DNA of 64,000 bases, taken from assembly GCA_963744145.1 (NCBI GenBank), contig CAVUSO010000001.1:2112001-2176000 (forward strand). The letters run 5' to 3'. Each line of letters opens with the position of its first letter. The stretch's first letter is position 1. The notes under the pieces were generated by a model that was not told the DNA's origin, did not search any database, and saw only the letters and a list, made by a program, of their open reading frames with translations. This DNA comes from an uncultured cyanobacterium. Lineage in GTDB: Bacteria; Cyanobacteriota; Cyanobacteriia; Cyanobacteriales; CAWUOF01. Below, piece by piece: positions 1 to 64,000 of this stretch. The translations under genes were made by a program, and so were the position numbers.

Positions 1-1373
1 GCACCATATAATAACTGATCGGGCTGAGATTTTAAGGCAGTTACGGCAAAATTAACTGTTTCAGGATTATTACCAATATTTACAGCAACAATAATTTCTT
101 CTGTTGCTAAAATCCGGGCAAAAACATAAACATTTGTTTCGGCAAAAAGTACCTGATAAGCACCCGTCCGAAGAGCAGGATATTGGTGACGTAGAGCGAT
201 TAATTTTTGATGATATGCCAAAACCTCCCTATTCCAATTAGATTCTAAGGGAAAACCACGCCGAGAATCCGGATCTAAACGACCTGGTAAACCAACTTCA
301 TCCCCATAGTAAATACTCGGAGCGCCGGGATAGGTTAATAATAATAATGTGGCTAAGTGAACACTACTTTGATCATCTTTAGCGATCGAAATTAGTCTTG
401 CTGTATCATGACTAGCTAATAAATTGAGTTGAGTTAGTTGAATTTCCCAAGGGTATAATTTCAGTAAATCTTCGATTTTTTTAGCATATTCATCAGCTAA
501 CAAAGCTGGATAAGGTTGATAAGCACGATCCTTGACTAAATCCATCTCCACCCGATCGCCCGTAGTAAAAGCAATTGTTGGTGCTGTAAATAAATAATTC
601 ATTACCCCATCAAATTGATGACCATCTAACCAGATCCGAGCATCAGTCCAAACTTCACCAACAATATAAGCTTCTGGATTAATTGCTTTGACGCGATCGC
701 GAAATTCTTGCCAAAATCCGGAAACTTTAATCTCATAAGGTACATCTAATCTCCAACCATCAATGCCGAATTGAATCCAATATTCGGCAATTTGCATGAG
801 ATATTCCCGCACTTCTGGATTATTATGATTAAATACGGGTAAAGCGCGATTACCTGCCCAACCTTGATAATTAGCAGGAAAATCACCATTATAGGCACAA
901 ATCGGCCATTGGTCAACTTTAAACCAATTGAGCCAAGGTGAATGAGGACCATTTTCTAGAATATCATGAAAACCGAAAAACCCACGACTAGCATGATTAA
1001 ACACACCATCCAGCACAACTTTAATTTGTCGTTGATGCGCTGCATCTAGTAATTCTTGAAAAGCCTGATTTCCGCCCAAAACGGGATCGACTTGATAATA
1101 ATCATGGGTATGATAACGATGATTACAAGCAGATTGAAAAATCGGTGTAAAATAAATTGCATTAATACCTAAACTTTGCAAATAATCTAATTTTTCAATT
1201 ACCCCCCATAAATCACCACCTTTATAACCTTGTAAAGTAGGAAGCGCATCCCAATCTTCCCAAGTAGCATTTTGTAGTAATCGCTGGTGTGATTTTTGAC
1301 TTTTGGCAAATCGATCTGGAAAAATTTGATAAAAAACCGCGTGTTTAACCCAATCTGGGGTATAAATTCCCAT
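1..1373 (-). CDS. GH13 alpha-amylase family glycosidase (neopullulanase/cyclomaltodextrinase-like); 3' end runs off the window
   Basis: Hand translation from ATG at 1373: MGIYTPDWVKHAVFYQIFPDRF...GGDLWGVIEKLDYLQSLGINAIYFTPIF...HRYHTHDYY...LDGVFNH...IDGWRLDV...YIVGEVW. These are the conserved GH13 regions. Probably absent from the ORF track because it has no stop in the window. Confidence 0.92.
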   Translation of the reverse strand, partial: MGIYTPDWVKHAVFYQIFPDRFAKSQKSHQRLLQNATWEDWDALPTLQGYKGGDLWGVIEKLDYLQSLGINAIYFTPIFQSACNHRYHTHDYYQVDPVLGGNQAFQELLDAAHQRQIKVVLDGVFNHASRGFFGFHDILENGPHSPWLNWFKVDQWPICAYNGDFPANYQGWAGNRALPVFNHNNPEVREYLMQIAEYWIQFGIDGWRLDVPYEIKVSGFWQEFRDRVKAINPEAYIVGEVWTDARIWLDGHQFDGVMNYLFTAPTIAFTTGDRVEMDLVKDRAYQPYPALLADEYAKKIEDLLKLYPWEIQLTQLNLLASHDTARLISIAKDDQSSVHLATLLLLTYPGAPSIYYGDEVGLPGRLDPDSRRGFPLESNWNREVLAYHQKLIALRHQYPALRTGAYQVLFAETNVYVFARILATEEIIVAVNIGNNPETVNFAVTALKSQPDQLLYG

Positions 1374-1435
1374 TCATCTAGCCTCCCAGGATACAACTTT
1401 TTCAGAAAATTAGGTCAATTTAATCCAATCCGGTT

Positions 1436-1540
1436 CTAGGAGCAAAGCATTCGGGCGATAATTAATCGCTTAAATCCGTTAATATTATATCCGAATGCTG
1501 ATGCCGTAGGCATCGCTACGCGAACGCCCTTCTTCTTCGA
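1436..1540 (-). repeat. REP-like hairpin element (GAAGGG.GAAGCATTCGG...CCGAATGCTT family) with a 25-bp insert at 1500-1524
   Basis: Inverted arms GCATTCGG/CCGAATGC; same family as 23241, 54253 and 61398. Confidence 0.75.
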
Positions 1541-1551
1541 TATCTCCTAAA

Positions 1552-2093
1552 AACGCCTTAACTGAATGTATTTTAATATCTAGTTGATCTGTTGGCTGCA
1601 TACATGGTGAGGGCAAAGCATTTCGGTAATATTATGCTTCCCTTCGACTACGCCCTTCGACTCCGCTCAGGGTAAACTCAGGGTAAACGTTTCAACCATC
1701 ATTTATGCGCCGAAATGCTTTGCCCCTACGGTTAACGCCTTAACTGAATGTATTTTAATATCTAGTTGATCTGTTGGCTGCATACATGGTGAGGGCAAAG
1801 CATTTCGGTAATATTATGCTTCCCTTCGACTACGCCCTTCGACTCCGCTCAGGGTAAACTCAGGGTAAACGTTTCAACCATCATTTATGCGCCGAAATGC
1901 TTTGCCCCTACGGTTAACGCCTTAACTGAATGTATTTTAATATCTAGTTGATCTGTTGGCTGCATACATGGTGAGGGCAAAGCATTTCGGTAATATTATG
2001 CTTCCCTTCGACTACGCCCTTCGACTCCGCTCAGGGTAAACTCAGGGTAAACGTTTCAGCCATCATTTATGCGCCGAAATGCTTTGCCCCTAC
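1552..2093. repeat. Three near-identical 182-bp tandem units, each a REP/MITE with a nested 2x24-bp insert
   Basis: Units start at 1552, 1734 and 1916. Each has GGGCAAAGCATTTCGG...CCGAAATGCTTTGCCC arms. One substitution seen in unit 3 (AACC>AGCC). Confidence 0.95.
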
Positions 2094-2142
2094 TTTCTAT
2101 ATCAGCTACCGCAGTAGGAGATATTTCAATCTGGTAAACCAT
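2092..2142 (-). pseudogene. N-terminal remnant of a RelE/ParE-type toxin
   Basis: ATG at 2142 overlaps the antitoxin end and reads MVYQIEISPTAVADIES, then runs into the REP arm GTAGGGGC. Confidence 0.6.
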
Positions 2143-2413
2143 ATTTTTCGTGGAGTTCTGCAAATGCTTGTTTTAGAGGTATCCCTTTTCCTTGCTCAAA
2201 TTCTGCCATACTTTTGCCGATACCCACAATCGACTCCAGTAACTCAATCCGATCGAGAAGTTGCTGGTAACCTTCAGCATCTTGAACAACAGCAGCAGCT
2301 TTACCATTAACAGTCAGAACTATTGGGGCTTTAGTTTCTTTAAGTCTTGTCAGGAAAGCTTTCGCACCCCGTTGGAACTCGGAGAGAGGATAGATGTCAC
2401 TCAAACTGAGCAT
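2126..2413 (-). CDS. Phd/YefM family antitoxin
   Basis: DIYPLSEFQR...PIVLTVNGKAAAVV Phd fold signature; 95 aa. Confidence 0.88.
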   Translation of the reverse strand: MLSLSDIYPLSEFQRGAKAFLTRLKETKAPIVLTVNGKAAAVVQDAEGYQQLLDRIELLESIVGIGKSMAEFEQGKGIPLKQAFAELHEKYGLPD

Positions 2414-2662
2414 AATATTTTCAAAAAATTATTTGATAATTTCATGCTAACAGTTGGCAATTGTTTTGTCTATGGTGCGATCGCGAAGCGTTGCGGCTCT
2501 TGGGATCGTTTGTTTGTGGGGTAGCCCGCTTGGGAGAATTTGGCAGGGTGATTGCTGCGATCGGAGAATTATCATTCCTAAATGGCGATTTAATCACAGA
2601 ATTGAACCCAATACAGTGACACTATAACTATAATAGAATCAATTCCTCTCCTCTCAAACACC

Positions 2663-2920
2663 ATGCAAATTATTTTGCCACCTGAAGCCGAAGCCCTCGT
2701 ACAGCGTCAACTTATGAGTGGCAAATATCAAAGCGCGATCGAAGTTATCCTCGCGGGTATTCAACTACTCGAACAGCCAGAAGATATTTATCAGGGACGA
2801 CTCTCTGAACTCCAACGAGATGCAATGCTTGGCTGGGAAGCATCCCAACGCGGTCAAGTTGTAGATGGTCCGACAGCTATAGAACAAATTCGTACTAATC
2901 TACGATCGGACAAGATGTAG
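2663..2920 (+). CDS. ParD-like (CC2985 family) ribbon-helix-helix antitoxin
   Basis: MQIILPPEAEALVQRQLMSGKYQSAIEVILAGIQLL pattern; 85 aa. Confidence 0.82.
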   Translation: MQIILPPEAEALVQRQLMSGKYQSAIEVILAGIQLLEQPEDIYQGRLSELQRDAMLGWEASQRGQVVDGPTAIEQIRTNLRSDKM

Positions 2921-2962
2921 AATCGAGATTTATCAACTCTGTTCACAGATGAAGAAATTTAA
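2903..2962 (+). pseudogene. C-terminal remnant of a ParE-type toxin
   Basis: IGQDVE (2905-2922) and RDLSTLFTDEEI* (2924-2962) resemble the ParE C-terminus. Confidence 0.5.
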
Positions 2963-2986
2963 TCAAAAATAAAATCTCGATCAGCA

Positions 2987-3008
2987 GGGGCGTATCAACC
3001 TACGCCCC
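2987..3008. terminator. GC hairpin between convergent genes
   Basis: GGGGCGTA-6 nt-TACGCCCC. Confidence 0.45.
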
Positions 3009-3018
3009 AAATTTTTAG

Positions 3019-3390
3019 TTATAAAGAATCTAGATCAAGCGATCGCGATCCACCTTTTTCTAACTGATTTAACAGTTTACCTAACTGCACCCAAACTAAC
3101 CCAGCAATCAGCACCGTTAGTGGTAAAGAAAGCTGGTAGGACATAGTTTTCGGAAACCCAAAAACCTCTAATCCAGCCGATAAAAATAAACCAATTCCGA
3201 TCGTAATCCCCAAAAAAGGAATTCCTAATAACGTCCCTTGGATATTAGATAGAGAATGGGTAGAACGGTTTTTTGACCACTCATGTACCTGTTGTTTGAG
3301 ACTTGATTGAAATGCTAACCCTGATGTTAAAGCAATTAGCAGCCCAGCTAACAGTAAAACATAGGGAGGGTCAGGAAAATAATAGTACAA
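3019..3390 (-). CDS. Conserved cyanobacterial membrane hypothetical protein
   Basis: 123 aa, about 3 hydrophobic segments, YYFPDPPY N-terminus and GGSRSLDLD C-terminus. Confidence 0.7.
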   Translation of the reverse strand: MYYYFPDPPYVLLLAGLLIALTSGLAFQSSLKQQVHEWSKNRSTHSLSNIQGTLLGIPFLGITIGIGLFLSAGLEVFGFPKTMSYQLSLPLTVLIAGLVWVQLGKLLNQLEKGGSRSLDLDSL

Positions 3391-3426
3391 GTAGGCACTC
3401 CTTACATCAGATTAACTACACTAAAT

Positions 3427-5178
3427 TCACTTCTGATTAAACGCTGTAAAAGCAACTGTTGGCAATACCGTAGCTGCTCCCTCCGTCGAAAATCCAGCTA
3501 ACGCACCTAAAGCCGCATTCCACCAACGAGATGGTTGTAAATCATCTTTAACTAAGTCCCATAAACGACGAACTTCTTCTGTGTGAAGACGATCATCTTC
3601 AATCAATGCAAGTAACAATTGTTTGCGGAGAAATGCTCCTTCATCAGAAAGTAAATATTGTAACCCCATCCCCGCAGTTGGTAGTAGATCAAATTTAGTA
3701 TCTGAACGGGCGATCGCGATCATATTTTCCAGTCTTTCCCACTGAAATTTACCATTTTTAAACAATACATTAATTAGGCGTCGGCGCAACTCGGGCGATT
3801 CTCCCATCAGTAAACGTCTGGCTACATAAGGATAGGCAACTTCGACAATTTTGAAGTCCGGATTTATGCTTAAGGCTAATCCTTCCTGTGTCACTAAAGA
3901 GCGAATAATTAAAGCAAACTTCGCGGGTACACGGAAAGGATAATCATACATTAACTCACTAAAGCGATCGGTAATAGTTTTGAAGTTAAAATCCCGGACT
4001 TTTTCGCCGATAATATCCCCCAATACGGATTCTAAAGCTGGCACAATCGGCAGAATATCGGTTTCTGGGGTCAGAAAACCTAATTTCACAAAGTCTTCAG
4101 CTAAATCTAGATAGTCTTTATTGATCAGATGTACTACGGCATCTACTAAATTTTCTTTAGTAGTTTCCTCCAATTGATCCATCATCCCAAAATCAATATA
4201 AGCCATTCTCCCACTGTGGATCAAATGACCAGAATTTGCTTCACCCTCAACCGTACATTGAGGTGGAAGAGCAAAAAGATTACCTGGATGGGGGTCAGCA
4301 TGGAAAAATCCGTATTCTAACAGTTGCTGTAATCCCGAAGTTACACCGATCCGAATCAGTGCATCTGGATCTAACCCCGCTTGGGCAAGTTTGTGAGCGT
4401 CAGTCAGTTTAAATCCATGAATCCATTCTAGAGTCAGAACGCGGTTACTACTATAACGCCAGTAGATCCTCGGTACTTTGATATTAGGCTCATTGCGGAA
4501 ATTGGCGGCAAATTTTTCGGCGTTACGACCTTCATTGTGATAATCTATTTCTTCAAATAGTTTGATGCCAAATTCATCGACAATCAAACTTAAATCATGC
4601 CCAAGATTTAAGGGTAGCCAGGGAGCCATCCAACTAGCAGCCCAGCGCATGAGATATAAGTCTAAAGTTAGTGTGGGTAGTAAATTAGGACGTTGAACTT
4701 TGACCGCTACTTCTTCACCACTGTGCAGACGAGCTTGATAAACTTGTCCCAAACTAGCCGCAGCAACGGGAATGGGGGAAATTTGCTGATAAATCTCTTC
4801 AATGGTTCGCTCTAGTTCAGTTTCGATCAACTCCAGTGCGATCGCATTATCAAAGGGCGGAAGTTGGTCTTGTAACTTCACTAACTCTTCTAAATAGTCT
4901 TTGTGAATTAAATCCGGTCTGGTGGACAAAGCTTGACCAACTTTGATAAAAGTAGGGCCAAGGTCTGTCAAAATATGCCGGAGCTGCTCGGCTCGCTGAG
5001 ATTTATGTTCCCCCGCTTGATGTTGCCATTGATCCCAGAGGAAACCCAGCATAAATCCCGCAAAATTCCAAAAAATGCTTAACATTCGCCAGAAAGCTTG
5101 CCAAGGACGACGACGATAATAGCGGGCGATCGCTTCTGGATCGTAACGCTTCATCTGAGCGAGTGGATGCTGACTCAC
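3427..5178 (-). CDS. AarF/ABC1/UbiB atypical kinase
   Basis: LGPTFIKVGQALSTRPD, AAASLGQVY, VAVKVQRP, FFHADPHPGN, IDFGMM. Confidence 0.95.
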   Translation of the reverse strand: MSQHPLAQMKRYDPEAIARYYRRRPWQAFWRMLSIFWNFAGFMLGFLWDQWQHQAGEHKSQRAEQLRHILTDLGPTFIKVGQALSTRPDLIHKDYLEELVKLQDQLPPFDNAIALELIETELERTIEEIYQQISPIPVAAASLGQVYQARLHSGEEVAVKVQRPNLLPTLTLDLYLMRWAASWMAPWLPLNLGHDLSLIVDEFGIKLFEEIDYHNEGRNAEKFAANFRNEPNIKVPRIYWRYSSNRVLTLEWIHGFKLTDAHKLAQAGLDPDALIRIGVTSGLQQLLEYGFFHADPHPGNLFALPPQCTVEGEANSGHLIHSGRMAYIDFGMMDQLEETTKENLVDAVVHLINKDYLDLAEDFVKLGFLTPETDILPIVPALESVLGDIIGEKVRDFNFKTITDRFSELMYDYPFRVPAKFALIIRSLVTQEGLALSINPDFKIVEVAYPYVARRLLMGESPELRRRLINVLFKNGKFQWERLENMIAIARSDTKFDLLPTAGMGLQYLLSDEGAFLRKQLLLALIEDDRLHTEEVRRLWDLVKDDLQPSRWWNAALGALAGFSTEGAATVLPTVAFTAFNQK

Positions 5179-5363
5179 GCTTTCAGTGCCTCTAAAAGTA
5201 ATTTTTTTGAACTTATTTAAACATTACCCGTTTAGCTAGGCTAACGAGTTAAATTAACTGTTTATATTTTTTGATCAGTTTACAAAACTATATACTATTT
5301 AGCACCTACTTTTGCCCTAATTTAACAATCTTTTCCGTAAAAATGCCTATTCCCTCAATTAAC

Positions 5364-5491
5364 CTATTTAATTCTGGGAAAGATTGTGGGACAGACATCT
5401 TGTCTGTCCAATAAACTATTTAATTCTGGGAAAAATTGTGGGACAGACATCTTGTCTGTCCAATAAACTATTTAATTCTGGGAAAAATTGT
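5364..5491. repeat. 52-bp tandem repeat (~2.5 copies) carrying palindrome GGACAGACATCTTGTCTGTCC
   Basis: Units at 5364, 5416 and 5468; related palindromes near 7439, 7482, 54988 and 56727. Confidence 0.9.
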
Positions 5492-5514
5492 TGGACTGAT
5501 GGTAGGAGAAACCC

Positions 5515-6702
5515 CTAATTCTCCGAGAGGAATAATAAAGAATCTTTTAAGCCATACACAATTTGCTCTTGTTCAGTTACCGACAGTTCGGGAAACATTG
5601 GTAAAGACAAAACCTCGTGGGATATTTGTTCAGCGATCGGGAATTGACCCGGTTGATAGCCCAAATTTTGGTAAACTGACTGTAAATGGAGTGGAATTGG
5701 ATAGTAGACCATCGAATTAATTCCCCGTTTTTGCAACTGGACTTGGATCGAGTCTCTTAGTCTAATCGGGGATAGGGCATCTTGACTTTTCAGGCGAATT
5801 GTGTATTGATTCCAGACAGCTTGACCTCCGACTGGTTCTTGGGGCAGAATTATTCCTGGAACGGGATTAAGTAATTGATGATAACGGGTAGCGATCGCGC
5901 GACGTGCATCATTCCACAGATCTAGGTAACGTAACTTAATTTGCAGAATTGCAGCTTGGAGAGAATCCAAGCGACTATTGATACCAGTTTCTTCATGATA
6001 ATAACGCTGACGACTACCATGTTCCTTCAACATTCGCATTTTCGCCGCGAGGGTAGAATCGGATGTAGTGCAAGCTCCTCCATCACCACAAGCACCGAGA
6101 TTTTTGGTGGGGAAAAAACTAAAACAACCAATATCACCCATACTACCCACTTTTTGACCAGCCCACTCCGCCCCAATTGCTTGGGCACAATCTTCAATGA
6201 CAGGGATACCGCGATCGCGAGCAATGGACATTAAACTCGTCATTTCGACGGGATGTCCAAACAAATGGACTGGAATGATTGCCCGAGTTTTAGGGGTAAT
6301 AGCTGCGGCTAATTGATTGACATTTATATTAAAAGTTTGGGGGTAAATATCCACAAAAACTGGTGTAGCCCCAGTAATGCTAATTACCTCAGCTGTAGCA
6401 ATAAAGGTAAAAGGTGTGGTGATCACCTCATCTCCAGGACCAATATTCAGAGCGCGTAAAGCCAGGTATAAGGCATCAGTACCAGAATTACAGGTTATAC
6501 ATTGAGAAACACCAATGTAACTAGCTAACTGTTGCTCAAAGTCTTGGACTACGGGACCACCAATATAGCGTCCAGAGGACAAAACTTTTAACACCGCAGC
6601 ATTAACCTCTTCACCAATTATTGCGTACTGCCTGGTTAAGTCAAGGGTTGGTATGTTATTCACTCGCGCTACACCATAATTTTGCATTATCCATAACATC
6701 AA
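5515..6702 (-). CDS. DegT/DnrJ/EryC1/StrS PLP-dependent aminotransferase (start probably GTG near 6663)
   Basis: NSGTDAL, IEDCAQA, FSFFPTKNLGACGDGG, NSRLDSLQAAIL. Confidence 0.93.
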   Translation of the reverse strand: MMLWIMQNYGVARVNNIPTLDLTRQYAIIGEEVNAAVLKVLSSGRYIGGPVVQDFEQQLASYIGVSQCITCNSGTDALYLALRALNIGPGDEVITTPFTFIATAEVISITGATPVFVDIYPQTFNINVNQLAAAITPKTRAIIPVHLFGHPVEMTSLMSIARDRGIPVIEDCAQAIGAEWAGQKVGSMGDIGCFSFFPTKNLGACGDGGACTTSDSTLAAKMRMLKEHGSRQRYYHEETGINSRLDSLQAAILQIKLRYLDLWNDARRAIATRYHQLLNPVPGIILPQEPVGGQAVWNQYTIRLKSQDALSPIRLRDSIQVQLQKRGINSMVYYPIPLHLQSVYQNLGYQPGQFPIAEQISHEVLSLPMFPELSVTEQEQIVYGLKDSLLFLSEN

Positions 6703-6779
6703 ATTTCGTTCAGAATGGAAACTAGGGTGGCTAGTGCTATGTCAAAATTGAACCAGCTACCCAGAAAAGTCCTGCAAGT

Positions 6780-7418
6780 ATGAGCGTTACTGTTTCCATT
6801 CAAGCTATTGTCCTTACCCCAGGTAGTCATATTACTATCCCTAATCTCTCTTGGCAAGATTTTGAAAGTATCCTGGCTGATTTAGGAGAAAAACGCAATA
6901 CCCGTTTCGCTTATTATCAAGGTATTCTGGAAATTATGTCCCCGTTAGCATTACATGAACGTCCTCATCGAATTATTGGGGATATTGTCAAAACTCTGCT
7001 TGATCTCCAAGGACGTAATTGGGAAGATTTTGGCTCTACCACTCTCAAACGTCCCCAAATTGCTGGGATTGAACCTGATACCTGTTTCTATATTCAGAAT
7101 GCTGACCGGATGCAAGGTTGTACCAATCTTAATTTAGCAGACTACCCACCTCCGGATTTGGCGATCGAGTGTGATGTGACCTCAAAAACAACTTTAGGTG
7201 CTTATACTGAGCTGGGAGTTCCTGAACTATGGATTTATAGTGATCGTCAACTAAAAATTTACCTTCTTGATAATGATAACTATCATGAATCTCTGATCGG
7301 TTTAAGTTTTCCTGATCTTCCCTTAACTACCATGATTCCCCAGCTAGTTGAACAAGCGATTAATCTGGGAACTAGTCAAATGCTGCGGGGTTTAAAAAAT
7401 CAATTTCGCTCGGAATAG
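6780..7418 (+). CDS. Uma2 (DUF820) family endonuclease-like protein
   Basis: SWQDFE, LEIMSP, EPDTCFY, PPDLAIECD, LGVPELW. Confidence 0.92.
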   Translation: MSVTVSIQAIVLTPGSHITIPNLSWQDFESILADLGEKRNTRFAYYQGILEIMSPLALHERPHRIIGDIVKTLLDLQGRNWEDFGSTTLKRPQIAGIEPDTCFYIQNADRMQGCTNLNLADYPPPDLAIECDVTSKTTLGAYTELGVPELWIYSDRQLKIYLLDNDNYHESLIGLSFPDLPLTTMIPQLVEQAINLGTSQMLRGLKNQFRSE

Positions 7419-7540
7419 ACCTCTTGCAAAAATAAATAGGACAGGCAAGATGCCTGTCCCACCAGAATCAATAACTTTTGTGGGACAGGCATCTTGCCTG
7501 TCAATAACATAGATCAATAAGGACTTTTGCAAGAGGTCTA
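7416..7540. mobile_element. 125-bp MITE with 16-bp terminal inverted repeats
   Basis: TAGACCTCTTGCAAAA (7416-7431) and TTTTGCAAGAGGTCTA (7525-7540), TA at both ends, internal GGACAGGCA palindromes. Confidence 0.85.
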
Positions 7541-7572
7541 ATGAATCGCAGTTTTCCTTACTCCAAAAAACA

Positions 7573-8349
7573 GTGAATGTTATTCAATTAGATATTACTC
7601 AATTATTAATCGCCGCAGGATTGATGCTGATGGCGATCGCGCTTTCGGCTTGGGAAAAGCTAGGATTAGAATGGAATTTGGCACTTGCTACTGGTCGAAC
7701 GATCATTCAACTTTTAGTGGTCGGGTATGTTCTCGAAATAGTTTTTGCTTTCAAAAATCCTTGGGCAGTGTTAACTATTTTGGTAATAATGTTAACGATC
7801 GCTACTCTAGTTACTCGGAATCGGATTGGCAAAAAGATACCGAGGTCGTTACCATTAGTATGGGGTGCAATTTTTGTCAGTACAGCCATCACTTTGAGTT
7901 ATACTATTTTCCTAGTAATTCGACCAGAAATTTGGTATGAACCAAAATATATTGTGCCCTTAGCTGGAATAGTTTTGGGTAATGCAATGAATTCAGCTGC
8001 GATCGCTGGAGAACGTCTGGTGAGTACAATTTGTTCTAGTTATCTAGAAATTGAAACTCATTTAAGTTTAGGTGCTACCCCACAACAATCGATTACCCAA
8101 TATCGTCAAGAAGCGATCAAAGCTGGACTGATTCCCATTCTGAATCAAATGATGGTGGTGGGTGTAGTCACCTTACCAGGAACCATTACTGGACAATTAC
8201 TGGGGGATGTGAGTCCTCTGAATGCCGCAGCTTATCAAATGCTGATCATGTTTATGTTAGCTTTTACAAGCTTAGTTGCTACTGTCATCCTGACTCACGG
8301 TCTTTATCGACAGTTTTTTAATTCCGCAGCTCAATTGCTCAGATATTAG
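7573..8349 (+). CDS. fetB: Iron-export ABC permease FetB (UPF0014/YbbM)
   Basis: RTIIQL, GIVLGNAMN, LSLGATP, VGVVTLPG.ITGQLLG..SPL.AA.YQ. Confidence 0.88.
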   Translation: MNVIQLDITQLLIAAGLMLMAIALSAWEKLGLEWNLALATGRTIIQLLVVGYVLEIVFAFKNPWAVLTILVIMLTIATLVTRNRIGKKIPRSLPLVWGAIFVSTAITLSYTIFLVIRPEIWYEPKYIVPLAGIVLGNAMNSAAIAGERLVSTICSSYLEIETHLSLGATPQQSITQYRQEAIKAGLIPILNQMMVVGVVTLPGTITGQLLGDVSPLNAAAYQMLIMFMLAFTSLVATVILTHGLYRQFFNSAAQLLRY

Positions 8350-8360
8350 TTCCCTAGCAC

Positions 8361-10196
8361 CTAATTTTTTGGTTCGTGAGTACCAATTAAATAACCATCC
8401 GGAGCATAAGTTTCTAGAGGTAACTGAGCATTATCGCTAATGGTTTCAAGCGCATCTTCTAAAGAACGCAAATGTTCGATGATGCCAGCACGAGTTTTGA
8501 TATCATCAGTTGCACCTAAAGTAGAAATCGTTTCCTTATAATCAGAAGTAATCCGCACTTTGATTTTATCTCGACTGGCAATAAAAGAACAAATCGTGGG
8601 CGAACCAGAACAAATTTGGCTTAAATCATGATTGGTTTGCTGTAAAATATTCGCCCATTTCAAACTATTTTCAGCTTGCTTTAACGCATCTGTATAGGAA
8701 ACTATTAACTGTTGAGCTTGATGATAATAAAAAGTTTCAGAAGGAATTTGCTGGGCATAAATTAAAGCTCGGTTCCAATTCGCGATCGCTTTATTCCATT
8801 GATTATCTTGTTCCCAATTTTTGGCAAGGAAAGCAAAGTTGACTGATTGAGTATAATTAGTGATCGCTAATTTTTCTTGATTATGGCGATCGCGAGCTTT
8901 AATTAATTTAGCTTGGTAAGGGGTTAATAATTCTTGCGCTTCAGTAAACCCCATCGTTCCCGGAGGGATGGCTTTAAGTAAATCTACAGCTTTTTGCCAG
9001 GTTGATTCGACCGATTGCCAATTTTCTCTCGATACGGCAATTCCTTGAGCTGCTTCGGCACCATGAGCGGTTGATTGAGCTAGACTTAGTTGTTTTTGTG
9101 ATTGTTCTTCTGCTCGTAAACGTGAATTGACCGTCTTGAGATTAATGCGATACTCCTGTAATTTTTGTTGAGCGAGTGGATATAAATTATTACTAGAGGG
9201 AATTTTTTCGAGTTTATCGATCGCTTCTTGCCATAATATTTGCAAATCTGACCACATCTGCAAGGAATGGGGTACATTTTCACCTGCTTGAACTGCGGCT
9301 CCAACCAAGCGTCCGGCAGTGACTAATTGTTCCAGAGTAGTCAGTTGGGTTTGATCGGTAGCTAATAATTTTTGGGCAGAGGAATAGTAACTAGACCAGA
9401 AGGGGATCGGTCTTAACATCGCTGTTGCGACTGCTAATTGCTGTGTAGCTTTGACTAACCCTTCCTGGGATTTATCTAACTCAATCGTTTTCGCTGACTC
9501 CTGACTTAAGACTTGCGCTGTATCGATCGCATTACACTTACCCACCACACAGGGACGATTGAATAGGTAAATTAGTCCTAGGGTAATTAAGAAACCAAGA
9601 CTAGCTCCAGCTAACACAGCAATTGCGGGTGTAACTACAAAAGAATCCTGGCTAATTTCTGCGGGATCTTCTTCAGTAATTACGGTTTCGCTACTAGCAT
9701 CTGGTAAAGTAACTATCTCTGGGTTAACTTCTGAGATGGGCTGTTGGGGTTCTAGCAGCGTTGCTGGTTCCCTTGGTTCTGGTTCTTGATCGTCAGTTGC
9801 TAATTGAGCCAATTCCGTGATGCTGTTCAAACTTGCTGGACTCTGAGCAATCGAGTCCAACCTCACATTAGACTCAGTTGGTGGAGACCAAGGTTGAGGT
9901 TTAAAAGTAAAAGTATGAAAAGAATAAGGTTGTTTTTGTCCCGTAACTCGCAAATAGAGTCGGACTTGCTGGGTCAATTCGATCGCTTGAGTTAAGATTG
10001 CTTGTTGCAAAGTAGCAAAGGTTTGTTGTTGATCGGGTGCTACTTCTGCTGGATGTTGAGCAAGAACCATCAAAGTTCCTTTCTTCAGGACACACTGAAT
10101 CTGAATTGGAACATAATGAGATAATTCTGCGAGTAAACGCTCTTGTAAAAATTGCCCTAAAGCTTGTAGCTCATTTTGCTTTACTGCTGTTTTCAT
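8361..10196 (-). CDS. Cyanobacterial hypothetical single-pass membrane protein with helical repeats
   Basis: 611 aa, one TM near residue 200, repeated W..AI..L..IP....Y..AQ..L..Y units. Confidence 0.75.
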   Translation of the reverse strand: MKTAVKQNELQALGQFLQERLLAELSHYVPIQIQCVLKKGTLMVLAQHPAEVAPDQQQTFATLQQAILTQAIELTQQVRLYLRVTGQKQPYSFHTFTFKPQPWSPPTESNVRLDSIAQSPASLNSITELAQLATDDQEPEPREPATLLEPQQPISEVNPEIVTLPDASSETVITEEDPAEISQDSFVVTPAIAVLAGASLGFLITLGLIYLFNRPCVVGKCNAIDTAQVLSQESAKTIELDKSQEGLVKATQQLAVATAMLRPIPFWSSYYSSAQKLLATDQTQLTTLEQLVTAGRLVGAAVQAGENVPHSLQMWSDLQILWQEAIDKLEKIPSSNNLYPLAQQKLQEYRINLKTVNSRLRAEEQSQKQLSLAQSTAHGAEAAQGIAVSRENWQSVESTWQKAVDLLKAIPPGTMGFTEAQELLTPYQAKLIKARDRHNQEKLAITNYTQSVNFAFLAKNWEQDNQWNKAIANWNRALIYAQQIPSETFYYHQAQQLIVSYTDALKQAENSLKWANILQQTNHDLSQICSGSPTICSFIASRDKIKVRITSDYKETISTLGATDDIKTRAGIIEHLRSLEDALETISDNAQLPLETYAPDGYLIGTHEPKN

Positions 10197-10421
10197 GGGA
10201 CTATACTAATTAATGAATTTTTGCTGATCGTGAATCAGGTTTTAGACCATCATGTCAGTGTTGAGATTTTTCTGAATGATATGGCTAAAGTAAAGTAAGT
10301 ACAAGTCTTGATTAGTTGATTTATTGATAATTTTGGCCAAGTTGATGTTTTCATCAATGAGGCGAGGCGACCAGTAAGTGGGCCAATACCAAATTAAGCA
10401 TGAAAAATTACAGGGAAAAAA

Positions 10422-11690
10422 ATGGATTTATTAGAATATCAAGCCAAAGAATTATTTCAGGAAAAGGGGATTCCCATCCTACCATCTCAAAGGATTGACC
10501 ATCCAAGAGACTTAAAAAACTTAAAAATTCCCTATCCGGTGGTACTGAAGTCTCAAGTCCACGCGGGTGGACGTGGGAGAGCTGGAGGAATTAAGTTTGT
10601 CCAAAATACCATCGATGCGATCGCAGCTGCCCAAAAAATTTTTAGTTTGTCCATTATGGATGAATATCCCCAAGTTCTGTTAGCAGAAGCTAAGTATAAT
10701 ACTGACCAAGAATTTTATCTAGCTGTGGTTCTTAATGCTAGCGCCAAAAGACCTGTACTTTTAGGTTCCCAACAGGGTGGAATGGAAACCGAAGCATTGA
10801 ACAATCCTGCTCAAATGGTAGTGGTAGATCAAGAATTTACTCCTTTTTATGCGCGACGTTTGGCCCTAAAGATGGGCTTAAAAGGGGCATTAATTCAGTC
10901 GGTGAGTGGAATTGTTGAGAAAATGTATCAACTATTTATTGAACAAGATTTGGATCTAGTAGAAATTAATCCCCTAGGAATTAGTCCAACGGGTGAAGTA
11001 ATGGCTTTAGATGGTAAAGTAACAGCTAATGATTATGCCCTAGGACGTTACCCAAATTTAGCAGCACTAAGGACTAAAAATGGACTTAAGATTTCGGAAA
11101 AACATGGGGAGATCAAAATAGAAAAATATTTCAGAAATGCTAATTTTGGCGAATTAGAAGGTAATATTGGGATAATTTGTAATGGTACAGGATTAGTAAT
11201 GGCTACGTTAGATTTAGTTTATCAAGCTGGAGGTAAACCAGCCAGTTTTGTGAATATAGGTGGTCATCCTGATTATCAGACCTGGACTCCGGACTTGACA
11301 GAATCCATTGAACAAGGCTTGGAGCTAATTACTCAAAATAAAAATGTTAAAGTTGTGCTAGTAAATCTTATAGGTAGTGCTACTACTAGTGACGAAATTG
11401 CGGAAACTATTGTTGCCTATGTACAACGTAAAAATCGTCCAAATAGTAATTCTCCCCTGCGCGATCCTTTGCTCCGTAATAATCCCAATGATTTAGCAAA
11501 TATTGATATCAATTTAGGTTCATCTGTACCGTTAAGTTATCGTAAAAATCGTTTTCCTAGTTTGATTGTACGTTTGATTGGTAAAAATATCGAGAAAGCT
11601 CAAGAGCAGTTAAGTTACCTGCAAATTCCCATGCTAGAAAATTTAGAAGATGCAGTTGCTCAAGCAGTTGCTGTAGGAGCAAAAAATTGA
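10422..11690 (+). CDS. sucC: Succinate--CoA ligase beta subunit
   Basis: MDLLEYQAKELF, VVLKSQVHAGGRGRAGG, VEINPL, GNIGIICNGTGLVMATLD. Confidence 0.95.
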   Translation: MDLLEYQAKELFQEKGIPILPSQRIDHPRDLKNLKIPYPVVLKSQVHAGGRGRAGGIKFVQNTIDAIAAAQKIFSLSIMDEYPQVLLAEAKYNTDQEFYLAVVLNASAKRPVLLGSQQGGMETEALNNPAQMVVVDQEFTPFYARRLALKMGLKGALIQSVSGIVEKMYQLFIEQDLDLVEINPLGISPTGEVMALDGKVTANDYALGRYPNLAALRTKNGLKISEKHGEIKIEKYFRNANFGELEGNIGIICNGTGLVMATLDLVYQAGGKPASFVNIGGHPDYQTWTPDLTESIEQGLELITQNKNVKVVLVNLIGSATTSDEIAETIVAYVQRKNRPNSNSPLRDPLLRNNPNDLANIDINLGSSVPLSYRKNRFPSLIVRLIGKNIEKAQEQLSYLQIPMLENLEDAVAQAVAVGAKN

Positions 11691-11798
11691 TTCTTCAAGG
11701 GTTAAATCAGGTAATTTTTCCCGAATAATTATGGTATAAAAAATTTTGTACTAATAGTTAAAGCTAACATTTATCAGGGTTGTGAGGAGGATTTTGAG

Positions 11799-12701
11799 AT
11801 GAAATTAACGCCAGAAAGTCCAGTTCTGGTACAGGGAATTACCGAAATCCAAGCTGCTAAACAGGTGGAGTTAATGACAGCTTATGGGACTAAAATAGTT
11901 GCCGGAATTAGTCCGGGGGAAGGGGGTCAAGAATTACAAGGAATTCAGATTTTTGATATGGTAGAACAGGCACTACCTGTAGTCGGTGCTGTTGATACTA
12001 CGATTATCTTTGTTCCACCTTATTTAGCTTTAGATGCAGCTTTAGAAGCGATTGCCGCAGGAATTCGCCAAATTGTGCTAATTAGTGAAGGGATACCTCC
12101 CTTAGATATGGTTCACTTAATTAGAAAAGCAGAAGCAACAGAAACCATGTTGGTTGGTCCTAATTCTCCGGGCATAATCATTCCGGAAAAATTACTACTA
12201 GGGACTCATCCCACGGAAATATATACTCCGGGAAAGGTAGGAATTATTAGTCGTTGTAGCACCCTCACCTATGAAGTTGCTTTACAGTTAACTCAAGCAG
12301 GTTTAGGACAATCCATTAGTATTGGAATTGGTGGAGATGCCATAGTTGGTTCTTCTTTTGCTCAATGGTTAGAAATTTTAGATGAAGATGACAATACAGA
12401 AGTGATTGTTTTAGTTGGAGATAATAGCGGTAATAGTGAAGAAATAGCTACTCGCTACATTACCGAAGCGATCGATAAACCAGTAATTGCTTATATTGCT
12501 GGTCGTCATGCTCCTCCGGAAAAAATTCTTGGTCATGCTAATACAATTATTGCTTCCTTTAATGCAGAATTAAGCACGGAAGTAGGTCGAGTTGAAAGCA
12601 AACTTGCAGCTTTTGCCAAAGCTAAAATTCCTGTAGCCGAACGTCCGTCAGAAATTCCAGCTTTGGTGAAAAAGGCACTGAAAAAGAAAAGGCATAAATA
12701 G
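11799..12701 (+). CDS. sucD: Succinate--CoA ligase alpha subunit
   Basis: VLVQGIT, LVGPNSPG, TLTYEVA, GIGGD, active-site GHA. Confidence 0.95.
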   Translation: MKLTPESPVLVQGITEIQAAKQVELMTAYGTKIVAGISPGEGGQELQGIQIFDMVEQALPVVGAVDTTIIFVPPYLALDAALEAIAAGIRQIVLISEGIPPLDMVHLIRKAEATETMLVGPNSPGIIIPEKLLLGTHPTEIYTPGKVGIISRCSTLTYEVALQLTQAGLGQSISIGIGGDAIVGSSFAQWLEILDEDDNTEVIVLVGDNSGNSEEIATRYITEAIDKPVIAYIAGRHAPPEKILGHANTIIASFNAELSTEVGRVESKLAAFAKAKIPVAERPSEIPALVKKALKKKRHK

Positions 12702-12712
12702 TTAGTAAATTC

Positions 12713-14394
12713 TTATTTATTGCCTGTTAATAAAGCTTGGGATGCTGATTCACCCGCAATCCGAATTTTTTGGGTTAATTTAATGCTAAATAAACTCAAA
12801 ATTGGCAAAAACATAAAAACATGATGACCATGAGGGTAGCTGTTGTCCATAATACTTGATTTTTTGTTTTCATCAATAGCATTATTTGAGCAATTACAGC
12901 GTAGATCAAAATTGCTATCCCTAAGGAACCCATACAAATTATGGCTTGAGTTTTATCCTGACTTTCGGTGCCAATTAAAATGTAGAATAAGGTGGGGATA
13001 ATCGCGATGATCAAATTAATTGCGATCGCTAAAATTGCCGGACTTTTTTCACCCCACAACAAATCTGAGACGATCGACTGTTTCCACCACTTTTGACCAA
13101 TTGATTTTTGCTGATACCTAGCCCAATCCTGTAAGCTTTGACGCTGAGGTGAGAGCATCATAATTAGCCCCAAAAACATCAGCAGATTTACAACTAAGAA
13201 AGGTAAATCGCTTAAGTGACTTCTTCCGAGGTAGAAAAATCCGAGGATGATTATTTCAAAACAAGCGACAAACAAATAACTTTGTCTTTTATTAAAAATA
13301 GTCGCTTCTGAATTGCGAAAGCAACGTAATAATCCCAGCCAAATCCACCCAGTCCAACAAATATAATTACCTAGGATTAGACTAGCTAAAATGACAATAT
13401 TCTGACCAATCGGTAAGTCAAACCATTGCCATTCTAATAAACTTTTATAGGAAAAATATAATTCTCCTATAGAGGAAAAATGTCCTTTATCTATTTCTAC
13501 TACATATTGTGAGTGAAACGCCATATATGGAATATATACCGTAGGATAAAATAAATTAAACCAGTCGGTTACCTGATGATTAATTGGCTGATTAGAGCTA
13601 GACAATGTTTGGGATGTAAATCCCAACAAAGTTAAAACTAAACCACTTCCTAACCAGGATTGAAATCCATTTAACCCAGAACTAACTAGCCCAAATAACA
13701 TGGCAGCACTATAGAAAAAGAGGCAACTAGCAGCTAAAATCCCATAGAAACTGAAAATTATCCAGACTGGAATTTGGGCTGATAAACCAGCACATAGATG
13801 TAAGGGGATCGTGAGAATAATTCCCCAATAAAGTAAACTCGGAACTCCTAGTAATTTTCCCACAAAAATTTTATAGGTTGACTGGGGACTGAGTCTAATA
13901 AAATTCAGAGTTCCTCGACGTTCTTCTTGAGTAATATCGTTGATTAGTAGATAAATACCGATCGTTAATAAAGCAAACACACTAATAAAGCTCAACCACA
14001 GAAAGATATCGAACCACCAGTGAGACCACTCAATAGTGGGATGTCCATTTGTCAGTAAACATTCCCGACTGATATTAGATCCTGTTGGTGGTGGTGGTGG
14101 TGGTGGTAAATGCCGTAAATATTCCCGACTGATACTGGGTGGTGGTGCAGGCAAATTCCGAACCCTGGAAACACTGTGTGATACATAATGGAAACTTAAG
14201 TAATTATCAGGATTGCAATCATTTCCTATCAAATAGCCATATAATTTAGTCCAAAAAGATAAAATGGTGTAGATTTGACTAAATAAGGATATCCCCGTGG
14301 CGATCGCGACGGAATTCCGATTCAACCGACCTTTAATTTCTCGGTATAACTGAGGGTTCCAGTTAGCAATTTTTTCGAGCCACAGTAGATTCAT
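12713..14394 (-). pseudogene. Permease paralogue P6 (loop class B), C-terminally frameshifted
   Basis: ORF 12796-14394 plus C-terminal piece to 12713. Versus P4 it has a 135-bp deletion and an 8-bp duplication (AAAAACAT x2) near 12807-12822. Confidence 0.8.
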
Positions 14395-14403
14395 GTTATT
14401 TAC

Positions 14404-15849
14404 CTATTTTTCCATTAACAGATTTTTAGAACCTGATTCACCTAAAATCTGAATTTGTTGAGTTAACTTCACACTCAATAAACTCAAAACACTTAACTGA
14501 CCAAGCAAACATAGCAATATAGTCATTCCTCCCACCTTTGAGATTTCCACTAAAGGAAAAGCCGATAGCAACCAAACCGCAGGATATTCGTCTGGATTAA
14601 CAGATAATAATGAAAAGAGCATCAGTGGTAAAAACATAATTACCATCAAGGTGATGCTTGCCCAATTTTGCAAACTTTGGCACTGAGATTATAGAATTAT
14701 AATTACACCAAAAAACAGGCATAGATGGAAAATTACTAAAGGAACATAACGAAAATAATTATTAGAGAAAGAAAGATAACCATTATCCCCATAGTAAACT
14801 ATTCCCAAAGAGTAAAACACCATCACTATGATGCTAACATAAGCAACAAAAAAATAACTTTTTTGTTTATTCAATATCGTCGTGCCTAGATGACGAAAGC
14901 ACTTTACTAATCCTACCCAACTCCACCCAGTGCATAAAACATAATTGCCTAACATCAGACTAGCTAAAATGATACTGTTATGAATGAGTGGTAAATCAAA
15001 CGATTTAGGAATATGGGAGATATGAAAACGGATGAATCGTTCTATGTGATAAATAAAGACATTAGGAAAAAACAAATTAAACAAATTAAGATAGAACAAA
15101 TTTTCATCAGGCTCATAAGGAGCAGCGACCAAAGATCTAGTGTAAGTCGATGTGAGATACAATGAAAATAAAACTAAGCCACTTCCTAACCAAGGTTGAA
15201 ATCCATTTAACCAAGAACTAGCTAGCCCAAATAACATTGCTCCACTATAGAAACAGATACAACTAGTCGCCAAAATCCCATAGAAACAGAGAATTAAGCC
15301 CACTGGGATTTGAGCAGTTATCCCAGTCAATAGATGTAAAGGAATCGCGAGCATTACTCCTAAATAAAGTAAACTAGGAACCCCTAATAATTTGCCGATC
15401 AAAGTTGTTGGTGTTGATTGAGGACTAAGTTTAATAAAAGTGAGAGTTCCTCGACGTTCTTCCTGTACTAGATCATTAATTAATAAATAAGTGCCGATCG
15501 TTAATAAAGCAAACACCAGGATTAAGCTTAAGCAAGGAAAAAGAAGATCTAAGCACCAGTAAGACCAATCAATCGTGGGATAACCATCCTTCAACCAACA
15601 TTCAACGTTATAAAAATTTTCGGGATAACGAAAGCGTAAATATTGATATTGACTACAGTCATATTTCCCATTATCCAACGGTTTAATCTCACCAGGTAAT
15701 TTGCTCCAGGCAAATAAAACTACCAGAATTTGCACAAATATGGATATCCCGATGGCGATCGCGACGGAATTCCGATTCAACCGACCTTTAATTTCTCGGT
15801 ATAATTGGGGATTCCAGTTAGCGATTTTTTCGCTCCAGATTAGATTCAT
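14404..15849 (-). pseudogene. Permease paralogue P5 (class C): nonsense codon plus in-frame 270-bp deletion
   Basis: TAA at 14689-14691 where P3 has TCA. The two ORF pieces are in the same frame. The deletion joins the CTTGCCCA copies seen at 17945 and 18215 in P3. Confidence 0.85.
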
Positions 15850-15878
15850 GGTCTTTACCTCGATAGATTCAAAAAGAG

Positions 15879-15990
15879 TCTACAAAAATGGTGAAAACAG
15901 GAGGATTGCTGCAATTGTCGTCATGCTCCTCCGGAAAAAATTCTCGGTCATGGCACTGAAAAAGAAAAGGCATAAATAGTTAGTAAATTC
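15879..15990. other. Duplication-junction spacer: P0 permease fragment fused to sucD 3' fragments
   Basis: 15879-15916 matches 23511-23548 (34/38). 15917-15990 matches sucD 12502-12537 joined to 12675-12712. Confidence 0.85.
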
Positions 15991-18900
15991 TTATTTATTA
16001 CCTGTTAACAAAGCTTGGGATGCTGATTCACCCGCAATCCGAATTTTTTGGGTTAATTTAATGCTAAATAAACTCAAAATAGCTAATTGACCGATCAACG
16101 CAAGTAAGATACTGATTCCTGTTGCAGATGAGATTCCTGCTAATGGAAAAGCTGAGAGTAACCAAATATCAGGATATTTTGCTGGAGTCAGAGATAGGAT
16201 GGTTAAAGCCACAGGTGGCAAAAACACGATCACCATAAGGGTGGCTGTTGTCCATAAGACTTGATTTTTTCTTTTCATCAATAGCATGATTTGAGCAATT
16301 ACAGCACAGCTCAAAATCGTAATCCCTAATAAAGCCATGCAAATTATAGTTTGAGTTTTATCCTTACTTTCACCACTAAATAAAATCAAGAATAGGGTCG
16401 GAATAATCGCGATGATAAAATTAATCGCGATCGCCAAAATTGCCGGACTTTTTTCACCCCACAACAAATCTGAGATGAGCGACTGTTTCCACCACTTTTG
16501 ACCAATTGATTTTTGCTGATACCTTGCCCAATCTTGTAAATTTTGGCGCTGAGGTGAGAGCATCATAATTAGACCCAAAAACATCAGCAGATTTAAAATT
16601 AAGAAATTTAAGAAAGATAAATAGTTAGAGGAACTTTTTTCGAGGAATAAAAAACCGAGGATGATTACTTCAAAACAAGCGACAAACAAATAACTTTGTC
16701 GTTTCTTAAATATAGCTTCTGGATTGCGAAAGTAACGTAATAATCCCAGCCAAATCCACCCAGTCCAACAAATATAATTACCTAGGATCAGACTAGCTAA
16801 AATGACAATACTCTGACCGATCGGTAAGTTATACCATTCCCATCCTAATAAATTTTCATAGGAAAAATGTCCTTTTGCTATTTCTACTACAGATGGTGAG
16901 TGAAACACCATATATGGAATATATACCATAGGAGAAAATAAATTAAACCAGTCGGTTACCTGAATATTAATCAGATAATTAGGTCTATACAACATTTGGG
17001 ATGTAAATCCCAACAAAGTTAAAACTAAACCACTTCCTAACCAGGATTGAAATCCATTTAACCCAGAACTAACTAGCCCAAATAACATGGCAGCACTATA
17101 GAAAAACAGGCAACTAGCAGCTACAATGCCATAGAAACTGAAAATTATCCAGACTGGAATTTGGGCTGATAAACCAGCGCATAGATGTAAAGGAATCGCG
17201 AGAATAGTTCCCCAATAAAGTAAACTCGGAACTCCTAGTAATTTTCCCACAAAAATTTTATAGGTTGACTGGGGACTGAGTCTAATAAAATTCAGAGTCC
17301 CCCGACGTTCTTCTTGAGTAAGATCGTTGATTAGTAGATAAATACCGATCGTTAATAAAGCAAACACACTAATAAAGCTCAACCACAAAAATATATCTAA
17401 CCACCAGTAAGACCAATCAATGGTTGGATGTCCATTTGTCAGTATACATTCGGTTTCATATATTTTATGTGGCAAATGATAGAAACGTAAGTAATTATAC
17501 ACATTGCAATCATATTTGCCATTAAAAGGTTCAATCTTACTGGGTAATTTAGTCCAAAAAGATAAAATGACCAGGATTTGACTAAATAAGGATATCCCCG
17601 TGGCGATCGCGACGGAATTCCGATTCAACCGACCTTTAATTTCTCGGTATAGCTGAGGGTTCCAGTTAGCAATTTTTTCGAGCCACAGTAGATTCATGTT
17701 ATTTACCTGTTTTTCCATTAACAGATTTTTAGAACCTGATTCACCTAAAATCTGAATTTGTTGAGTTAACTTCACACTCAATAAACTCAAAACACTGACC
17801 TGAACAAGCAAACATAGAAATATAGTCATTCCTCCCACTTTTGAAATTTCCACTAAAGGAAAAGCCGATAGCAACAAAAGCGCAGGATATGTGTGTGGAT
17901 CAACAAGCATCAGTGACAAAAACATAATTACCATCAAGGTGATGCTTGCCCATACTACTTGGTTTTTTCTTTTGAGCAATAGCACTAACTGAGCAATCAT
18001 AGCATAGATGAGAATGGAAATTCCTAATATACCCATGACAATTAGGTTTTGAGTTTTATTGGGAAAAATTAAAATCCAACTCAGGATCGGCAAAACCGCA
18101 GCAATGATAAAATTAATCGCGATCGCAACAATTGCGGGACTATTTTCACCCCAAATTAAATCTAAGATTAAAGACTTTTTCCACCATGTTTGATCAATTG
18201 ATTTTTGCTGATACCTTGCCCAATTTTGCAAACTTTGGCGCTGAGGTGATAGAATTATAATTAGACCAACAAACAGGAACAGATGGAAAACTAAAACAAT
18301 AAAATTAGATTCACCTCTTCCCAGAACGGAAAAAACCATCATTATCATGCTAAAACAAGCAACAAAAAAATAACTTTGTTTTTTGTTCAATATCGTCGTA
18401 CCTGGATGACGAAAGCACCTTACTAATCCTACCCAAATCCACCTAGTCCATAAAACATAATTGCCTAACATCAGACTAGTTAAAATGATACTGCTATGAC
18501 TGAGTGGGAAATCATGCCATTCCCAAGGAGCGAAGTTGTTATTCTTGTGAAAACGTTGGAATGGGCTTAGTTCAGAGTCTAAAAAAACATCCACAATCAA
18601 GAATCTAGGAGAAAACAAATTAAACAAACCTGTTTCATTATGATCAAAAAACAAATTAAAAAAATCTGTTTTATCATAATAAGTGATCACAGCGACACCA
18701 CTATACGAGTTTGTGACACACAATAAAAGTAAAACTAAGCCACTTCCTAACCAAGGTTGAAATCCATTTAACCAAAAACTAACTAGCCCAAATAACATTG
18801 CTCCACTATAGAAACAGATACAACTAGCAGCTAAAATGCCATAGAAACTGAGAATTATACCTAGCGGGATTTGAGCAGTTATCCCAGTCAATAGATGTAA

Positions 18901-19410
18901 AGGAATCGCGACCATTACTCCTAAATAAAGTAAACTAGGAACCCCTAATAATTTGCCGATCAAAGTTGTTGGTATTGATTGAGGACTAAGTCTAATAAAA
19001 TTGAGAGTTCCTCGATGTTCTTCCTGTGCTAGATCATTAATTAATAAATAAGTGCCGATCGTTAATAAAGCAAACACCAGGATTAAGCTTAAGTAAGGAA
19101 AAAGAAGATCTAAGCACCAGTAAGACCAATCAATCGTGGGATAACCATCCTTCAACCAACATTCATGGCTATAAAAATTTTCGGGATAACGAAAGCGTAA
19201 ATATTGATTTTGAAAACAGTCATATTTCCCATTATCCAAAGGTTTAAGCTCACCAGGTAATTTGCTCCAGGCAAATAAAACTACCAGAATTTGCACAAAT
19301 ATGGATATCCCGATGGCGATCGCCATCGGGAGACGATGAAAACGACCTTTAATTTCTCGGTATAATTGGGGATTCCAGTTAGCGATTTTTTCGCTCCAGA
19401 TTAGATTCAT
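15991..19410 (-). CDS. Fused double permease P3 (class C) + P4 (class A), 1139 aa
   Basis: Two WNPQLYREIKGR starts and two EE.RGTLNFIRLSPQS motifs. CAG at 17707-17709 replaces the TAG seen at 14404-14406. Second ATG at 17697. Confidence 0.85.
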   Translation of the reverse strand: MNLIWSEKIANWNPQLYREIKGRFHRLPMAIAIGISIFVQILVVLFAWSKLPGELKPLDNGKYDCFQNQYLRFRYPENFYSHECWLKDGYPTIDWSYWCLDLLFPYLSLILVFALLTIGTYLLINDLAQEEHRGTLNFIRLSPQSIPTTLIGKLLGVPSLLYLGVMVAIPLHLLTGITAQIPLGIILSFYGILAASCICFYSGAMLFGLVSFWLNGFQPWLGSGLVLLLLCVTNSYSGVAVITYYDKTDFFNLFFDHNETGLFNLFSPRFLIVDVFLDSELSPFQRFHKNNNFAPWEWHDFPLSHSSIILTSLMLGNYVLWTRWIWVGLVRCFRHPGTTILNKKQSYFFVACFSMIMMVFSVLGRGESNFIVLVFHLFLFVGLIIILSPQRQSLQNWARYQQKSIDQTWWKKSLILDLIWGENSPAIVAIAINFIIAAVLPILSWILIFPNKTQNLIVMGILGISILIYAMIAQLVLLLKRKNQVVWASITLMVIMFLSLMLVDPHTYPALLLLSAFPLVEISKVGGMTIFLCLLVQVSVLSLLSVKLTQQIQILGESGSKNLLMEKQVNNMNLLWLEKIANWNPQLYREIKGRLNRNSVAIATGISLFSQILVILSFWTKLPSKIEPFNGKYDCNVYNYLRFYHLPHKIYETECILTNGHPTIDWSYWWLDIFLWLSFISVFALLTIGIYLLINDLTQEERRGTLNFIRLSPQSTYKIFVGKLLGVPSLLYWGTILAIPLHLCAGLSAQIPVWIIFSFYGIVAASCLFFYSAAMLFGLVSSGLNGFQSWLGSGLVLTLLGFTSQMLYRPNYLINIQVTDWFNLFSPMVYIPYMVFHSPSVVEIAKGHFSYENLLGWEWYNLPIGQSIVILASLILGNYICWTGWIWLGLLRYFRNPEAIFKKRQSYLFVACFEVIILGFLFLEKSSSNYLSFLNFLILNLLMFLGLIMMLSPQRQNLQDWARYQQKSIGQKWWKQSLISDLLWGEKSPAILAIAINFIIAIIPTLFLILFSGESKDKTQTIICMALLGITILSCAVIAQIMLLMKRKNQVLWTTATLMVIVFLPPVALTILSLTPAKYPDIWLLSAFPLAGISSATGISILLALIGQLAILSLFSIKLTQKIRIAGESASQALLTGNK

Positions 19411-19439
19411 GGTCTTTACCTCGATAGATTCAAAAAGAG

Positions 19440-19550
19440 TCTACAAAAATGGTGAAAACAGGAGGATTGCTGCAATTGTCGTCATGCTTCTCCGGAAAAA
19501 ATTCTTGGTCATGGCACTGAGAAAAAAAAGCATAAATAATTAGTAAATTC
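19440..19550. other. Second copy of the P0/sucD duplication-junction spacer
   Basis: Near-identical to 15879-15990. Confidence 0.85.
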
Positions 19551-21365
19551 TTATTTATTGCCTGTTAACAAAGCTTGGGATGCTGATTCACCCGCAATCC
19601 GAATTTTTTGGGTTAATTTAATGCTAAATAAACTCAAAATAGCTAACTGACCGATAAACGCAAGTAAGATACTAATTCCTGTTGCAGATGAGATTCCTGC
19701 TAATGGAAAAGCTGAGAGTAACCAAATATCAGGATATTTTTCTGGAGTAAGAGATAGGATGTTGAAAATCACAGGTGGTAAAAACATGATCCCCATGAGG
19801 GTGACTGTTGTCCATAAGACTTGGTTTTTTCTTTTCATCAATAGCATGATTTGAGCAATTACAGCACAGCTCAAAATCATAATCCCTAATAAAGCCATGC
19901 AAATTATAGCTTGAGTTTTATCCTTACTTTCATCACTAAATAAAATCAAGAATAGGGTCGGAATAATCGCGATGATAAAATTAATCGCGATCGCCAAAAT
20001 TGCCGGACTTTTTTCACTCCACAACAAATCTGAGATGAGCGACTGTTTCCACCCCTTTTGACCAATTGATTTTTGCTGATACCTAGCCCAATCTTGTAAA
20101 TTTTGGCGCTGAGGTGAGAGCATCATAATTAGACCCAAAAACATCAGCAGATTTAAAACTAAGAAAGGTGAATAGTTCAAGTGATCTATTGACAGAAAGG
20201 AAAACCCGAGGATAATTACTGCAAAACAAGCGACAAACAAATAACTTTTTCGTTTATTAAGTATAGTCGCATCTGGATTGCGAAAGCAACGTAATAATCC
20301 CAGCCAAATCCACCCAGTCCAACAAATATAATGAGTTATGATCAGACTAGCTAAAATGACAATATTCTGAGCGATCGGTAAGTCAAACCATTGCCATCCT
20401 AATAAATTTTTATAGGAAAAATATAATTCTCCTATAGAGGAAAAATGTCCTTTATCTATTTCTACTACATATTGTGAGTGAAACACCATATAGGGAATAT
20501 ATACAGTAGGAGAAAATAAATTAAACCAATCGGTTACCAGATGATTAATTGGATGATTAGAAGAACTAGACAGTGTTTGGGATGTAAATCCCAACAAAGC
20601 TAAAACTAAACCACTTCCTAACCAGGATTGAAATCCATTTAACCCAGAACTAACTAGCCCAAATAACATGGCAGCACTATAGAAAAACAGGCAACTAGCA
20701 GCTACAATGCCATAGAAACTGAAAATTATCCCGACTGGAATTTGGGCTAATAAACCAGCACATAGATGTAAGGGAATCGCGAGGATAGTTCCCCAATAAA
20801 GTAAACTCGGAACCCCTAGTAATTTTCCCACAAAAATTTTATAGGTTGACTGGGGACTGAGTCTAATAAAATTCAGAGTCCCCCGACGTTCTTCTTGAGT
20901 AAAATCGTTGATTAGTAGATAAATACCGATCGTTAATAAAGCAAACACACTAATAAAGCTCAACCCCAAAAATATATCTAACCACCAGTGAGACCAGTCA
21001 ATAGTGGGATGTCCATTTGTCAGTAAACATTCCTGAGTGGTAGTGGTTGATGGTGGTCGTGGTAGTGGTGGTGCAGGCAAATGCCGTAAACATTCCCGAC
21101 TGATACTGGGTGGTGGTGAAGGCAAATTCTGAACCCTGGGAACACTGCGTGACACATAATGGAAACTTAAGTAATTATCAGGATTGCAATCATTTCCTAT
21201 CAAATTGCCATATAATTTATTCCAAAAAGATAAAATGACGAGGATTTGACTAAATAAGGATATCCCCGTGGCGATCGCGACGGAATTCCGATTCAACCGA
21301 CCTTTAATTTCTCGGTATAACTGAGGATTCCAGTTAGCAATTTTTTCGAGCCAAAGTAGATTCAT
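19551..21365 (-). CDS. ABC-2-like permease paralogue P2 (class B, proline-rich loop)
   Basis: About 12 TM segments, EERRGTLNFIRLSPQS...GKLLG motif. Confidence 0.85.
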   Translation of the reverse strand: MNLLWLEKIANWNPQLYREIKGRLNRNSVAIATGISLFSQILVILSFWNKLYGNLIGNDCNPDNYLSFHYVSRSVPRVQNLPSPPPSISRECLRHLPAPPLPRPPSTTTTQECLLTNGHPTIDWSHWWLDIFLGLSFISVFALLTIGIYLLINDFTQEERRGTLNFIRLSPQSTYKIFVGKLLGVPSLLYWGTILAIPLHLCAGLLAQIPVGIIFSFYGIVAASCLFFYSAAMLFGLVSSGLNGFQSWLGSGLVLALLGFTSQTLSSSSNHPINHLVTDWFNLFSPTVYIPYMVFHSQYVVEIDKGHFSSIGELYFSYKNLLGWQWFDLPIAQNIVILASLIITHYICWTGWIWLGLLRCFRNPDATILNKRKSYLFVACFAVIILGFSFLSIDHLNYSPFLVLNLLMFLGLIMMLSPQRQNLQDWARYQQKSIGQKGWKQSLISDLLWSEKSPAILAIAINFIIAIIPTLFLILFSDESKDKTQAIICMALLGIMILSCAVIAQIMLLMKRKNQVLWTTVTLMGIMFLPPVIFNILSLTPEKYPDIWLLSAFPLAGISSATGISILLAFIGQLAILSLFSIKLTQKIRIAGESASQALLTGNK

Positions 21366-21375
21366 GTTATTTACC

Positions 21376-21430
21376 TATTTTTCCATTAACAGATTTTCAG
21401 ACCCTGATTCACCTATAATCTGAATTTGTA
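21376..21430 (-). pseudogene. 3'-terminal stub of a deleted class-C permease gene
   Basis: Reads QIQIIGESGSENLLMEK*, matching the C-terminus of P3/P5 (QIQILGESGSKNLLMEK). Confidence 0.75.
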
Positions 21431-21438
21431 GTAAATTC

Positions 21439-23127
21439 TTATTTATTGCCTGTTAACAAAGCTTGGGATGCTGATTCACCCACAATCCGAATTTTTTGGG
21501 TTAATTTAATGCTAAATAAACTCAAAACAGTTAACTGACCGATAAATGCAAGTAAGATACTAATTCCTGTTACCGATGAGATTCCAACTAATGGAAAAGC
21601 CGATAGTAACCAAATCCCAGGACATCTTTCTGGAGTCAAAGATAGGATGGTTAAAACCGCAGGTGGCAAAAACACGATTACCATCAGGGTGGCTGTTGTC
21701 CATAATACTTGGTTTTTTCTTTTCATCAATAGCATGATTTGAGCAATTACAGCGTAGCTCAAAATCGTAATCCCTAATAAAGCTATGCAAATTATGGCTT
21801 GAGTTTTATCCTCACTTTCAGCACCAAGTAAAATCAAGAATAGGGTCGGGATAATCGCGATGATAAAATTAATCGCGATCGCCAAAATTGCCGGACTTTT
21901 TTCACCCCACAACAAATCTGAGATGAGCGACTGTTTCCACCACTTTTGACCAATTGATTTTTGCTGATACCTAGCCCAATCTTGTAAATTTTGGCGCTGA
22001 GGTGAGAGAATAATAATTAGCCCCAAAAACATCAGCAGATTTACAACTAAGAAAGGTAAATAGTGACTTCTTCCGAGACCAGAAAATCCGAGAATGATTA
22101 TTTCAAAACAAGCGACAAATAAATAACTTTGTCTTTTATTAAAAATCGTCGCTTCTGGATTGCGAAAGCAGCGTATAAATCCCAGCCAAATCCACCCAGT
22201 CCACCAAATATAATTAGTTATGATCAGACTAGCTAAAATGACAATATTCTGAGCGATCGGTAAGTCAAACCATTGCCATTCTAATAAATTGTTATACGGA
22301 AAATATTCTTTTCCTATTTCTACTTGTGAGGGAAACACCATATAGGGAATATATACATTAGGAGAAAAGAGATTAAACCAGTCGGTTACCAGATGATTAA
22401 TTGGATGATTATATCTAGACAATATTAGGGATGTAAATCCCAAGAAAGTTAAAACTAAACCACTTCCTAACCCGGATTGAAATTCATTTAACCCAGAACC
22501 AATTAGCCCAAATAACATTGCAGCACTATAGAAAAAGAGGCAACTAGTAGCTAAAATGCCATAGAAACTGAAAATTATCCCGACTGGAATTTGGGCTGAT
22601 AAACCAGCACATAGATGTAAGGGAATTGCGAGAATAGTTCCCCAATATACTAAACTCGGAACTCCTAGTAATTTTCCCACAAAAATTGTCTGGGTTGATT
22701 GGGGACTGAGCCTAATAAAATTCAGAGTTCCCCGACGTTCTTCTTGAGTAAGATCGTTGATTAGTAGATAAGTACCGATCGTTAATGAAGCAAACACACT
22801 AATAAAGCTCAACCACAGAAAGATATCTAACCACCAGTGAGACCAATCAATGGTGGGATGTCCATCTGTTAGGATACATTCGGTTTCATATATTTTCTGT
22901 GGCAAATGATAGGAACGTAAGTAATTATACACAGTGCAATTATATTTGCCGTTGAAAGGTTCAATCTTACTGGGTAATCTAGTCCAAAAAGATAAGATGA
23001 CGAGGATTTGACTACATAAGGATATCCCCGTGGCGATCGCGACGGAATTCCGATTCAACCGACCTTTAATTTCTCGGTATAACTGAGGGTTCCAGTTAGC
23101 AATTTTTTCGAGCCAAAGTAGATTCAT
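21439..23127 (-). CDS. ABC-2-like permease paralogue P1 (class A)
   Basis: 562 aa polytopic protein with the same motifs as P2-P6. Confidence 0.85.
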   Translation of the reverse strand: MNLLWLEKIANWNPQLYREIKGRLNRNSVAIATGISLCSQILVILSFWTRLPSKIEPFNGKYNCTVYNYLRSYHLPQKIYETECILTDGHPTIDWSHWWLDIFLWLSFISVFASLTIGTYLLINDLTQEERRGTLNFIRLSPQSTQTIFVGKLLGVPSLVYWGTILAIPLHLCAGLSAQIPVGIIFSFYGILATSCLFFYSAAMLFGLIGSGLNEFQSGLGSGLVLTFLGFTSLILSRYNHPINHLVTDWFNLFSPNVYIPYMVFPSQVEIGKEYFPYNNLLEWQWFDLPIAQNIVILASLIITNYIWWTGWIWLGFIRCFRNPEATIFNKRQSYLFVACFEIIILGFSGLGRSHYLPFLVVNLLMFLGLIIILSPQRQNLQDWARYQQKSIGQKWWKQSLISDLLWGEKSPAILAIAINFIIAIIPTLFLILLGAESEDKTQAIICIALLGITILSYAVIAQIMLLMKRKNQVLWTTATLMVIVFLPPAVLTILSLTPERCPGIWLLSAFPLVGISSVTGISILLAFIGQLTVLSLFSIKLTQKIRIVGESASQALLTGNK

Positions 23128-23204
23128 GTTCTTTACCTATGTGGATTTATGAGCTTTCATTCAAAAAGGTCGATTGATGTCGTGCTAATTCCTTTATGAT
23201 TACC

Positions 23205-23320
23205 CAATACAGTTCAGTTAAGAATGTTTTTGGGGATCTTGGCAGAAGAAGGGTGAAGCATTCGGGTATAATGTTACTCGTTTAATCGCTCAATTATCAC
23301 CCGAATGCTTCACCCCTACA
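23205..23320. mobile_element. MITE end CAATACAGTTCAGTTAAG plus REP hairpin (empty-site form)
   Basis: GGGTGAAGCATTCGGG...CCCGAATGCTTCACCC arms; the complementary end TTAACTGAAC..ATTG follows the copies at 54405 and 61475. Confidence 0.75.
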
Positions 23321-23364
23321 CCGGATTGTATTATTACTGACATCAGTTTTGAAAAAACATCTTA

Positions 23365-24921
23365 CTAATGAGCAGCAAATAAAGCTTTTGAAGAAGATTC
23401 ACCAGCTTTATTTATTTTTCTGGTTAAGTTCATCATCAAACCAGTTAAAATTAACCACTGAGTTAGAATTCCTAAGCAAATAGTGATTCCGGTTACCTGA
23501 TTTACCGCAGTCCACAAAAATGGTGAAAACAGTAGGATAGCTGTAATTTTTGTGCCTCCAATATTTAATGTATGCAACAGAAAAGGAGGTGTTAAAATCG
23601 TAAACACTACAGAACTAGATGCTAAAACTTTCCGTTGAGGATTTTTGACTAATAGCACAGTTTGGGCGATCGCGGCATAAATTAAAATCAAATTTGCACT
23701 CAGCAGTAATCCAGCGATTACCTCAATTTTGAAAAATATATTTGTTGACCAGAGTAACACCCAAGGAATCCAAATCGCGGCAAATATTACTAGATTAATC
23801 GCGATCGCAACTAATGCTGGACTTCTTTCACCCCAGATTAAATCTGTCCCAAGAGCAGCATCAACATTAAAAATAGACTGCTTTGTCATTTTTTTGCCAG
23901 ATCGAACATAACTTGCCCAATCTTGAACTACTTGTCTATGGGGAGAAATCAGAGCAATTAAAAACAGAAATCCGACTAAGTTTAAAGAACTAACAAACGC
24001 TAATTGATACAAGAAAGAATCCGCAGAATGACCTGAACTTAATGAGGGCCAGAAAAATCCTAATAGCCAAATTTCCCCAGTTGCGACTAACCAATAACTC
24101 TGCTGCTTATTCAATAATGTACCTTGGGGAAAACGAAAATAACGATTTACAGCTTGCCATGCCCAATAACTTGCCCAACTAAAAACTATGAGGATTAAAC
24201 TGTAAGGTAGTAACCAATGATCTCCACTGGGAAAAAAGAACCATTGCCAGTTACCAGTATGATTATTACTTGAGTTTTCCCAATTAAAAAGTATTTCAGT
24301 TATACCGATCACTGGTGTTGCTAAAAATCCAGCTAAAAGACTACCACCTCCAGCGAGAGATTGAACATTTTCTTGAGTTATACCCATCAATGTCATCAGC
24401 AAAGCACTTACATAAAATAAACAAAAAGTTACTAACCACAGTGCATATAAACTGATGACTGAACCAAAAAATACTCCTCCTGCTAGAGCCGATAACAAAT
24501 GTAGTGGTATAGTTAAACCTACACCAAGATAAAGCAACGCTGGTACTCCGAGCAATTTGCCCATCAATATTTTTTCGCTTGATTCCGGGCTTAATCTAAT
24601 AAAGTTTAAAGTCCCGCGATTTTCCTCTTTAGCTAAATCATTAATTAGCATATTTACCCCCGCAATTACTAAAAATAGGGGGATCATCCAGTTCAGCGCT
24701 CGAAAGATGATGAGCCAATGAAAATTCCACTCAGTGGTTATACATTCTATCCCAATTCTCCGGATACATTTGAGTTCAAAACAAGACATAACCACCAATA
24801 ATTGCACCACGAAAGAACTAACGGTAACAATTATTAAATTGCGCGATGTCAGTCTTCCTTTTAGTTCCCGAAATAATTGGGGATTCCATTCACCTAGTCG
24901 GTTTAGATATGCAGGTATCAT
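23365..24921 (-). CDS. ABC-2-like permease P0 (divergent paralogue)
   Basis: WNPQLFRELKGR, EENRGTLNFIRLSPES, DLIWGERSPA; overlaps the operon downstream of the ATPase. Confidence 0.85.
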   Translation of the reverse strand: MIPAYLNRLGEWNPQLFRELKGRLTSRNLIIVTVSSFVVQLLVVMSCFELKCIRRIGIECITTEWNFHWLIIFRALNWMIPLFLVIAGVNMLINDLAKEENRGTLNFIRLSPESSEKILMGKLLGVPALLYLGVGLTIPLHLLSALAGGVFFGSVISLYALWLVTFCLFYVSALLMTLMGITQENVQSLAGGGSLLAGFLATPVIGITEILFNWENSSNNHTGNWQWFFFPSGDHWLLPYSLILIVFSWASYWAWQAVNRYFRFPQGTLLNKQQSYWLVATGEIWLLGFFWPSLSSGHSADSFLYQLAFVSSLNLVGFLFLIALISPHRQVVQDWASYVRSGKKMTKQSIFNVDAALGTDLIWGERSPALVAIAINLVIFAAIWIPWVLLWSTNIFFKIEVIAGLLLSANLILIYAAIAQTVLLVKNPQRKVLASSSVVFTILTPPFLLHTLNIGGTKITAILLFSPFLWTAVNQVTGITICLGILTQWLILTGLMMNLTRKINKAGESSSKALFAAH

Positions 24922-24961
24922 TCATGATCTCCTTGAAAAAAAAGTATTGGCGATCGCAATT

Positions 24962-25909
24962 TTATGAAGCTTGTTGATGTCCCATTTTCAAGAAAATTGT
25001 CTCTAAGTCTTCTTGAGTCGGATAAAATTGAGTAATTTCTATCCCCGAGGTAATCAGCGATCGCAGTAAAGCTACACTATCTTCTGATGTTCCTGAAAAA
25101 TGCACTCGTAATTTTTGATCGGGTAATATCTCCATACTTTCAACCAAGGGATGTTTGTTTAATTCAGCTTGTAATATTTCTATGCTACCCAAGCTAGATA
25201 AAATAATTTGCTGACGACTAAGACGATGGTAAAGTTCTGCTAATTTAGCACTTTCCACCAAATATCCTAGTTCCATAATCCCGATCGAAGTACATAATTC
25301 AGCTAAATCACTCAAAACGTGAGAAGAGATCAGAATCGTCATCCCAGCTTCTTGTAAAGTTTTGATAATTTCGCGAAACTGCATTCTCGCGATCGGATCT
25401 AACCCCGAAACTGGTTCATCTAGCAATAACACGATCGGTTGATGGACAATAGTTCTCCCTAAACTGAGACGTTGTTTCATCCCTCGTGATAAGGTAGAAA
25501 TCTGACTATTACGCTTGTTAGTTAACTGGACTAATTCTAAAACTTCATATAGACGTTGGGTGCGTAAGGGGTCTTTTAACTGATAAAGACGGGCAAAATA
25601 ATCAAGATAGTCCCAAACTGTGAGATCATCATAGACTGGAAAATCATCGGGTAAATAGCCAATCCGTCGTTTTAAAGTGGGATTATTGCGATCGCGGATT
25701 AACCGTTCTCCATTTATGTAAATTTCCCCAATGGTCGGTTCTTCCGCAGTCGCTAACATCCGGATTAGAGTGGTTTTCCCAGCTCCATTGGGACCAATCA
25801 GTCCGTAGACTTCTCCTGTTTCTATTTGTAAATCAACATCGTGAACAGCAATATGTCGGTCAAATTGCTTAGTTAAACCCCTTGTATCGATCGCTAATTC
25901 TTTTGCCAT
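24962..25909 (-). CDS. ABC-2-type transporter ATP-binding protein
   Basis: Walker A GPNGAGKTT, signature LSRGMKQR, Walker B LLLDEP, SSH switch. Confidence 0.95.
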   Translation of the reverse strand: MAKELAIDTRGLTKQFDRHIAVHDVDLQIETGEVYGLIGPNGAGKTTLIRMLATAEEPTIGEIYINGERLIRDRNNPTLKRRIGYLPDDFPVYDDLTVWDYLDYFARLYQLKDPLRTQRLYEVLELVQLTNKRNSQISTLSRGMKQRLSLGRTIVHQPIVLLLDEPVSGLDPIARMQFREIIKTLQEAGMTILISSHVLSDLAELCTSIGIMELGYLVESAKLAELYHRLSRQQIILSSLGSIEILQAELNKHPLVESMEILPDQKLRVHFSGTSEDSVALLRSLITSGIEITQFYPTQEDLETIFLKMGHQQAS

Positions 25910-26038
25910 ATTGTTGTGCTAGAAACAATATATAAATCCTCTTGAAATCCAGCCTAACTCTTTTTTTCTGGATCTGCCAAGAGGATCGGGCAAATATGAT
26001 TCGGTTATTTATGGGACTGAAGTCCCTACTACCAACGG

Positions 26039-26836
26039 TTAGATTTGATTTGGATCAATACCTAATTCGCGTAGTCTTGCTTCTAGAAATTTAGCACGCT
26101 GTTCCGAGGCGATCGCACGTTGTTCTGCGACGATCGCACGTTGTTCCAATTCGACTACTCTTTCACTCGGAATCAGAATCAACTCTCCGGAATCTTTAAA
26201 CCACCGTAACCATAACCGTTCTAGGTTTTTATAACTACCTTGCCACAAACCTAAGCTTAATTCTAACTCCGGAATAATTAACCGTCCTGACTGTAATGTT
26301 GCGGCTTCATAGCGACCACCATGTAGTTGAAAAGCTTGCAACTCGTTAGTGGAACGGCTAAAAACTACATAATAGGGAATTCGCAAAATTTCTTCATAAA
26401 CTTGCCATTTAGTCGGTGGTTTTCCGGGTTTTTGGCTGGTGCGACCTAAATCTTCTTCTTCTGTGCCAGGAGATAGTAATTCTACCACTATATAAGGACT
26501 AGCTGGCTCTTGCCACTGTACATAACTTAACCTTAAATCTCGTCCTTCATAGAGTCTGGGGACACCAACTGCACCAAACCAGTCCGGACGTTTATACCAG
26601 TTAGGATGGTTCAGATCGTAATAAAGATTGAGATCACTAGCAGTAAAGACTAAACTTGGATCATAAGTGCCAGGAATAAAGGTCAATTCTAATAGTTGTG
26701 GTTGATCAAGATGAAATAAATCAGGCAAACCAGGTTCCTCCGGGTCTTCACTAGGTAAATCATACATCGTCGGTAAAGTGAGCCGAGATGACAGAGGTGG
26801 ATTTAATGGTACTGGTTGCTGTGTTGGCAAGGTCAT
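26039..26836 (-). CDS. Uma2 (DUF820) family protein with C-terminal coiled coil
   Basis: [33 protein letters not shown]; 21-bp repeats give EQRAI.. heptads; likely start ATG 26836. Confidence 0.88.
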
Positions 26837-26939
26837 AACAAATAGTGAACTAGGTTCTGATATGATTATAAATTTGCCAAGCAAGAATCTCCAATTTTTC
26901 CGCAGATTCTCCATCTACTATCTCACCTTCACTATTGAT

Positions 26940-28026
<1,087 letters not shown>

Positions 28027-28118
28027 AAGTCAACAGCGATTTCAGGTTTTTGATTTTCAAATGTGGCAAATCGGAAATCTCAAATCGCTAATTTTATCAA
28101 AGTTTAAGAGCGGAGTAG

Positions 28119-28385
28119 TTGATGGTAGAATCGGCAACAAGCTCATCCGGAAATCTCCCCGAATCGCTCACTTCTGGACAGTTTATGGAGCCGAATTTAC
28201 TCAAATCGGCTCGTCAACTTTATCGTGCTTACTGTGAAACTCATCCTTACCATCCTCAACGTCCTGTGGGTGTAGCTGTTAATCGATTGACTTATCGAGG
28301 AAAATTAATTTTTTCTGGCCAACCAGTGCTTTTGCCAGAAGAATGTTTTTTATCCTATAATCAAATTGCCTCGAAATTATGGTAA
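28119..28385 (+). CDS. Small conserved-looking hypothetical protein
   Basis: 88 aa between leuB and pilD; RPVGVAV...RGKLIF...PVLLPEECF. Confidence 0.65.
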   Translation: MMVESATSSSGNLPESLTSGQFMEPNLLKSARQLYRAYCETHPYHPQRPVGVAVNRLTYRGKLIFSGQPVLLPEECFLSYNQIASKLW

Positions 28386-28408
28386 AAGTTCTCCCTCTAA
28401 CTATCTAA

Positions 28409-29230
28409 ATGAATATCCTGATTAGTATAATAGCACCCTTAATCGTATTTGCTTTAGGTTGTTCTATTGGTAGTTTTCTCAATGTGGTAATTTATCGATT
28501 ACCCGCAGGATTATCAATTCTTTGGCCCCCGTCTCGTTGTCCCCACTGTTTGCATCAATTAGGAAAGTCTGAGAATATCCCTGTATTCGGATGGATCAGG
28601 TTAAAAGGACGTTGCGCTCATTGTCAAAGTTCTATTTCGATCCGTTATCCTGTGGTAGAAGGAATAACAGGGATATTATTTTTGCTGGTTTTTTACCAAT
28701 TTGGGCTATCTTGGCAAACTCTCGGTGATTGGACATTTATTAGTTGGTTATTAGCATTAGGATTAATTGATGTTGACACCATGACTTTACCAAATCCCCT
28801 CACTAAATCGGGATTAGTCATTGGTTTAGGATTTCAAGCAGGTATCGGTTGGGCAACTACACACTTGCTCGCAGGTACAATCAATGGTTTAATGAGTGGT
28901 GTCATTGGTGCAGTTTTGGGAATTTGGCTATTTGATATCATTACTTTAGTCGGCACAATTGCTTTTGGACAAGCTGCCATGGGGGGAGGAGATGTGAAAC
29001 TAGCAGCAATGATGGGTGTATGGTTAGGTTGGAAATATTTATTACTAGCAAGTTTTATTGCTTGTGCAATTGGTGCTTTTGCTGGTGGTGCAGCGATCGC
29101 CCTCGGTTGGATTGAACGTCGTCAACCGATGCCTTTTGGTCCTTTTTTGGCATTAGGTGCTGCTTTAACTATGTTTTTTGGGCAAGCTATTTTAGATACT
29201 TATATTCACTTCTTTTTTCCTCTGAGTTAA
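28409..29230 (+). CDS. pilD: Type IV prepilin peptidase/N-methyltransferase
   Basis: GSFLNVVIYRLP, two CxxC, ISIRYP, MGGGDVKL, MPFGPFL. Confidence 0.95.
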   Translation: MNILISIIAPLIVFALGCSIGSFLNVVIYRLPAGLSILWPPSRCPHCLHQLGKSENIPVFGWIRLKGRCAHCQSSISIRYPVVEGITGILFLLVFYQFGLSWQTLGDWTFISWLLALGLIDVDTMTLPNPLTKSGLVIGLGFQAGIGWATTHLLAGTINGLMSGVIGAVLGIWLFDIITLVGTIAFGQAAMGGGDVKLAAMMGVWLGWKYLLLASFIACAIGAFAGGAAIALGWIERRQPMPFGPFLALGAALTMFFGQAILDTYIHFFFPLS

Positions 29231-29252
29231 AATTATCTTCACCTAGACTAAG

Positions 29253-29663
29253 ATGTTATATGATGGTAATATTTATGACCAAATTAGAGCTAGGAGAAAC
29301 AACATGAACAAGCTAAATAGTTGGTATAAATGTTTCGGTATAGTTGGATTATTATTTTTATCCTTTGGTAGTGTTAAAGTTTCTCATGCTACAGTTAAGC
29401 AAAGTTTGCAGTTAAATAGCGATCGCTATTTATTAGCGGAAAATTGTAGTTCCGATGAGCGAAAAGTGGCAACTAGAAAAGGATCTCCGCTTAAGGTTCA
29501 CGCTGACCATCAGGTGAAAAGTAACACAATTGGGAGAATACCTAATGGTACAGTAGTTTTGTGGCAAGATTCTGATTCATCAGGAAAATGGGCTAAGGTG
29601 ACAGATAAAGAACAAAATTTGTCGGGTTGGGTATGGGCTGGTTATCTCAAATGTACAAATTGA
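29253..29663 (+). CDS. Secreted bacterial SH3-domain protein
   Basis: Signal-like N-terminus; PLKVH...IGRIPNGT...W.KV...GWVWAGYL. Confidence 0.75.
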   Translation: MLYDGNIYDQIRARRNNMNKLNSWYKCFGIVGLLFLSFGSVKVSHATVKQSLQLNSDRYLLAENCSSDERKVATRKGSPLKVHADHQVKSNTIGRIPNGTVVLWQDSDSSGKWAKVTDKEQNLSGWVWAGYLKCTN

Positions 29664-29667
29664 TCAT

Positions 29668-30489
29668 TTACATCTGGCTTTGATCAAAGTTAAGAAACTT
29701 GGCTAAAGCTTCAACCATTAGAGGGGGCCAATGACGAGTTTTGGCTACCCATTCTAAGTTTTGATAGCGCGGATCAAGTTCAGCTACAGAAACCCAATTA
29801 CTCTCTGCTTCTCCATGTTTACCTTGAACCCATAAAAGCGCAGTTAAAGCAGCTCTCATATCGGCAAATTGAGGATATCTCCGGAGTAAATTCCGGATAT
29901 TTCGCATCGCATTTTCTGATTCACCAATTTGATATAAAGCCAGGGTATAGTTAGCGCGAGCTAAAGGATATTCTGATGCTAGTTCTATAGCTTTTTTATA
30001 GTCCGCGATCGCTTCATTCCATGCTCCTAATCCCGCTTGAGCATTACCTCGATTATTAAAAGCAGCGGGATCTTGAGGATCAATTTCTAAAACTCGATTG
30101 TAAGAGGCGATCGCTTCATCCCATTGTCCTAAACTAGCTAAAGCTGTACCGCGATTCAAATAAGGATCAGGAGCATCAGGAGCGAGTTTTATGGCTTGAT
30201 TATAATCAGCGATCGCTAGTTCTAATTGATTCTGACTAACTCTTGTATTACCTCGATTGCTCCATAAAGCTGCTTCCTGGGGAAATCGTTCGATTAATTC
30301 AGTCCAATAATCTTCAGCAGTACCAAAGTCTCCGATCTTAGTAGCATTAAATGCTTTTTCTTTGAGATCGTTTAGTTTTTCAATTTGTGCTGGAGTAAAA
30401 GTTGGTGGGAGGGTTTGGGCACTAATAGGTAAAGTATGGCTAATCAATAGGTTGAGCGTTAGTAATAGAAGCAAGAAAAATTTAAGCAT
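29668..30489 (-). CDS. TPR repeat protein with signal peptide
   Basis: Repeated NRG...AIADY..AI.L.P; likely start MLKFFLL at 30489. Confidence 0.88.
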   Translation of the reverse strand: MLKFFLLLLLTLNLLISHTLPISAQTLPPTFTPAQIEKLNDLKEKAFNATKIGDFGTAEDYWTELIERFPQEAALWSNRGNTRVSQNQLELAIADYNQAIKLAPDAPDPYLNRGTALASLGQWDEAIASYNRVLEIDPQDPAAFNNRGNAQAGLGAWNEAIADYKKAIELASEYPLARANYTLALYQIGESENAMRNIRNLLRRYPQFADMRAALTALLWVQGKHGEAESNWVSVAELDPRYQNLEWVAKTRHWPPLMVEALAKFLNFDQSQM

Positions 30490-30611
30490 TTTGTGGTCTC
30501 GATGGTGAGGGAATAGGATGGAACTAAGGTTAAAATTACTTTTATCAGTAATTTTAACAACATCCTGCTCAAAGCTAAAATCTTCTACAATGGAAAAAAA
30601 CCAAGTAAGCA

Positions 30612-31919
30612 TTGGTTAATCAACCTGAGTCATGTCCAATGGATAGTCCTCTGGGTCAATTATGGGAAGGAAACAATATTATATCTGCTTGCCAAGATAA
30701 TTCGGCTCATAGTGCCTACCAAATTTGGCAAAATCGCTTTATGCTGAACCGTTTACGTTTAGCAACCAAGATCGATCTGCTAGTGGGGGTAACGATTACC
30801 ACTTTTTTTATTGGTGAACAACTCTGGCAGCAGGGAGAATTAAGATTTACATCACTTGTGATTGGTGGTATAGTAGAATTAGGGGTATTTTGCTGTTGGA
30901 TATCATGTCAAACCAGTTGGGGAAAACGTGATCCAGGGCGGATTTTTCTAGCTTTATGTTGGTCTGTCAATGTGATTGTCCAGATCGGACTAGCTTTTGT
31001 CAATGAGATGGAACCCCAAAGTCATCTTTGGACTTTGGTTTTTCTGACTCAAGCGACCTTGATTCCCGTGCGATGGCCATTACATTTAATTTCACAATTA
31101 GGAACAGTAGTTGGCTATGGCATTTTATATAGCCTGGTAGACCTAAATTTAAAATATTCATTTTTTTATTATGCAGAAAGGGGATTATATTTATTTTGGG
31201 CTTGTGTGATTTGTAATTTTTCTGTATGTCTATATGAACGTCTGCAAAAAACTGAGTTTCAGACTCGGCGCGAATTGGAAGCGGCTCAAGAGAAATCAGA
31301 ACGGTTACTCCTAAATATTTTACCAGGTTCGATCGCGGAAAGATTAAAGTCACAAAATATTATAATTGCCGATAGTTTTGATGAAGTAACAGTGTTATTT
31401 GCTGATATTGTTGGATTTACCGAAATTTCCACTAAAATTTCTCCAATTGAACTAGTTGAGTTATTAAATCAGCTATTTTCCATGTTTGATCAACTGGCAG
31501 AAAAACATAAACTGGAAAAAATTAAAACCATTGGAGATGCTTATTTAGTAGTAGCTGGTTTACCAATACCATGTCCTAATCATGCGATCGCGATCGCCGA
31601 AATGGGCCTAGATATGCAAGAAGCGGTAAAAAGTTTTAATAGCTTAACTGGGCAATCATTACGACTGAGAATTGGGATTAGTACAGGACCAGTAGTAGCA
31701 GGAGTAATTGGGTTGAAAAAATTTGCCTACGATTTATGGGGAGATACAGTAAATACTGCAAGTCGGATGGAATCTCACGGGTTAGCTGGTCAGATTCAGG
31801 TTAGTGAATCAACTTATATGTATTTGCAAGAAAAATATTTATTTGTGAAACGCGGGATCATCCAAATTAAAGGAAAAGGAGAAATGACTACTTATTTGCT
31901 GACCGGTAAAAGAAATTAA
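30612..31919 (+). CDS. Membrane-bound class III adenylate cyclase
   Basis: About 6 TM; LFADIVGFT, KIKTIGDAY, YDLWGDTVNTASRMES, with K/D adenine-specifying residues. Confidence 0.92.
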   Translation: MVNQPESCPMDSPLGQLWEGNNIISACQDNSAHSAYQIWQNRFMLNRLRLATKIDLLVGVTITTFFIGEQLWQQGELRFTSLVIGGIVELGVFCCWISCQTSWGKRDPGRIFLALCWSVNVIVQIGLAFVNEMEPQSHLWTLVFLTQATLIPVRWPLHLISQLGTVVGYGILYSLVDLNLKYSFFYYAERGLYLFWACVICNFSVCLYERLQKTEFQTRRELEAAQEKSERLLLNILPGSIAERLKSQNIIIADSFDEVTVLFADIVGFTEISTKISPIELVELLNQLFSMFDQLAEKHKLEKIKTIGDAYLVVAGLPIPCPNHAIAIAEMGLDMQEAVKSFNSLTGQSLRLRIGISTGPVVAGVIGLKKFAYDLWGDTVNTASRMESHGLAGQIQVSESTYMYLQEKYLFVKRGIIQIKGKGEMTTYLLTGKRN

Positions 31920-32093
31920 AGTTGATGATTATTAACTAATCGCAATCCGTTCGATGACTTAGAGCAGTTATCATCAAAATATCCGGGATAGGGATTAAAT
32001 TTATAGAAACTAATAATATTGGACATTTTCTAGCTAATTATAGTGAACGACCAGAAGAGCAACTCAATCCACTGAACGCAAACCACCAAAACT

Positions 32094-33839
32094 ATGAACA
32101 AAGCATCGGTTTTAATTATTGACGACCAACCAGATAATTTTGATGTCATTGAAACTTTTTTGAGCAAGGAAGACTATCAATTACATTATGCAGCTAATGG
32201 TCAAGAAGCGATCGCCACACTCGACATATTTAAGCCAGATTTAATTCTCTTAGATATCATGATGCCAGGAATGGATGGGATTGAATTTTGTCAACAGATT
32301 AAAGCCATACCCCAATGGGAAGCAGTACCAATCATTGTCGTGACAGCTCTGACCACTAAAACAGCTTTAGCTGAATGTTTAAGCGCTGGAGCAGACGACT
32401 TTATCAGTAAACCTGTCAATAGCTTAGAGCTAACTGCTAGAGTCAGATCAATGTTACGCATTCGTCAACAATATCATCAACTAACAACCTTCAATGCTCG
32501 ATTAGAAGCAACAGTACAACAACGCACTAACCAACTCCAAACAATGATTTTTCAGGATGGGCTCACCGCCCTACCTAGTCGGAAATTTTTACTTCAGAAA
32601 TTGACAGAGATCTTAAAATCTGGCTCATTATCCTTTGCGATAGTTTCCCTCGACTGTGATCAGTTTAAACTGGTGAATGGTTCCTTTGGTTATGCCGTGG
32701 GTGATCAATTATTAATCACGATCGCCAAACGTTTACAACATTATCTACGTCCTGGGGATATATTGGCCAGAATGGGAGAGGATGAGTTTTGTTTTTTGCT
32801 CAATCAAATTGAAAATCTAATCGAGATTGAGAGATTTATTCAAATTCTGCTAGACAGCTTTAAAGCACCGTTTTCCGTAGCAAATTGTCAAATTTTTATG
32901 ACTGTCTCGATTGGGATTGCTTTAGGTAATGATCTGGAGCGACAAGCAGAAGAATTTTTACAAGATGCTGATACGGCAATGTATCAAGCGAAAAGTCGTG
33001 GTAAGAGTAGCTATCAAATTTTTGATCGTCAGATGCACGTAACGATGTTCAAGCGTTTAATGTTAGAAAATGATTTGCAAAGAGCGCTAAAAAATCAAGA
33101 ATTCATTACTTATTATCAACCAGTTATCAATCTAAAAACTCAAAAACTGGCTGGATTTGAAGCATTAGTCCGCTGGCAACATCCGGAATGGGGTATGGTG
33201 TCACCAGGAGAGTTTATTCCTTGTATGGAAACAACCGGGTTAATTGTACCTGTAGGAATGCTTGTTCTTAGACAAGCTTGTCTACAACTTCAGACTTGGC
33301 AACAGCAAGGTTGGACTGAAATCAGTATGAGTGTAAATCTATCAGTCCGACAATTTGCTTGTTCGACCCTGATTAGTGATATCGATCAGGTGTTACGCGA
33401 AACTGGTATTAATCCGGCTGATCTCAAGTTAGAAATTACGGAAAGTGCTATTATGGATAATCCGGATCAGGCGATCGCGCTCACGGAAGAATTGCGATCG
33501 CGACAGATTCAGATTAGTCTGGATGACTTTGGAACTGGATATTCTTCTCTGGGTTATCTCCATCGTTTTCCTTTAAATAATCTCAAAATTGATCGCTCTT
33601 TTGTGAATCAAATTCAACCAGAAAATCGGAATTATCATGTAGTCGATACGATTATTTCCCTCAGTCAACAACTTGGTCTCTCAGTTATTGCCGAAGGAAT
33701 TGAAACCATTCCACAATTAGAATGGCTCCAGCAACTCGGTTGTGAGTTTGGACAAGGTTATTTATTTTCTAAACCCCTAGCTGGTACAGCATTTTTCCAA
33801 GATGATCAACCAATTCCAAATTTTAGGACAAATATGTAA
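32094..33839 (+). CDS. REC-GGDEF-EAL protein, probable c-di-GMP phosphodiesterase
   Basis: N-terminal receiver; variant [26 protein letters not shown]. Confidence 0.92.
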
Positions 33840-33989
33840 ATATGTAATTATACATAAATTTTAGAATTGCCAGTAGCTACCTGCGTAATTGTACTTAAAA
33901 ATTTAGGTTCCTAATATGATTTGTATCACACAAGTGGATTACCAATTAAGGCAAATTTATAAAGGGAATCATCAGTAATAAAAATCTGT

Positions 33990-36900
33990 ATGTCCATGGT
34001 TATTAGTGCTAAAACAATCAACCCATTCAATTTTAGATCAACAATCGTCCCAAATCCCTTAATTGTATCTCCTGATACCATTGTCCTGGATGCTATCACC
34101 CAAATGAATGGTATGTATTCCCAGTGTGATCTAAGTACCACTACAGATAGTCAAATTAATCATAGTCATACCAAAGCGCGAGCAAGCTGCTTGTTAGTCG
34201 TGGAACATCAGAAATTAGTCGGTATATTTACGGAGCGAGATGTCATCAATCTGATTACCCAGCAAAAACCCCTTAACTGTTTGCGGATTGGTCAGGTCAT
34301 GGTTAATCCTGTGATTACTTTGTCTGAGTCAGCATTCACTAATTTATTTATAGCAAGTAATCTGATCCAGAAACATCAGATCCGTCATTTACCGATCCTC
34401 AATGAACAAGAATCGGTGATCGGAATGGTCACCCCAGAAACTCTCTGGTTCAATCTAGAACAACAGATGGAACCAAGAACCGCAAACCGGAAGCTTAAAA
34501 AAACTCTCGCAGAACTAGAAATAACTAATGCAGAATTACCTCAAAATCCGACGGATTTAAAAATCAGTCAGGTGCCATTTCTAAAACTTGAAAGTGAAAA
34601 ATTATGCCACCAAGATTTCTTTAATTTTGTCAATGCTCTAACTGAAATTAACCAAACCAAAGAAACTGAAACATTACTAAAACAGCAAAATCATATTTTA
34701 GAACGTTTAGTCAAGGAGCGTACTGCTGAACTTCAGAACAGTGAGCAGCGTTACCGTGCTCTTATGGATGGTGCTAGTGATGCAATTTTACTCATTAATG
34801 CTCAGGGGAATTTGATTGAGATGAATCGACGAGCTGAGTCTTTATTCGGTTATAGTCGAGCAGAAATAACTCAACAACATATATCACAACTTTATCCCGG
34901 TGATGCCCAGTTAGAAATAAATAACTATTTTAACAATGTGATTATGAATCATTTTAGTCCCAGCATTGAAAGTAGTATTCTGAGAAAAGATGGTAGTCAT
35001 TTACCGGTGGAAATTACAGCTAGTCGCATTGATTTGCATGGTGAACAAATTACTCAAGGAATTTTTCGGGATATTAGCGATCGCAAACAAACTGAAATTG
35101 CTTTGCAAGAAAGCCGGCGATTTATTGAACAAATCGCTGACTCTTCTCCGAATATTCTTTATCTTTATGATGTTCAAGAAAAGATGAATATTTATGTAAA
35201 TCGGCAGATTTTTACTATCTTAGGTTACTCAACAGAAGCAATTCAACAAATTGGCAAAAATTTAGATCAAGAATTAATCCATCCAGAAGATAGAATTTCG
35301 ATTTTGCCGACTTATTATCAGCGTTTAAATCTGGCTAAAGATGGGGAAATTATTGAAACTGAATATCGAATGAGGCACGCTAATCAAGAATGGCACTGGC
35401 TTTATAGTCGCGATGTCATATTTAGTCGTGATGACAAGGGACGAGTTAAGCAAATTATTGGAACCGCTGAAAATATTACCGAACGCAAACGCTTAGAACA
35501 AGCTCAAAATCGTCTAATTGCTATTCTAGAAGCATCAACTGATTATATTCTAATTGCAGATACTACAGGTGCCACTATCTGGAATAATACTACTCTGAAA
35601 AAACTACGATGTTTAGATTCTCATCTCGCAGTGATGCGGCAAAGAGTAACTGATTATCATCCTCCATCCGCAGTGGAATTAATTGAAAAACAAGCGATAC
35701 CAGCGGCGATCGCGAACGGTAGTTGGTTAGGAGAAAATATCTTGTTAGATGCACAAGGAAAAGAAATTCCTGTGTCCCAATTGTTAATTGCCCATAAATC
35801 ATCTCAAGGAGAAGTGGAATTTTTCTCAACCATTATGCGGGATATGCGAATTCACAAAGCTTATGAACAAAAACTAGAGCAAACCAATGCGGAATTGCTT
35901 CGTGCTACTCATCTCAAAGATGAATTTTTAGCTAATATGAGTCACGAACTTCGCACTCCGCTTAATGCTATTTTGGGCATCACAGAAGGACTACAAGACC
36001 AAGTTTTTGGTCCGGTTAATATTGAACAAATTAGAGGATTGCAAATTATTGAGCGGAGTGGGTTTCATTTACTGGCTTTAATCAATGATATTTTGGATGT
36101 TGCTAAAATTGAATCTGGTCAGATTGACTTAGACTGTACTCCTACTTCTGTAGCTTTACTTTGTCAATCTAGTCAAGCATTTATTAAACAACAAGCTCTG
36201 AAAAAACGGATTCAGTTAGAGATGAAATTTCCAGCCAATCTACCTGATTTATTAGTGGATGAACGGCGCATCCGTCAAGTTTTGATTAATCTACTTAACA
36301 ATGCTGTTAAATTTACTCCTTTCGGGGGTCGGATTACTCTAGAGGTAAAACGGATCAAATATTCTCCTCCCATTCAGGTGGCTGATTTGCCATCCCCAGA
36401 TTACCTACAAATTGCTGTGATTGATACAGGGATTGGGATTGCTCCAGAAAATATTGATAGACTATTTCAGCCCTTTATTCAAATTGATAGTGCTTTGAAT
36501 CGTGAATATACAGGAACAGGTTTGGGTCTTTCCCTCGTGAAACGTATTGTCGAACTTCACGGAGGAAAAGTAGGACTAACCAGTGAGGTGGGAGTAGGTA
36601 GTTGTTTTACAATTGAGCTTCCCTGTCATACTTCTAGAGCTTTTTCTCCTGAATTAGAAACTCAACCCGAGTTGTTCCAGAAATCGAACCAGTCTCAACT
36701 AAAAATATCACCCTTAATTTTATTAGCAGAAGATAATGAAGCTAATATTAGCACAGTTTCCAGCTACCTAAAAGCTAAAGGTTATCGTCTGTTGTTAGCA
36801 AAAAATGGTGAAGAAGCGATCGCCTTAGCTCAGTCTGAACATCCAGATTTGATTCTGATGGATATTCAAATGCCCAGTATGGATGGATTAGAAGCAATTA

Positions 36901-37070
36901 AACATATTCGTGATCATCCCAATTTAGTTAAGCTACCAATTATTGCTCTGACTGCTTTAGCGATGACAGGCGATCGGGAGCTTTGTCTGGAGGCTGGAGC
37001 TAATGATTATCTGACTAAACCAGTCAAATTGAAACAATTAGCAAATACAATTCAACAATTTTTAGCTTGA
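33990..37070 (+). CDS. CBS-PAS(x3) hybrid histidine kinase with C-terminal receiver
   Basis: LVGIFTERD and IRHLPI (CBS), PAS/PAC motifs, [30 protein letters not shown]. Confidence 0.92.
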   Translation: MSMVISAKTINPFNFRSTIVPNPLIVSPDTIVLDAITQMNGMYSQCDLSTTTDSQINHSHTKARASCLLVVEHQKLVGIFTERDVINLITQQKPLNCLRIGQVMVNPVITLSESAFTNLFIASNLIQKHQIRHLPILNEQESVIGMVTPETLWFNLEQQMEPRTANRKLKKTLAELEITNAELPQNPTDLKISQVPFLKLESEKLCHQDFFNFVNALTEINQTKETETLLKQQNHILERLVKERTAELQNSEQRYRALMDGASDAILLINAQGNLIEMNRRAESLFGYSRAEITQQHISQLYPGDAQLEINNYFNNVIMNHFSPSIESSILRKDGSHLPVEITASRIDLHGEQITQGIFRDISDRKQTEIALQESRRFIEQIADSSPNILYLYDVQEKMNIYVNRQIFTILGYSTEAIQQIGKNLDQELIHPEDRISILPTYYQRLNLAKDGEIIETEYRMRHANQEWHWLYSRDVIFSRDDKGRVKQIIGTAENITERKRLEQAQNRLIAILEASTDYILIADTTGATIWNNTTLKKLRCLDSHLAVMRQRVTDYHPPSAVELIEKQAIPAAIANGSWLGENILLDAQGKEIPVSQLLIAHKSSQGEVEFFSTIMRDMRIHKAYEQKLEQTNAELLRATHLKDEFLANMSHELRTPLNAILGITEGLQDQVFGPVNIEQIRGLQIIERSGFHLLALINDILDVAKIESGQIDLDCTPTSVALLCQSSQAFIKQQALKKRIQLEMKFPANLPDLLVDERRIRQVLINLLNNAVKFTPFGGRITLEVKRIKYSPPIQVADLPSPDYLQIAVIDTGIGIAPENIDRLFQPFIQIDSALNREYTGTGLGLSLVKRIVELHGGKVGLTSEVGVGSCFTIELPCHTSRAFSPELETQPELFQKSNQSQLKISPLILLAEDNEANISTVSSYLKAKGYRLLLAKNGEEAIALAQSEHPDLILMDIQMPSMDGLEAIKHIRDHPNLVKLPIIALTALAMTGDRELCLEAGANDYLTKPVKLKQLANTIQQFLA

Positions 37071-37222
37071 TTATCTAGTAGCGATCGCTAAAGATTGACA
37101 ATTACTTGAGCAGTTTTTATGATTAGTAAAATTATCAACCATGATCAGATTCAGAAACTTTTCCGAGCCCAACTATTTTCCCAATCTCCACCCAAATTTT
37201 CCCCTAGCAAAAAGCAAAACTT

Positions 37223-38224
37223 ATGAAATCCAAATTTTATTTTTTTCTAACTCTATTTGTTGTACCTTTGTTCATGGCAATTTTCCTGAATAGTTGTAAC
37301 TTAATTGGTCAAGGAAACTTAAAAACATTCACAGTTGGATTAAATACTTGGCCCGGTTATCAAGTAGCTTTATATGCTCAAGCAAAAGGGCTATATAGAC
37401 AAAATGGATTAGAAGTAAAATTTGTCCGTTTTACCAATCAGCAAGATAATATTCGGGCGACAATGCGGGGCGCACAAGATGCTAGCTTTGTACCTCTAGC
37501 TGAAGTGATGCAAGCCGATCCCAACCAGGAGCAACCTGTTTTTGTTATGGTTGCTGATATTTCTGCGGGTTCGGATGGGATTGCTGCCCAACCTCCAATT
37601 AACTCTGTTAAAGATTTAAAAGGTAAAAAAGTAAGTGCTAAACTTAGTACAATTTCTCATTTAATTTTATTGGAAGCACTCAAAGCTAACCAAATTAACC
37701 CCAAAGACATCGAAATAGTAGATGTTGGTAATGAGCATGGAGTAGAAATGCTTAAACAAGGAGAAATAAGTGCCTCTGTGCTTTGGGAACCGCTTTTAAT
37801 TGATACAGCTAAAGCAATAGGAGGAAAAGTCATTTATAGCACTGCGGATGTGGATAGCGTTGTGATTGATGGATTAGCAACTCATTCCAGTCTGATTAAA
37901 GATAAACAATATGAACTAGTCCAGTTTATCAAAACTTGGTTTGAAGTTATGAAAGCCATTGAAACTAATCCACAGGAAGTTTTTACGGTTGTGGCTGAAC
38001 AACTTGGCACTAAAACTGAGATATTTTCTCAAGACTATAAAGGACTGAAAAAAGGTGATTTAGCCATGAATCAACGGATGTTTGAAGGGGGAAGATTAAA
38101 AGAAGCTTCCCAAAAAACTCGTGAATTTTTATTAAGTGATCTGCGGCATGGACGCATTATTCGTGAAGATGTGGAACTAAATGGAGAACTTCTGGCTAAA
38201 GCAACTCAAAATGGTAGGTTATGA
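37223..38224 (+). CDS. NitT/TauT-type periplasmic substrate-binding lipoprotein
   Basis: Lipobox LNSC; WPGY, DISAGSDGI, VKDLKGKKV, LWEP. Confidence 0.85.
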   Translation: MKSKFYFFLTLFVVPLFMAIFLNSCNLIGQGNLKTFTVGLNTWPGYQVALYAQAKGLYRQNGLEVKFVRFTNQQDNIRATMRGAQDASFVPLAEVMQADPNQEQPVFVMVADISAGSDGIAAQPPINSVKDLKGKKVSAKLSTISHLILLEALKANQINPKDIEIVDVGNEHGVEMLKQGEISASVLWEPLLIDTAKAIGGKVIYSTADVDSVVIDGLATHSSLIKDKQYELVQFIKTWFEVMKAIETNPQEVFTVVAEQLGTKTEIFSQDYKGLKKGDLAMNQRMFEGGRLKEASQKTREFLLSDLRHGRIIREDVELNGELLAKATQNGRL

Positions 38225-40611
38225 AACAACAAACCCGATCTTATCAGCGTAAATTATCCCACCAATTGCTAGGCAGTTTGGGAGCATCTTTAAGTTTGAT
38301 TGGATTAACTACATTGTTGATTACCTATACATCCCTACGGCAAAATTTGGAACAAAAAATTAAACAACGAGCGCAAAACATTACTTATTCACTTGAATTT
38401 GCTTCAGAAGGATTGATTGAAAATAATGAAATATTTCTGTTAAAACGGATGGTGCAAAACTATGCTACTTTGCCAACAGTAATAGAAGTTTCTATTGTTG
38501 GTCCGGATGAAATTCTGCTAGCCCATAGTAATGAATTTGAATTTCATAGTAATAAGTTTCGTTATTATCGTGATCTTCATCCAACTCTGATCCCAGCACT
38601 TGAAAAAGCTTCTCAAGAAGGGGTAGAAATAACTATCCGTACTGTTTTAGATGGCAAAGCAGTGGTGGTAAATATGTTACCCTTTACAGGAGTTCTATTT
38701 AATAAATTAGGCTCTAGTTCTCCGGCACTGACAAAACGCCGAGGATTAGCTATCTCTGTACTAGATCTCCAAAAAATAGAGCTAGAAGCGTGGCAAAATT
38801 CTCTATCTTTGATTCTGACAATGACAGTCAGTGCTGTAATGATTCTGATCTTCATGAGCTGGTTAATTCAACGTTTAATTCTCACTCCTTTAGCACAAAT
38901 TAATCGAGCGATTATGCAGGCTGAACATCAGGATAATTTTTACTTACCAATTTTACCTGATAATGAAATAGGTTTTTTAGGAACAACTTTTGACCGAGTG
39001 TTTAAACAATTAAAAACTTATAAAAATCGGGAATTAGAAATAGCTGAACGCAAATATATAGAAATTGCTAAACGCTATAAATTAGCAACCAGTGCCGCTA
39101 AAATATGGGTATGGGATTGGCAGATTGAAGCTGATATATTTCTGTTAGAAACGGAAATGAAAGAATGGCTTGGTTATACAAATATGGAATTTTCTAGTAG
39201 TTTAAGTGCTTGGAGTAAATATATTTATATCGATGATCAAGTTATTTTTTTACGACTATTACAAGACCATTTAGATGGCAAAACTTCCGAGTTTTCCTGT
39301 GAACATCGTCTGGTGAAAGCAGATGGTGCTTTCCATTGGTTTCTGTCTCGGGGAAAAGCATTACAGCATGATGGAGGTAAAGCTTTCCGAGCGATCGGTA
39401 CGATTACAGATATTGCTGAACGTAAACAAGCTGAAGCAGAACTGAAGCAAACTAATGAAGAACTTATTCGTGCTAATCGTCTGAAAAATGACTTTCTAGC
39501 TACGATGAGTCATGAACTTCGCACTCCCCTGAATGTGATTATAGGAATGACAGAAGGATTGCAAGAAAAGGTCTTTGGTGATCTAAATGAAAATCAAATT
39601 ACAGCCTTAGAAACTATTGGGAAGAGTAGCGCCCATTTACTATATTTAATTAACGATATTTTAGATATAGCCAAGATTGAATCAGGTCAATTAGAGTTAA
39701 ATTTTGCGACTACTGATATTGCTAAATTGTGCCAATCAAGTCTGGCATTTATCAAATTACAAGCCCTAGAAAAATGGATTAAATTAGAGATCAAATTGCC
39801 GCCAGAGCTACCAAATTTATTAATTGATGAAAGACGGATATTTCAAGTTTTAATTAATCTGCTTGACAATGCTGTCAAATTTACTCCTTCTGGGGGACGT
39901 ATCACCTTAGAAGTCAGTAGTAAAACCCATTCTTCCGGTCAAAATTATCTCCGAATTGCTATTATTGATACAGGGATTGGTATTGCTCCAGAAAATATCA
40001 ACAAATTATTTCAACCTTTCAGCCAAATCGATAGTTCCTTGAACCGTAAATATCAAGGAACAGGTTTAGGACTGGCTCTAGTGAAAAAGATTGTTGAAGC
40101 TCACGGTGGAGAAATACATCTGACAAGTGAGGTAGGAATTAGCACTTGCTTTATGATTGATCTTCCTGGTCTGGTTTATTGTTCATTGGCTGTACCACTA
40201 GAAACCCATGTAATACCCAGGTCAGAAATTGGCAAATCGGAAACGGTGATATCTCCTTTAATCTTGTTGGTAGAAGAGAATGAAGCTAATATAAGTACAA
40301 TTTCTAGTTACCTAAAAGCTAAAGGTTATCAGTTGTTGTTGGCAAAAAATGCCCAGGAGGGAATTGGTCTAGCTCATTCTCAACCACCTAATTTGATTTT
40401 GATGGATATTTCTATACCTGAAATCGATGGAATTGAAACTATTCAAAATATCCGTCGCGATCCGAGTTTAGTTAATATTCCGATTATTGCTTTGACAACT
40501 TTAGCCATGACCAGCGATCGCGAACTTTGTTTAGCTGCTGGTGCTAATGATTATCTGAGCAAACCAGTGAAAATGAAGCAATTAGTAACTACGATCCAAC
40601 AGCTTTTATAA
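38221..40611 (+). CDS. Membrane hybrid histidine kinase (periplasmic sensor, HAMP-like, PAS, HisKA, HATPase, REC)
   Basis: Two TM segments, [25 protein letters not shown] overlap with the upstream binding protein. Confidence 0.92.
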
Positions 40612-40637
40612 ATCTAGATAATTGCGAGGAAAAACCG

Positions 40638-41832
40638 ATGGAATTAGCATCCAAAAATATAGACATTGAACAAGTATTACGAGAGTTACGGGATATCAAA
40701 TATGCCCTTGATTTAACTACAATTGTGGCCATTACTGATATCAAGGGTAGGATTACTTTTGTGAATGATAAATTTTGTCAAATTTCTAAATATAATCGCG
40801 AGGAACTGATCGGTCAAAATCATCGGATTCTTAATTCTGGACATCATAGCCATGAATTTTTTGTCGAGATGTGGCAAACAATTACTCAAGGACAAATTTG
40901 GCGAGCAGAAATCAAAAATCGGGCTAAAGATGGTTCCTTTTATTGGGTAGATACTACCATTGTTCCTTTTTTAAATCAACATGGTAAACCCTATCAATAT
41001 CTGGCTATTCGCACAGATATTAGCGATCGCAAAAAAAATCGAAGAAAATTGGCAACGAGAAATCGAAGAGCGCAAACAGGTAGTACAGGAATTATGTGCT
41101 TTAACAGAACGTTTAAAGATTAGCAACCGAGAATTACAAGATTTTGCCTATATATCTTCCCACGATTTACAAGAACCCCTGCGGAAAATTCAAGCCTTTG
41201 GCGATCGACTCAAGTTAACCTGTCAGGATGCACTTAATGAAAAAGGAAAAGATTATTTAGAGCGAATGTTAAATGCGGCTAGTCGGGCGCAAATATTGAT
41301 CAATGATCTGTTATCCTTGTCACGGATTAGCACCCAGACCCAACCCTTTCAATTAGTGAACTTGTCGGAAATTCTGGTAGGTGTATTATCCGATTTGGAA
41401 ATTATGATTGAGCAAACTGGGGCAACAATTGAGTTTGATCCCCTACCTGTGGTCAATGCAGATCCCATCCAAATGCGTCAGGTTTTGCAAAATCTGATTG
41501 GTAATGCGCTTAAATTTAGACAAGCAGGAATTGCTCCGGTAATCCAGGTGCGATCGCAGCTTGATCTCGAAGCAGACCAAAATTGGTGTAAAATTCGGGT
41601 GATTGACAATGGGATTGGGTTTGAGCAAAAATATGTGGATCGGATTTTTCTCATCTTCCAACGACTACATGGACGGGGAATATATGAAGGTACTGGTATT
41701 GGTTTAGCAATTTGTCGTAAAATTATTGAGTATCATGGGGGAACACTAACAGCAGAAAGTGTGCCTCAGCAAGGTGCAACTTTTATTTTTACCTTGCCCA
41801 TTCAACCAACTCAATTAGAAAATCATGTCTAG
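40638..41832 (+). CDS. PAS histidine kinase split by an extra A in an A8 tract (41031-41038)
   Basis: PAS/PAC ([14 protein letters not shown]) in ORF 1; [11 protein letters not shown] and GTGIGLA in ORF 2; A7 would give DRKKIEEN in frame. Confidence 0.85.
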
Positions 41833-42283
41833 AAAAGGAAAAAGTATCACCATTTTGGTAGCAGAAGATGATGAAGACGATCGCTTATTAATGCAAGAAG
41901 CATTAGCAGAAAATCGTCTTGCTAATGATCTGCATTTTGTTAATGATGGTGAAGAATTGATGGATTATCTCCTGCATCGAGGAAACTATGGTGATCCCAC
42001 AAATGCGCCCCATCCTAGTTTGATTCTGCTCGATTTGAATATGCCTCGCAAAGATGGAAGAGAAGCTCTTAAAGAAATTAAAACTAACCCCAACCTTCGC
42101 AAAATTCCGATTGTGGTCTTAACTACATCGCAAGCAGAAGAAGATATCCTGCGTACCTATGATCTAGGAGTAAGTTCCTTTATCTCTAAACCCGTAGGGT
42201 TTGAATCGATGGTCCAAATTATGAAAACCTTGGGCAAATATTGGTTTGAAATTGTGGAATTGCCAGATCGAATCTCTAAGTAG
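41825..42283 (+). CDS. Single-domain response regulator (Rcp1-like)
   Basis: AEDDEDD, LLDLNMPRKDG, VLTTS, FISKP. Confidence 0.92.
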   Translation: MSRKGKSITILVAEDDEDDRLLMQEALAENRLANDLHFVNDGEELMDYLLHRGNYGDPTNAPHPSLILLDLNMPRKDGREALKEIKTNPNLRKIPIVVLTTSQAEEDILRTYDLGVSSFISKPVGFESMVQIMKTLGKYWFEIVELPDRISK

Positions 42284-42299
42284 CACTTTTTGATATTAA

Positions 42300-43430
42300 T
42301 TGTCGCGTCAACTCATGAGTCCCGAGATTTGTAGAGTCCTATTAATAGATGATGATGAAGATGATTATGTGATGACTCGCGATTTTTTGAGCGAGGCAGA
42401 GCAATTGTTATTTAAGCTAACATGGATTAATAACTATGAAGATGGACTAGCAGAAATCAGCAAAAATCAACATGAAGTATATCTGTTGGACTTCCATCTT
42501 GGGCAAGAAAATGGTTTAGAACTATTGCAAACTGCAAGGTCGAATGGTTGTAATAAACCAATTATTCTGCTGACCGGAGTAGGAGATCATCATATTGATC
42601 AGAAAGCGATGACAACTGGTGCATCCGACTACTTAGTTAAGGGTAATACCTTGAATCCTACCTTGCTGGAAAGATTTATTCTACACGCCATAGAACGTAA
42701 ACACTCAGAAATTCGTCAAAGGGAACTATTGGCTGAATTAGCGATCGCTAATCAGGAACTTCAGGACTTTGCTTATATTGTTTCCCATGATCTGAAAGCT
42801 CCTCTCCGTGGAATTGCTGCTCTGGTAGAATGGTTAAACCAAGATTATGGTGATTGCTTGGATAGCAATGGTAAAGAACTATTACACCTGATGAAGGGAC
42901 GAGTCCGACGGATGAGTGATTTAATTGATGGGGTGTTAAAATATTCTCGTCTGGGTCGGACCAGGGAAGAGAAAACCGAGGTTAATCTGAATCTGCTGAT
43001 TGCAGAAATAATTGATGCGATCGCACCACCGAGCGAGATTAACATCATCATCGATAGAAATTTACCGACCCTCCAAGTGGAAAAAACCCGCATCCAACAA
43101 ATTTTTCAAAATTTGATTAGTAATTCGGTCAAGTATATAGGACAACCCAGGGGTGAAATTCGGATTGGTCATACTGAACAGCCGGAATTCTGGCAATTTT
43201 ATGTGAGTGATACAGGAATAGGGATCGAATCTCGTTATTTTGACAAAGTGTTTCAAATTTTTCAAACCCTGACACCAAATGACCAATCAGAAAGTACCGG
43301 AGTGGGACTAACAATTGTCAAAAAAATCGTCGAAATGTATGGTGGTCAAATTTGGATAACTTCTAAAGTTGGTCAATTTACTACATTTTGGTTCACCCTA
43401 CCCAAAGTAGTAGTGACGATTAAGGTTTAA
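42300..43430 (+). CDS. REC-histidine kinase
   Basis: IDDDEDD receiver; SHDLKAPLR, STGVGL. Confidence 0.9.
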   Translation: MSRQLMSPEICRVLLIDDDEDDYVMTRDFLSEAEQLLFKLTWINNYEDGLAEISKNQHEVYLLDFHLGQENGLELLQTARSNGCNKPIILLTGVGDHHIDQKAMTTGASDYLVKGNTLNPTLLERFILHAIERKHSEIRQRELLAELAIANQELQDFAYIVSHDLKAPLRGIAALVEWLNQDYGDCLDSNGKELLHLMKGRVRRMSDLIDGVLKYSRLGRTREEKTEVNLNLLIAEIIDAIAPPSEINIIIDRNLPTLQVEKTRIQQIFQNLISNSVKYIGQPRGEIRIGHTEQPEFWQFYVSDTGIGIESRYFDKVFQIFQTLTPNDQSESTGVGLTIVKKIVEMYGGQIWITSKVGQFTTFWFTLPKVVVTIKV

Positions 43431-43613
43431 GTTCAAAAAATATCGACAGCACAGTAAAACTGGAGCAAGATTTTTAAGTAATTATGACAATCTAACTCTC
43501 GCCTTAACTTTGTTAGACTTAAGTATAGCATGGATAACTGGCATGAAATTTTTCAAAATTATGCCAGATCATTCAGCATGGCAAAAAATATCTAACTCAA
43601 TCTACTTTTAATT

Positions 43614-46600
43614 ATGACTTATTATCCTCCTGGATCTGATTTATCTGTAATCAAAGACTCTAGTTCCTCTTTGATAAATATTTTGCTAGTCGAAGATAAT
43701 ATAATTGATCGAATGGCTTTTTCTCGGAGTGTGAAACAAGCAAAATTACCTTATAACTATACAATTGCTACTTGTCTCAAAGAAGCTATTACTATTCTGA
43801 ATAGTCAAGGATTTGAGATCATTATTCTCGATTATAACTTAGGTGATGGTTATGCTAACGAGCTATTTCCCATTCTGAAAGCCCGCAATTGTCCATTTAT
43901 TATTTCAACCGGTAGTGGAGATGAAGAAATAGCTGCTAAGTTAATGGGTGAAGGAGCTTATGATTATCTGATTAAAGACCCGGATTGTAACTATCTAAAA
44001 GTTTTACCAGTTACGGTAAATAAAGCGATCGCTCGTCATCAATCTGAGGAGCAGTTAAGATTACTCAGTTACGCCATCCAGAGTATTAAAGATAGCATAT
44101 ATATTGCTAATCATGAAGGGAAATTACTGTTTATTAATGATGCGCTGAAACAGCTTTGTCAGGTTGAGCAGAAAGATGTAGTTGGTGAAAATATCAAGAT
44201 TTTAGAACAACCCGAGCTGACTGAATATTTTTTAGATGATTCCCATTCAGGAGTAAACTATACCCTAAATACAGAAATATCGATTTATGACAAGAATCAT
44301 ACAAAAATTCCGATGTTACTCTCAGAATCACATATTCAGGATAGTGATCAAAAAATGAGAGTAGGCTTGATGCGTGATATCACAACACTGAAAAATGTAG
44401 AATTATCATTACGTCACGCTCAAGAAAATTTAGAAAAAAAAGTGGAGGAACGTACCGCTCAGTTACAGATAGCGATCGCGTCCTTACAGCAAGAAAATCA
44501 AGAACGTTTACAAGTAGAAGCATCCTTACGATCTAGTCGTGATCTGATTCAGAAACAACAATTATTTTTGAAATCAGTAATTGATAGTAATCCCAATTTG
44601 ATTTTTGTGATTGACGGGGATGGCAACTATTTACTTGCTAATCAGGCCATGGCCACATTTTATCAGACAACGGTGGCAGAAATGTTAGGAAAAAATTGTC
44701 AAAATTTTTCCTCTAATTCCCTCGAAGCAGCTGGTGTAATTGCTGAGAATCGTCAAATTATTACGACTGGACAAGAATTATTTAAGCCAGAAAAAAAAGT
44801 CGAGTTACCCGAGGGAGCGCAGTGGTTTCAGATCTACAAACGTCCGATTAAGTTACCAGAGCAGGATACTCTAGGAGTTGTGGGTGTAGCAGTGAATATT
44901 ACCGATCGCAAAATAGCAGAATTACAACGCCAAATGGCCAATGATGCACTGTATCTTTTGAATCAGGACTTGGAAAAAAGAGTAGAACAGCGCACCCTGG
45001 AACTGCAAGCAAGAGAAGCACAACTGTGGGATCTATTTGATAATGCCACTGATCTGATCCAAAGTATTACTCCTGATGGTCAAATTTTGTTGGTGAATCG
45101 AGCTTGGAAAGAAACCCTAGGATATCATGATCAGGATCTGGAACAGTTGTCGATTTTCCAGATTATCCATCCCGATGAATATATCCACTGTCAGACCGCA
45201 ATGGAAAGTTTATTTGCGGGTCATCCCTGTATGAGAATCGAAACCAAATTCCTCACTAAAGATGGAAGAGAAATTCTCGTAGAAGGAAACGTTAATTGTC
45301 AGTTTAAAGGAGGAAAACCGATCGCTACTAGAGGGATTTTTCGGGATATTACCCAACGCAAACAAGCTGATAATGACCTCCGGGAATCACAACAATTTTT
45401 GCAAACCTTACTTGATACACTTCCTCTCTATGTATTTTGGAAAAATCGTGAATTAGTTTATTTAGGTTGTAACCACAATTTTGCCGCAGCAGTAAAAATA
45501 GCTTCTTCTACAGAAATTATCGGTAAAACAGACTATGATTTACCTTGGGGAACATCTGAAGCTGAATTGTACCGGATTGACGATCGCCAAGTGATTGATA
45601 GTGGGAGAGCGAAACTGAATATTATCGAAACTCAACATCTAGCCGATGGTAAGATAGTTTGGGTAGAAACAAATAAAGTACCTCTGTGTAATGTGAAGGG
45701 TGAAGTGATTGGCATTTTAGGAACCTATCAAAATATTACTAATCGCAAAGAAGCAGAAATTAAATTACATCAACAAGCTGAAAGGGAACGCTTACTCAGA
45801 GAAATTACTCAACGCATTCGTCAATCTTTAGATATCCAAACTATTTTTGATACAGCCTGTCAAGAAATTCGTCAAGTGATTGGCTCTGATCGGGTGTGCA
45901 TTTTCAAATTTGACCCAATATCAAAGTGTGAGGATGGGGAATTTGTCGCCGAATCAGTCCCAGATAAATTGTTCTCTGTTGTCGGAATTAAAGTCCATGA
46001 CTACTGTTTTGGAGAAAAATATGCTAGCCTTTATTCTCAAGGCAATTTTTACGCGATTGATGATATCTATCACCATGGACTGACCAATTGCCATAGTAAA
46101 ATTCTGGAGCAATTTCAAATAGTAGCTAATCTGGTTATGCCCTTGCTTTGTGGTGAACAGTTATGGGGATTACTATGTGTTCATCAATGTAGCAAAAGTT
46201 ACCACTGGCAAGAGTCGGAAATTGACTTGACTCGACAACTTGCTAACCAATTGGCGATCGCCATTCAGCAGGTCAGTCTCTACGACCAAATCCAGTCAGA
46301 ACTATTAGTCAGACAGGAAGCAGAAAAAGAAATTGCCCTCCAACTCCGACGACAAAAAGCGGTTGGAGCGATCATCCAAAGGATTCGTGAATCACTAGAT
46401 CTACAAGAGATTCTAGCGACAGTGACTCAGGAAGTTAAAGATGTAATGCAATGCGATCGGGTAATCGTATTCAGACTGTTTACCGATGGGAGTAGTCAAA
46501 TCGTTGAAGAAGCTATATCTGATGATTTTCCCAGACTGAAGCATTGTCACTGGGAAAATGAAGTATGGTCTCAAGATATTCTAGATTGTTACTGGCAAGG

Positions 46601-48158
46601 AAAACCACGGATTGTGCCAGATGTGATGACAGATATCTGGACGAATTGCTTAGTGCAATACTGTATTGAAGGTCAAATCCAGTCCAAAATTGTCGCCCCG
46701 ATTCTGCAAGAAGTACATAGTAGCGAAAATCATCGCTGGATGATTCCTGGAGAAACCAATAAACTGTGGGGAGTGTTAGTTGTCCATGCTTGTCGAGAAA
46801 AACGAATTTGGCAAGAGTCGGAAGCTGAATTGCTCCAACAAATTGCCAATCAATTAGCGATCGCCATTCAGCAAGCTGGGTTATTTAAGCAATTACAACA
46901 AGAATTAGCAGAACGACAATTAGCCCAGCAACAACTGACGGAACGGAATCAAGAACTAGCCATCTCTAATCAACAACTCGCTCGTGCTACTCATCTTAAG
47001 GATGAATTCCTTGCTAATATGAGTCATGAACTACGAACTCCGCTCAATGCAATTCTTGGTTTAGCTGAGGGACTACAAGAACAAGTCTTTGGTCAGATCA
47101 ACCAGGAACAAGTCAAAGCTTTACAAACAATTGAGCGGAGTGGTTCCCATTTGTTGGAACTAATTAATGATATTTTGGATGTCGCCAAAATTGAATCCGG
47201 TCAAATTAAACTAGAATTTACTCCTACTCAGGTAGCTCCACTTTGTCAATCCAGTTTGACATTTATTAAACAACAAGCTCTAAAAAAAAGGATCAATCTT
47301 GAGATGAAAGTACCCCAGGATCTACCTGATTTGCTCGTGGATGAGCTCCGGATTCGTCAAGTTTTGATCAATCTGCTCAATAATGCTGTCAAATTTACTC
47401 CTACTCAAGGACTTATTACCCTAGAGGTCACACAGCTAGAATGTCCGATTGACCCAGAAGTTGACCATTCCCCCAGTCAAAATTTTCTCCGGATCTCTAT
47501 TAGTGATACAGGAATTGGGATTGCTTCGGAAAATATCAGTAAATTATTTCAGCCATTTATGCAAATTGATAGTGCCCTCAATCGTCAATATTCGGGGACA
47601 GGTTTAGGACTTACCCTGGTAAAACGCATTGTCGAACTCCACGGTGGTCAAGTGGGGTTAGTCAGTGAGGTGAGTGTAGGAAGTTGTTTTATGATTGATT
47701 TACCAGTTGTCACTGATTTATTTTTTCGGGAAATAGAAAATAACCAAGAACCTCGGAGCCAATTTAGTCAGGTAAAATTGGATAATTCTGGTTTAATTTT
47801 ATTGGTAGAAGACAATGAAGCTAATATTACTACAATTTCTAGTTATTTGCAGATGAAAAAATATCAAATACTGGTAGCAAAAAATGCCCTAGATGCGATC
47901 GCTTTAGCTAAGTCTAAACACCCGGATTTGATTCTGATGGATATTTCCCTGCCCGGGATGGATGGGCTAGAAGCAATTCACCAAATTCGTCAATATTCTC
48001 ATTTAGTCAATGTGCCGATTATTGCTCTGACTGCTTTAGCGATGAAAGGCGATCGCGAGCGTTGTCTAGCTGCTGGAGCTAATGATTATCTAAGTAAACC
48101 AGTGAAATTAAAGCAACTGACAACGACGATTCAAAAATTTTTAAATTTTCCGGAGTAG
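43614..48158 (+). CDS. REC-PAS(x4)-GAF-GAF hybrid histidine kinase, cyanobacteriochrome
   Basis: GAF1 HDYCF...NCH (Cys798, Cys826); GAF2 WENEVWSQDIL...WTNCLVQY (Cys1012); [10 protein letters not shown]-terminal REC. Confidence 0.92.
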   Translation: MTYYPPGSDLSVIKDSSSSLINILLVEDNIIDRMAFSRSVKQAKLPYNYTIATCLKEAITILNSQGFEIIILDYNLGDGYANELFPILKARNCPFIISTGSGDEEIAAKLMGEGAYDYLIKDPDCNYLKVLPVTVNKAIARHQSEEQLRLLSYAIQSIKDSIYIANHEGKLLFINDALKQLCQVEQKDVVGENIKILEQPELTEYFLDDSHSGVNYTLNTEISIYDKNHTKIPMLLSESHIQDSDQKMRVGLMRDITTLKNVELSLRHAQENLEKKVEERTAQLQIAIASLQQENQERLQVEASLRSSRDLIQKQQLFLKSVIDSNPNLIFVIDGDGNYLLANQAMATFYQTTVAEMLGKNCQNFSSNSLEAAGVIAENRQIITTGQELFKPEKKVELPEGAQWFQIYKRPIKLPEQDTLGVVGVAVNITDRKIAELQRQMANDALYLLNQDLEKRVEQRTLELQAREAQLWDLFDNATDLIQSITPDGQILLVNRAWKETLGYHDQDLEQLSIFQIIHPDEYIHCQTAMESLFAGHPCMRIETKFLTKDGREILVEGNVNCQFKGGKPIATRGIFRDITQRKQADNDLRESQQFLQTLLDTLPLYVFWKNRELVYLGCNHNFAAAVKIASSTEIIGKTDYDLPWGTSEAELYRIDDRQVIDSGRAKLNIIETQHLADGKIVWVETNKVPLCNVKGEVIGILGTYQNITNRKEAEIKLHQQAERERLLREITQRIRQSLDIQTIFDTACQEIRQVIGSDRVCIFKFDPISKCEDGEFVAESVPDKLFSVVGIKVHDYCFGEKYASLYSQGNFYAIDDIYHHGLTNCHSKILEQFQIVANLVMPLLCGEQLWGLLCVHQCSKSYHWQESEIDLTRQLANQLAIAIQQVSLYDQIQSELLVRQEAEKEIALQLRRQKAVGAIIQRIRESLDLQEILATVTQEVKDVMQCDRVIVFRLFTDGSSQIVEEAISDDFPRLKHCHWENEVWSQDILDCYWQGKPRIVPDVMTDIWTNCLVQYCIEGQIQSKIVAPILQEVHSSENHRWMIPGETNKLWGVLVVHACREKRIWQESEAELLQQIANQLAIAIQQAGLFKQLQQELAERQLAQQQLTERNQELAISNQQLARATHLKDEFLANMSHELRTPLNAILGLAEGLQEQVFGQINQEQVKALQTIERSGSHLLELINDILDVAKIESGQIKLEFTPTQVAPLCQSSLTFIKQQALKKRINLEMKVPQDLPDLLVDELRIRQVLINLLNNAVKFTPTQGLITLEVTQLECPIDPEVDHSPSQNFLRISISDTGIGIASENISKLFQPFMQIDSALNRQYSGTGLGLTLVKRIVELHGGQVGLVSEVSVGSCFMIDLPVVTDLFFREIENNQEPRSQFSQVKLDNSGLILLVEDNEANITTISSYLQMKKYQILVAKNALDAIALAKSKHPDLILMDISLPGMDGLEAIHQIRQYSHLVNVPIIALTALAMKGDRERCLAAGANDYLSKPVKLKQLTTTIQKFLNFPE

Positions 48159-48163
48159 AAATA

Positions 48164-49294
48164 ATGGATAGTCCTACTATTTTAGTGATTGACGATGAAC
48201 CAGATAATTTTGATGTGATTGAAACTTTGTTGATTAACCAAGATTATCAGTTACATTATGCGGCTAATGGTCAAGAGGCGATCGCCAATTTAAATATCAT
48301 TAATCCGGATCTAATTTTGCTGGATGTCATGATGCCGGATAGTGATGGAATTGAAGTTTGTCGGCAAATTAAAACTAACTCCCAATGGCAAACTGTGCCG
48401 ATTATTATCGTGACAGCATTAACTTCAAAATCAGCTTTAGCTGATTGTCTCACAGCCGGAGCTGATGATTTTATTAGTAAACCTGTGAATGGCACTGAAT
48501 TGCGAGCTCGGGTGCATTCCATGCTCAGGCTTAAACAACAGTATGATCAAGTTCAAGCCATGTCTCACCTCCAACAAAATACTATTAATATCTTAGAAAA
48601 GACTCTCACTGAACTGCGTGGTAATTTAGCTTCTAGTCTACCCCACGAACTCAATACACCTCTCAATGGTATTGTTGGTACGATCAAGTTACTCAAGGAA
48701 GATCTAGAAGAACTGGATATTTCTGAAATCCGTGAAATGCTAGACTGGGTTGATCGTTCGGCTGAACGCTTAGAAAACTTAACCAAAAAATTCCTAATTT
48801 ATTTAGAACTAGAACTATTTGCCAGTCAACCAGCCAAAATCCCATCATTCCGAACTCCCTGCTCAATTTCGCTAATTGTAGCTAAGTTAATCACCCATGC
48901 TCAGATGCTCAATCGCCAAGAAGACCTATTATTTACAGTTCCAGAAGTTGATCTGGCTCTATCTGAGCGCTATCTGTCGGTTCTCTTGCATGAATTAGTT
49001 GATAATGCCCTAAAATTTTCCTTACCGGGAACAATTGTTCAAGTGAATGGTCAAATCCTTGGGAAAATGCTAAATTTATCTATCTATGACTCAGGACGGG
49101 GCATAAAGGATGAACAAATTACTAAAATTGGTGCATTTATGCAGTTTGAACGTCAGGAATATGAGCAACAAGGAATCGGTCTGGGCTTAAAGATGGTCAA
49201 GCAAATCATCGAACTAGCAGGGGGAACGTTGACTATTACCAGTGTATATCAACAGTCAACCACGATCCACCTTACTTTACCGATTGTTCATTAG
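48164..49294 (+). CDS. REC-histidine kinase
   Basis: IDDEPDN receiver; LPHELNTPL, EQQGIGLGL. Confidence 0.9.
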   Translation: MDSPTILVIDDEPDNFDVIETLLINQDYQLHYAANGQEAIANLNIINPDLILLDVMMPDSDGIEVCRQIKTNSQWQTVPIIIVTALTSKSALADCLTAGADDFISKPVNGTELRARVHSMLRLKQQYDQVQAMSHLQQNTINILEKTLTELRGNLASSLPHELNTPLNGIVGTIKLLKEDLEELDISEIREMLDWVDRSAERLENLTKKFLIYLELELFASQPAKIPSFRTPCSISLIVAKLITHAQMLNRQEDLLFTVPEVDLALSERYLSVLLHELVDNALKFSLPGTIVQVNGQILGKMLNLSIYDSGRGIKDEQITKIGAFMQFERQEYEQQGIGLGLKMVKQIIELAGGTLTITSVYQQSTTIHLTLPIVH

Positions 49295-49344
49295 GTATTT
49301 TTATATTATTATTGAAACTCAGAAAATCCTCAAGATAATCACAA

Positions 49345-50433
49345 ATGTGTTCTATTCTGGTTGTAGACGATGAATACAATAATTTTTATGTGATTGAGAC
49401 GCTTTTAAAGAACCAAAGCTATCAATTACATTATGCAGCTAGTGGTCAAGAGGCGATCGCTATGCTCGAATTATGTAATCCTGATTTAATTCTCCTGGAT
49501 GTGATGATGCCCGGAATAGATGGGATTGAGATTTGTCGTCAAATTAAATCACTTTCTAAATGGCAAATTATCCCCATTATTATGATTACCTCATTAAATT
49601 CAAAATCAGATCTAGCTTATTGTCTGAATGCGGGAGCAGATGACTTTATCAGTAAACCAGTTAATGGAATTGAGCTAAGAGCAAGAATTCACTCGATGCT
49701 CAGAATTAAGCATCAGTATGACGATTTGCAATCTTTATTGAAATTGCGAGAAGATATGGTCGATATGTTAGTTCATGATTTACGCAATCCTCTGAGTGCA
49801 ATTTTAGTTGGTTTGCAACTTTTAAAAACACCGAACTATCCGATCGAGAGACAAAAAAAACAACTGACTCAAATCTATTCATCAGCCCAAAATTTACAAT
49901 CATTAATTGATAATTTATTGCAAATTTCCTTACTAGAATCTGGCCAAATTCGTCTTAATTATAAAGAAGTTGATATCGGTGAGTTGATTCAGGATGCTCT
50001 GGCAAATTTTGAAGTAATCGCTGCCCAAAAGAACCAATCGCTAGGATGTGAATTACCCACAGCATCTAGTCGGAAAGTCTTTGTTGATAGGACAATGATC
50101 CATCGAACTTTAGATAATCTGATCGCTAATGCAATTAAATTTTCCCCATCTAATAGTCAAATTATGATCAAGTTAGAATTTCTGGAATCAGGAGATACTA
50201 AAATTCAGGTGATTGATTCTGGACCAGGTGTTTCTGAGGAATTGAAACGAAATATTTTTGATAAATATGAAATTGGGACTTTAATGCCCGAAATTTCCCA
50301 AATTGGGTTAGGTTTAGCTTTCTGCAAAATGGTGGTTGAAGCACATAATGGCAAAATTTCTGTGCAAAATAACTACCCAAAAGGAGCAATTTTTGAAATT
50401 ACTTTGGTAACACAGGATCAGCTATTGATTTGA
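49345..50433 (+). CDS. REC-histidine kinase
   Basis: VDDEYNN receiver; VHDLRNPL, IGLGLAFC. Confidence 0.9.
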   Translation: MCSILVVDDEYNNFYVIETLLKNQSYQLHYAASGQEAIAMLELCNPDLILLDVMMPGIDGIEICRQIKSLSKWQIIPIIMITSLNSKSDLAYCLNAGADDFISKPVNGIELRARIHSMLRIKHQYDDLQSLLKLREDMVDMLVHDLRNPLSAILVGLQLLKTPNYPIERQKKQLTQIYSSAQNLQSLIDNLLQISLLESGQIRLNYKEVDIGELIQDALANFEVIAAQKNQSLGCELPTASSRKVFVDRTMIHRTLDNLIANAIKFSPSNSQIMIKLEFLESGDTKIQVIDSGPGVSEELKRNIFDKYEIGTLMPEISQIGLGLAFCKMVVEAHNGKISVQNNYPKGAIFEITLVTQDQLLI

Positions 50434-50440
50434 GTGTCTA

Positions 50441-50608
50441 ATACCAATTTAATGTGAAGTTGCATAGAGCTAGATCCCCCTAAATCCCCCTTAAAAAGGG
50501 GGACTTTAAATTCATGCTCCCCCTTTTTAAGGGGGTTGGGGGGATGGCTCCCCCTTTTTAAGGGGGTTGGGGGGATCAATTCTATGCACCCTCATAAAAA
50601 ATTGGTAT
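50441..50608. mobile_element. MITE-like element with internal CCCCC(T)TTAAGGGGG palindromes and a 30-bp internal duplication
   Basis: Ends ATACCAATTT / AAATTGGTAT; GCTCCCCCTTTTTAAGGGGGTTGGGGGGAT occurs twice. Confidence 0.8.
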
Positions 50609-50663
50609 AAAATAGGAATATATAGCAAACTTAAATGAAACCTGAACAGAATTTGAGCCTATT

Positions 50664-51311
50664 TTATTTAGATAAAGCTAGTTTTAAACAATTATCTTTA
50701 TTAATAACGGCAAATTTATTTTCCCATTTAGATACAATATAAAAGTAATTCTTTGCATCCTCCAGACAATATTCGTAAATCGTGCTTAATATCTCTTGAT
50801 AATTAGCTTTTTTTTCAATTACTTTTCTGGCATTCTTATAAATATAAAATCCATTTATTTGTTTATTTACTTGAATTTCTAAATATTCACATAGACCATT
50901 TAAACCCCCACGGTAGAGATTTTTTTGAGGATGTTTAAAAAAATCAAATAAGGTGATATCTATATTAGGTTTAATAGTCATCGCTCTGGCTCTCTTGTTC
51001 AAACAATAAATATCACTACTAATTATATTATAGCCAATAAATACTTTATTTTGCAATAGACGCATATCCCTGAAGATATCATTAATTAATTTTCTTTCTT
51101 CAGATTTATTTTCTAAGAATTGGATTTTTATATATTGATTTTTACTATGTTTAAGGATACGAGTAATCGTATATCCATAGATGCGCTGTAAAGGTTTAAC
51201 ATAGGTAAAATCAGGCCAAAACTCTAAGTCAATAAAAACTAAATCATAGATTGAACCAGCATAAAAATTGTTAACCAGACTATTTTCGATGGTGAGTTCT
51301 TTTCTAAACAT
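50664..51311 (-). CDS. RNase H-like/DEDD 3'-5' exonuclease domain protein (RNase_H_2/YprB-like)
   Basis: VFIDLEF, IGYNIISSD, YCLEDA correspond to Exo I/II/III motifs. Confidence 0.7.
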   Translation of the reverse strand: MFRKELTIENSLVNNFYAGSIYDLVFIDLEFWPDFTYVKPLQRIYGYTITRILKHSKNQYIKIQFLENKSEERKLINDIFRDMRLLQNKVFIGYNIISSDIYCLNKRARAMTIKPNIDITLFDFFKHPQKNLYRGGLNGLCEYLEIQVNKQINGFYIYKNARKVIEKKANYQEILSTIYEYCLEDAKNYFYIVSKWENKFAVINKDNCLKLALSK

Positions 51312-51512
51312 GAGTAAGTCAGCATAGACATGAATGATGGGGAGACATAAATATATGATATCAGATCAACCCGTTGATCGGAAAGTGAAAAAATCAAGAG
51401 TGGGACATCTAGCTCGAAAAACTTTGACCAGAAATTGCCAAAGTATCTTTAGCCGGAAACCATTTTGACTGATAATAGGAAAAGATTTCAGCAGAGGAAA
51501 GATTCACCGAAA

Positions 51513-52829
51513 ATGAACGCGATCGCGACCAAATTGCAAAGCTTGATCAATCCAGATGGGATCTGTGCATGGGAAAATTTAGACATCCAGCAGCAACAAC
51601 GATTTCAAAGTGCGATCGCTCCTGGGTATTTTCCGGAATGTATCGTCTATCCTAGCACTTCTACTGAACTGACCCAAATTATTACTATGGCCCAAGCCCA
51701 GGGTTGGCAAGTTCTACCCTGTGGTCATGGTAGCAAAATTAATTGGGGTGGTTTAGTGACCCCAGAAACAAAAAAGTTAATCGTGGTTAGCACCCAACGC
51801 TTAAACAATTTAATTGCACACGCAGTTGGAGATTTAACTGTGACAGTAGCAGCAGGAATGAAACTAACAGAATTACAAAAAATTCTGGGTAGTGCTAATC
51901 AATTTCTAGCTCTCGATCCAACTGTTTCTGAAACAGCAACAATCGGGGGAATTGTAGCAACTGGGGATAGTGGTTCTTTACGACAACGTTATGGTGGTGT
52001 GCGCGATCAATTAATTGGATTTTCTTTTGTCAGAGCTGATGGTAAAATTGCTAAAGCAGGGGGAAGAGTAGTAAAAAATGTAGCTGGTTATGACTTAATG
52101 AAATTATTCATTGGTTCCTATGGAACTTTAGGAATTTTATCCGAATTAACCTTTCGAGTATATCCCCTACCGAGTGCATCTCAGACAGTAGTTTTAACAC
52201 AGAAAAGCGACGCGATCGCCCAAATGACTAAAACCTTACTAGCATCAACCTTAACACCGACTGTCATTGATTTATTATCACCACAATTAGGAAGTAATTT
52301 AGGGTTTGGTCTAGGAATATCCTTAGTGATTCGGTGTCAAGGTATAGCTGAAAGTGTACAAGAACAAGCAAATAGAGTAGTAGAAATTGGCAAAAAACTA
52401 GGATTATCAGTTCAGACCTTGAGCAATACAGATGAAACTAACCTCTGGCAAAAATTATCGGCAGAAATTGATTCCAGGGATGGGATAATTCTTAGTAAAA
52501 TTGGTATTATGCCTGTAAAAGCAGTAGATATTTTGAACCAAGTAGATACTCTTTTTCCCCAGGGAGGAATAGGTTTAATTCATGCAAATAGTGGGTTAGG
52601 AAAATTGCGATTAGCAAGTGAGCAGGGGAGAGAAGGTTTAGCTAAACTGCGATCGTACTGTGAAAGTAATGGTGGATTTCTGACAATTTTAACAGCACCC
52701 TTAGCGATTAAGCAAGAACTTGATGTTTGGGGATATTATGGTAATGCACTAGATATTATGCGTCAAATCAAGTACCAATTTGATCCAGAATCTATCTTCA
52801 GTCCCCATCGTTTCGTCGGTGGAATTTAA
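51513..52829 (+). CDS. glcE: Glycolate dehydrogenase FAD-binding subunit
   Basis: GDLTVTVAAG, ATIGGIVATG, GGRVVKNVAGYDLMKLFIGSYGTLG, IKYQFDP; directly upstream of glcF. Confidence 0.85.
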   Translation: MNAIATKLQSLINPDGICAWENLDIQQQQRFQSAIAPGYFPECIVYPSTSTELTQIITMAQAQGWQVLPCGHGSKINWGGLVTPETKKLIVVSTQRLNNLIAHAVGDLTVTVAAGMKLTELQKILGSANQFLALDPTVSETATIGGIVATGDSGSLRQRYGGVRDQLIGFSFVRADGKIAKAGGRVVKNVAGYDLMKLFIGSYGTLGILSELTFRVYPLPSASQTVVLTQKSDAIAQMTKTLLASTLTPTVIDLLSPQLGSNLGFGLGISLVIRCQGIAESVQEQANRVVEIGKKLGLSVQTLSNTDETNLWQKLSAEIDSRDGIILSKIGIMPVKAVDILNQVDTLFPQGGIGLIHANSGLGKLRLASEQGREGLAKLRSYCESNGGFLTILTAPLAIKQELDVWGYYGNALDIMRQIKYQFDPESIFSPHRFVGGI

Positions 52830-52865
52830 CTAAATATCCGGTTTCAGACCAACTCCAAGAAAAAT

Positions 52866-54230
52866 ATGCAAATTTCCGAATCTCCTGTCACTCAGCAAAC
52901 TGAGTCAACTTCTCACCAGATCAACGGATTTGATCTGCAAAATCCTCCTCAAACCAAATTAATTGATACTTGTGTTCACTGTGGGTTTTGTTTAGCAACT
53001 TGTCCCAGTTATCGAATCTTAGGGAAAGAAATGGATTCTCCTAGAGGGAGGATTTACTTAATGGATGCAATTCATCAAGGAGAAGCACCCTTAAATAGTG
53101 TAACGGTAGAGCATTTTGATTCTTGTTTAGGATGTTTAGCTTGTGTGACTACTTGTCCTTCCGGAGTCAAATATGATCAACTAATTGCTGCAACTCGTCC
53201 TCAAGTCGAACGGAATTATCAACGAGGATGGAGCGATCGCTTAATTCGGGCTCTAATTTTTCATCTTTTTCCCTATCCCCAACGATTACGTTTATTATTG
53301 ATTCCGATATTGCTGTATCAAAAATTAGGATTACAGAAACTGATCCGGGGGACAAAACTTCTCGCACAAATATCTCCTCAGTTAGCAGCAATGGAATCAA
53401 TTTTACCACAAATATCCCTAGCAGCTTTCACCGATGACTTACCCACTATTATTCCAGCTCAAGGAAAAAAACGCTACCGGGTGGGAATGATTTTAGGATG
53501 TGTACAAAGATTATTTTTCTCTCCAGTTAATGAAGCTACAGTCAGAGTATTAAGTAGCAATGGTTGTGAAATTGTGATTCCCAAAACTCAGGGATGTTGT
53601 GGAGCACTTCCAGAACATCAGGGACAAACAGCACAATCCCAAGCGATCGCACGTCAGATGATTGATAGTTTTGCAGATACTAACGTTGATACAATTATTA
53701 TTAATGCAGCTGGTTGTGGTCATACCTTGAAAGAATATGGTCATATTTTGGAGAATGATCCTGAATATGCAGAAAAAGCTCAAGTATTTGCTAGTAAAGT
53801 CAGAGACGTACAAGAATTTTTAGCAACAGTGGGATTAACAACTAAACTGCACCCCTTAATTGAGGGAGAATTAACAATTGTCTATCAAGACGCTTGTCAT
53901 TTATTACATGGACAAAAAATTAGTTTACCACCAAGACAATTATTACAACAAATTCCAGGAATAAAACTCAAAGAACCAATTGATGCTGCGCTATGTTGTG
54001 GGAGTGCTGGAGTTTACAATATGCTCCAACCGGAAGTAGCAGATGAATTAGGTAAACAAAAAGTAGAAAACTTGCTCAATACAGGTGCTGAATTAATTGC
54101 TTCACCTAATCCCGGGTGTTCTTTGCAAATTAATAAACATTTGCAATTGCAAGGTAAAGAGATCTGTGTATTACATCCGATCCAATTATTAGATTATTCG
54201 AGCAGAGGGATCAAATTGTCAAGAAAATAA
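52866..54230 (+). CDS. glcF: Glycolate dehydrogenase iron-sulfur subunit
   Basis: CVHCGFCLATCP, SPRGRI, CLGCLACVTTCPSGV, CCG domains. Confidence 0.92.
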   Translation: MQISESPVTQQTESTSHQINGFDLQNPPQTKLIDTCVHCGFCLATCPSYRILGKEMDSPRGRIYLMDAIHQGEAPLNSVTVEHFDSCLGCLACVTTCPSGVKYDQLIAATRPQVERNYQRGWSDRLIRALIFHLFPYPQRLRLLLIPILLYQKLGLQKLIRGTKLLAQISPQLAAMESILPQISLAAFTDDLPTIIPAQGKKRYRVGMILGCVQRLFFSPVNEATVRVLSSNGCEIVIPKTQGCCGALPEHQGQTAQSQAIARQMIDSFADTNVDTIIINAAGCGHTLKEYGHILENDPEYAEKAQVFASKVRDVQEFLATVGLTTKLHPLIEGELTIVYQDACHLLHGQKISLPPRQLLQQIPGIKLKEPIDAALCCGSAGVYNMLQPEVADELGKQKVENLLNTGAELIASPNPGCSLQINKHLQLQGKEICVLHPIQLLDYSSRGIKLSRK

Positions 54231-54252
54231 TCATCAAAGCAAAAGGAATCTG

Positions 54253-54422
54253 GGCAGAAGAAGGGTTTACCCTGAGTGTTCCCTGAGCCTTGCCCTGAGC
54301 GTAGTCGAAGGGGTAGTCGAAGGACGGAGTCGAAGGGTGAAGCATTCGGATCTAATATTACTAGCTGGATCGCTCAATTGTCGTCCGAATGCTTCACCCC
54401 TACAGTTAACTGAACCCTATTG
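54253..54422. mobile_element. REP/MITE with a triple-nested 3x24-bp insertion (54266-54337)
   Basis: Removing 54266-54337 restores GGCAGAAGAAGGGTGAAGCATTCGG as seen at 23241. Confidence 0.88.
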
Positions 54423-54449
54423 AATCATACCTCAATTCAACAACATCGG

Positions 54450-54920
54450 TTAATTTCTAGGGGGCAATTCACTAACTATTTCCCTAATTTTTACCCATTC
54501 ATAAGCTAAAGCAGTTTCTCCTGGTCTAATTCTGCGATTTTGTAATTCTGGATGACGTTGATAAAATATTGCATCTGCAACATTATCTAAAACACAACTA
54601 ACTAATTTTACTCCATTTTTAACTTGAGTATCATAATTAAGCAGATACCAGTCAGACCCAAAATTATGACCAGCATATTTTTGGTAAACTAAGCTATGAC
54701 GAACAACTTTTTCGATCGCTTGCCATTCATTGATATAATTAACTTCGTCAATGCTAATTTTTCGTCCGATTAGCTCTGGATGAAGCCTAAAGAAAAATTT
54801 ATTAGTCCATTGATCAATAACTGGTTGAGGGACATTAGCTGGAATTTTATGGTTCAAACTATGATTCCAGATTCCAGACAAAACGGGGAAAGAAGAAACT
54901 CGGCTTTTCATGGTTGACAA
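54450..54920 (-). CDS. Hypothetical protein with two copies of an F..HPEL..R.I...E....EW..I repeat
   Basis: FFFRLHPELIGRKISIDEVNYINEWQAI and IFYQRHPELQNRRIRPGETALAYEWVKI; start uncertain. Confidence 0.65.
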   Translation of the reverse strand: MSTMKSRVSSFPVLSGIWNHSLNHKIPANVPQPVIDQWTNKFFFRLHPELIGRKISIDEVNYINEWQAIEKVVRHSLVYQKYAGHNFGSDWYLLNYDTQVKNGVKLVSCVLDNVADAIFYQRHPELQNRRIRPGETALAYEWVKIREIVSELPPRN

Positions 54921-54985
54921 AAGTTTTAATTTTTACTTATTATTCCCGAAGGGTAAATAAACTTACCTTTCAGCCCAGCTTGTTG

Positions 54986-55031
54986 TGGGACAGACATCTG
55001 GTCTGTCCGAGGTATTTTTGCAAGAAGTCTA
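54986..55031. repeat. Partial MITE (one end of the 7416-7540 family)
   Basis: GTGGGACAGACATCTGGTCTGTCC followed by TTTTGCAAGAAGTCTA. Confidence 0.7.
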
Positions 55032-55200
55032 AAATAGTTGACTGAACTTACTTTGACTAGACTCAGTGAAAATACGGAAGTGGGCTTCATTATTTTCACT
55101 TACTCTTCTAAATACCTCCTCTCTCTATTGACAGAATTATCTAAAAATTGAGCCGGCATTGTTACAAAACTTTACAAAATGAGCTGATTAGGTGATCCGG

Positions 55201-56601
55201 TTAGATGGGATCGGGGCATTTTTTGGAATTGGCTGTAATTTTTTGGTGAATATGACGAGGTAAACCTAATTCAGCTTGGACATAGAGTCGTTCAAATTCA
55301 CGGATAAAATGAGCAGTAACCATAGGATTATCAATAATTACCACTGTTTCATCATTATTAGCATTAGCTACTGCTGACCAATTGTGAGAACCTGCGATCG
55401 CTATTTTGTCATCGACGATCGCAAATTTATGATGCAACAAATCACCCTGGGGTAACCGAGGAGTACCTACAGTTTGCAGGGGATTTAACCAAGGACGATT
55501 TTCTGATTCAGATTTACATTTAGCACTTAATTTTACTCCCATCATATCCAATGCTTCACTATAAGGACGATAGATAAAATTGCGGTCTATTAAAGCACGG
55601 ATCTGGACATTTTGTTGATGTTTGGTTGCCAAAATATTGACTAAATTTTGCTCAGAAAATACAAACAAGGCTAAATCAATCTTTTTGGTTGCTGTGCTTA
55701 AAGTTTTACCAATAATTCCATTGCTCGTTTGATTCCAAGGTATTTTTTGACTGGTGGGAGAAAACTGGATGGTAAGATGATTATCACCAAGTTGAACTTG
55801 TTGTGCTGATCGAAAGGGTTTTTTACTCCCAAATTTGCTATCTAGTTTCCCACCCGGACCATCTCCCCACATTAGATTAAACTCTTGGGTAAATAATCTA
55901 GCAACTTCAGTGCTGTCAATTTTTAGCAAATTATTGGGATTCCCCCGACTATCAGGAAAGCGAAAATCTCCGTGCATATCACTAGTAGTAAAATTAGCAG
56001 AAGTAACGATTACTTTACTACCATCAATAATCATAAATTTGTGGTGCATTAAACCACTACCTTTTGAGCCATCAGCGGTATCATCAAGTAGATTGATTTG
56101 CCCATTTTGCAAAATCGCGATCGCGTCACCTTGATTAATTTCATCAATCGTAATTTCCCCATCATGATTATGATCAATTAGTTGCTGTAATTCTTGAAAG
56201 CGATCGCGTTCCCTTGGGGTCATTTTCCTAATTTCCTGACGAGTGATCGTCCGAAAAGCACGATTATAAGTATTTTCCACAATCACCCGAACTTTTACCC
56301 CAGCTTTTTGTCGTTCTACCAGTGCTTGAGCAATTTTGGGTAAGTGTAATTCCTGGACAGCTACATCGATAGTAGAATTAGCACTGGTGATGGTATCAAT
56401 AATGACTTGTTCTAAATTGTCCCCGGGACGAATTTGCTGGCGATCGGATTCTTGATACTGAGCAATTTGGTTATGATTGAAGTAAACTTGAACAAAGGAA
56501 TCTTGGGGTAACGCTGAGAGTCGCGGGTTTTGGGTCTTAACCCTTTGACAAGCGACTAGGGTAAAGGCTAAGAAAAAAATAAAATAATGTCGTAGTTGCA
56601 T
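55201..56601 (-). CDS. Phospholipase D-family nuclease lipoprotein (cyanobacterial ComA-like N-terminal part)
   Basis: Lipobox LVAC; two HKD motifs, HHKFMIID and HHKFAIVD. Confidence 0.88.
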   Translation of the reverse strand: MQLRHYFIFFLAFTLVACQRVKTQNPRLSALPQDSFVQVYFNHNQIAQYQESDRQQIRPGDNLEQVIIDTITSANSTIDVAVQELHLPKIAQALVERQKAGVKVRVIVENTYNRAFRTITRQEIRKMTPRERDRFQELQQLIDHNHDGEITIDEINQGDAIAILQNGQINLLDDTADGSKGSGLMHHKFMIIDGSKVIVTSANFTTSDMHGDFRFPDSRGNPNNLLKIDSTEVARLFTQEFNLMWGDGPGGKLDSKFGSKKPFRSAQQVQLGDNHLTIQFSPTSQKIPWNQTSNGIIGKTLSTATKKIDLALFVFSEQNLVNILATKHQQNVQIRALIDRNFIYRPYSEALDMMGVKLSAKCKSESENRPWLNPLQTVGTPRLPQGDLLHHKFAIVDDKIAIAGSHNWSAVANANNDETVVIIDNPMVTAHFIREFERLYVQAELGLPRHIHQKITANSKKCPDPI

Positions 56602-56726
56602 TAGGGTTAAGGGAGATAGGGGACAAAAATGGCTAATCGGTTGATTTTGAGTCGCTGGATTTTAAGTGAACAATTAGCTTTTTGCAATACCCACATCACC
56701 AATAAACAAGAAAGCAAAAATAACTA

Positions 56727-56749
56727 GGACAGACAAGATGTCTGTCCCC
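56727..56749. repeat. Palindromic REP copy GGACAGACAAGATGTCTGTCC
   Basis: Reverse complement of the palindrome in the 52-bp repeat. Confidence 0.7.
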
Positions 56750-56802
56750 CAAAAGATCAGGAAAATCTATCCTTAGATAATGTTTGCTCAAATAACACCT
56801 AT

Positions 56803-57459
56803 ATGAATGTGTCTCTCAAATCGACTCCCTTACGGGTTTTAATCGTTGAGGATGATCCCATGATGCAATTGGGATTAGAGCAGTCTCTGTCGGAAAACCC
56901 AGAAATTCTGATTGTGGGACAAGCTGATGATGGTTACTTAGGGGTAGAAGCAGCACTGAAGCTCAAACCTGATTTAATTGTCATGGATATTGGTTTACCA
57001 CGTTTGGATGGAATTGCAGCTACCCAAAAAATTAAGGAAGTTTTACCAGAGATCCGGATTGTCATCCTCACTTCCCATACTTCGGAAACAGAAATTATTG
57101 CTGCTCTTTCTAGTGGTGCTGACGCTTATTGTGTTAAAGGTGCCAGTATAGATCAGTTATTAGCTGCGATCGCTGTAGCTCAAGAAGGTGCAACTTATCT
57201 TGATCCGCAAATTGCTCGTAAAGTGATCGATCATCTCAAACCACCGATTACTTCTCCAACTAATATTGTTAATTTATCCCAGCGGGAGTTAGAAGTATTA
57301 AAACTGATGGTCGAAGGTAAAAGTAATCCCGAAATTGCTAATGTACTTTATCTGAGTCCTAATACTATTAAAACTCATGTCCGTGGGATTATGAATAAAT
57401 TAGCGGTTGACGATCGAGTCCAAGCGGCGGTAGTAGCTTTGCGATCTGGGTTAGTATAA
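56803..57459 (+). CDS. NarL/LuxR family response regulator
   Basis: REC plus LSQRELEVLKLMVEGKSNPEIA...TIKTHV HTH. Confidence 0.95.
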   Translation: MNVSLKSTPLRVLIVEDDPMMQLGLEQSLSENPEILIVGQADDGYLGVEAALKLKPDLIVMDIGLPRLDGIAATQKIKEVLPEIRIVILTSHTSETEIIAALSSGADAYCVKGASIDQLLAAIAVAQEGATYLDPQIARKVIDHLKPPITSPTNIVNLSQRELEVLKLMVEGKSNPEIANVLYLSPNTIKTHVRGIMNKLAVDDRVQAAVVALRSGLV

Positions 57460-57476
57460 TTATACCTCAAAAGAAA

Positions 57477-59117
57477 CTAAGGATGTTTTTGAATCGTAGC
57501 AGTTGCAGTATAAATTGCCTCAGTTGTTGTTTCAAAACAATTGGACTCCCCAATTTCTGCCAATAGTCCTGATCTTTCTAGAATTTGTTTAACTTGGGGC
57601 TGCAAACCGGTGAGAATTAAGAGACAATTATGACGTTTTAAGTCGCGATAAATATCTTCAAGAGCAACTAATCCAGTTACATCCATATTGGGGACAAATC
57701 GCAGTCGCAAAATGAGAAACTTCACTTCTGGTTCATCCCGTAGGAATGTCACAAACCGTTCAGCAGCACCAAAAAATACTGGTCCATCTACTCGATAAAC
57801 GGCTATTTGCTTGCTTAACTCTAGGGGAACACCAGGTGGAAAGACTTCTGTTTCCGGAATTTTGGCTAAACTCAGATCGCTCATCCGCTTAATGAATAAA
57901 GCACCTGCTGCAATCAATCCCACTTCTACAGCTAATACTAAGTCAAAACAGATGGTCACTAACCAGGTGAGAATCATTACCGCAAAGTCGGAATAAGTAG
58001 CACGTAGCAGCAAGCCGATCGCTTCCCATTCGATCATCCGCAGGCTAACTACCATCAGAATACCAGCTAATGCCGCGAGGGGAATTTGGGCTGCTAGGGG
58101 AGCAAACGCTAAGACGATAATCGCTAAAATAATACCGTGAATTACGCCCGAAAGTCGGGTTTTACCACCAGCACGGACATTAACCGCAGTTCTTGCGATC
58201 GCACCCGTTGCGGGAATACCCCCAAAAAAAGGTACTACAATATTTGCCAATCCTTGACCGATCAGTTCTCTATCACTATTATGTTTCTCACTAACGGTCA
58301 TGCCATCAGCTACTACCGCAGATAGCAATGACTCAATACTTCCCAATGCAGCTAGTGCTAATGCAGGATTGATCAGTTCTTGGACCAGACCAAAATCATT
58401 CCAGTGGGGAATAGCTTGGAGCATGGGTAAGGATTGGGGGATTGAACCGATCGTGGGGACTTGAAGTTGAAAAAAAGAGGCGATCGCTGTTGCTAATAGT
58501 AACCCCACTAAAGAAGCTGGGATCATGGTATTGAGTCTGGGCCATAGCATTTTGGTGATAATTACTACCATTGCTAACCCCATTGCTACCCAGTTAGCAC
58601 TCTCAATCTGGGTCAAAGTTGTCCAGAGTCCGGGTAAAAAATGTTCACTTCGTGGTAATTGCAAACCAAAGAAATTGTTGAGCTGACCACAAAAGATAAT
58701 TACGGCGATCCCATTAGTAAAACCTGCTGTCACTGGATAGGGAATAAACTTGACTAAGCGTCCGAGTTTAGCAATCCCGAAAGCAACCTGGATAATACCA
58801 GCCATTACCCCAGCTAGCCAAACTTTTTCAATCCCATATTTAGCAACAAGTCCTACTAGGACAACCGCCATTGCTCCGGTCGGTCCAGTAATTTGCACTG
58901 GAGAACCACCAAAGATTGCGGCTACAATTCCCGCTACAATTGCTGTGTAGAGTCCGGCTTTCGGTTCCACTCCACTCGCTACTGCAAAAGCTAGCGCTAA
59001 AGGTAGTGCTACCACAGCTGCTGTTAGCCCACCCGCCAAATCACCCTTCCAATGATGTAGTTGCTGACCGATATCGAAATATTGAATGTGATCAAGAGTA
59101 TTTTTTACTGTCTTCAT
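57477..59117 (-). CDS. SulP/SLC26 anion permease with STAS domain
   Basis: GDLAGGLTAAVVALPLALAF, GPTG, ATGAIART, DGPVFFG, DVTG. Confidence 0.93.
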   Translation of the reverse strand: MKTVKNTLDHIQYFDIGQQLHHWKGDLAGGLTAAVVALPLALAFAVASGVEPKAGLYTAIVAGIVAAIFGGSPVQITGPTGAMAVVLVGLVAKYGIEKVWLAGVMAGIIQVAFGIAKLGRLVKFIPYPVTAGFTNGIAVIIFCGQLNNFFGLQLPRSEHFLPGLWTTLTQIESANWVAMGLAMVVIITKMLWPRLNTMIPASLVGLLLATAIASFFQLQVPTIGSIPQSLPMLQAIPHWNDFGLVQELINPALALAALGSIESLLSAVVADGMTVSEKHNSDRELIGQGLANIVVPFFGGIPATGAIARTAVNVRAGGKTRLSGVIHGIILAIIVLAFAPLAAQIPLAALAGILMVVSLRMIEWEAIGLLLRATYSDFAVMILTWLVTICFDLVLAVEVGLIAAGALFIKRMSDLSLAKIPETEVFPPGVPLELSKQIAVYRVDGPVFFGAAERFVTFLRDEPEVKFLILRLRFVPNMDVTGLVALEDIYRDLKRHNCLLILTGLQPQVKQILERSGLLAEIGESNCFETTTEAIYTATATIQKHP

Positions 59118-61342
59118 CTGTTTATCGGTAAAGTAAACCAGAATTTTGCCCCATGACCAGGATGGCTAATTACGCCAATTTTACCTCCATGAGCTGTAAT
59201 AATTTGCCGACACACATATAATCCCAATCCAATTCCATTTAAGTGTCGAGTATTAGTACCTCGGTAGTATAAATCAAAGAGGCGATCGCATTGTTCTTGG
59301 TTCATTCCGATCCCGTTATCCGTCAGACTACAGTCAATCATCTGATTGTTTATAGTCACCCTAATGGTTAAAGTAATTCCGGGTGGATTATGTTTTAAAG
59401 CATTAGTAATTAAATTTTCAAATACGCGCCAGAGTGCAGTAGCATCAGCATCTATAATTGGTAAATTAGGCTCAATCTCCGTCACGATCGCCGCTCTATT
59501 TTTTACTAATAGAGGTTCCATTTCAGCTAGAATCTCATCAATCAAAGTAGTAATCTGCATCGGTTGATAGTGCAAAATTATCCCTTGCACTTCGTTCCCA
59601 TGAACTTCTAGCAAAGAATTAATTAAAGTCAATTGCCGATCGCTACTTTGGATCATTCTTTCTAAAACTTGTCGCGGTACAGTAATCAGACTTTCTGATT
59701 GATTTTTTAGCAAATTATTCAATACCATTAATGTCCCCATGACTGGTGTCCGTAGATCATGGGAAACTGCGTGTAAAAAAACATCTTTTAACCGATTTAG
59801 TTCTTGTAATTCCTGCATTTTTTGTTGCAGTTGAGCAGTTCGTTCTTCTACTTGACGTTCTAGGTTAGCATTGAGATTAGTTAGTTGTTGATAAAGTTGT
59901 CCTTGGTGAATTGCGATCGCGACTTGGTTAGCTAATTTCGATAATAAATCCATTTCAAAATATTGCCATTGACGCGGTGCAGTACATTGATGTGCTAAGA
60001 GGATACCAAAAATATTTTCTTTCCATAAAATTGGTACAGCTAAAACCGCTTTCACTTGAAAAATGCGCCAATATTCATTCCGGATCTCTGAAGTTTTAAT
60101 TAAACTTGTATCTTCGATCGCTTGGATATGACTATTAGCAAAGAAATTCCGCAATTCCTGAAGATAATTATCATCCATGATTGATAATCCCAGACAGGAA
60201 GAAAAATTATCATCTACCGATTCAGCTAAAACTTTACCCCGTTGATCTTGATCTAGATAGCTGACTAAAACTCGATCAGCTTGCAGTAACTGTCTTACTT
60301 CTGATACTGTATTATTTAGAATTTCATTTAATTCTAAGGATCTCCTAATTCGTAAAGCTACTTCTCCTAACAAGCGATCGCGTTTTTCTGCTTGGACTCT
60401 TTCTGTAATATCATGGATTAGGGCTAATATACATTCTTCACCGTCAAGATTAATAATTTCTGCTGATAGTAATCCAACAATTATTTCCCCTGATTTTTTC
60501 CGAAATTTGAATTCTAAGTTATTAACTTGTTTCACTTCTCGCAACATTTGGATCATTTCTATTCGCTCTTCTTTATTAACCCAAATATTTAACTCGATCG
60601 CGTTATAACCAATTACTTCTGGTCGAGTATATTGGAGAATACGCAAAAAACTATCATTTACTTCTAAATAGCACCCATCGGTCAATGTACTAATAGTGAT
60701 TGCATTCGGACTAGCACGAAATGCTTTAGCAAACTTCTCTTCAGATAGACGTAATGCTGCTTCTACCATAGCGCGATCGCGAGCTTCTATTGCTAAAGAA
60801 ACTAAATCAGCGATCGAACCAGCAAAATTTTCTTCTTCTACTGTCCAATGACGGGATAATCCTACCTGTTCATGACAGACAACTCCTACCATTTTACCAC
60901 CTAATCGAATGGGTGAATCCAACATGGAGCTAATCTGAAAATCAGTGAGATAACCTTGAGCAAATTCTTTTGTTCTCGGATCGACATCCGCTTCATGTGC
61001 TGCAATTGTGCGTTCGGTTTCTAATGCTTGAAAATAATGAGGATAATTAGCTGCTGCTAGTTCTATTCCAGCACTATGAGAATTAGAGCTTTGCTGGTAG
61101 AGATTAATGCAATGTAAATGAAAGCGATCATTTTGATATAACCAAACACTAACTCGATCTACTGCCAAAGTTTGTGCTGCTGTTTCAGTAATTTCTTGTA
61201 CTGCTTTGATAAACTGGGAATAAGGATTTTGATTTAGTGCTGTTGTTTGATATTGACGTTTAGCCAATTCTAGCAAAACCCAATTTTGTTTTTGGAGACG
61301 CTGAGTAATTTCAGATAGCCTAATTTCTACTTCATTTTGCAT
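59114..61342 (-). CDS. GAF-PAS-GAF sensor histidine kinase
   Basis: SHDLRTP, NALKH, GIGLGL; likely start MQNEV at 61342 (the longer ORF begins inside a REP). Confidence 0.9.
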   Translation of the reverse strand: MQNEVEIRLSEITQRLQKQNWVLLELAKRQYQTTALNQNPYSQFIKAVQEITETAAQTLAVDRVSVWLYQNDRFHLHCINLYQQSSNSHSAGIELAAANYPHYFQALETERTIAAHEADVDPRTKEFAQGYLTDFQISSMLDSPIRLGGKMVGVVCHEQVGLSRHWTVEEENFAGSIADLVSLAIEARDRAMVEAALRLSEEKFAKAFRASPNAITISTLTDGCYLEVNDSFLRILQYTRPEVIGYNAIELNIWVNKEERIEMIQMLREVKQVNNLEFKFRKKSGEIIVGLLSAEIINLDGEECILALIHDITERVQAEKRDRLLGEVALRIRRSLELNEILNNTVSEVRQLLQADRVLVSYLDQDQRGKVLAESVDDNFSSCLGLSIMDDNYLQELRNFFANSHIQAIEDTSLIKTSEIRNEYWRIFQVKAVLAVPILWKENIFGILLAHQCTAPRQWQYFEMDLLSKLANQVAIAIHQGQLYQQLTNLNANLERQVEERTAQLQQKMQELQELNRLKDVFLHAVSHDLRTPVMGTLMVLNNLLKNQSESLITVPRQVLERMIQSSDRQLTLINSLLEVHGNEVQGIILHYQPMQITTLIDEILAEMEPLLVKNRAAIVTEIEPNLPIIDADATALWRVFENLITNALKHNPPGITLTIRVTINNQMIDCSLTDNGIGMNQEQCDRLFDLYYRGTNTRHLNGIGLGLYVCRQIITAHGGKIGVISHPGHGAKFWFTLPINR

Positions 61343-61397
61343 CTTAGCTGCTTTAATTTTTCCGAATATAATATCTAGATTAGGTCTCAGCGCAGCA

Positions 61398-61491
61398 GCA
61401 GAAGGGTGAAGCATTCGGATCTAATGTTACTGCTTTGATTGTTTACTTATCGCCCGAATGCTTCACCCCTACAATTAACTGAACTGGATTG
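61398..61491. repeat. REP hairpin (empty-site form) with MITE end TTAACTGAACTGGATTG
   Basis: GGGTGAAGCATTCGG...CCGAATGCTTCACCC. Confidence 0.8.
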
Positions 61492-61540
61492 AATTAGATC
61501 CAAATTATCCTCAATCATAATTAACTGATTTGCGGATTTC

Positions 61541-61608
61541 TGTAGGGGTGGGTTCACCAGTAGCTCTGCAATTTACCAACAAATAATAAAAACCCACCCC
61601 CACCCACA
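61541..61608. repeat. GTAG-type REP-like imperfect hairpin
   Basis: TGTAGGGGTGGGTT...AACCCACCCC. Confidence 0.55.
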
Positions 61609-61699
61609 GATCAATCCTCAACCGTTCAATCTGATCCCAATTTTTGATGAAGTTACATAGAATTGGGCGAATATTTTTGATCATATAAACCCAGCTTAA

Positions 61700-62272
61700 T
61701 TAAAACGGAATCGGATCGTAATCATCGGGTTGTTTTTTTGGTAAAGGAGCGCTAGTAAAATCCTCATAATCATCAGCAGATTTATTTTTTGGTAAAGGTT
61801 CAACAGGAGCATAACTAGGAGGAGAAATATCAGCATCTCTGCTCCGAGCATTAGCAGGTTTAGGAGCATCAAAATTTTGCTGACGACGCTCTAAAGGAAC
61901 CACATTACTTTTAGCTACAGCTCCATCAGGTTGAGTCGATGTATTTACATTAGGAGTAGCTGCAATAAAATCCCCATTAAGACTGTAGATTTTACCTACT
62001 ACTAATTCAGCCCGCTTTTCTTTAAAACCTTCAGATCGTTCGATCGTATTCATACTCAAACGACCTTCAATAATCACGCGATCGCCAGGGTGATAGCGTT
62101 GTTGAATTTCTTGAGCCAAATTTCCCCATCCGACTACCTTTAAAGTCGCGGGAGGATCTTGTTCGTTTAAACCGGGAAACTCCACCAACATTTCTGCTAG
62201 AGCTGTATTATCAGTAGTAAAACGTAACTGCGGTTCTTGAACGATTTCTGCCATCAAAATACAATTATTCAT
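61700..62272 (-). CDS. ssb: Single-stranded DNA-binding protein
   Basis: MNNCILMAEIVQEPQLRFT, WGNLA, VIIEGRL, acidic DPIPF tail. Confidence 0.85.
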   Translation of the reverse strand: MNNCILMAEIVQEPQLRFTTDNTALAEMLVEFPGLNEQDPPATLKVVGWGNLAQEIQQRYHPGDRVIIEGRLSMNTIERSEGFKEKRAELVVGKIYSLNGDFIAATPNVNTSTQPDGAVAKSNVVPLERRQQNFDAPKPANARSRDADISPPSYAPVEPLPKNKSADDYEDFTSAPLPKKQPDDYDPIPF

Positions 62273-62387
62273 TGCGAAATTTTCTCCTAGGGTGCATGGG
62301 TAAAGAGTAACAACAATTTACTAATTGATATTCTCTATTCTAACTCGTGAAGCGGGGATCGATCGCGATGAGGTCAGATATTGCCGA

Positions 62388-64000
62388 TTATTTTTCCAGA
62401 TATTCCCCGGAAGTAATGTTGGTAACTTCGTCTAGTTCCTGCTCTTGATCGACGAAATTTTGGACATAAGTTTGATATTTTTTTAGATTTTGCTCTACCT
62501 CATCGCGATCGTCACCATTAGCAAAAATATGTACTAGCGGTTCACCAGCATCGGGCAAAATTAAGATCCAGTTATCAAAGGATTGGTTAAATATCTTCAC
62601 CCCATCAACCAACTCCAACCGTTCCGCTGGATGAGTTTCTACTAAATGACGCATTAAAGCACCCTTAACTGTCCAGGGACAACGGACCGTATAACTCCGA
62701 TGCCAAACATGGGGTAAATCAACGCAAATTTGACCAATAGAACGCTCTTGGATCGTCAACATTTCAATTAACTTAGCCACACAGAACATCGCATCAAATC
62801 CAGGATGTAATTGGGGAAAAATAAAGCCCGTTTCCGCGCTACCACCTAAAACCACATTGGGATGACTGTGACAAGTTTCCATTAAGGCTGCTGGATTTGC
62901 CTTAGTCCGAATTACACTAGCATTATAACGACGTGCTACATTTTCCACCGCACTCGAAGTCTGTACCGGTACTACCACTGCTGCACGGGGATGAGCAACC
63001 AGAACCATATTCACCATCAAAGCAGTTAATCTTTCTCCACGAATGGCGATTCCTGCTTCATCAACTACGATTAACTGTTCTCCATTAGCTGATATTTGGA
63101 CTCCAAAATTAGCTTTGAGAGCTTCAACTACATGACCAAGTTGAATCAGCAAACCTTCCCTTTCCGCTGATGAAGGTAAACTTTGATTGAGACTGGCATT
63201 AAGTACCACCGCATCAGCCCCAAATTTGTCTAAAAGCTGGGGAAGGATTGCTCCAGAAACTGCATAAACATAATCAATTACCACCTTAGCGCCACTATGA
63301 CGAATTGCCTCTACATTTAGATGACGCTCAAAAGCGCGGGCATAAATTTCCAGAATTTGGCTGGGGTAAGCCATATTGCCAATTTCGTCAATTTGAGCCC
63401 GTCGAATATCTTCTTTGAAATAAGCACCTTCTATTTTTTTCTCACGGGCTTTGGTAATATTGATTCCCTTATTATCTAAAAATTCAATCAGGATATAATC
63501 AGGGCGATCGGGATGAACTCGAGCATGAATTGCACCAGCGATCGATAAGGTCGGAATAATAGTCCGAGCAATAGGAATGGATGTAGCTTCCAGGTTATGG
63601 ACATTAATCCCCACGGACATTAAACCTGCGACTAAAGACCGAGAAACCATCCGGGAGATTCCTCTTTGGTCGCGGGAAACAGCGACATGAGAACCTGGTT
63701 TTAAAGTCGATCCGTAGGCAGCTCCTAATTTGACCGCGAATTCTGGGGTAATATCTATATTCGCTAATCCACTGACTCCGCGCTGACCGAATAAATTGCG
63801 ATGAGCTGTGTGTCCCCAGATTAAATTGATATTTAAAATCGCGCCAGATTCCACTTCTTTACTGGGCCACACCCGCACTCCTGGACTAATTTGGGCTTCT
63901 TCCCCCACACGGGACAGAGACCCAACCACCGCTCCTTCCATCACATGGGCACGGCGATCGACCCGAGTACCACGGGAAATCACACAAGCTCGCAGATTAA
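62388..64000 (-). CDS. Bifunctional mannose-1-phosphate guanylyltransferase/phosphomannomutase-like protein; 5' part outside the window
   Basis: Hexapeptide repeats followed by LFGQRGVSGLAN.DITPEFA, VSRD, DGVKI PGM/PMM fold. Confidence 0.88.
   Translation of the reverse strand, partial: NLRACVISRGTRVDRRAHVMEGAVVGSLSRVGEEAQISPGVRVWPSKEVESGAILNINLIWGHTAHRNLFGQRGVSGLANIDITPEFAVKLGAAYGSTLKPGSHVAVSRDQRGISRMVSRSLVAGLMSVGINVHNLEATSIPIARTIIPTLSIAGAIHARVHPDRPDYILIEFLDNKGINITKAREKKIEGAYFKEDIRRAQIDEIGNMAYPSQILEIYARAFERHLNVEAIRHSGAKVVIDYVYAVSGAILPQLLDKFGADAVVLNASLNQSLPSSAEREGLLIQLGHVVEALKANFGVQISANGEQLIVVDEAGIAIRGERLTALMVNMVLVAHPRAAVVVPVQTSSAVENVARRYNASVIRTKANPAALMETCHSHPNVVLGGSAETGFIFPQLHPGFDAMFCVAKLIEMLTIQERSIGQICVDLPHVWHRSYTVRCPWTVKGALMRHLVETHPAERLELVDGVKIFNQSFDNWILILPDAGEPLVHIFANGDDRDEVEQNLKKYQTYVQNFVDQEQELDEVTNITSGEYLEK

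Follow-up and report, generated by a model that had tools for sequence, protein, structure and literature searches.

The window, a stretch of 64,000 nucleotides of cyanobacterial DNA, carries one ABC ATPase gene followed by seven related permease genes, P0 and P1 to P6, all on the minus strand (Table 1). P1 to P6 are close and recent tandem paralogues, and P0 is an old, divergent one. This gene content and orientation confirmed what had been proposed in a sequence-only reading of the same DNA, which took the array for a candidate diversified surface or transport system. The stub of a seventh copy that it had noticed was identified by junction alignment as the 3′ end of an X-type gene, about 57 nt long and including its TAG. 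A MAFFT alignment of the copies reproduced the order of loop-1 classes A,B,C,A,C,B, class A comprising P1 and P4, class B (with a Pro-rich insert) P2 and P6, and class C P3 and P5. The concentration of variation in three loops was seen in the same alignment, together with the conserved N-termini and the EERRGTLNFIRLSPQS..GKLLG motif; the C-termini were also said to be conserved, but that of P6 is so out of frame only. Self-comparison of the array by blastn gave 88–91% identity across 1.2–2.9 kb, and every paralogue of the permease family in the 7.7-Mb genome sits inside the array, which therefore is not a product of chance. The neighbours of the array are leuB, sucCD and Uma2. Promoter-like sites numbered 47 where 47.7 would be expected, and terminator-like sites 5 where 10.2 would be expected; an Rfam search of positions 11000–29000 gave no match.

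Table 1. Features of the permease array and its convergent flank (positions in the window).
Feature	Position	Strand	Remark
ABC ATPase, 315 aa	24962-25909	-	the only NBD gene of the locus
P0, divergent permease, 518 aa	23365-24921	-	short C-x7-C form of loop 1
Dispersed palindromic repeat, 17-nt arms	23251-23315		inside the 237-nt P0-P1 spacer
P1, Y-type, loop-1 class A, intact, 562 aa	21439-23127	-	ORF and alignment
X-type relic, last ~57 nt including TAG	~21375-21431	-	directly upstream of P2, between P1 and P2
P2, Y-type, loop-1 class B with Pro-rich insert, intact, 604 aa	19551-21365	-	ORF and alignment
11-nt spacer copy and 28 nt of the sucD 3′ end	19513-19550		downstream of P2; blastn 96% to 12674-12802
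P3, X-type, loop-1 class C, stop lost	17707-19410	-	CAG at 17707-17709
P4, Y-type mosaic, class A loop 1, rest P2-like	15991-17697	-	sliding identity
Second copy of the sucD 3′ tail	15952-15990		downstream of P4; blastn 98.4% to 12674-12802
P5, X-type pseudogene, class C	14404-15849	-	in-frame TAA and in-frame deletion
P6, Y-type, class B, truncated	12796-14394; out-of-frame tail to 12713	-	frameshifting deletion
sucD, convergent flank	11799-12701	+	NCBIfam succinate-CoA ligase alpha, E 2e-87

The copies had been described without defects, and the lesions of P3, P5 and P6 were thereby missed. The stop codon of P3 has changed from TAG to CAG, the P5/P6 junction having TAG at the equivalent place, so that P3 and P4 form a single ORF of 1139 aa. 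P5 is interrupted by the in-frame TAA (14689–14691) and lacks about 92 codons near 14658. In P6, about 127 nt are missing near 12802–12814; the frame shifts, the last two helices are lost, and the conserved C-terminal 28 codons are left out of frame at 12716–12805. This break is recent, since the dN/dS of P6's own changes is 0.37. The family-invariant residues are kept at 46 of 46 positions in P1, P2 and P4, at 43 of 46 in both P3 and P6, and at 39 of 46 in P5. The X lineages accumulated nonsynonymous and synonymous changes in ratios of 34:10 and 31:7, which is about neutral, and the dN/dS between P3 and P5 is 0.90. Of the seven P1-type copies, three are damaged or survive as a stub, and another has lost its stop. 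P1, P2 and P4 remain intact and under constraint, and decay affects P6 and every X copy (the stub, the stop-less P3 and the dead P5).

Misassembly of repeats is a very improbable source of either the copy number or the breaks. The genome apparently derives from a metagenome-type sample, and its sole leuB, which adjoins the array, is frameshifted, so the assembly may contain small errors; the defects described here, however, consist of one stop of the substitution type, one lost stop and two large deletions, not single-base homopolymer errors. Although the whole repeat unit is spanned by no short-read contig, the copies differ by 9–40% and their junctions are unique. Short-read contigs of run X1, possibly the source sample, cover 30 of 30 bins at 95% identity or more and 66 of 95 at 99% or more, with no alternative joints, and the TAA of P5 is covered by a contig (14635–15017) with zero differences. 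The palindromic repeat of the P0-P1 spacer, present in three copies in the window against none expected, coincides with a depth spike to 45 and with loose ends in the short-read contigs.

X and Y genes are joined as stop–9 nt–start in two units and again in the relic, which aligns with the P3/P4 and P5/P6 junctions (blastn of 17469–17761 against 21149–21429, 87%). The last 28 nt of sucD mark a duplication boundary, and sucCD hold the same position in three other genomes (G025, G036, G151). Between P0 and P1–P6, dS is saturated; in a quick tree P1–P6 form one clade (SH-aLRT 100), and P0 clusters with the P0-like genes of G025 and G022 (SH-aLRT 96). The ancestral order is ATPase-P0-P1 between leuB and sucCD, as retained in the nearest relatives. 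P1 was duplicated in a first step, giving the X·Y pair with its stop–9 nt–start junction (dS about 0.7). Later (dS 0.12–0.21), the 3.5-kb X·Y unit was triplicated through unequal homologous recombination, an event that carried along the 28 nt of sucD and yielded mosaics such as P4. The class order A,B,C,A,C,B follows from segmental duplication and recombination. The array has the look of birth-and-death turnover among genes of an uncharacterised family of exporters, surface diversification not being proven.

The permeases fit an N-in topology of 12 helices, in agreement with the positive-inside rule. The variable loops are TM1-2, TM5-6 and TM7-8 and have periplasmic loops of type V exporters as their counterparts; their supposed extracytoplasmic location is thus upheld by the topology model, the AF2 model and the type V match alike. 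The AF2 model of P1 has 12 TM helices (pLDDT 83, pTM 0.83). Its N-terminal half (residues 10–324) matches NosY with Z 14.7 (rmsd 4.1, 251 residues aligned), PmtCD with Z 14.1 and Wzm with Z 13.2; the model also matches ABCG and ABCA TMDs, and the Foldseek probability for NosY is 1.00. The predicted model displays the hallmarks of the type V fold, namely a six-helix TMD without domain swap, an N-terminal connecting helix and external helices that lie between TM5 and TM6. An acidic E-x-E-x-G-T motif after TM2 presumably resembles that of NosY.

The C-terminal half had at one stage been taken for a non-ABC six-helix extension, which would have made the permeases obligate dimers, because hhalign detected no profile similarity between the two halves (probability 0.3%) and because of the first structure search with the whole model. 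Folding the C-terminal half alone (residues 328–562, pLDDT 86.5) overturned this reading. It matches PmtCD (Z 12.9, 197 of 235 residues aligned), ABCG2 (12.8), NosY (11.4) and Rv1217c TMD2 (9.1), although Z values below about 13, as is the best one here, can arise among helical bundles. All of its top 15 structural matches are type V TMDs (Z 8.6–12.9, 183–210 aligned), unrelated entries ranking lower (Z at most 8.3, at most 104 aligned), and Foldseek gave NosY a probability of 0.96. Each permease is therefore predicted to comprise two type V (ABC-2, NosY/PmtCD-like) TMDs in one chain.

P0–P6 match no Pfam model at E≤0.01 and no NCBIfam model, and a Pfam ABC-2 model was found in 0 of 31 C-terminal halves. 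Among the 49 members of the family alignment A1, PF12679 is found in 17 (best E 7.5e-8), PF01061 in 4 and PF12698 in 3; the A1 profile gave no ABC match at E≤1 among 177,635 PDB sequences. The ESM Atlas returned only cyanobacterial clusters without names, and our literature search found no paper on the permease family or on such arrays in cyanobacteria.

The ATPase matches PF00005 (E 5e-32) and, weakly, the C-terminal DrrA1-3_C model. Its best NCBIfam scores, 226 bits for TIGR01188 DrrA (cut-off 312) and 190 bits for GldA, lie below the cut-offs. The assignment to GldA of a GldAFG system was rejected (TIGR03522, 190.5 bits against an equivalog cut-off of 402.6). Orthologues 62–81% identical to it lie beside permease genes at 20 of the 21 other loci studied, no ATPase lying within the stretch read at L017, L019 and the second G011 gene. 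The NBD next to the permeases is of the DrrA/NosF/GldA-like group, a further mark of type V systems.

The permease family was found in 227 of 251 genomes sampled from the cyanobacterial order of the host, a survey in which five candidates were scored per genome, so that copy numbers are inexact, and 15 of the 251, all rich in matches or candidates, were then scored completely. Single ATPase and single permease genes occur together in G007, G002 and G016. Three to four old, intact paralogues accompany one ATPase in G128, G226, G110 and G151, so several permeases with one ATPase, as proposed for this array, are also found in other genera. Judged by gene content, one motor common to alternative permeases is a trait of the family. 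Housekeeping genes (leuB, sucCD, miaB-like and others) surround 15 related loci and offer no functional hint.

We consider it probable that the locus encodes a cyanobacteria-specific type V exporter in which alternative permeases, turned over by birth-and-death, share one ATPase. The ATPase gene would supply an NBD dimer. Each permease of about 520–600 aa would be a complete membrane part with two non-identical six-helix domains, N-in and C-in, and one permease with the ATPase dimer would form the whole pump, by analogy with Rv1217c-Rv1218c. We infer this one-permease, two-NBD complex because the locus has a single ATPase gene and because of the single-permease operons of the three genomes named above. 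The conserved segments EERRGTL... after TM2 and SPQRQ.LQDWARY after TM8 would be cytoplasmic elements contacting the ATPase, and the substrate exported would be hydrophobic or membrane-embedded. The sequence-only reading had envisaged paired, combinable membrane subunits; since each permease is predicted to hold two TMDs already, the copies would instead be alternative whole permeases sharing the one ATPase.

The same prediction argues against an obligate hetero-oligomer with X and Y, or P0 and a P1-type protein, as partner subunits, which we regard as improbable. The X-Y divergence is old (dN/dS about 0.4) and the two types share their stop–9 nt–start junction in two units and the relic, as partners might; but all three X copies are damaged or near-neutral. 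The gene orders P0,P1,P0,P1 in G110 and P0,P0,P1,P1 in G151 would suit such pairs, yet three genomes pair the ATPase with one permease only. On this hypothesis the array would encode alternative pairs within one larger machine and P3::P4 would be a functional covalent pair, and the N-in, C-in topology makes fusion topologically possible. However, no other P3-P4-like fusion was found among 100 long homologue hits (626–1994 aa).

Selection was analysed by pairwise Nei-Gojobori counting, with which positive selection at a few sites is compatible. Between Y-type copies, dN/dS is 0.15–0.34 in cytoplasmic segments, 0.36–0.55 in TM helices and 0.67–0.96 in the loops. The cytoplasmic values imply that the copies were kept functional, and each Y-type lineage, considered for its own changes only, gives 0.37–0.60. 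The extra copies have therefore been maintained as working genes, as had been supposed. Purifying selection on every Y lineage and the old, intact paralogues of other genomes together show that selection retains more than one permease. What distinguishes the copies may therefore matter functionally rather than being mere slack.

Adaptive diversification of the loops was the interpretation suggested by the sequence-only reading. On such a view the paralogues would be kept because their differing periplasmic loops confer different substrate, partner or receptor-evasion properties; recombination inside the array would also shuffle loop modules into new combinations. We regard this as possible but rather unlikely. 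The variable loops are predicted to be periplasmic, the rest of the protein is under purifying selection, and P4 is a loop-1/body mosaic. According to PMC11406275, the TM1-2 and TM7-8 loops of Rv1217c form a periplasmic gate. Loop dN also exceeds the flanking dS (P1-P2 loop dN of 0.26 versus TM dS of 0.14); however, dS is elevated in the loops too, a sign of origins that are older or mosaic. In none of the 6 Y-Y pairs does the loop dN/dS reach 1, and in each of them the bootstrap 95% interval includes 1 (upper ends 1.2–1.9); positive selection on the loops was not demonstrated.

Nor is the pattern specific to the array. Independent expansions in other genera stay intact and repeat the loop-focused divergence (5 independent paralogue sets from 4 other genomes), but the loops are equally unconstrained among single-copy orthologues. 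The majority fraction over 47 orthologues is 0.41 in loops, 0.67 in TM helices and 0.73 in cytoplasmic segments; the same loops are the most length-variable, loop 1 ranging from 40 to 95 aa across the family. On the preferred reading, variation concentrates in the periplasmic loops because the family constrains them least. Triplet-repeat sequence of low complexity makes up the class B insert (an imperfect triplet repeat at 21037–21073 in P2, (CCA)7 at 14086–14107 in P6), and three copies are decaying. The best protein match outside the host genome, among 5.8 billion proteins, is 47% identical, so there is no close strain for a comparison of alleles. The pattern behind the surface-diversification claim is what tandem birth-and-death with weak loop constraint predicts. 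The observation itself is real, and its interpretation as a diversified surface system is only partly supported.

Neither Pfam nor NCBIfam has a model devoted to this family, which also has no solved relative by sequence; we now assign to it a predicted architecture in which two type V domains are fused into one permease and the ATPase is shared. Operons with two to four permeases, and with seven here, recur independently. The family is thus a tractable case for studying how a single NBD dimer selects between alternative membrane parts and which substrate a conserved cyanobacterial exporter transports. A bolder reading, which we put forward as doubtful, is that of 'one motor, many gates' across the order. 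An NBD dimer would be common to up to seven double-TMD permeases differing mainly in the three periplasmic loops; each permease would export another substrate or engage another periplasmic partner, and unequal recombination would reshuffle the loops, as in the P4 mosaic. If true, unequal recombination would be a slow, cassette-like source of new specificities.

Several known systems share parts of this organization. NosFY (of NosDFY) and PmtCD are the best structural matches to both halves of the permease; NosY and PmtCD carry a single TMD in each chain and act as dimers, whereas in the array the TMDs are fused and the genes multiplied. A NosDFY(L) system was considered and rejected, no NosD, NosZ or NosL being present among 36 Pfam-scanned ORFs of the window. 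Automatic JGI annotation labels 3 of 100 long homologues as NatAB-like (COG1668, 'ABC-type Na+ efflux pump permease'), and some members of the family carry PF12679 or PF12698, whereas the array's own proteins match no such model; the Na+ efflux label is an automatic name only. In MsmK/MsiK-type importers, as described in PMC4519317, one ATPase energises several membrane parts. These importers are of type I and have binding proteins and scattered permease operons, whereas the locus here has an exporter-type fold and all its permeases in a single tandem array. A further parallel is the mycobacterial Rv1217c-Rv1218c (PDB 8k1m). As described in PMC11406275, a fused TMD1-TMD2 permease acts with an NBD homodimer, and, as predicted for the present locus, it combines one NBD gene with a double-TMD permease of about 530 aa and type V fold. 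Chain 8k1m_B aligns to the whole P1 model with Z 10.2 and to its C-terminal half with Z 9.1. However, the whole-chain rmsd is 12.8 Å, the PDB profile search found no sequence homology, and Rv1217c is a single permease gene, unlike the array. By analogy, the locus would work like Rv1217c-Rv1218c without being a member of its sequence family.

Every gene of the permease array lies on the minus strand of the window (Table). The single ABC ATPase resembles DrrA/GldA, yet falls under both NCBIfam equivalog cut-offs, and none of the permeases P0–P6 has a Pfam or NCBIfam match. The copies are 88–91% identical to each other over 1.2–2.9 kb (self-blastn), and all paralogues of the 7.7-Mb genome are confined to the array. 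The permease array described by the sequence-only reading stands. The closest protein outside this genome's own copies is 47% identical (5.8 billion proteins searched). In a quick IQ-TREE analysis of 32 proteins, the tandem paralogues P1–P6 form a single clade (SH-aLRT 100), containing subtypes X (100) and Y (99), and the old divergent paralogue P0 clusters with P0-like genes of the relatives G025 and G022 (96).

Table. Coordinates of the array genes and of other features in the window.
Feature	Position (nt)	Strand	Remarks
ABC ATPase	24962–25909	minus	ABC_tran domain, E 5e-32
P0	23365–24921	minus	next gene after ATPase
P1	21439–23127	minus	
P2	19551–21365	minus	
P3+P4	15991–19410	minus	single 1139-aa ORF
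P5	14404–15849	minus	386-aa ORF + 89-aa ORF
P6	12796–14394	minus	532-aa ORF
Triplet repeat in P6	14086–14107		perfect (CCA)7, encodes Pro run of loop 1
Triplet repeat in P2	21037–21073		imperfect, 12 copies, same place as in P6
Uma2-family gene	26039–26914	minus	putative restriction endonuclease-like
Uma2-family gene	6780–7418	plus	putative restriction endonuclease-like
leuB	26778–28026	plus	Iso_dh; frameshift near 27706–27712, two ORFs
Palindromic element	23251–23315; 54335–54399; 61404–61468		small, dispersed; 17-nt inverted arms ~31 nt apart
Signalling block	30612–50433	plus	dense; adenylate/guanylate cyclase, REC-GGDEF-EAL protein, seven histidine-kinase/hybrid-kinase genes (one 1514 aa, PAS + GAF domains)
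ORF beside sucC	8361–10196	minus	611 aa, no Pfam or NCBIfam match

Subtype X comprises P3 and P5, and subtype Y comprises P1, P2, P4 and P6. Every X has a Y directly 3′ (stop–9 nt–start), and the same 39 nt stand 3′ of each Y stop. Behind P6 they consist of the spacer plus the final 28 nt of the convergent sucD, a stretch to which the copy after P4 is 98% identical and the copy after P2 96%. The P1–P2 interval holds the last ~57 nt of a further X gene, TAG included. The X·Y order, the repeated sucD tails and this relic together indicate that the array consists of P1 followed by three (X·Y + sucD tail) units, the first X of which is deleted down to a stub. P4 has a mosaic structure, its loop 1 being 91–95% identical to P1 and its remainder 95–100% identical to P2, and the P5 N-terminus has been converted to Y type.

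Several copies are damaged. The P5/P6 junction reads AAA TAG GTA AAT AAC ATG; at the P3/P4 junction CAG takes the place of this TAG, joining both genes in one ORF. Among the 100 matches listed in a search of 626–1994-aa proteins, none exceeds 759 aa apart from the window's own ORF, and the P3::P4 fusion is therefore without counterpart. In P5 the conserved LSPQRQ is interrupted by an in-frame TAA at its Ser position, and ~92 codons are missing in frame. P6 lacks ~127 nt near its 3′ end, which shifts the frame and removes the last two helices, its conserved C-terminal codons being still present out of frame. Of 46 residues invariant in a 49-sequence family alignment, which includes P1 and P2 as rows and not P4, all are kept by each of P1, P2 and P4, 43 by P3, 43 by P6 and 39 by P5.

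Short-read contigs of run X1, which may be the source sample, cover 30/30 bins of 11500–26500 at ≥95% identity, with no alternative joints seen over this interval, and the P5 TAA falls within a contig that shows zero differences. Small assembly errors are possible, since the leuB beside the array is frameshifted and no second copy was found in the genome; the array defects are different in kind. The leuB frameshift has two readings, an indel introduced by assembly or a genuine loss in what is otherwise a housekeeping gene; the two ORFs share 88% and 81% identity with the G025 enzyme. The Uma2 gene at 26039–26914 separates leuB from the ATPase here; in five relatives (G025, G013, G014, G019, G007) leuB and the ATPase gene lie side by side in divergent orientation. 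The sucCD flank is common to this locus and G025, G036 and G151. The palindromic element occurs three times in the window against zero expected; a short-read depth spike to 45 and loose contig ends at the P0–P1 spacer copy suggest that it is probably present in many genomic copies.

Alignment bore out the features noticed from the sequence alone: N-termini and the EERRGTLNFIRLSPQS..GKLLG motif are conserved, and three loops vary. Together with sliding identity, it also confirmed the loop-1 class order A,B,C,A,C,B (A: P1, P4; B: P2, P6; C: P3, P5). The Cys pair bracketing loop 1 is family-wide, C84 being invariant and its partner occurring in ≥90% of sequences. Class B carries a Pro-rich insert made up in part of triplet repeats, a slippage-prone sequence within a periplasmic loop.

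Whole-gene dN/dS (Nei-Gojobori) is 0.45–0.65 among Y copies, 0.90 for P3–P5 and ~0.4 between X and Y (dS ~0.7). By region, Y copies give 0.15–0.34 (cytoplasmic), 0.36–0.55 (TM) and 0.67–0.96 (periplasmic loops), where dS is raised as well (0.13–0.32). The bootstrap intervals of the loops span 1 in 6/6 pairs, and each of them also takes in values below 1. Adaptive loop diversification could explain the paralogues; it is not demonstrated by the evidence gathered, and we consider it unlikely. Private changes of single Y lineages give dN/dS of 0.60 (P1), 0.46 (P2), 0.43 (P4) and 0.37 (P6), the last indicating that the P6 break is recent; the X lineages are about neutral (N:S 34:10 and 31:7). We favour, with moderate confidence, recent tandem amplification with birth-and-death of alternative self-sufficient permeases sharing a common ATPase, loop variation reflecting weak constraint.

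The family was found in 36/41 relatives and 227/251 genomes of the order, with identities across genera of 62–81% for the ATPase and 29–48% for permeases. Fourteen genomes inspected in detail have one ATPase and 1–3 permeases, G090 and G066 have three paralogues, and ten further many-candidate genomes have at most four each. At loci L028 (G128), L029 (G226), L030 (G110) and L031 (G151), all in other genera, one ATPase is followed by four intact, deeply diverged tandem permeases (mutual identity 33–75%), with the gene order P0,P1,P0,P1 or P0,P0,P1,P1. Three G128 permeases, 68–75% identical, mark an independent expansion. The same loops are least conserved in 47 orthologues (majority fraction 0.41 vs 0.67 for TM and 0.73 for cytoplasmic regions; loop 1 spans 40–95 aa), and likewise within five sets of paralogues taken from four other genomes (identity 28–45% in loops, 51–74% TM, 52–86% cytoplasmic).

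Hydropathy and an AlphaFold2 model of P1 (pLDDT 83, pTM 0.83) predict 12 helices, with both termini on the cytoplasmic side and K/R residues enriched in the cytoplasmic loops. The variable loops (TM1–2, TM5–6, TM7–8) are all periplasmic in this topology, in agreement with the extracytoplasmic location first proposed, and the conserved motifs behind TM2 and TM8 are cytoplasmic. Residues 10–324 match the type V exporters NosY (Z 14.7; Foldseek probability 1.00), PmtCD (14.1) and Wzm (13.2), and also ABCG/ABCA domains. When the whole model was searched, its C-terminal half retrieved generic bundles only, and profile comparison found no similarity between the halves. Folded by itself (pLDDT 86.5), the C-terminal half had type V domains as its 15/15 top matches: PmtCD (12.9), ABCG2 (12.8), NosY (11.4; top in Foldseek, probability 0.96) and Rv1217c residues 309–548 (9.1). 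As both halves match type V domains, each permease is predicted to be a fused TMD1–TMD2, which agrees with the genomes in which the ATPase has one permease only (G007, G002, G016).
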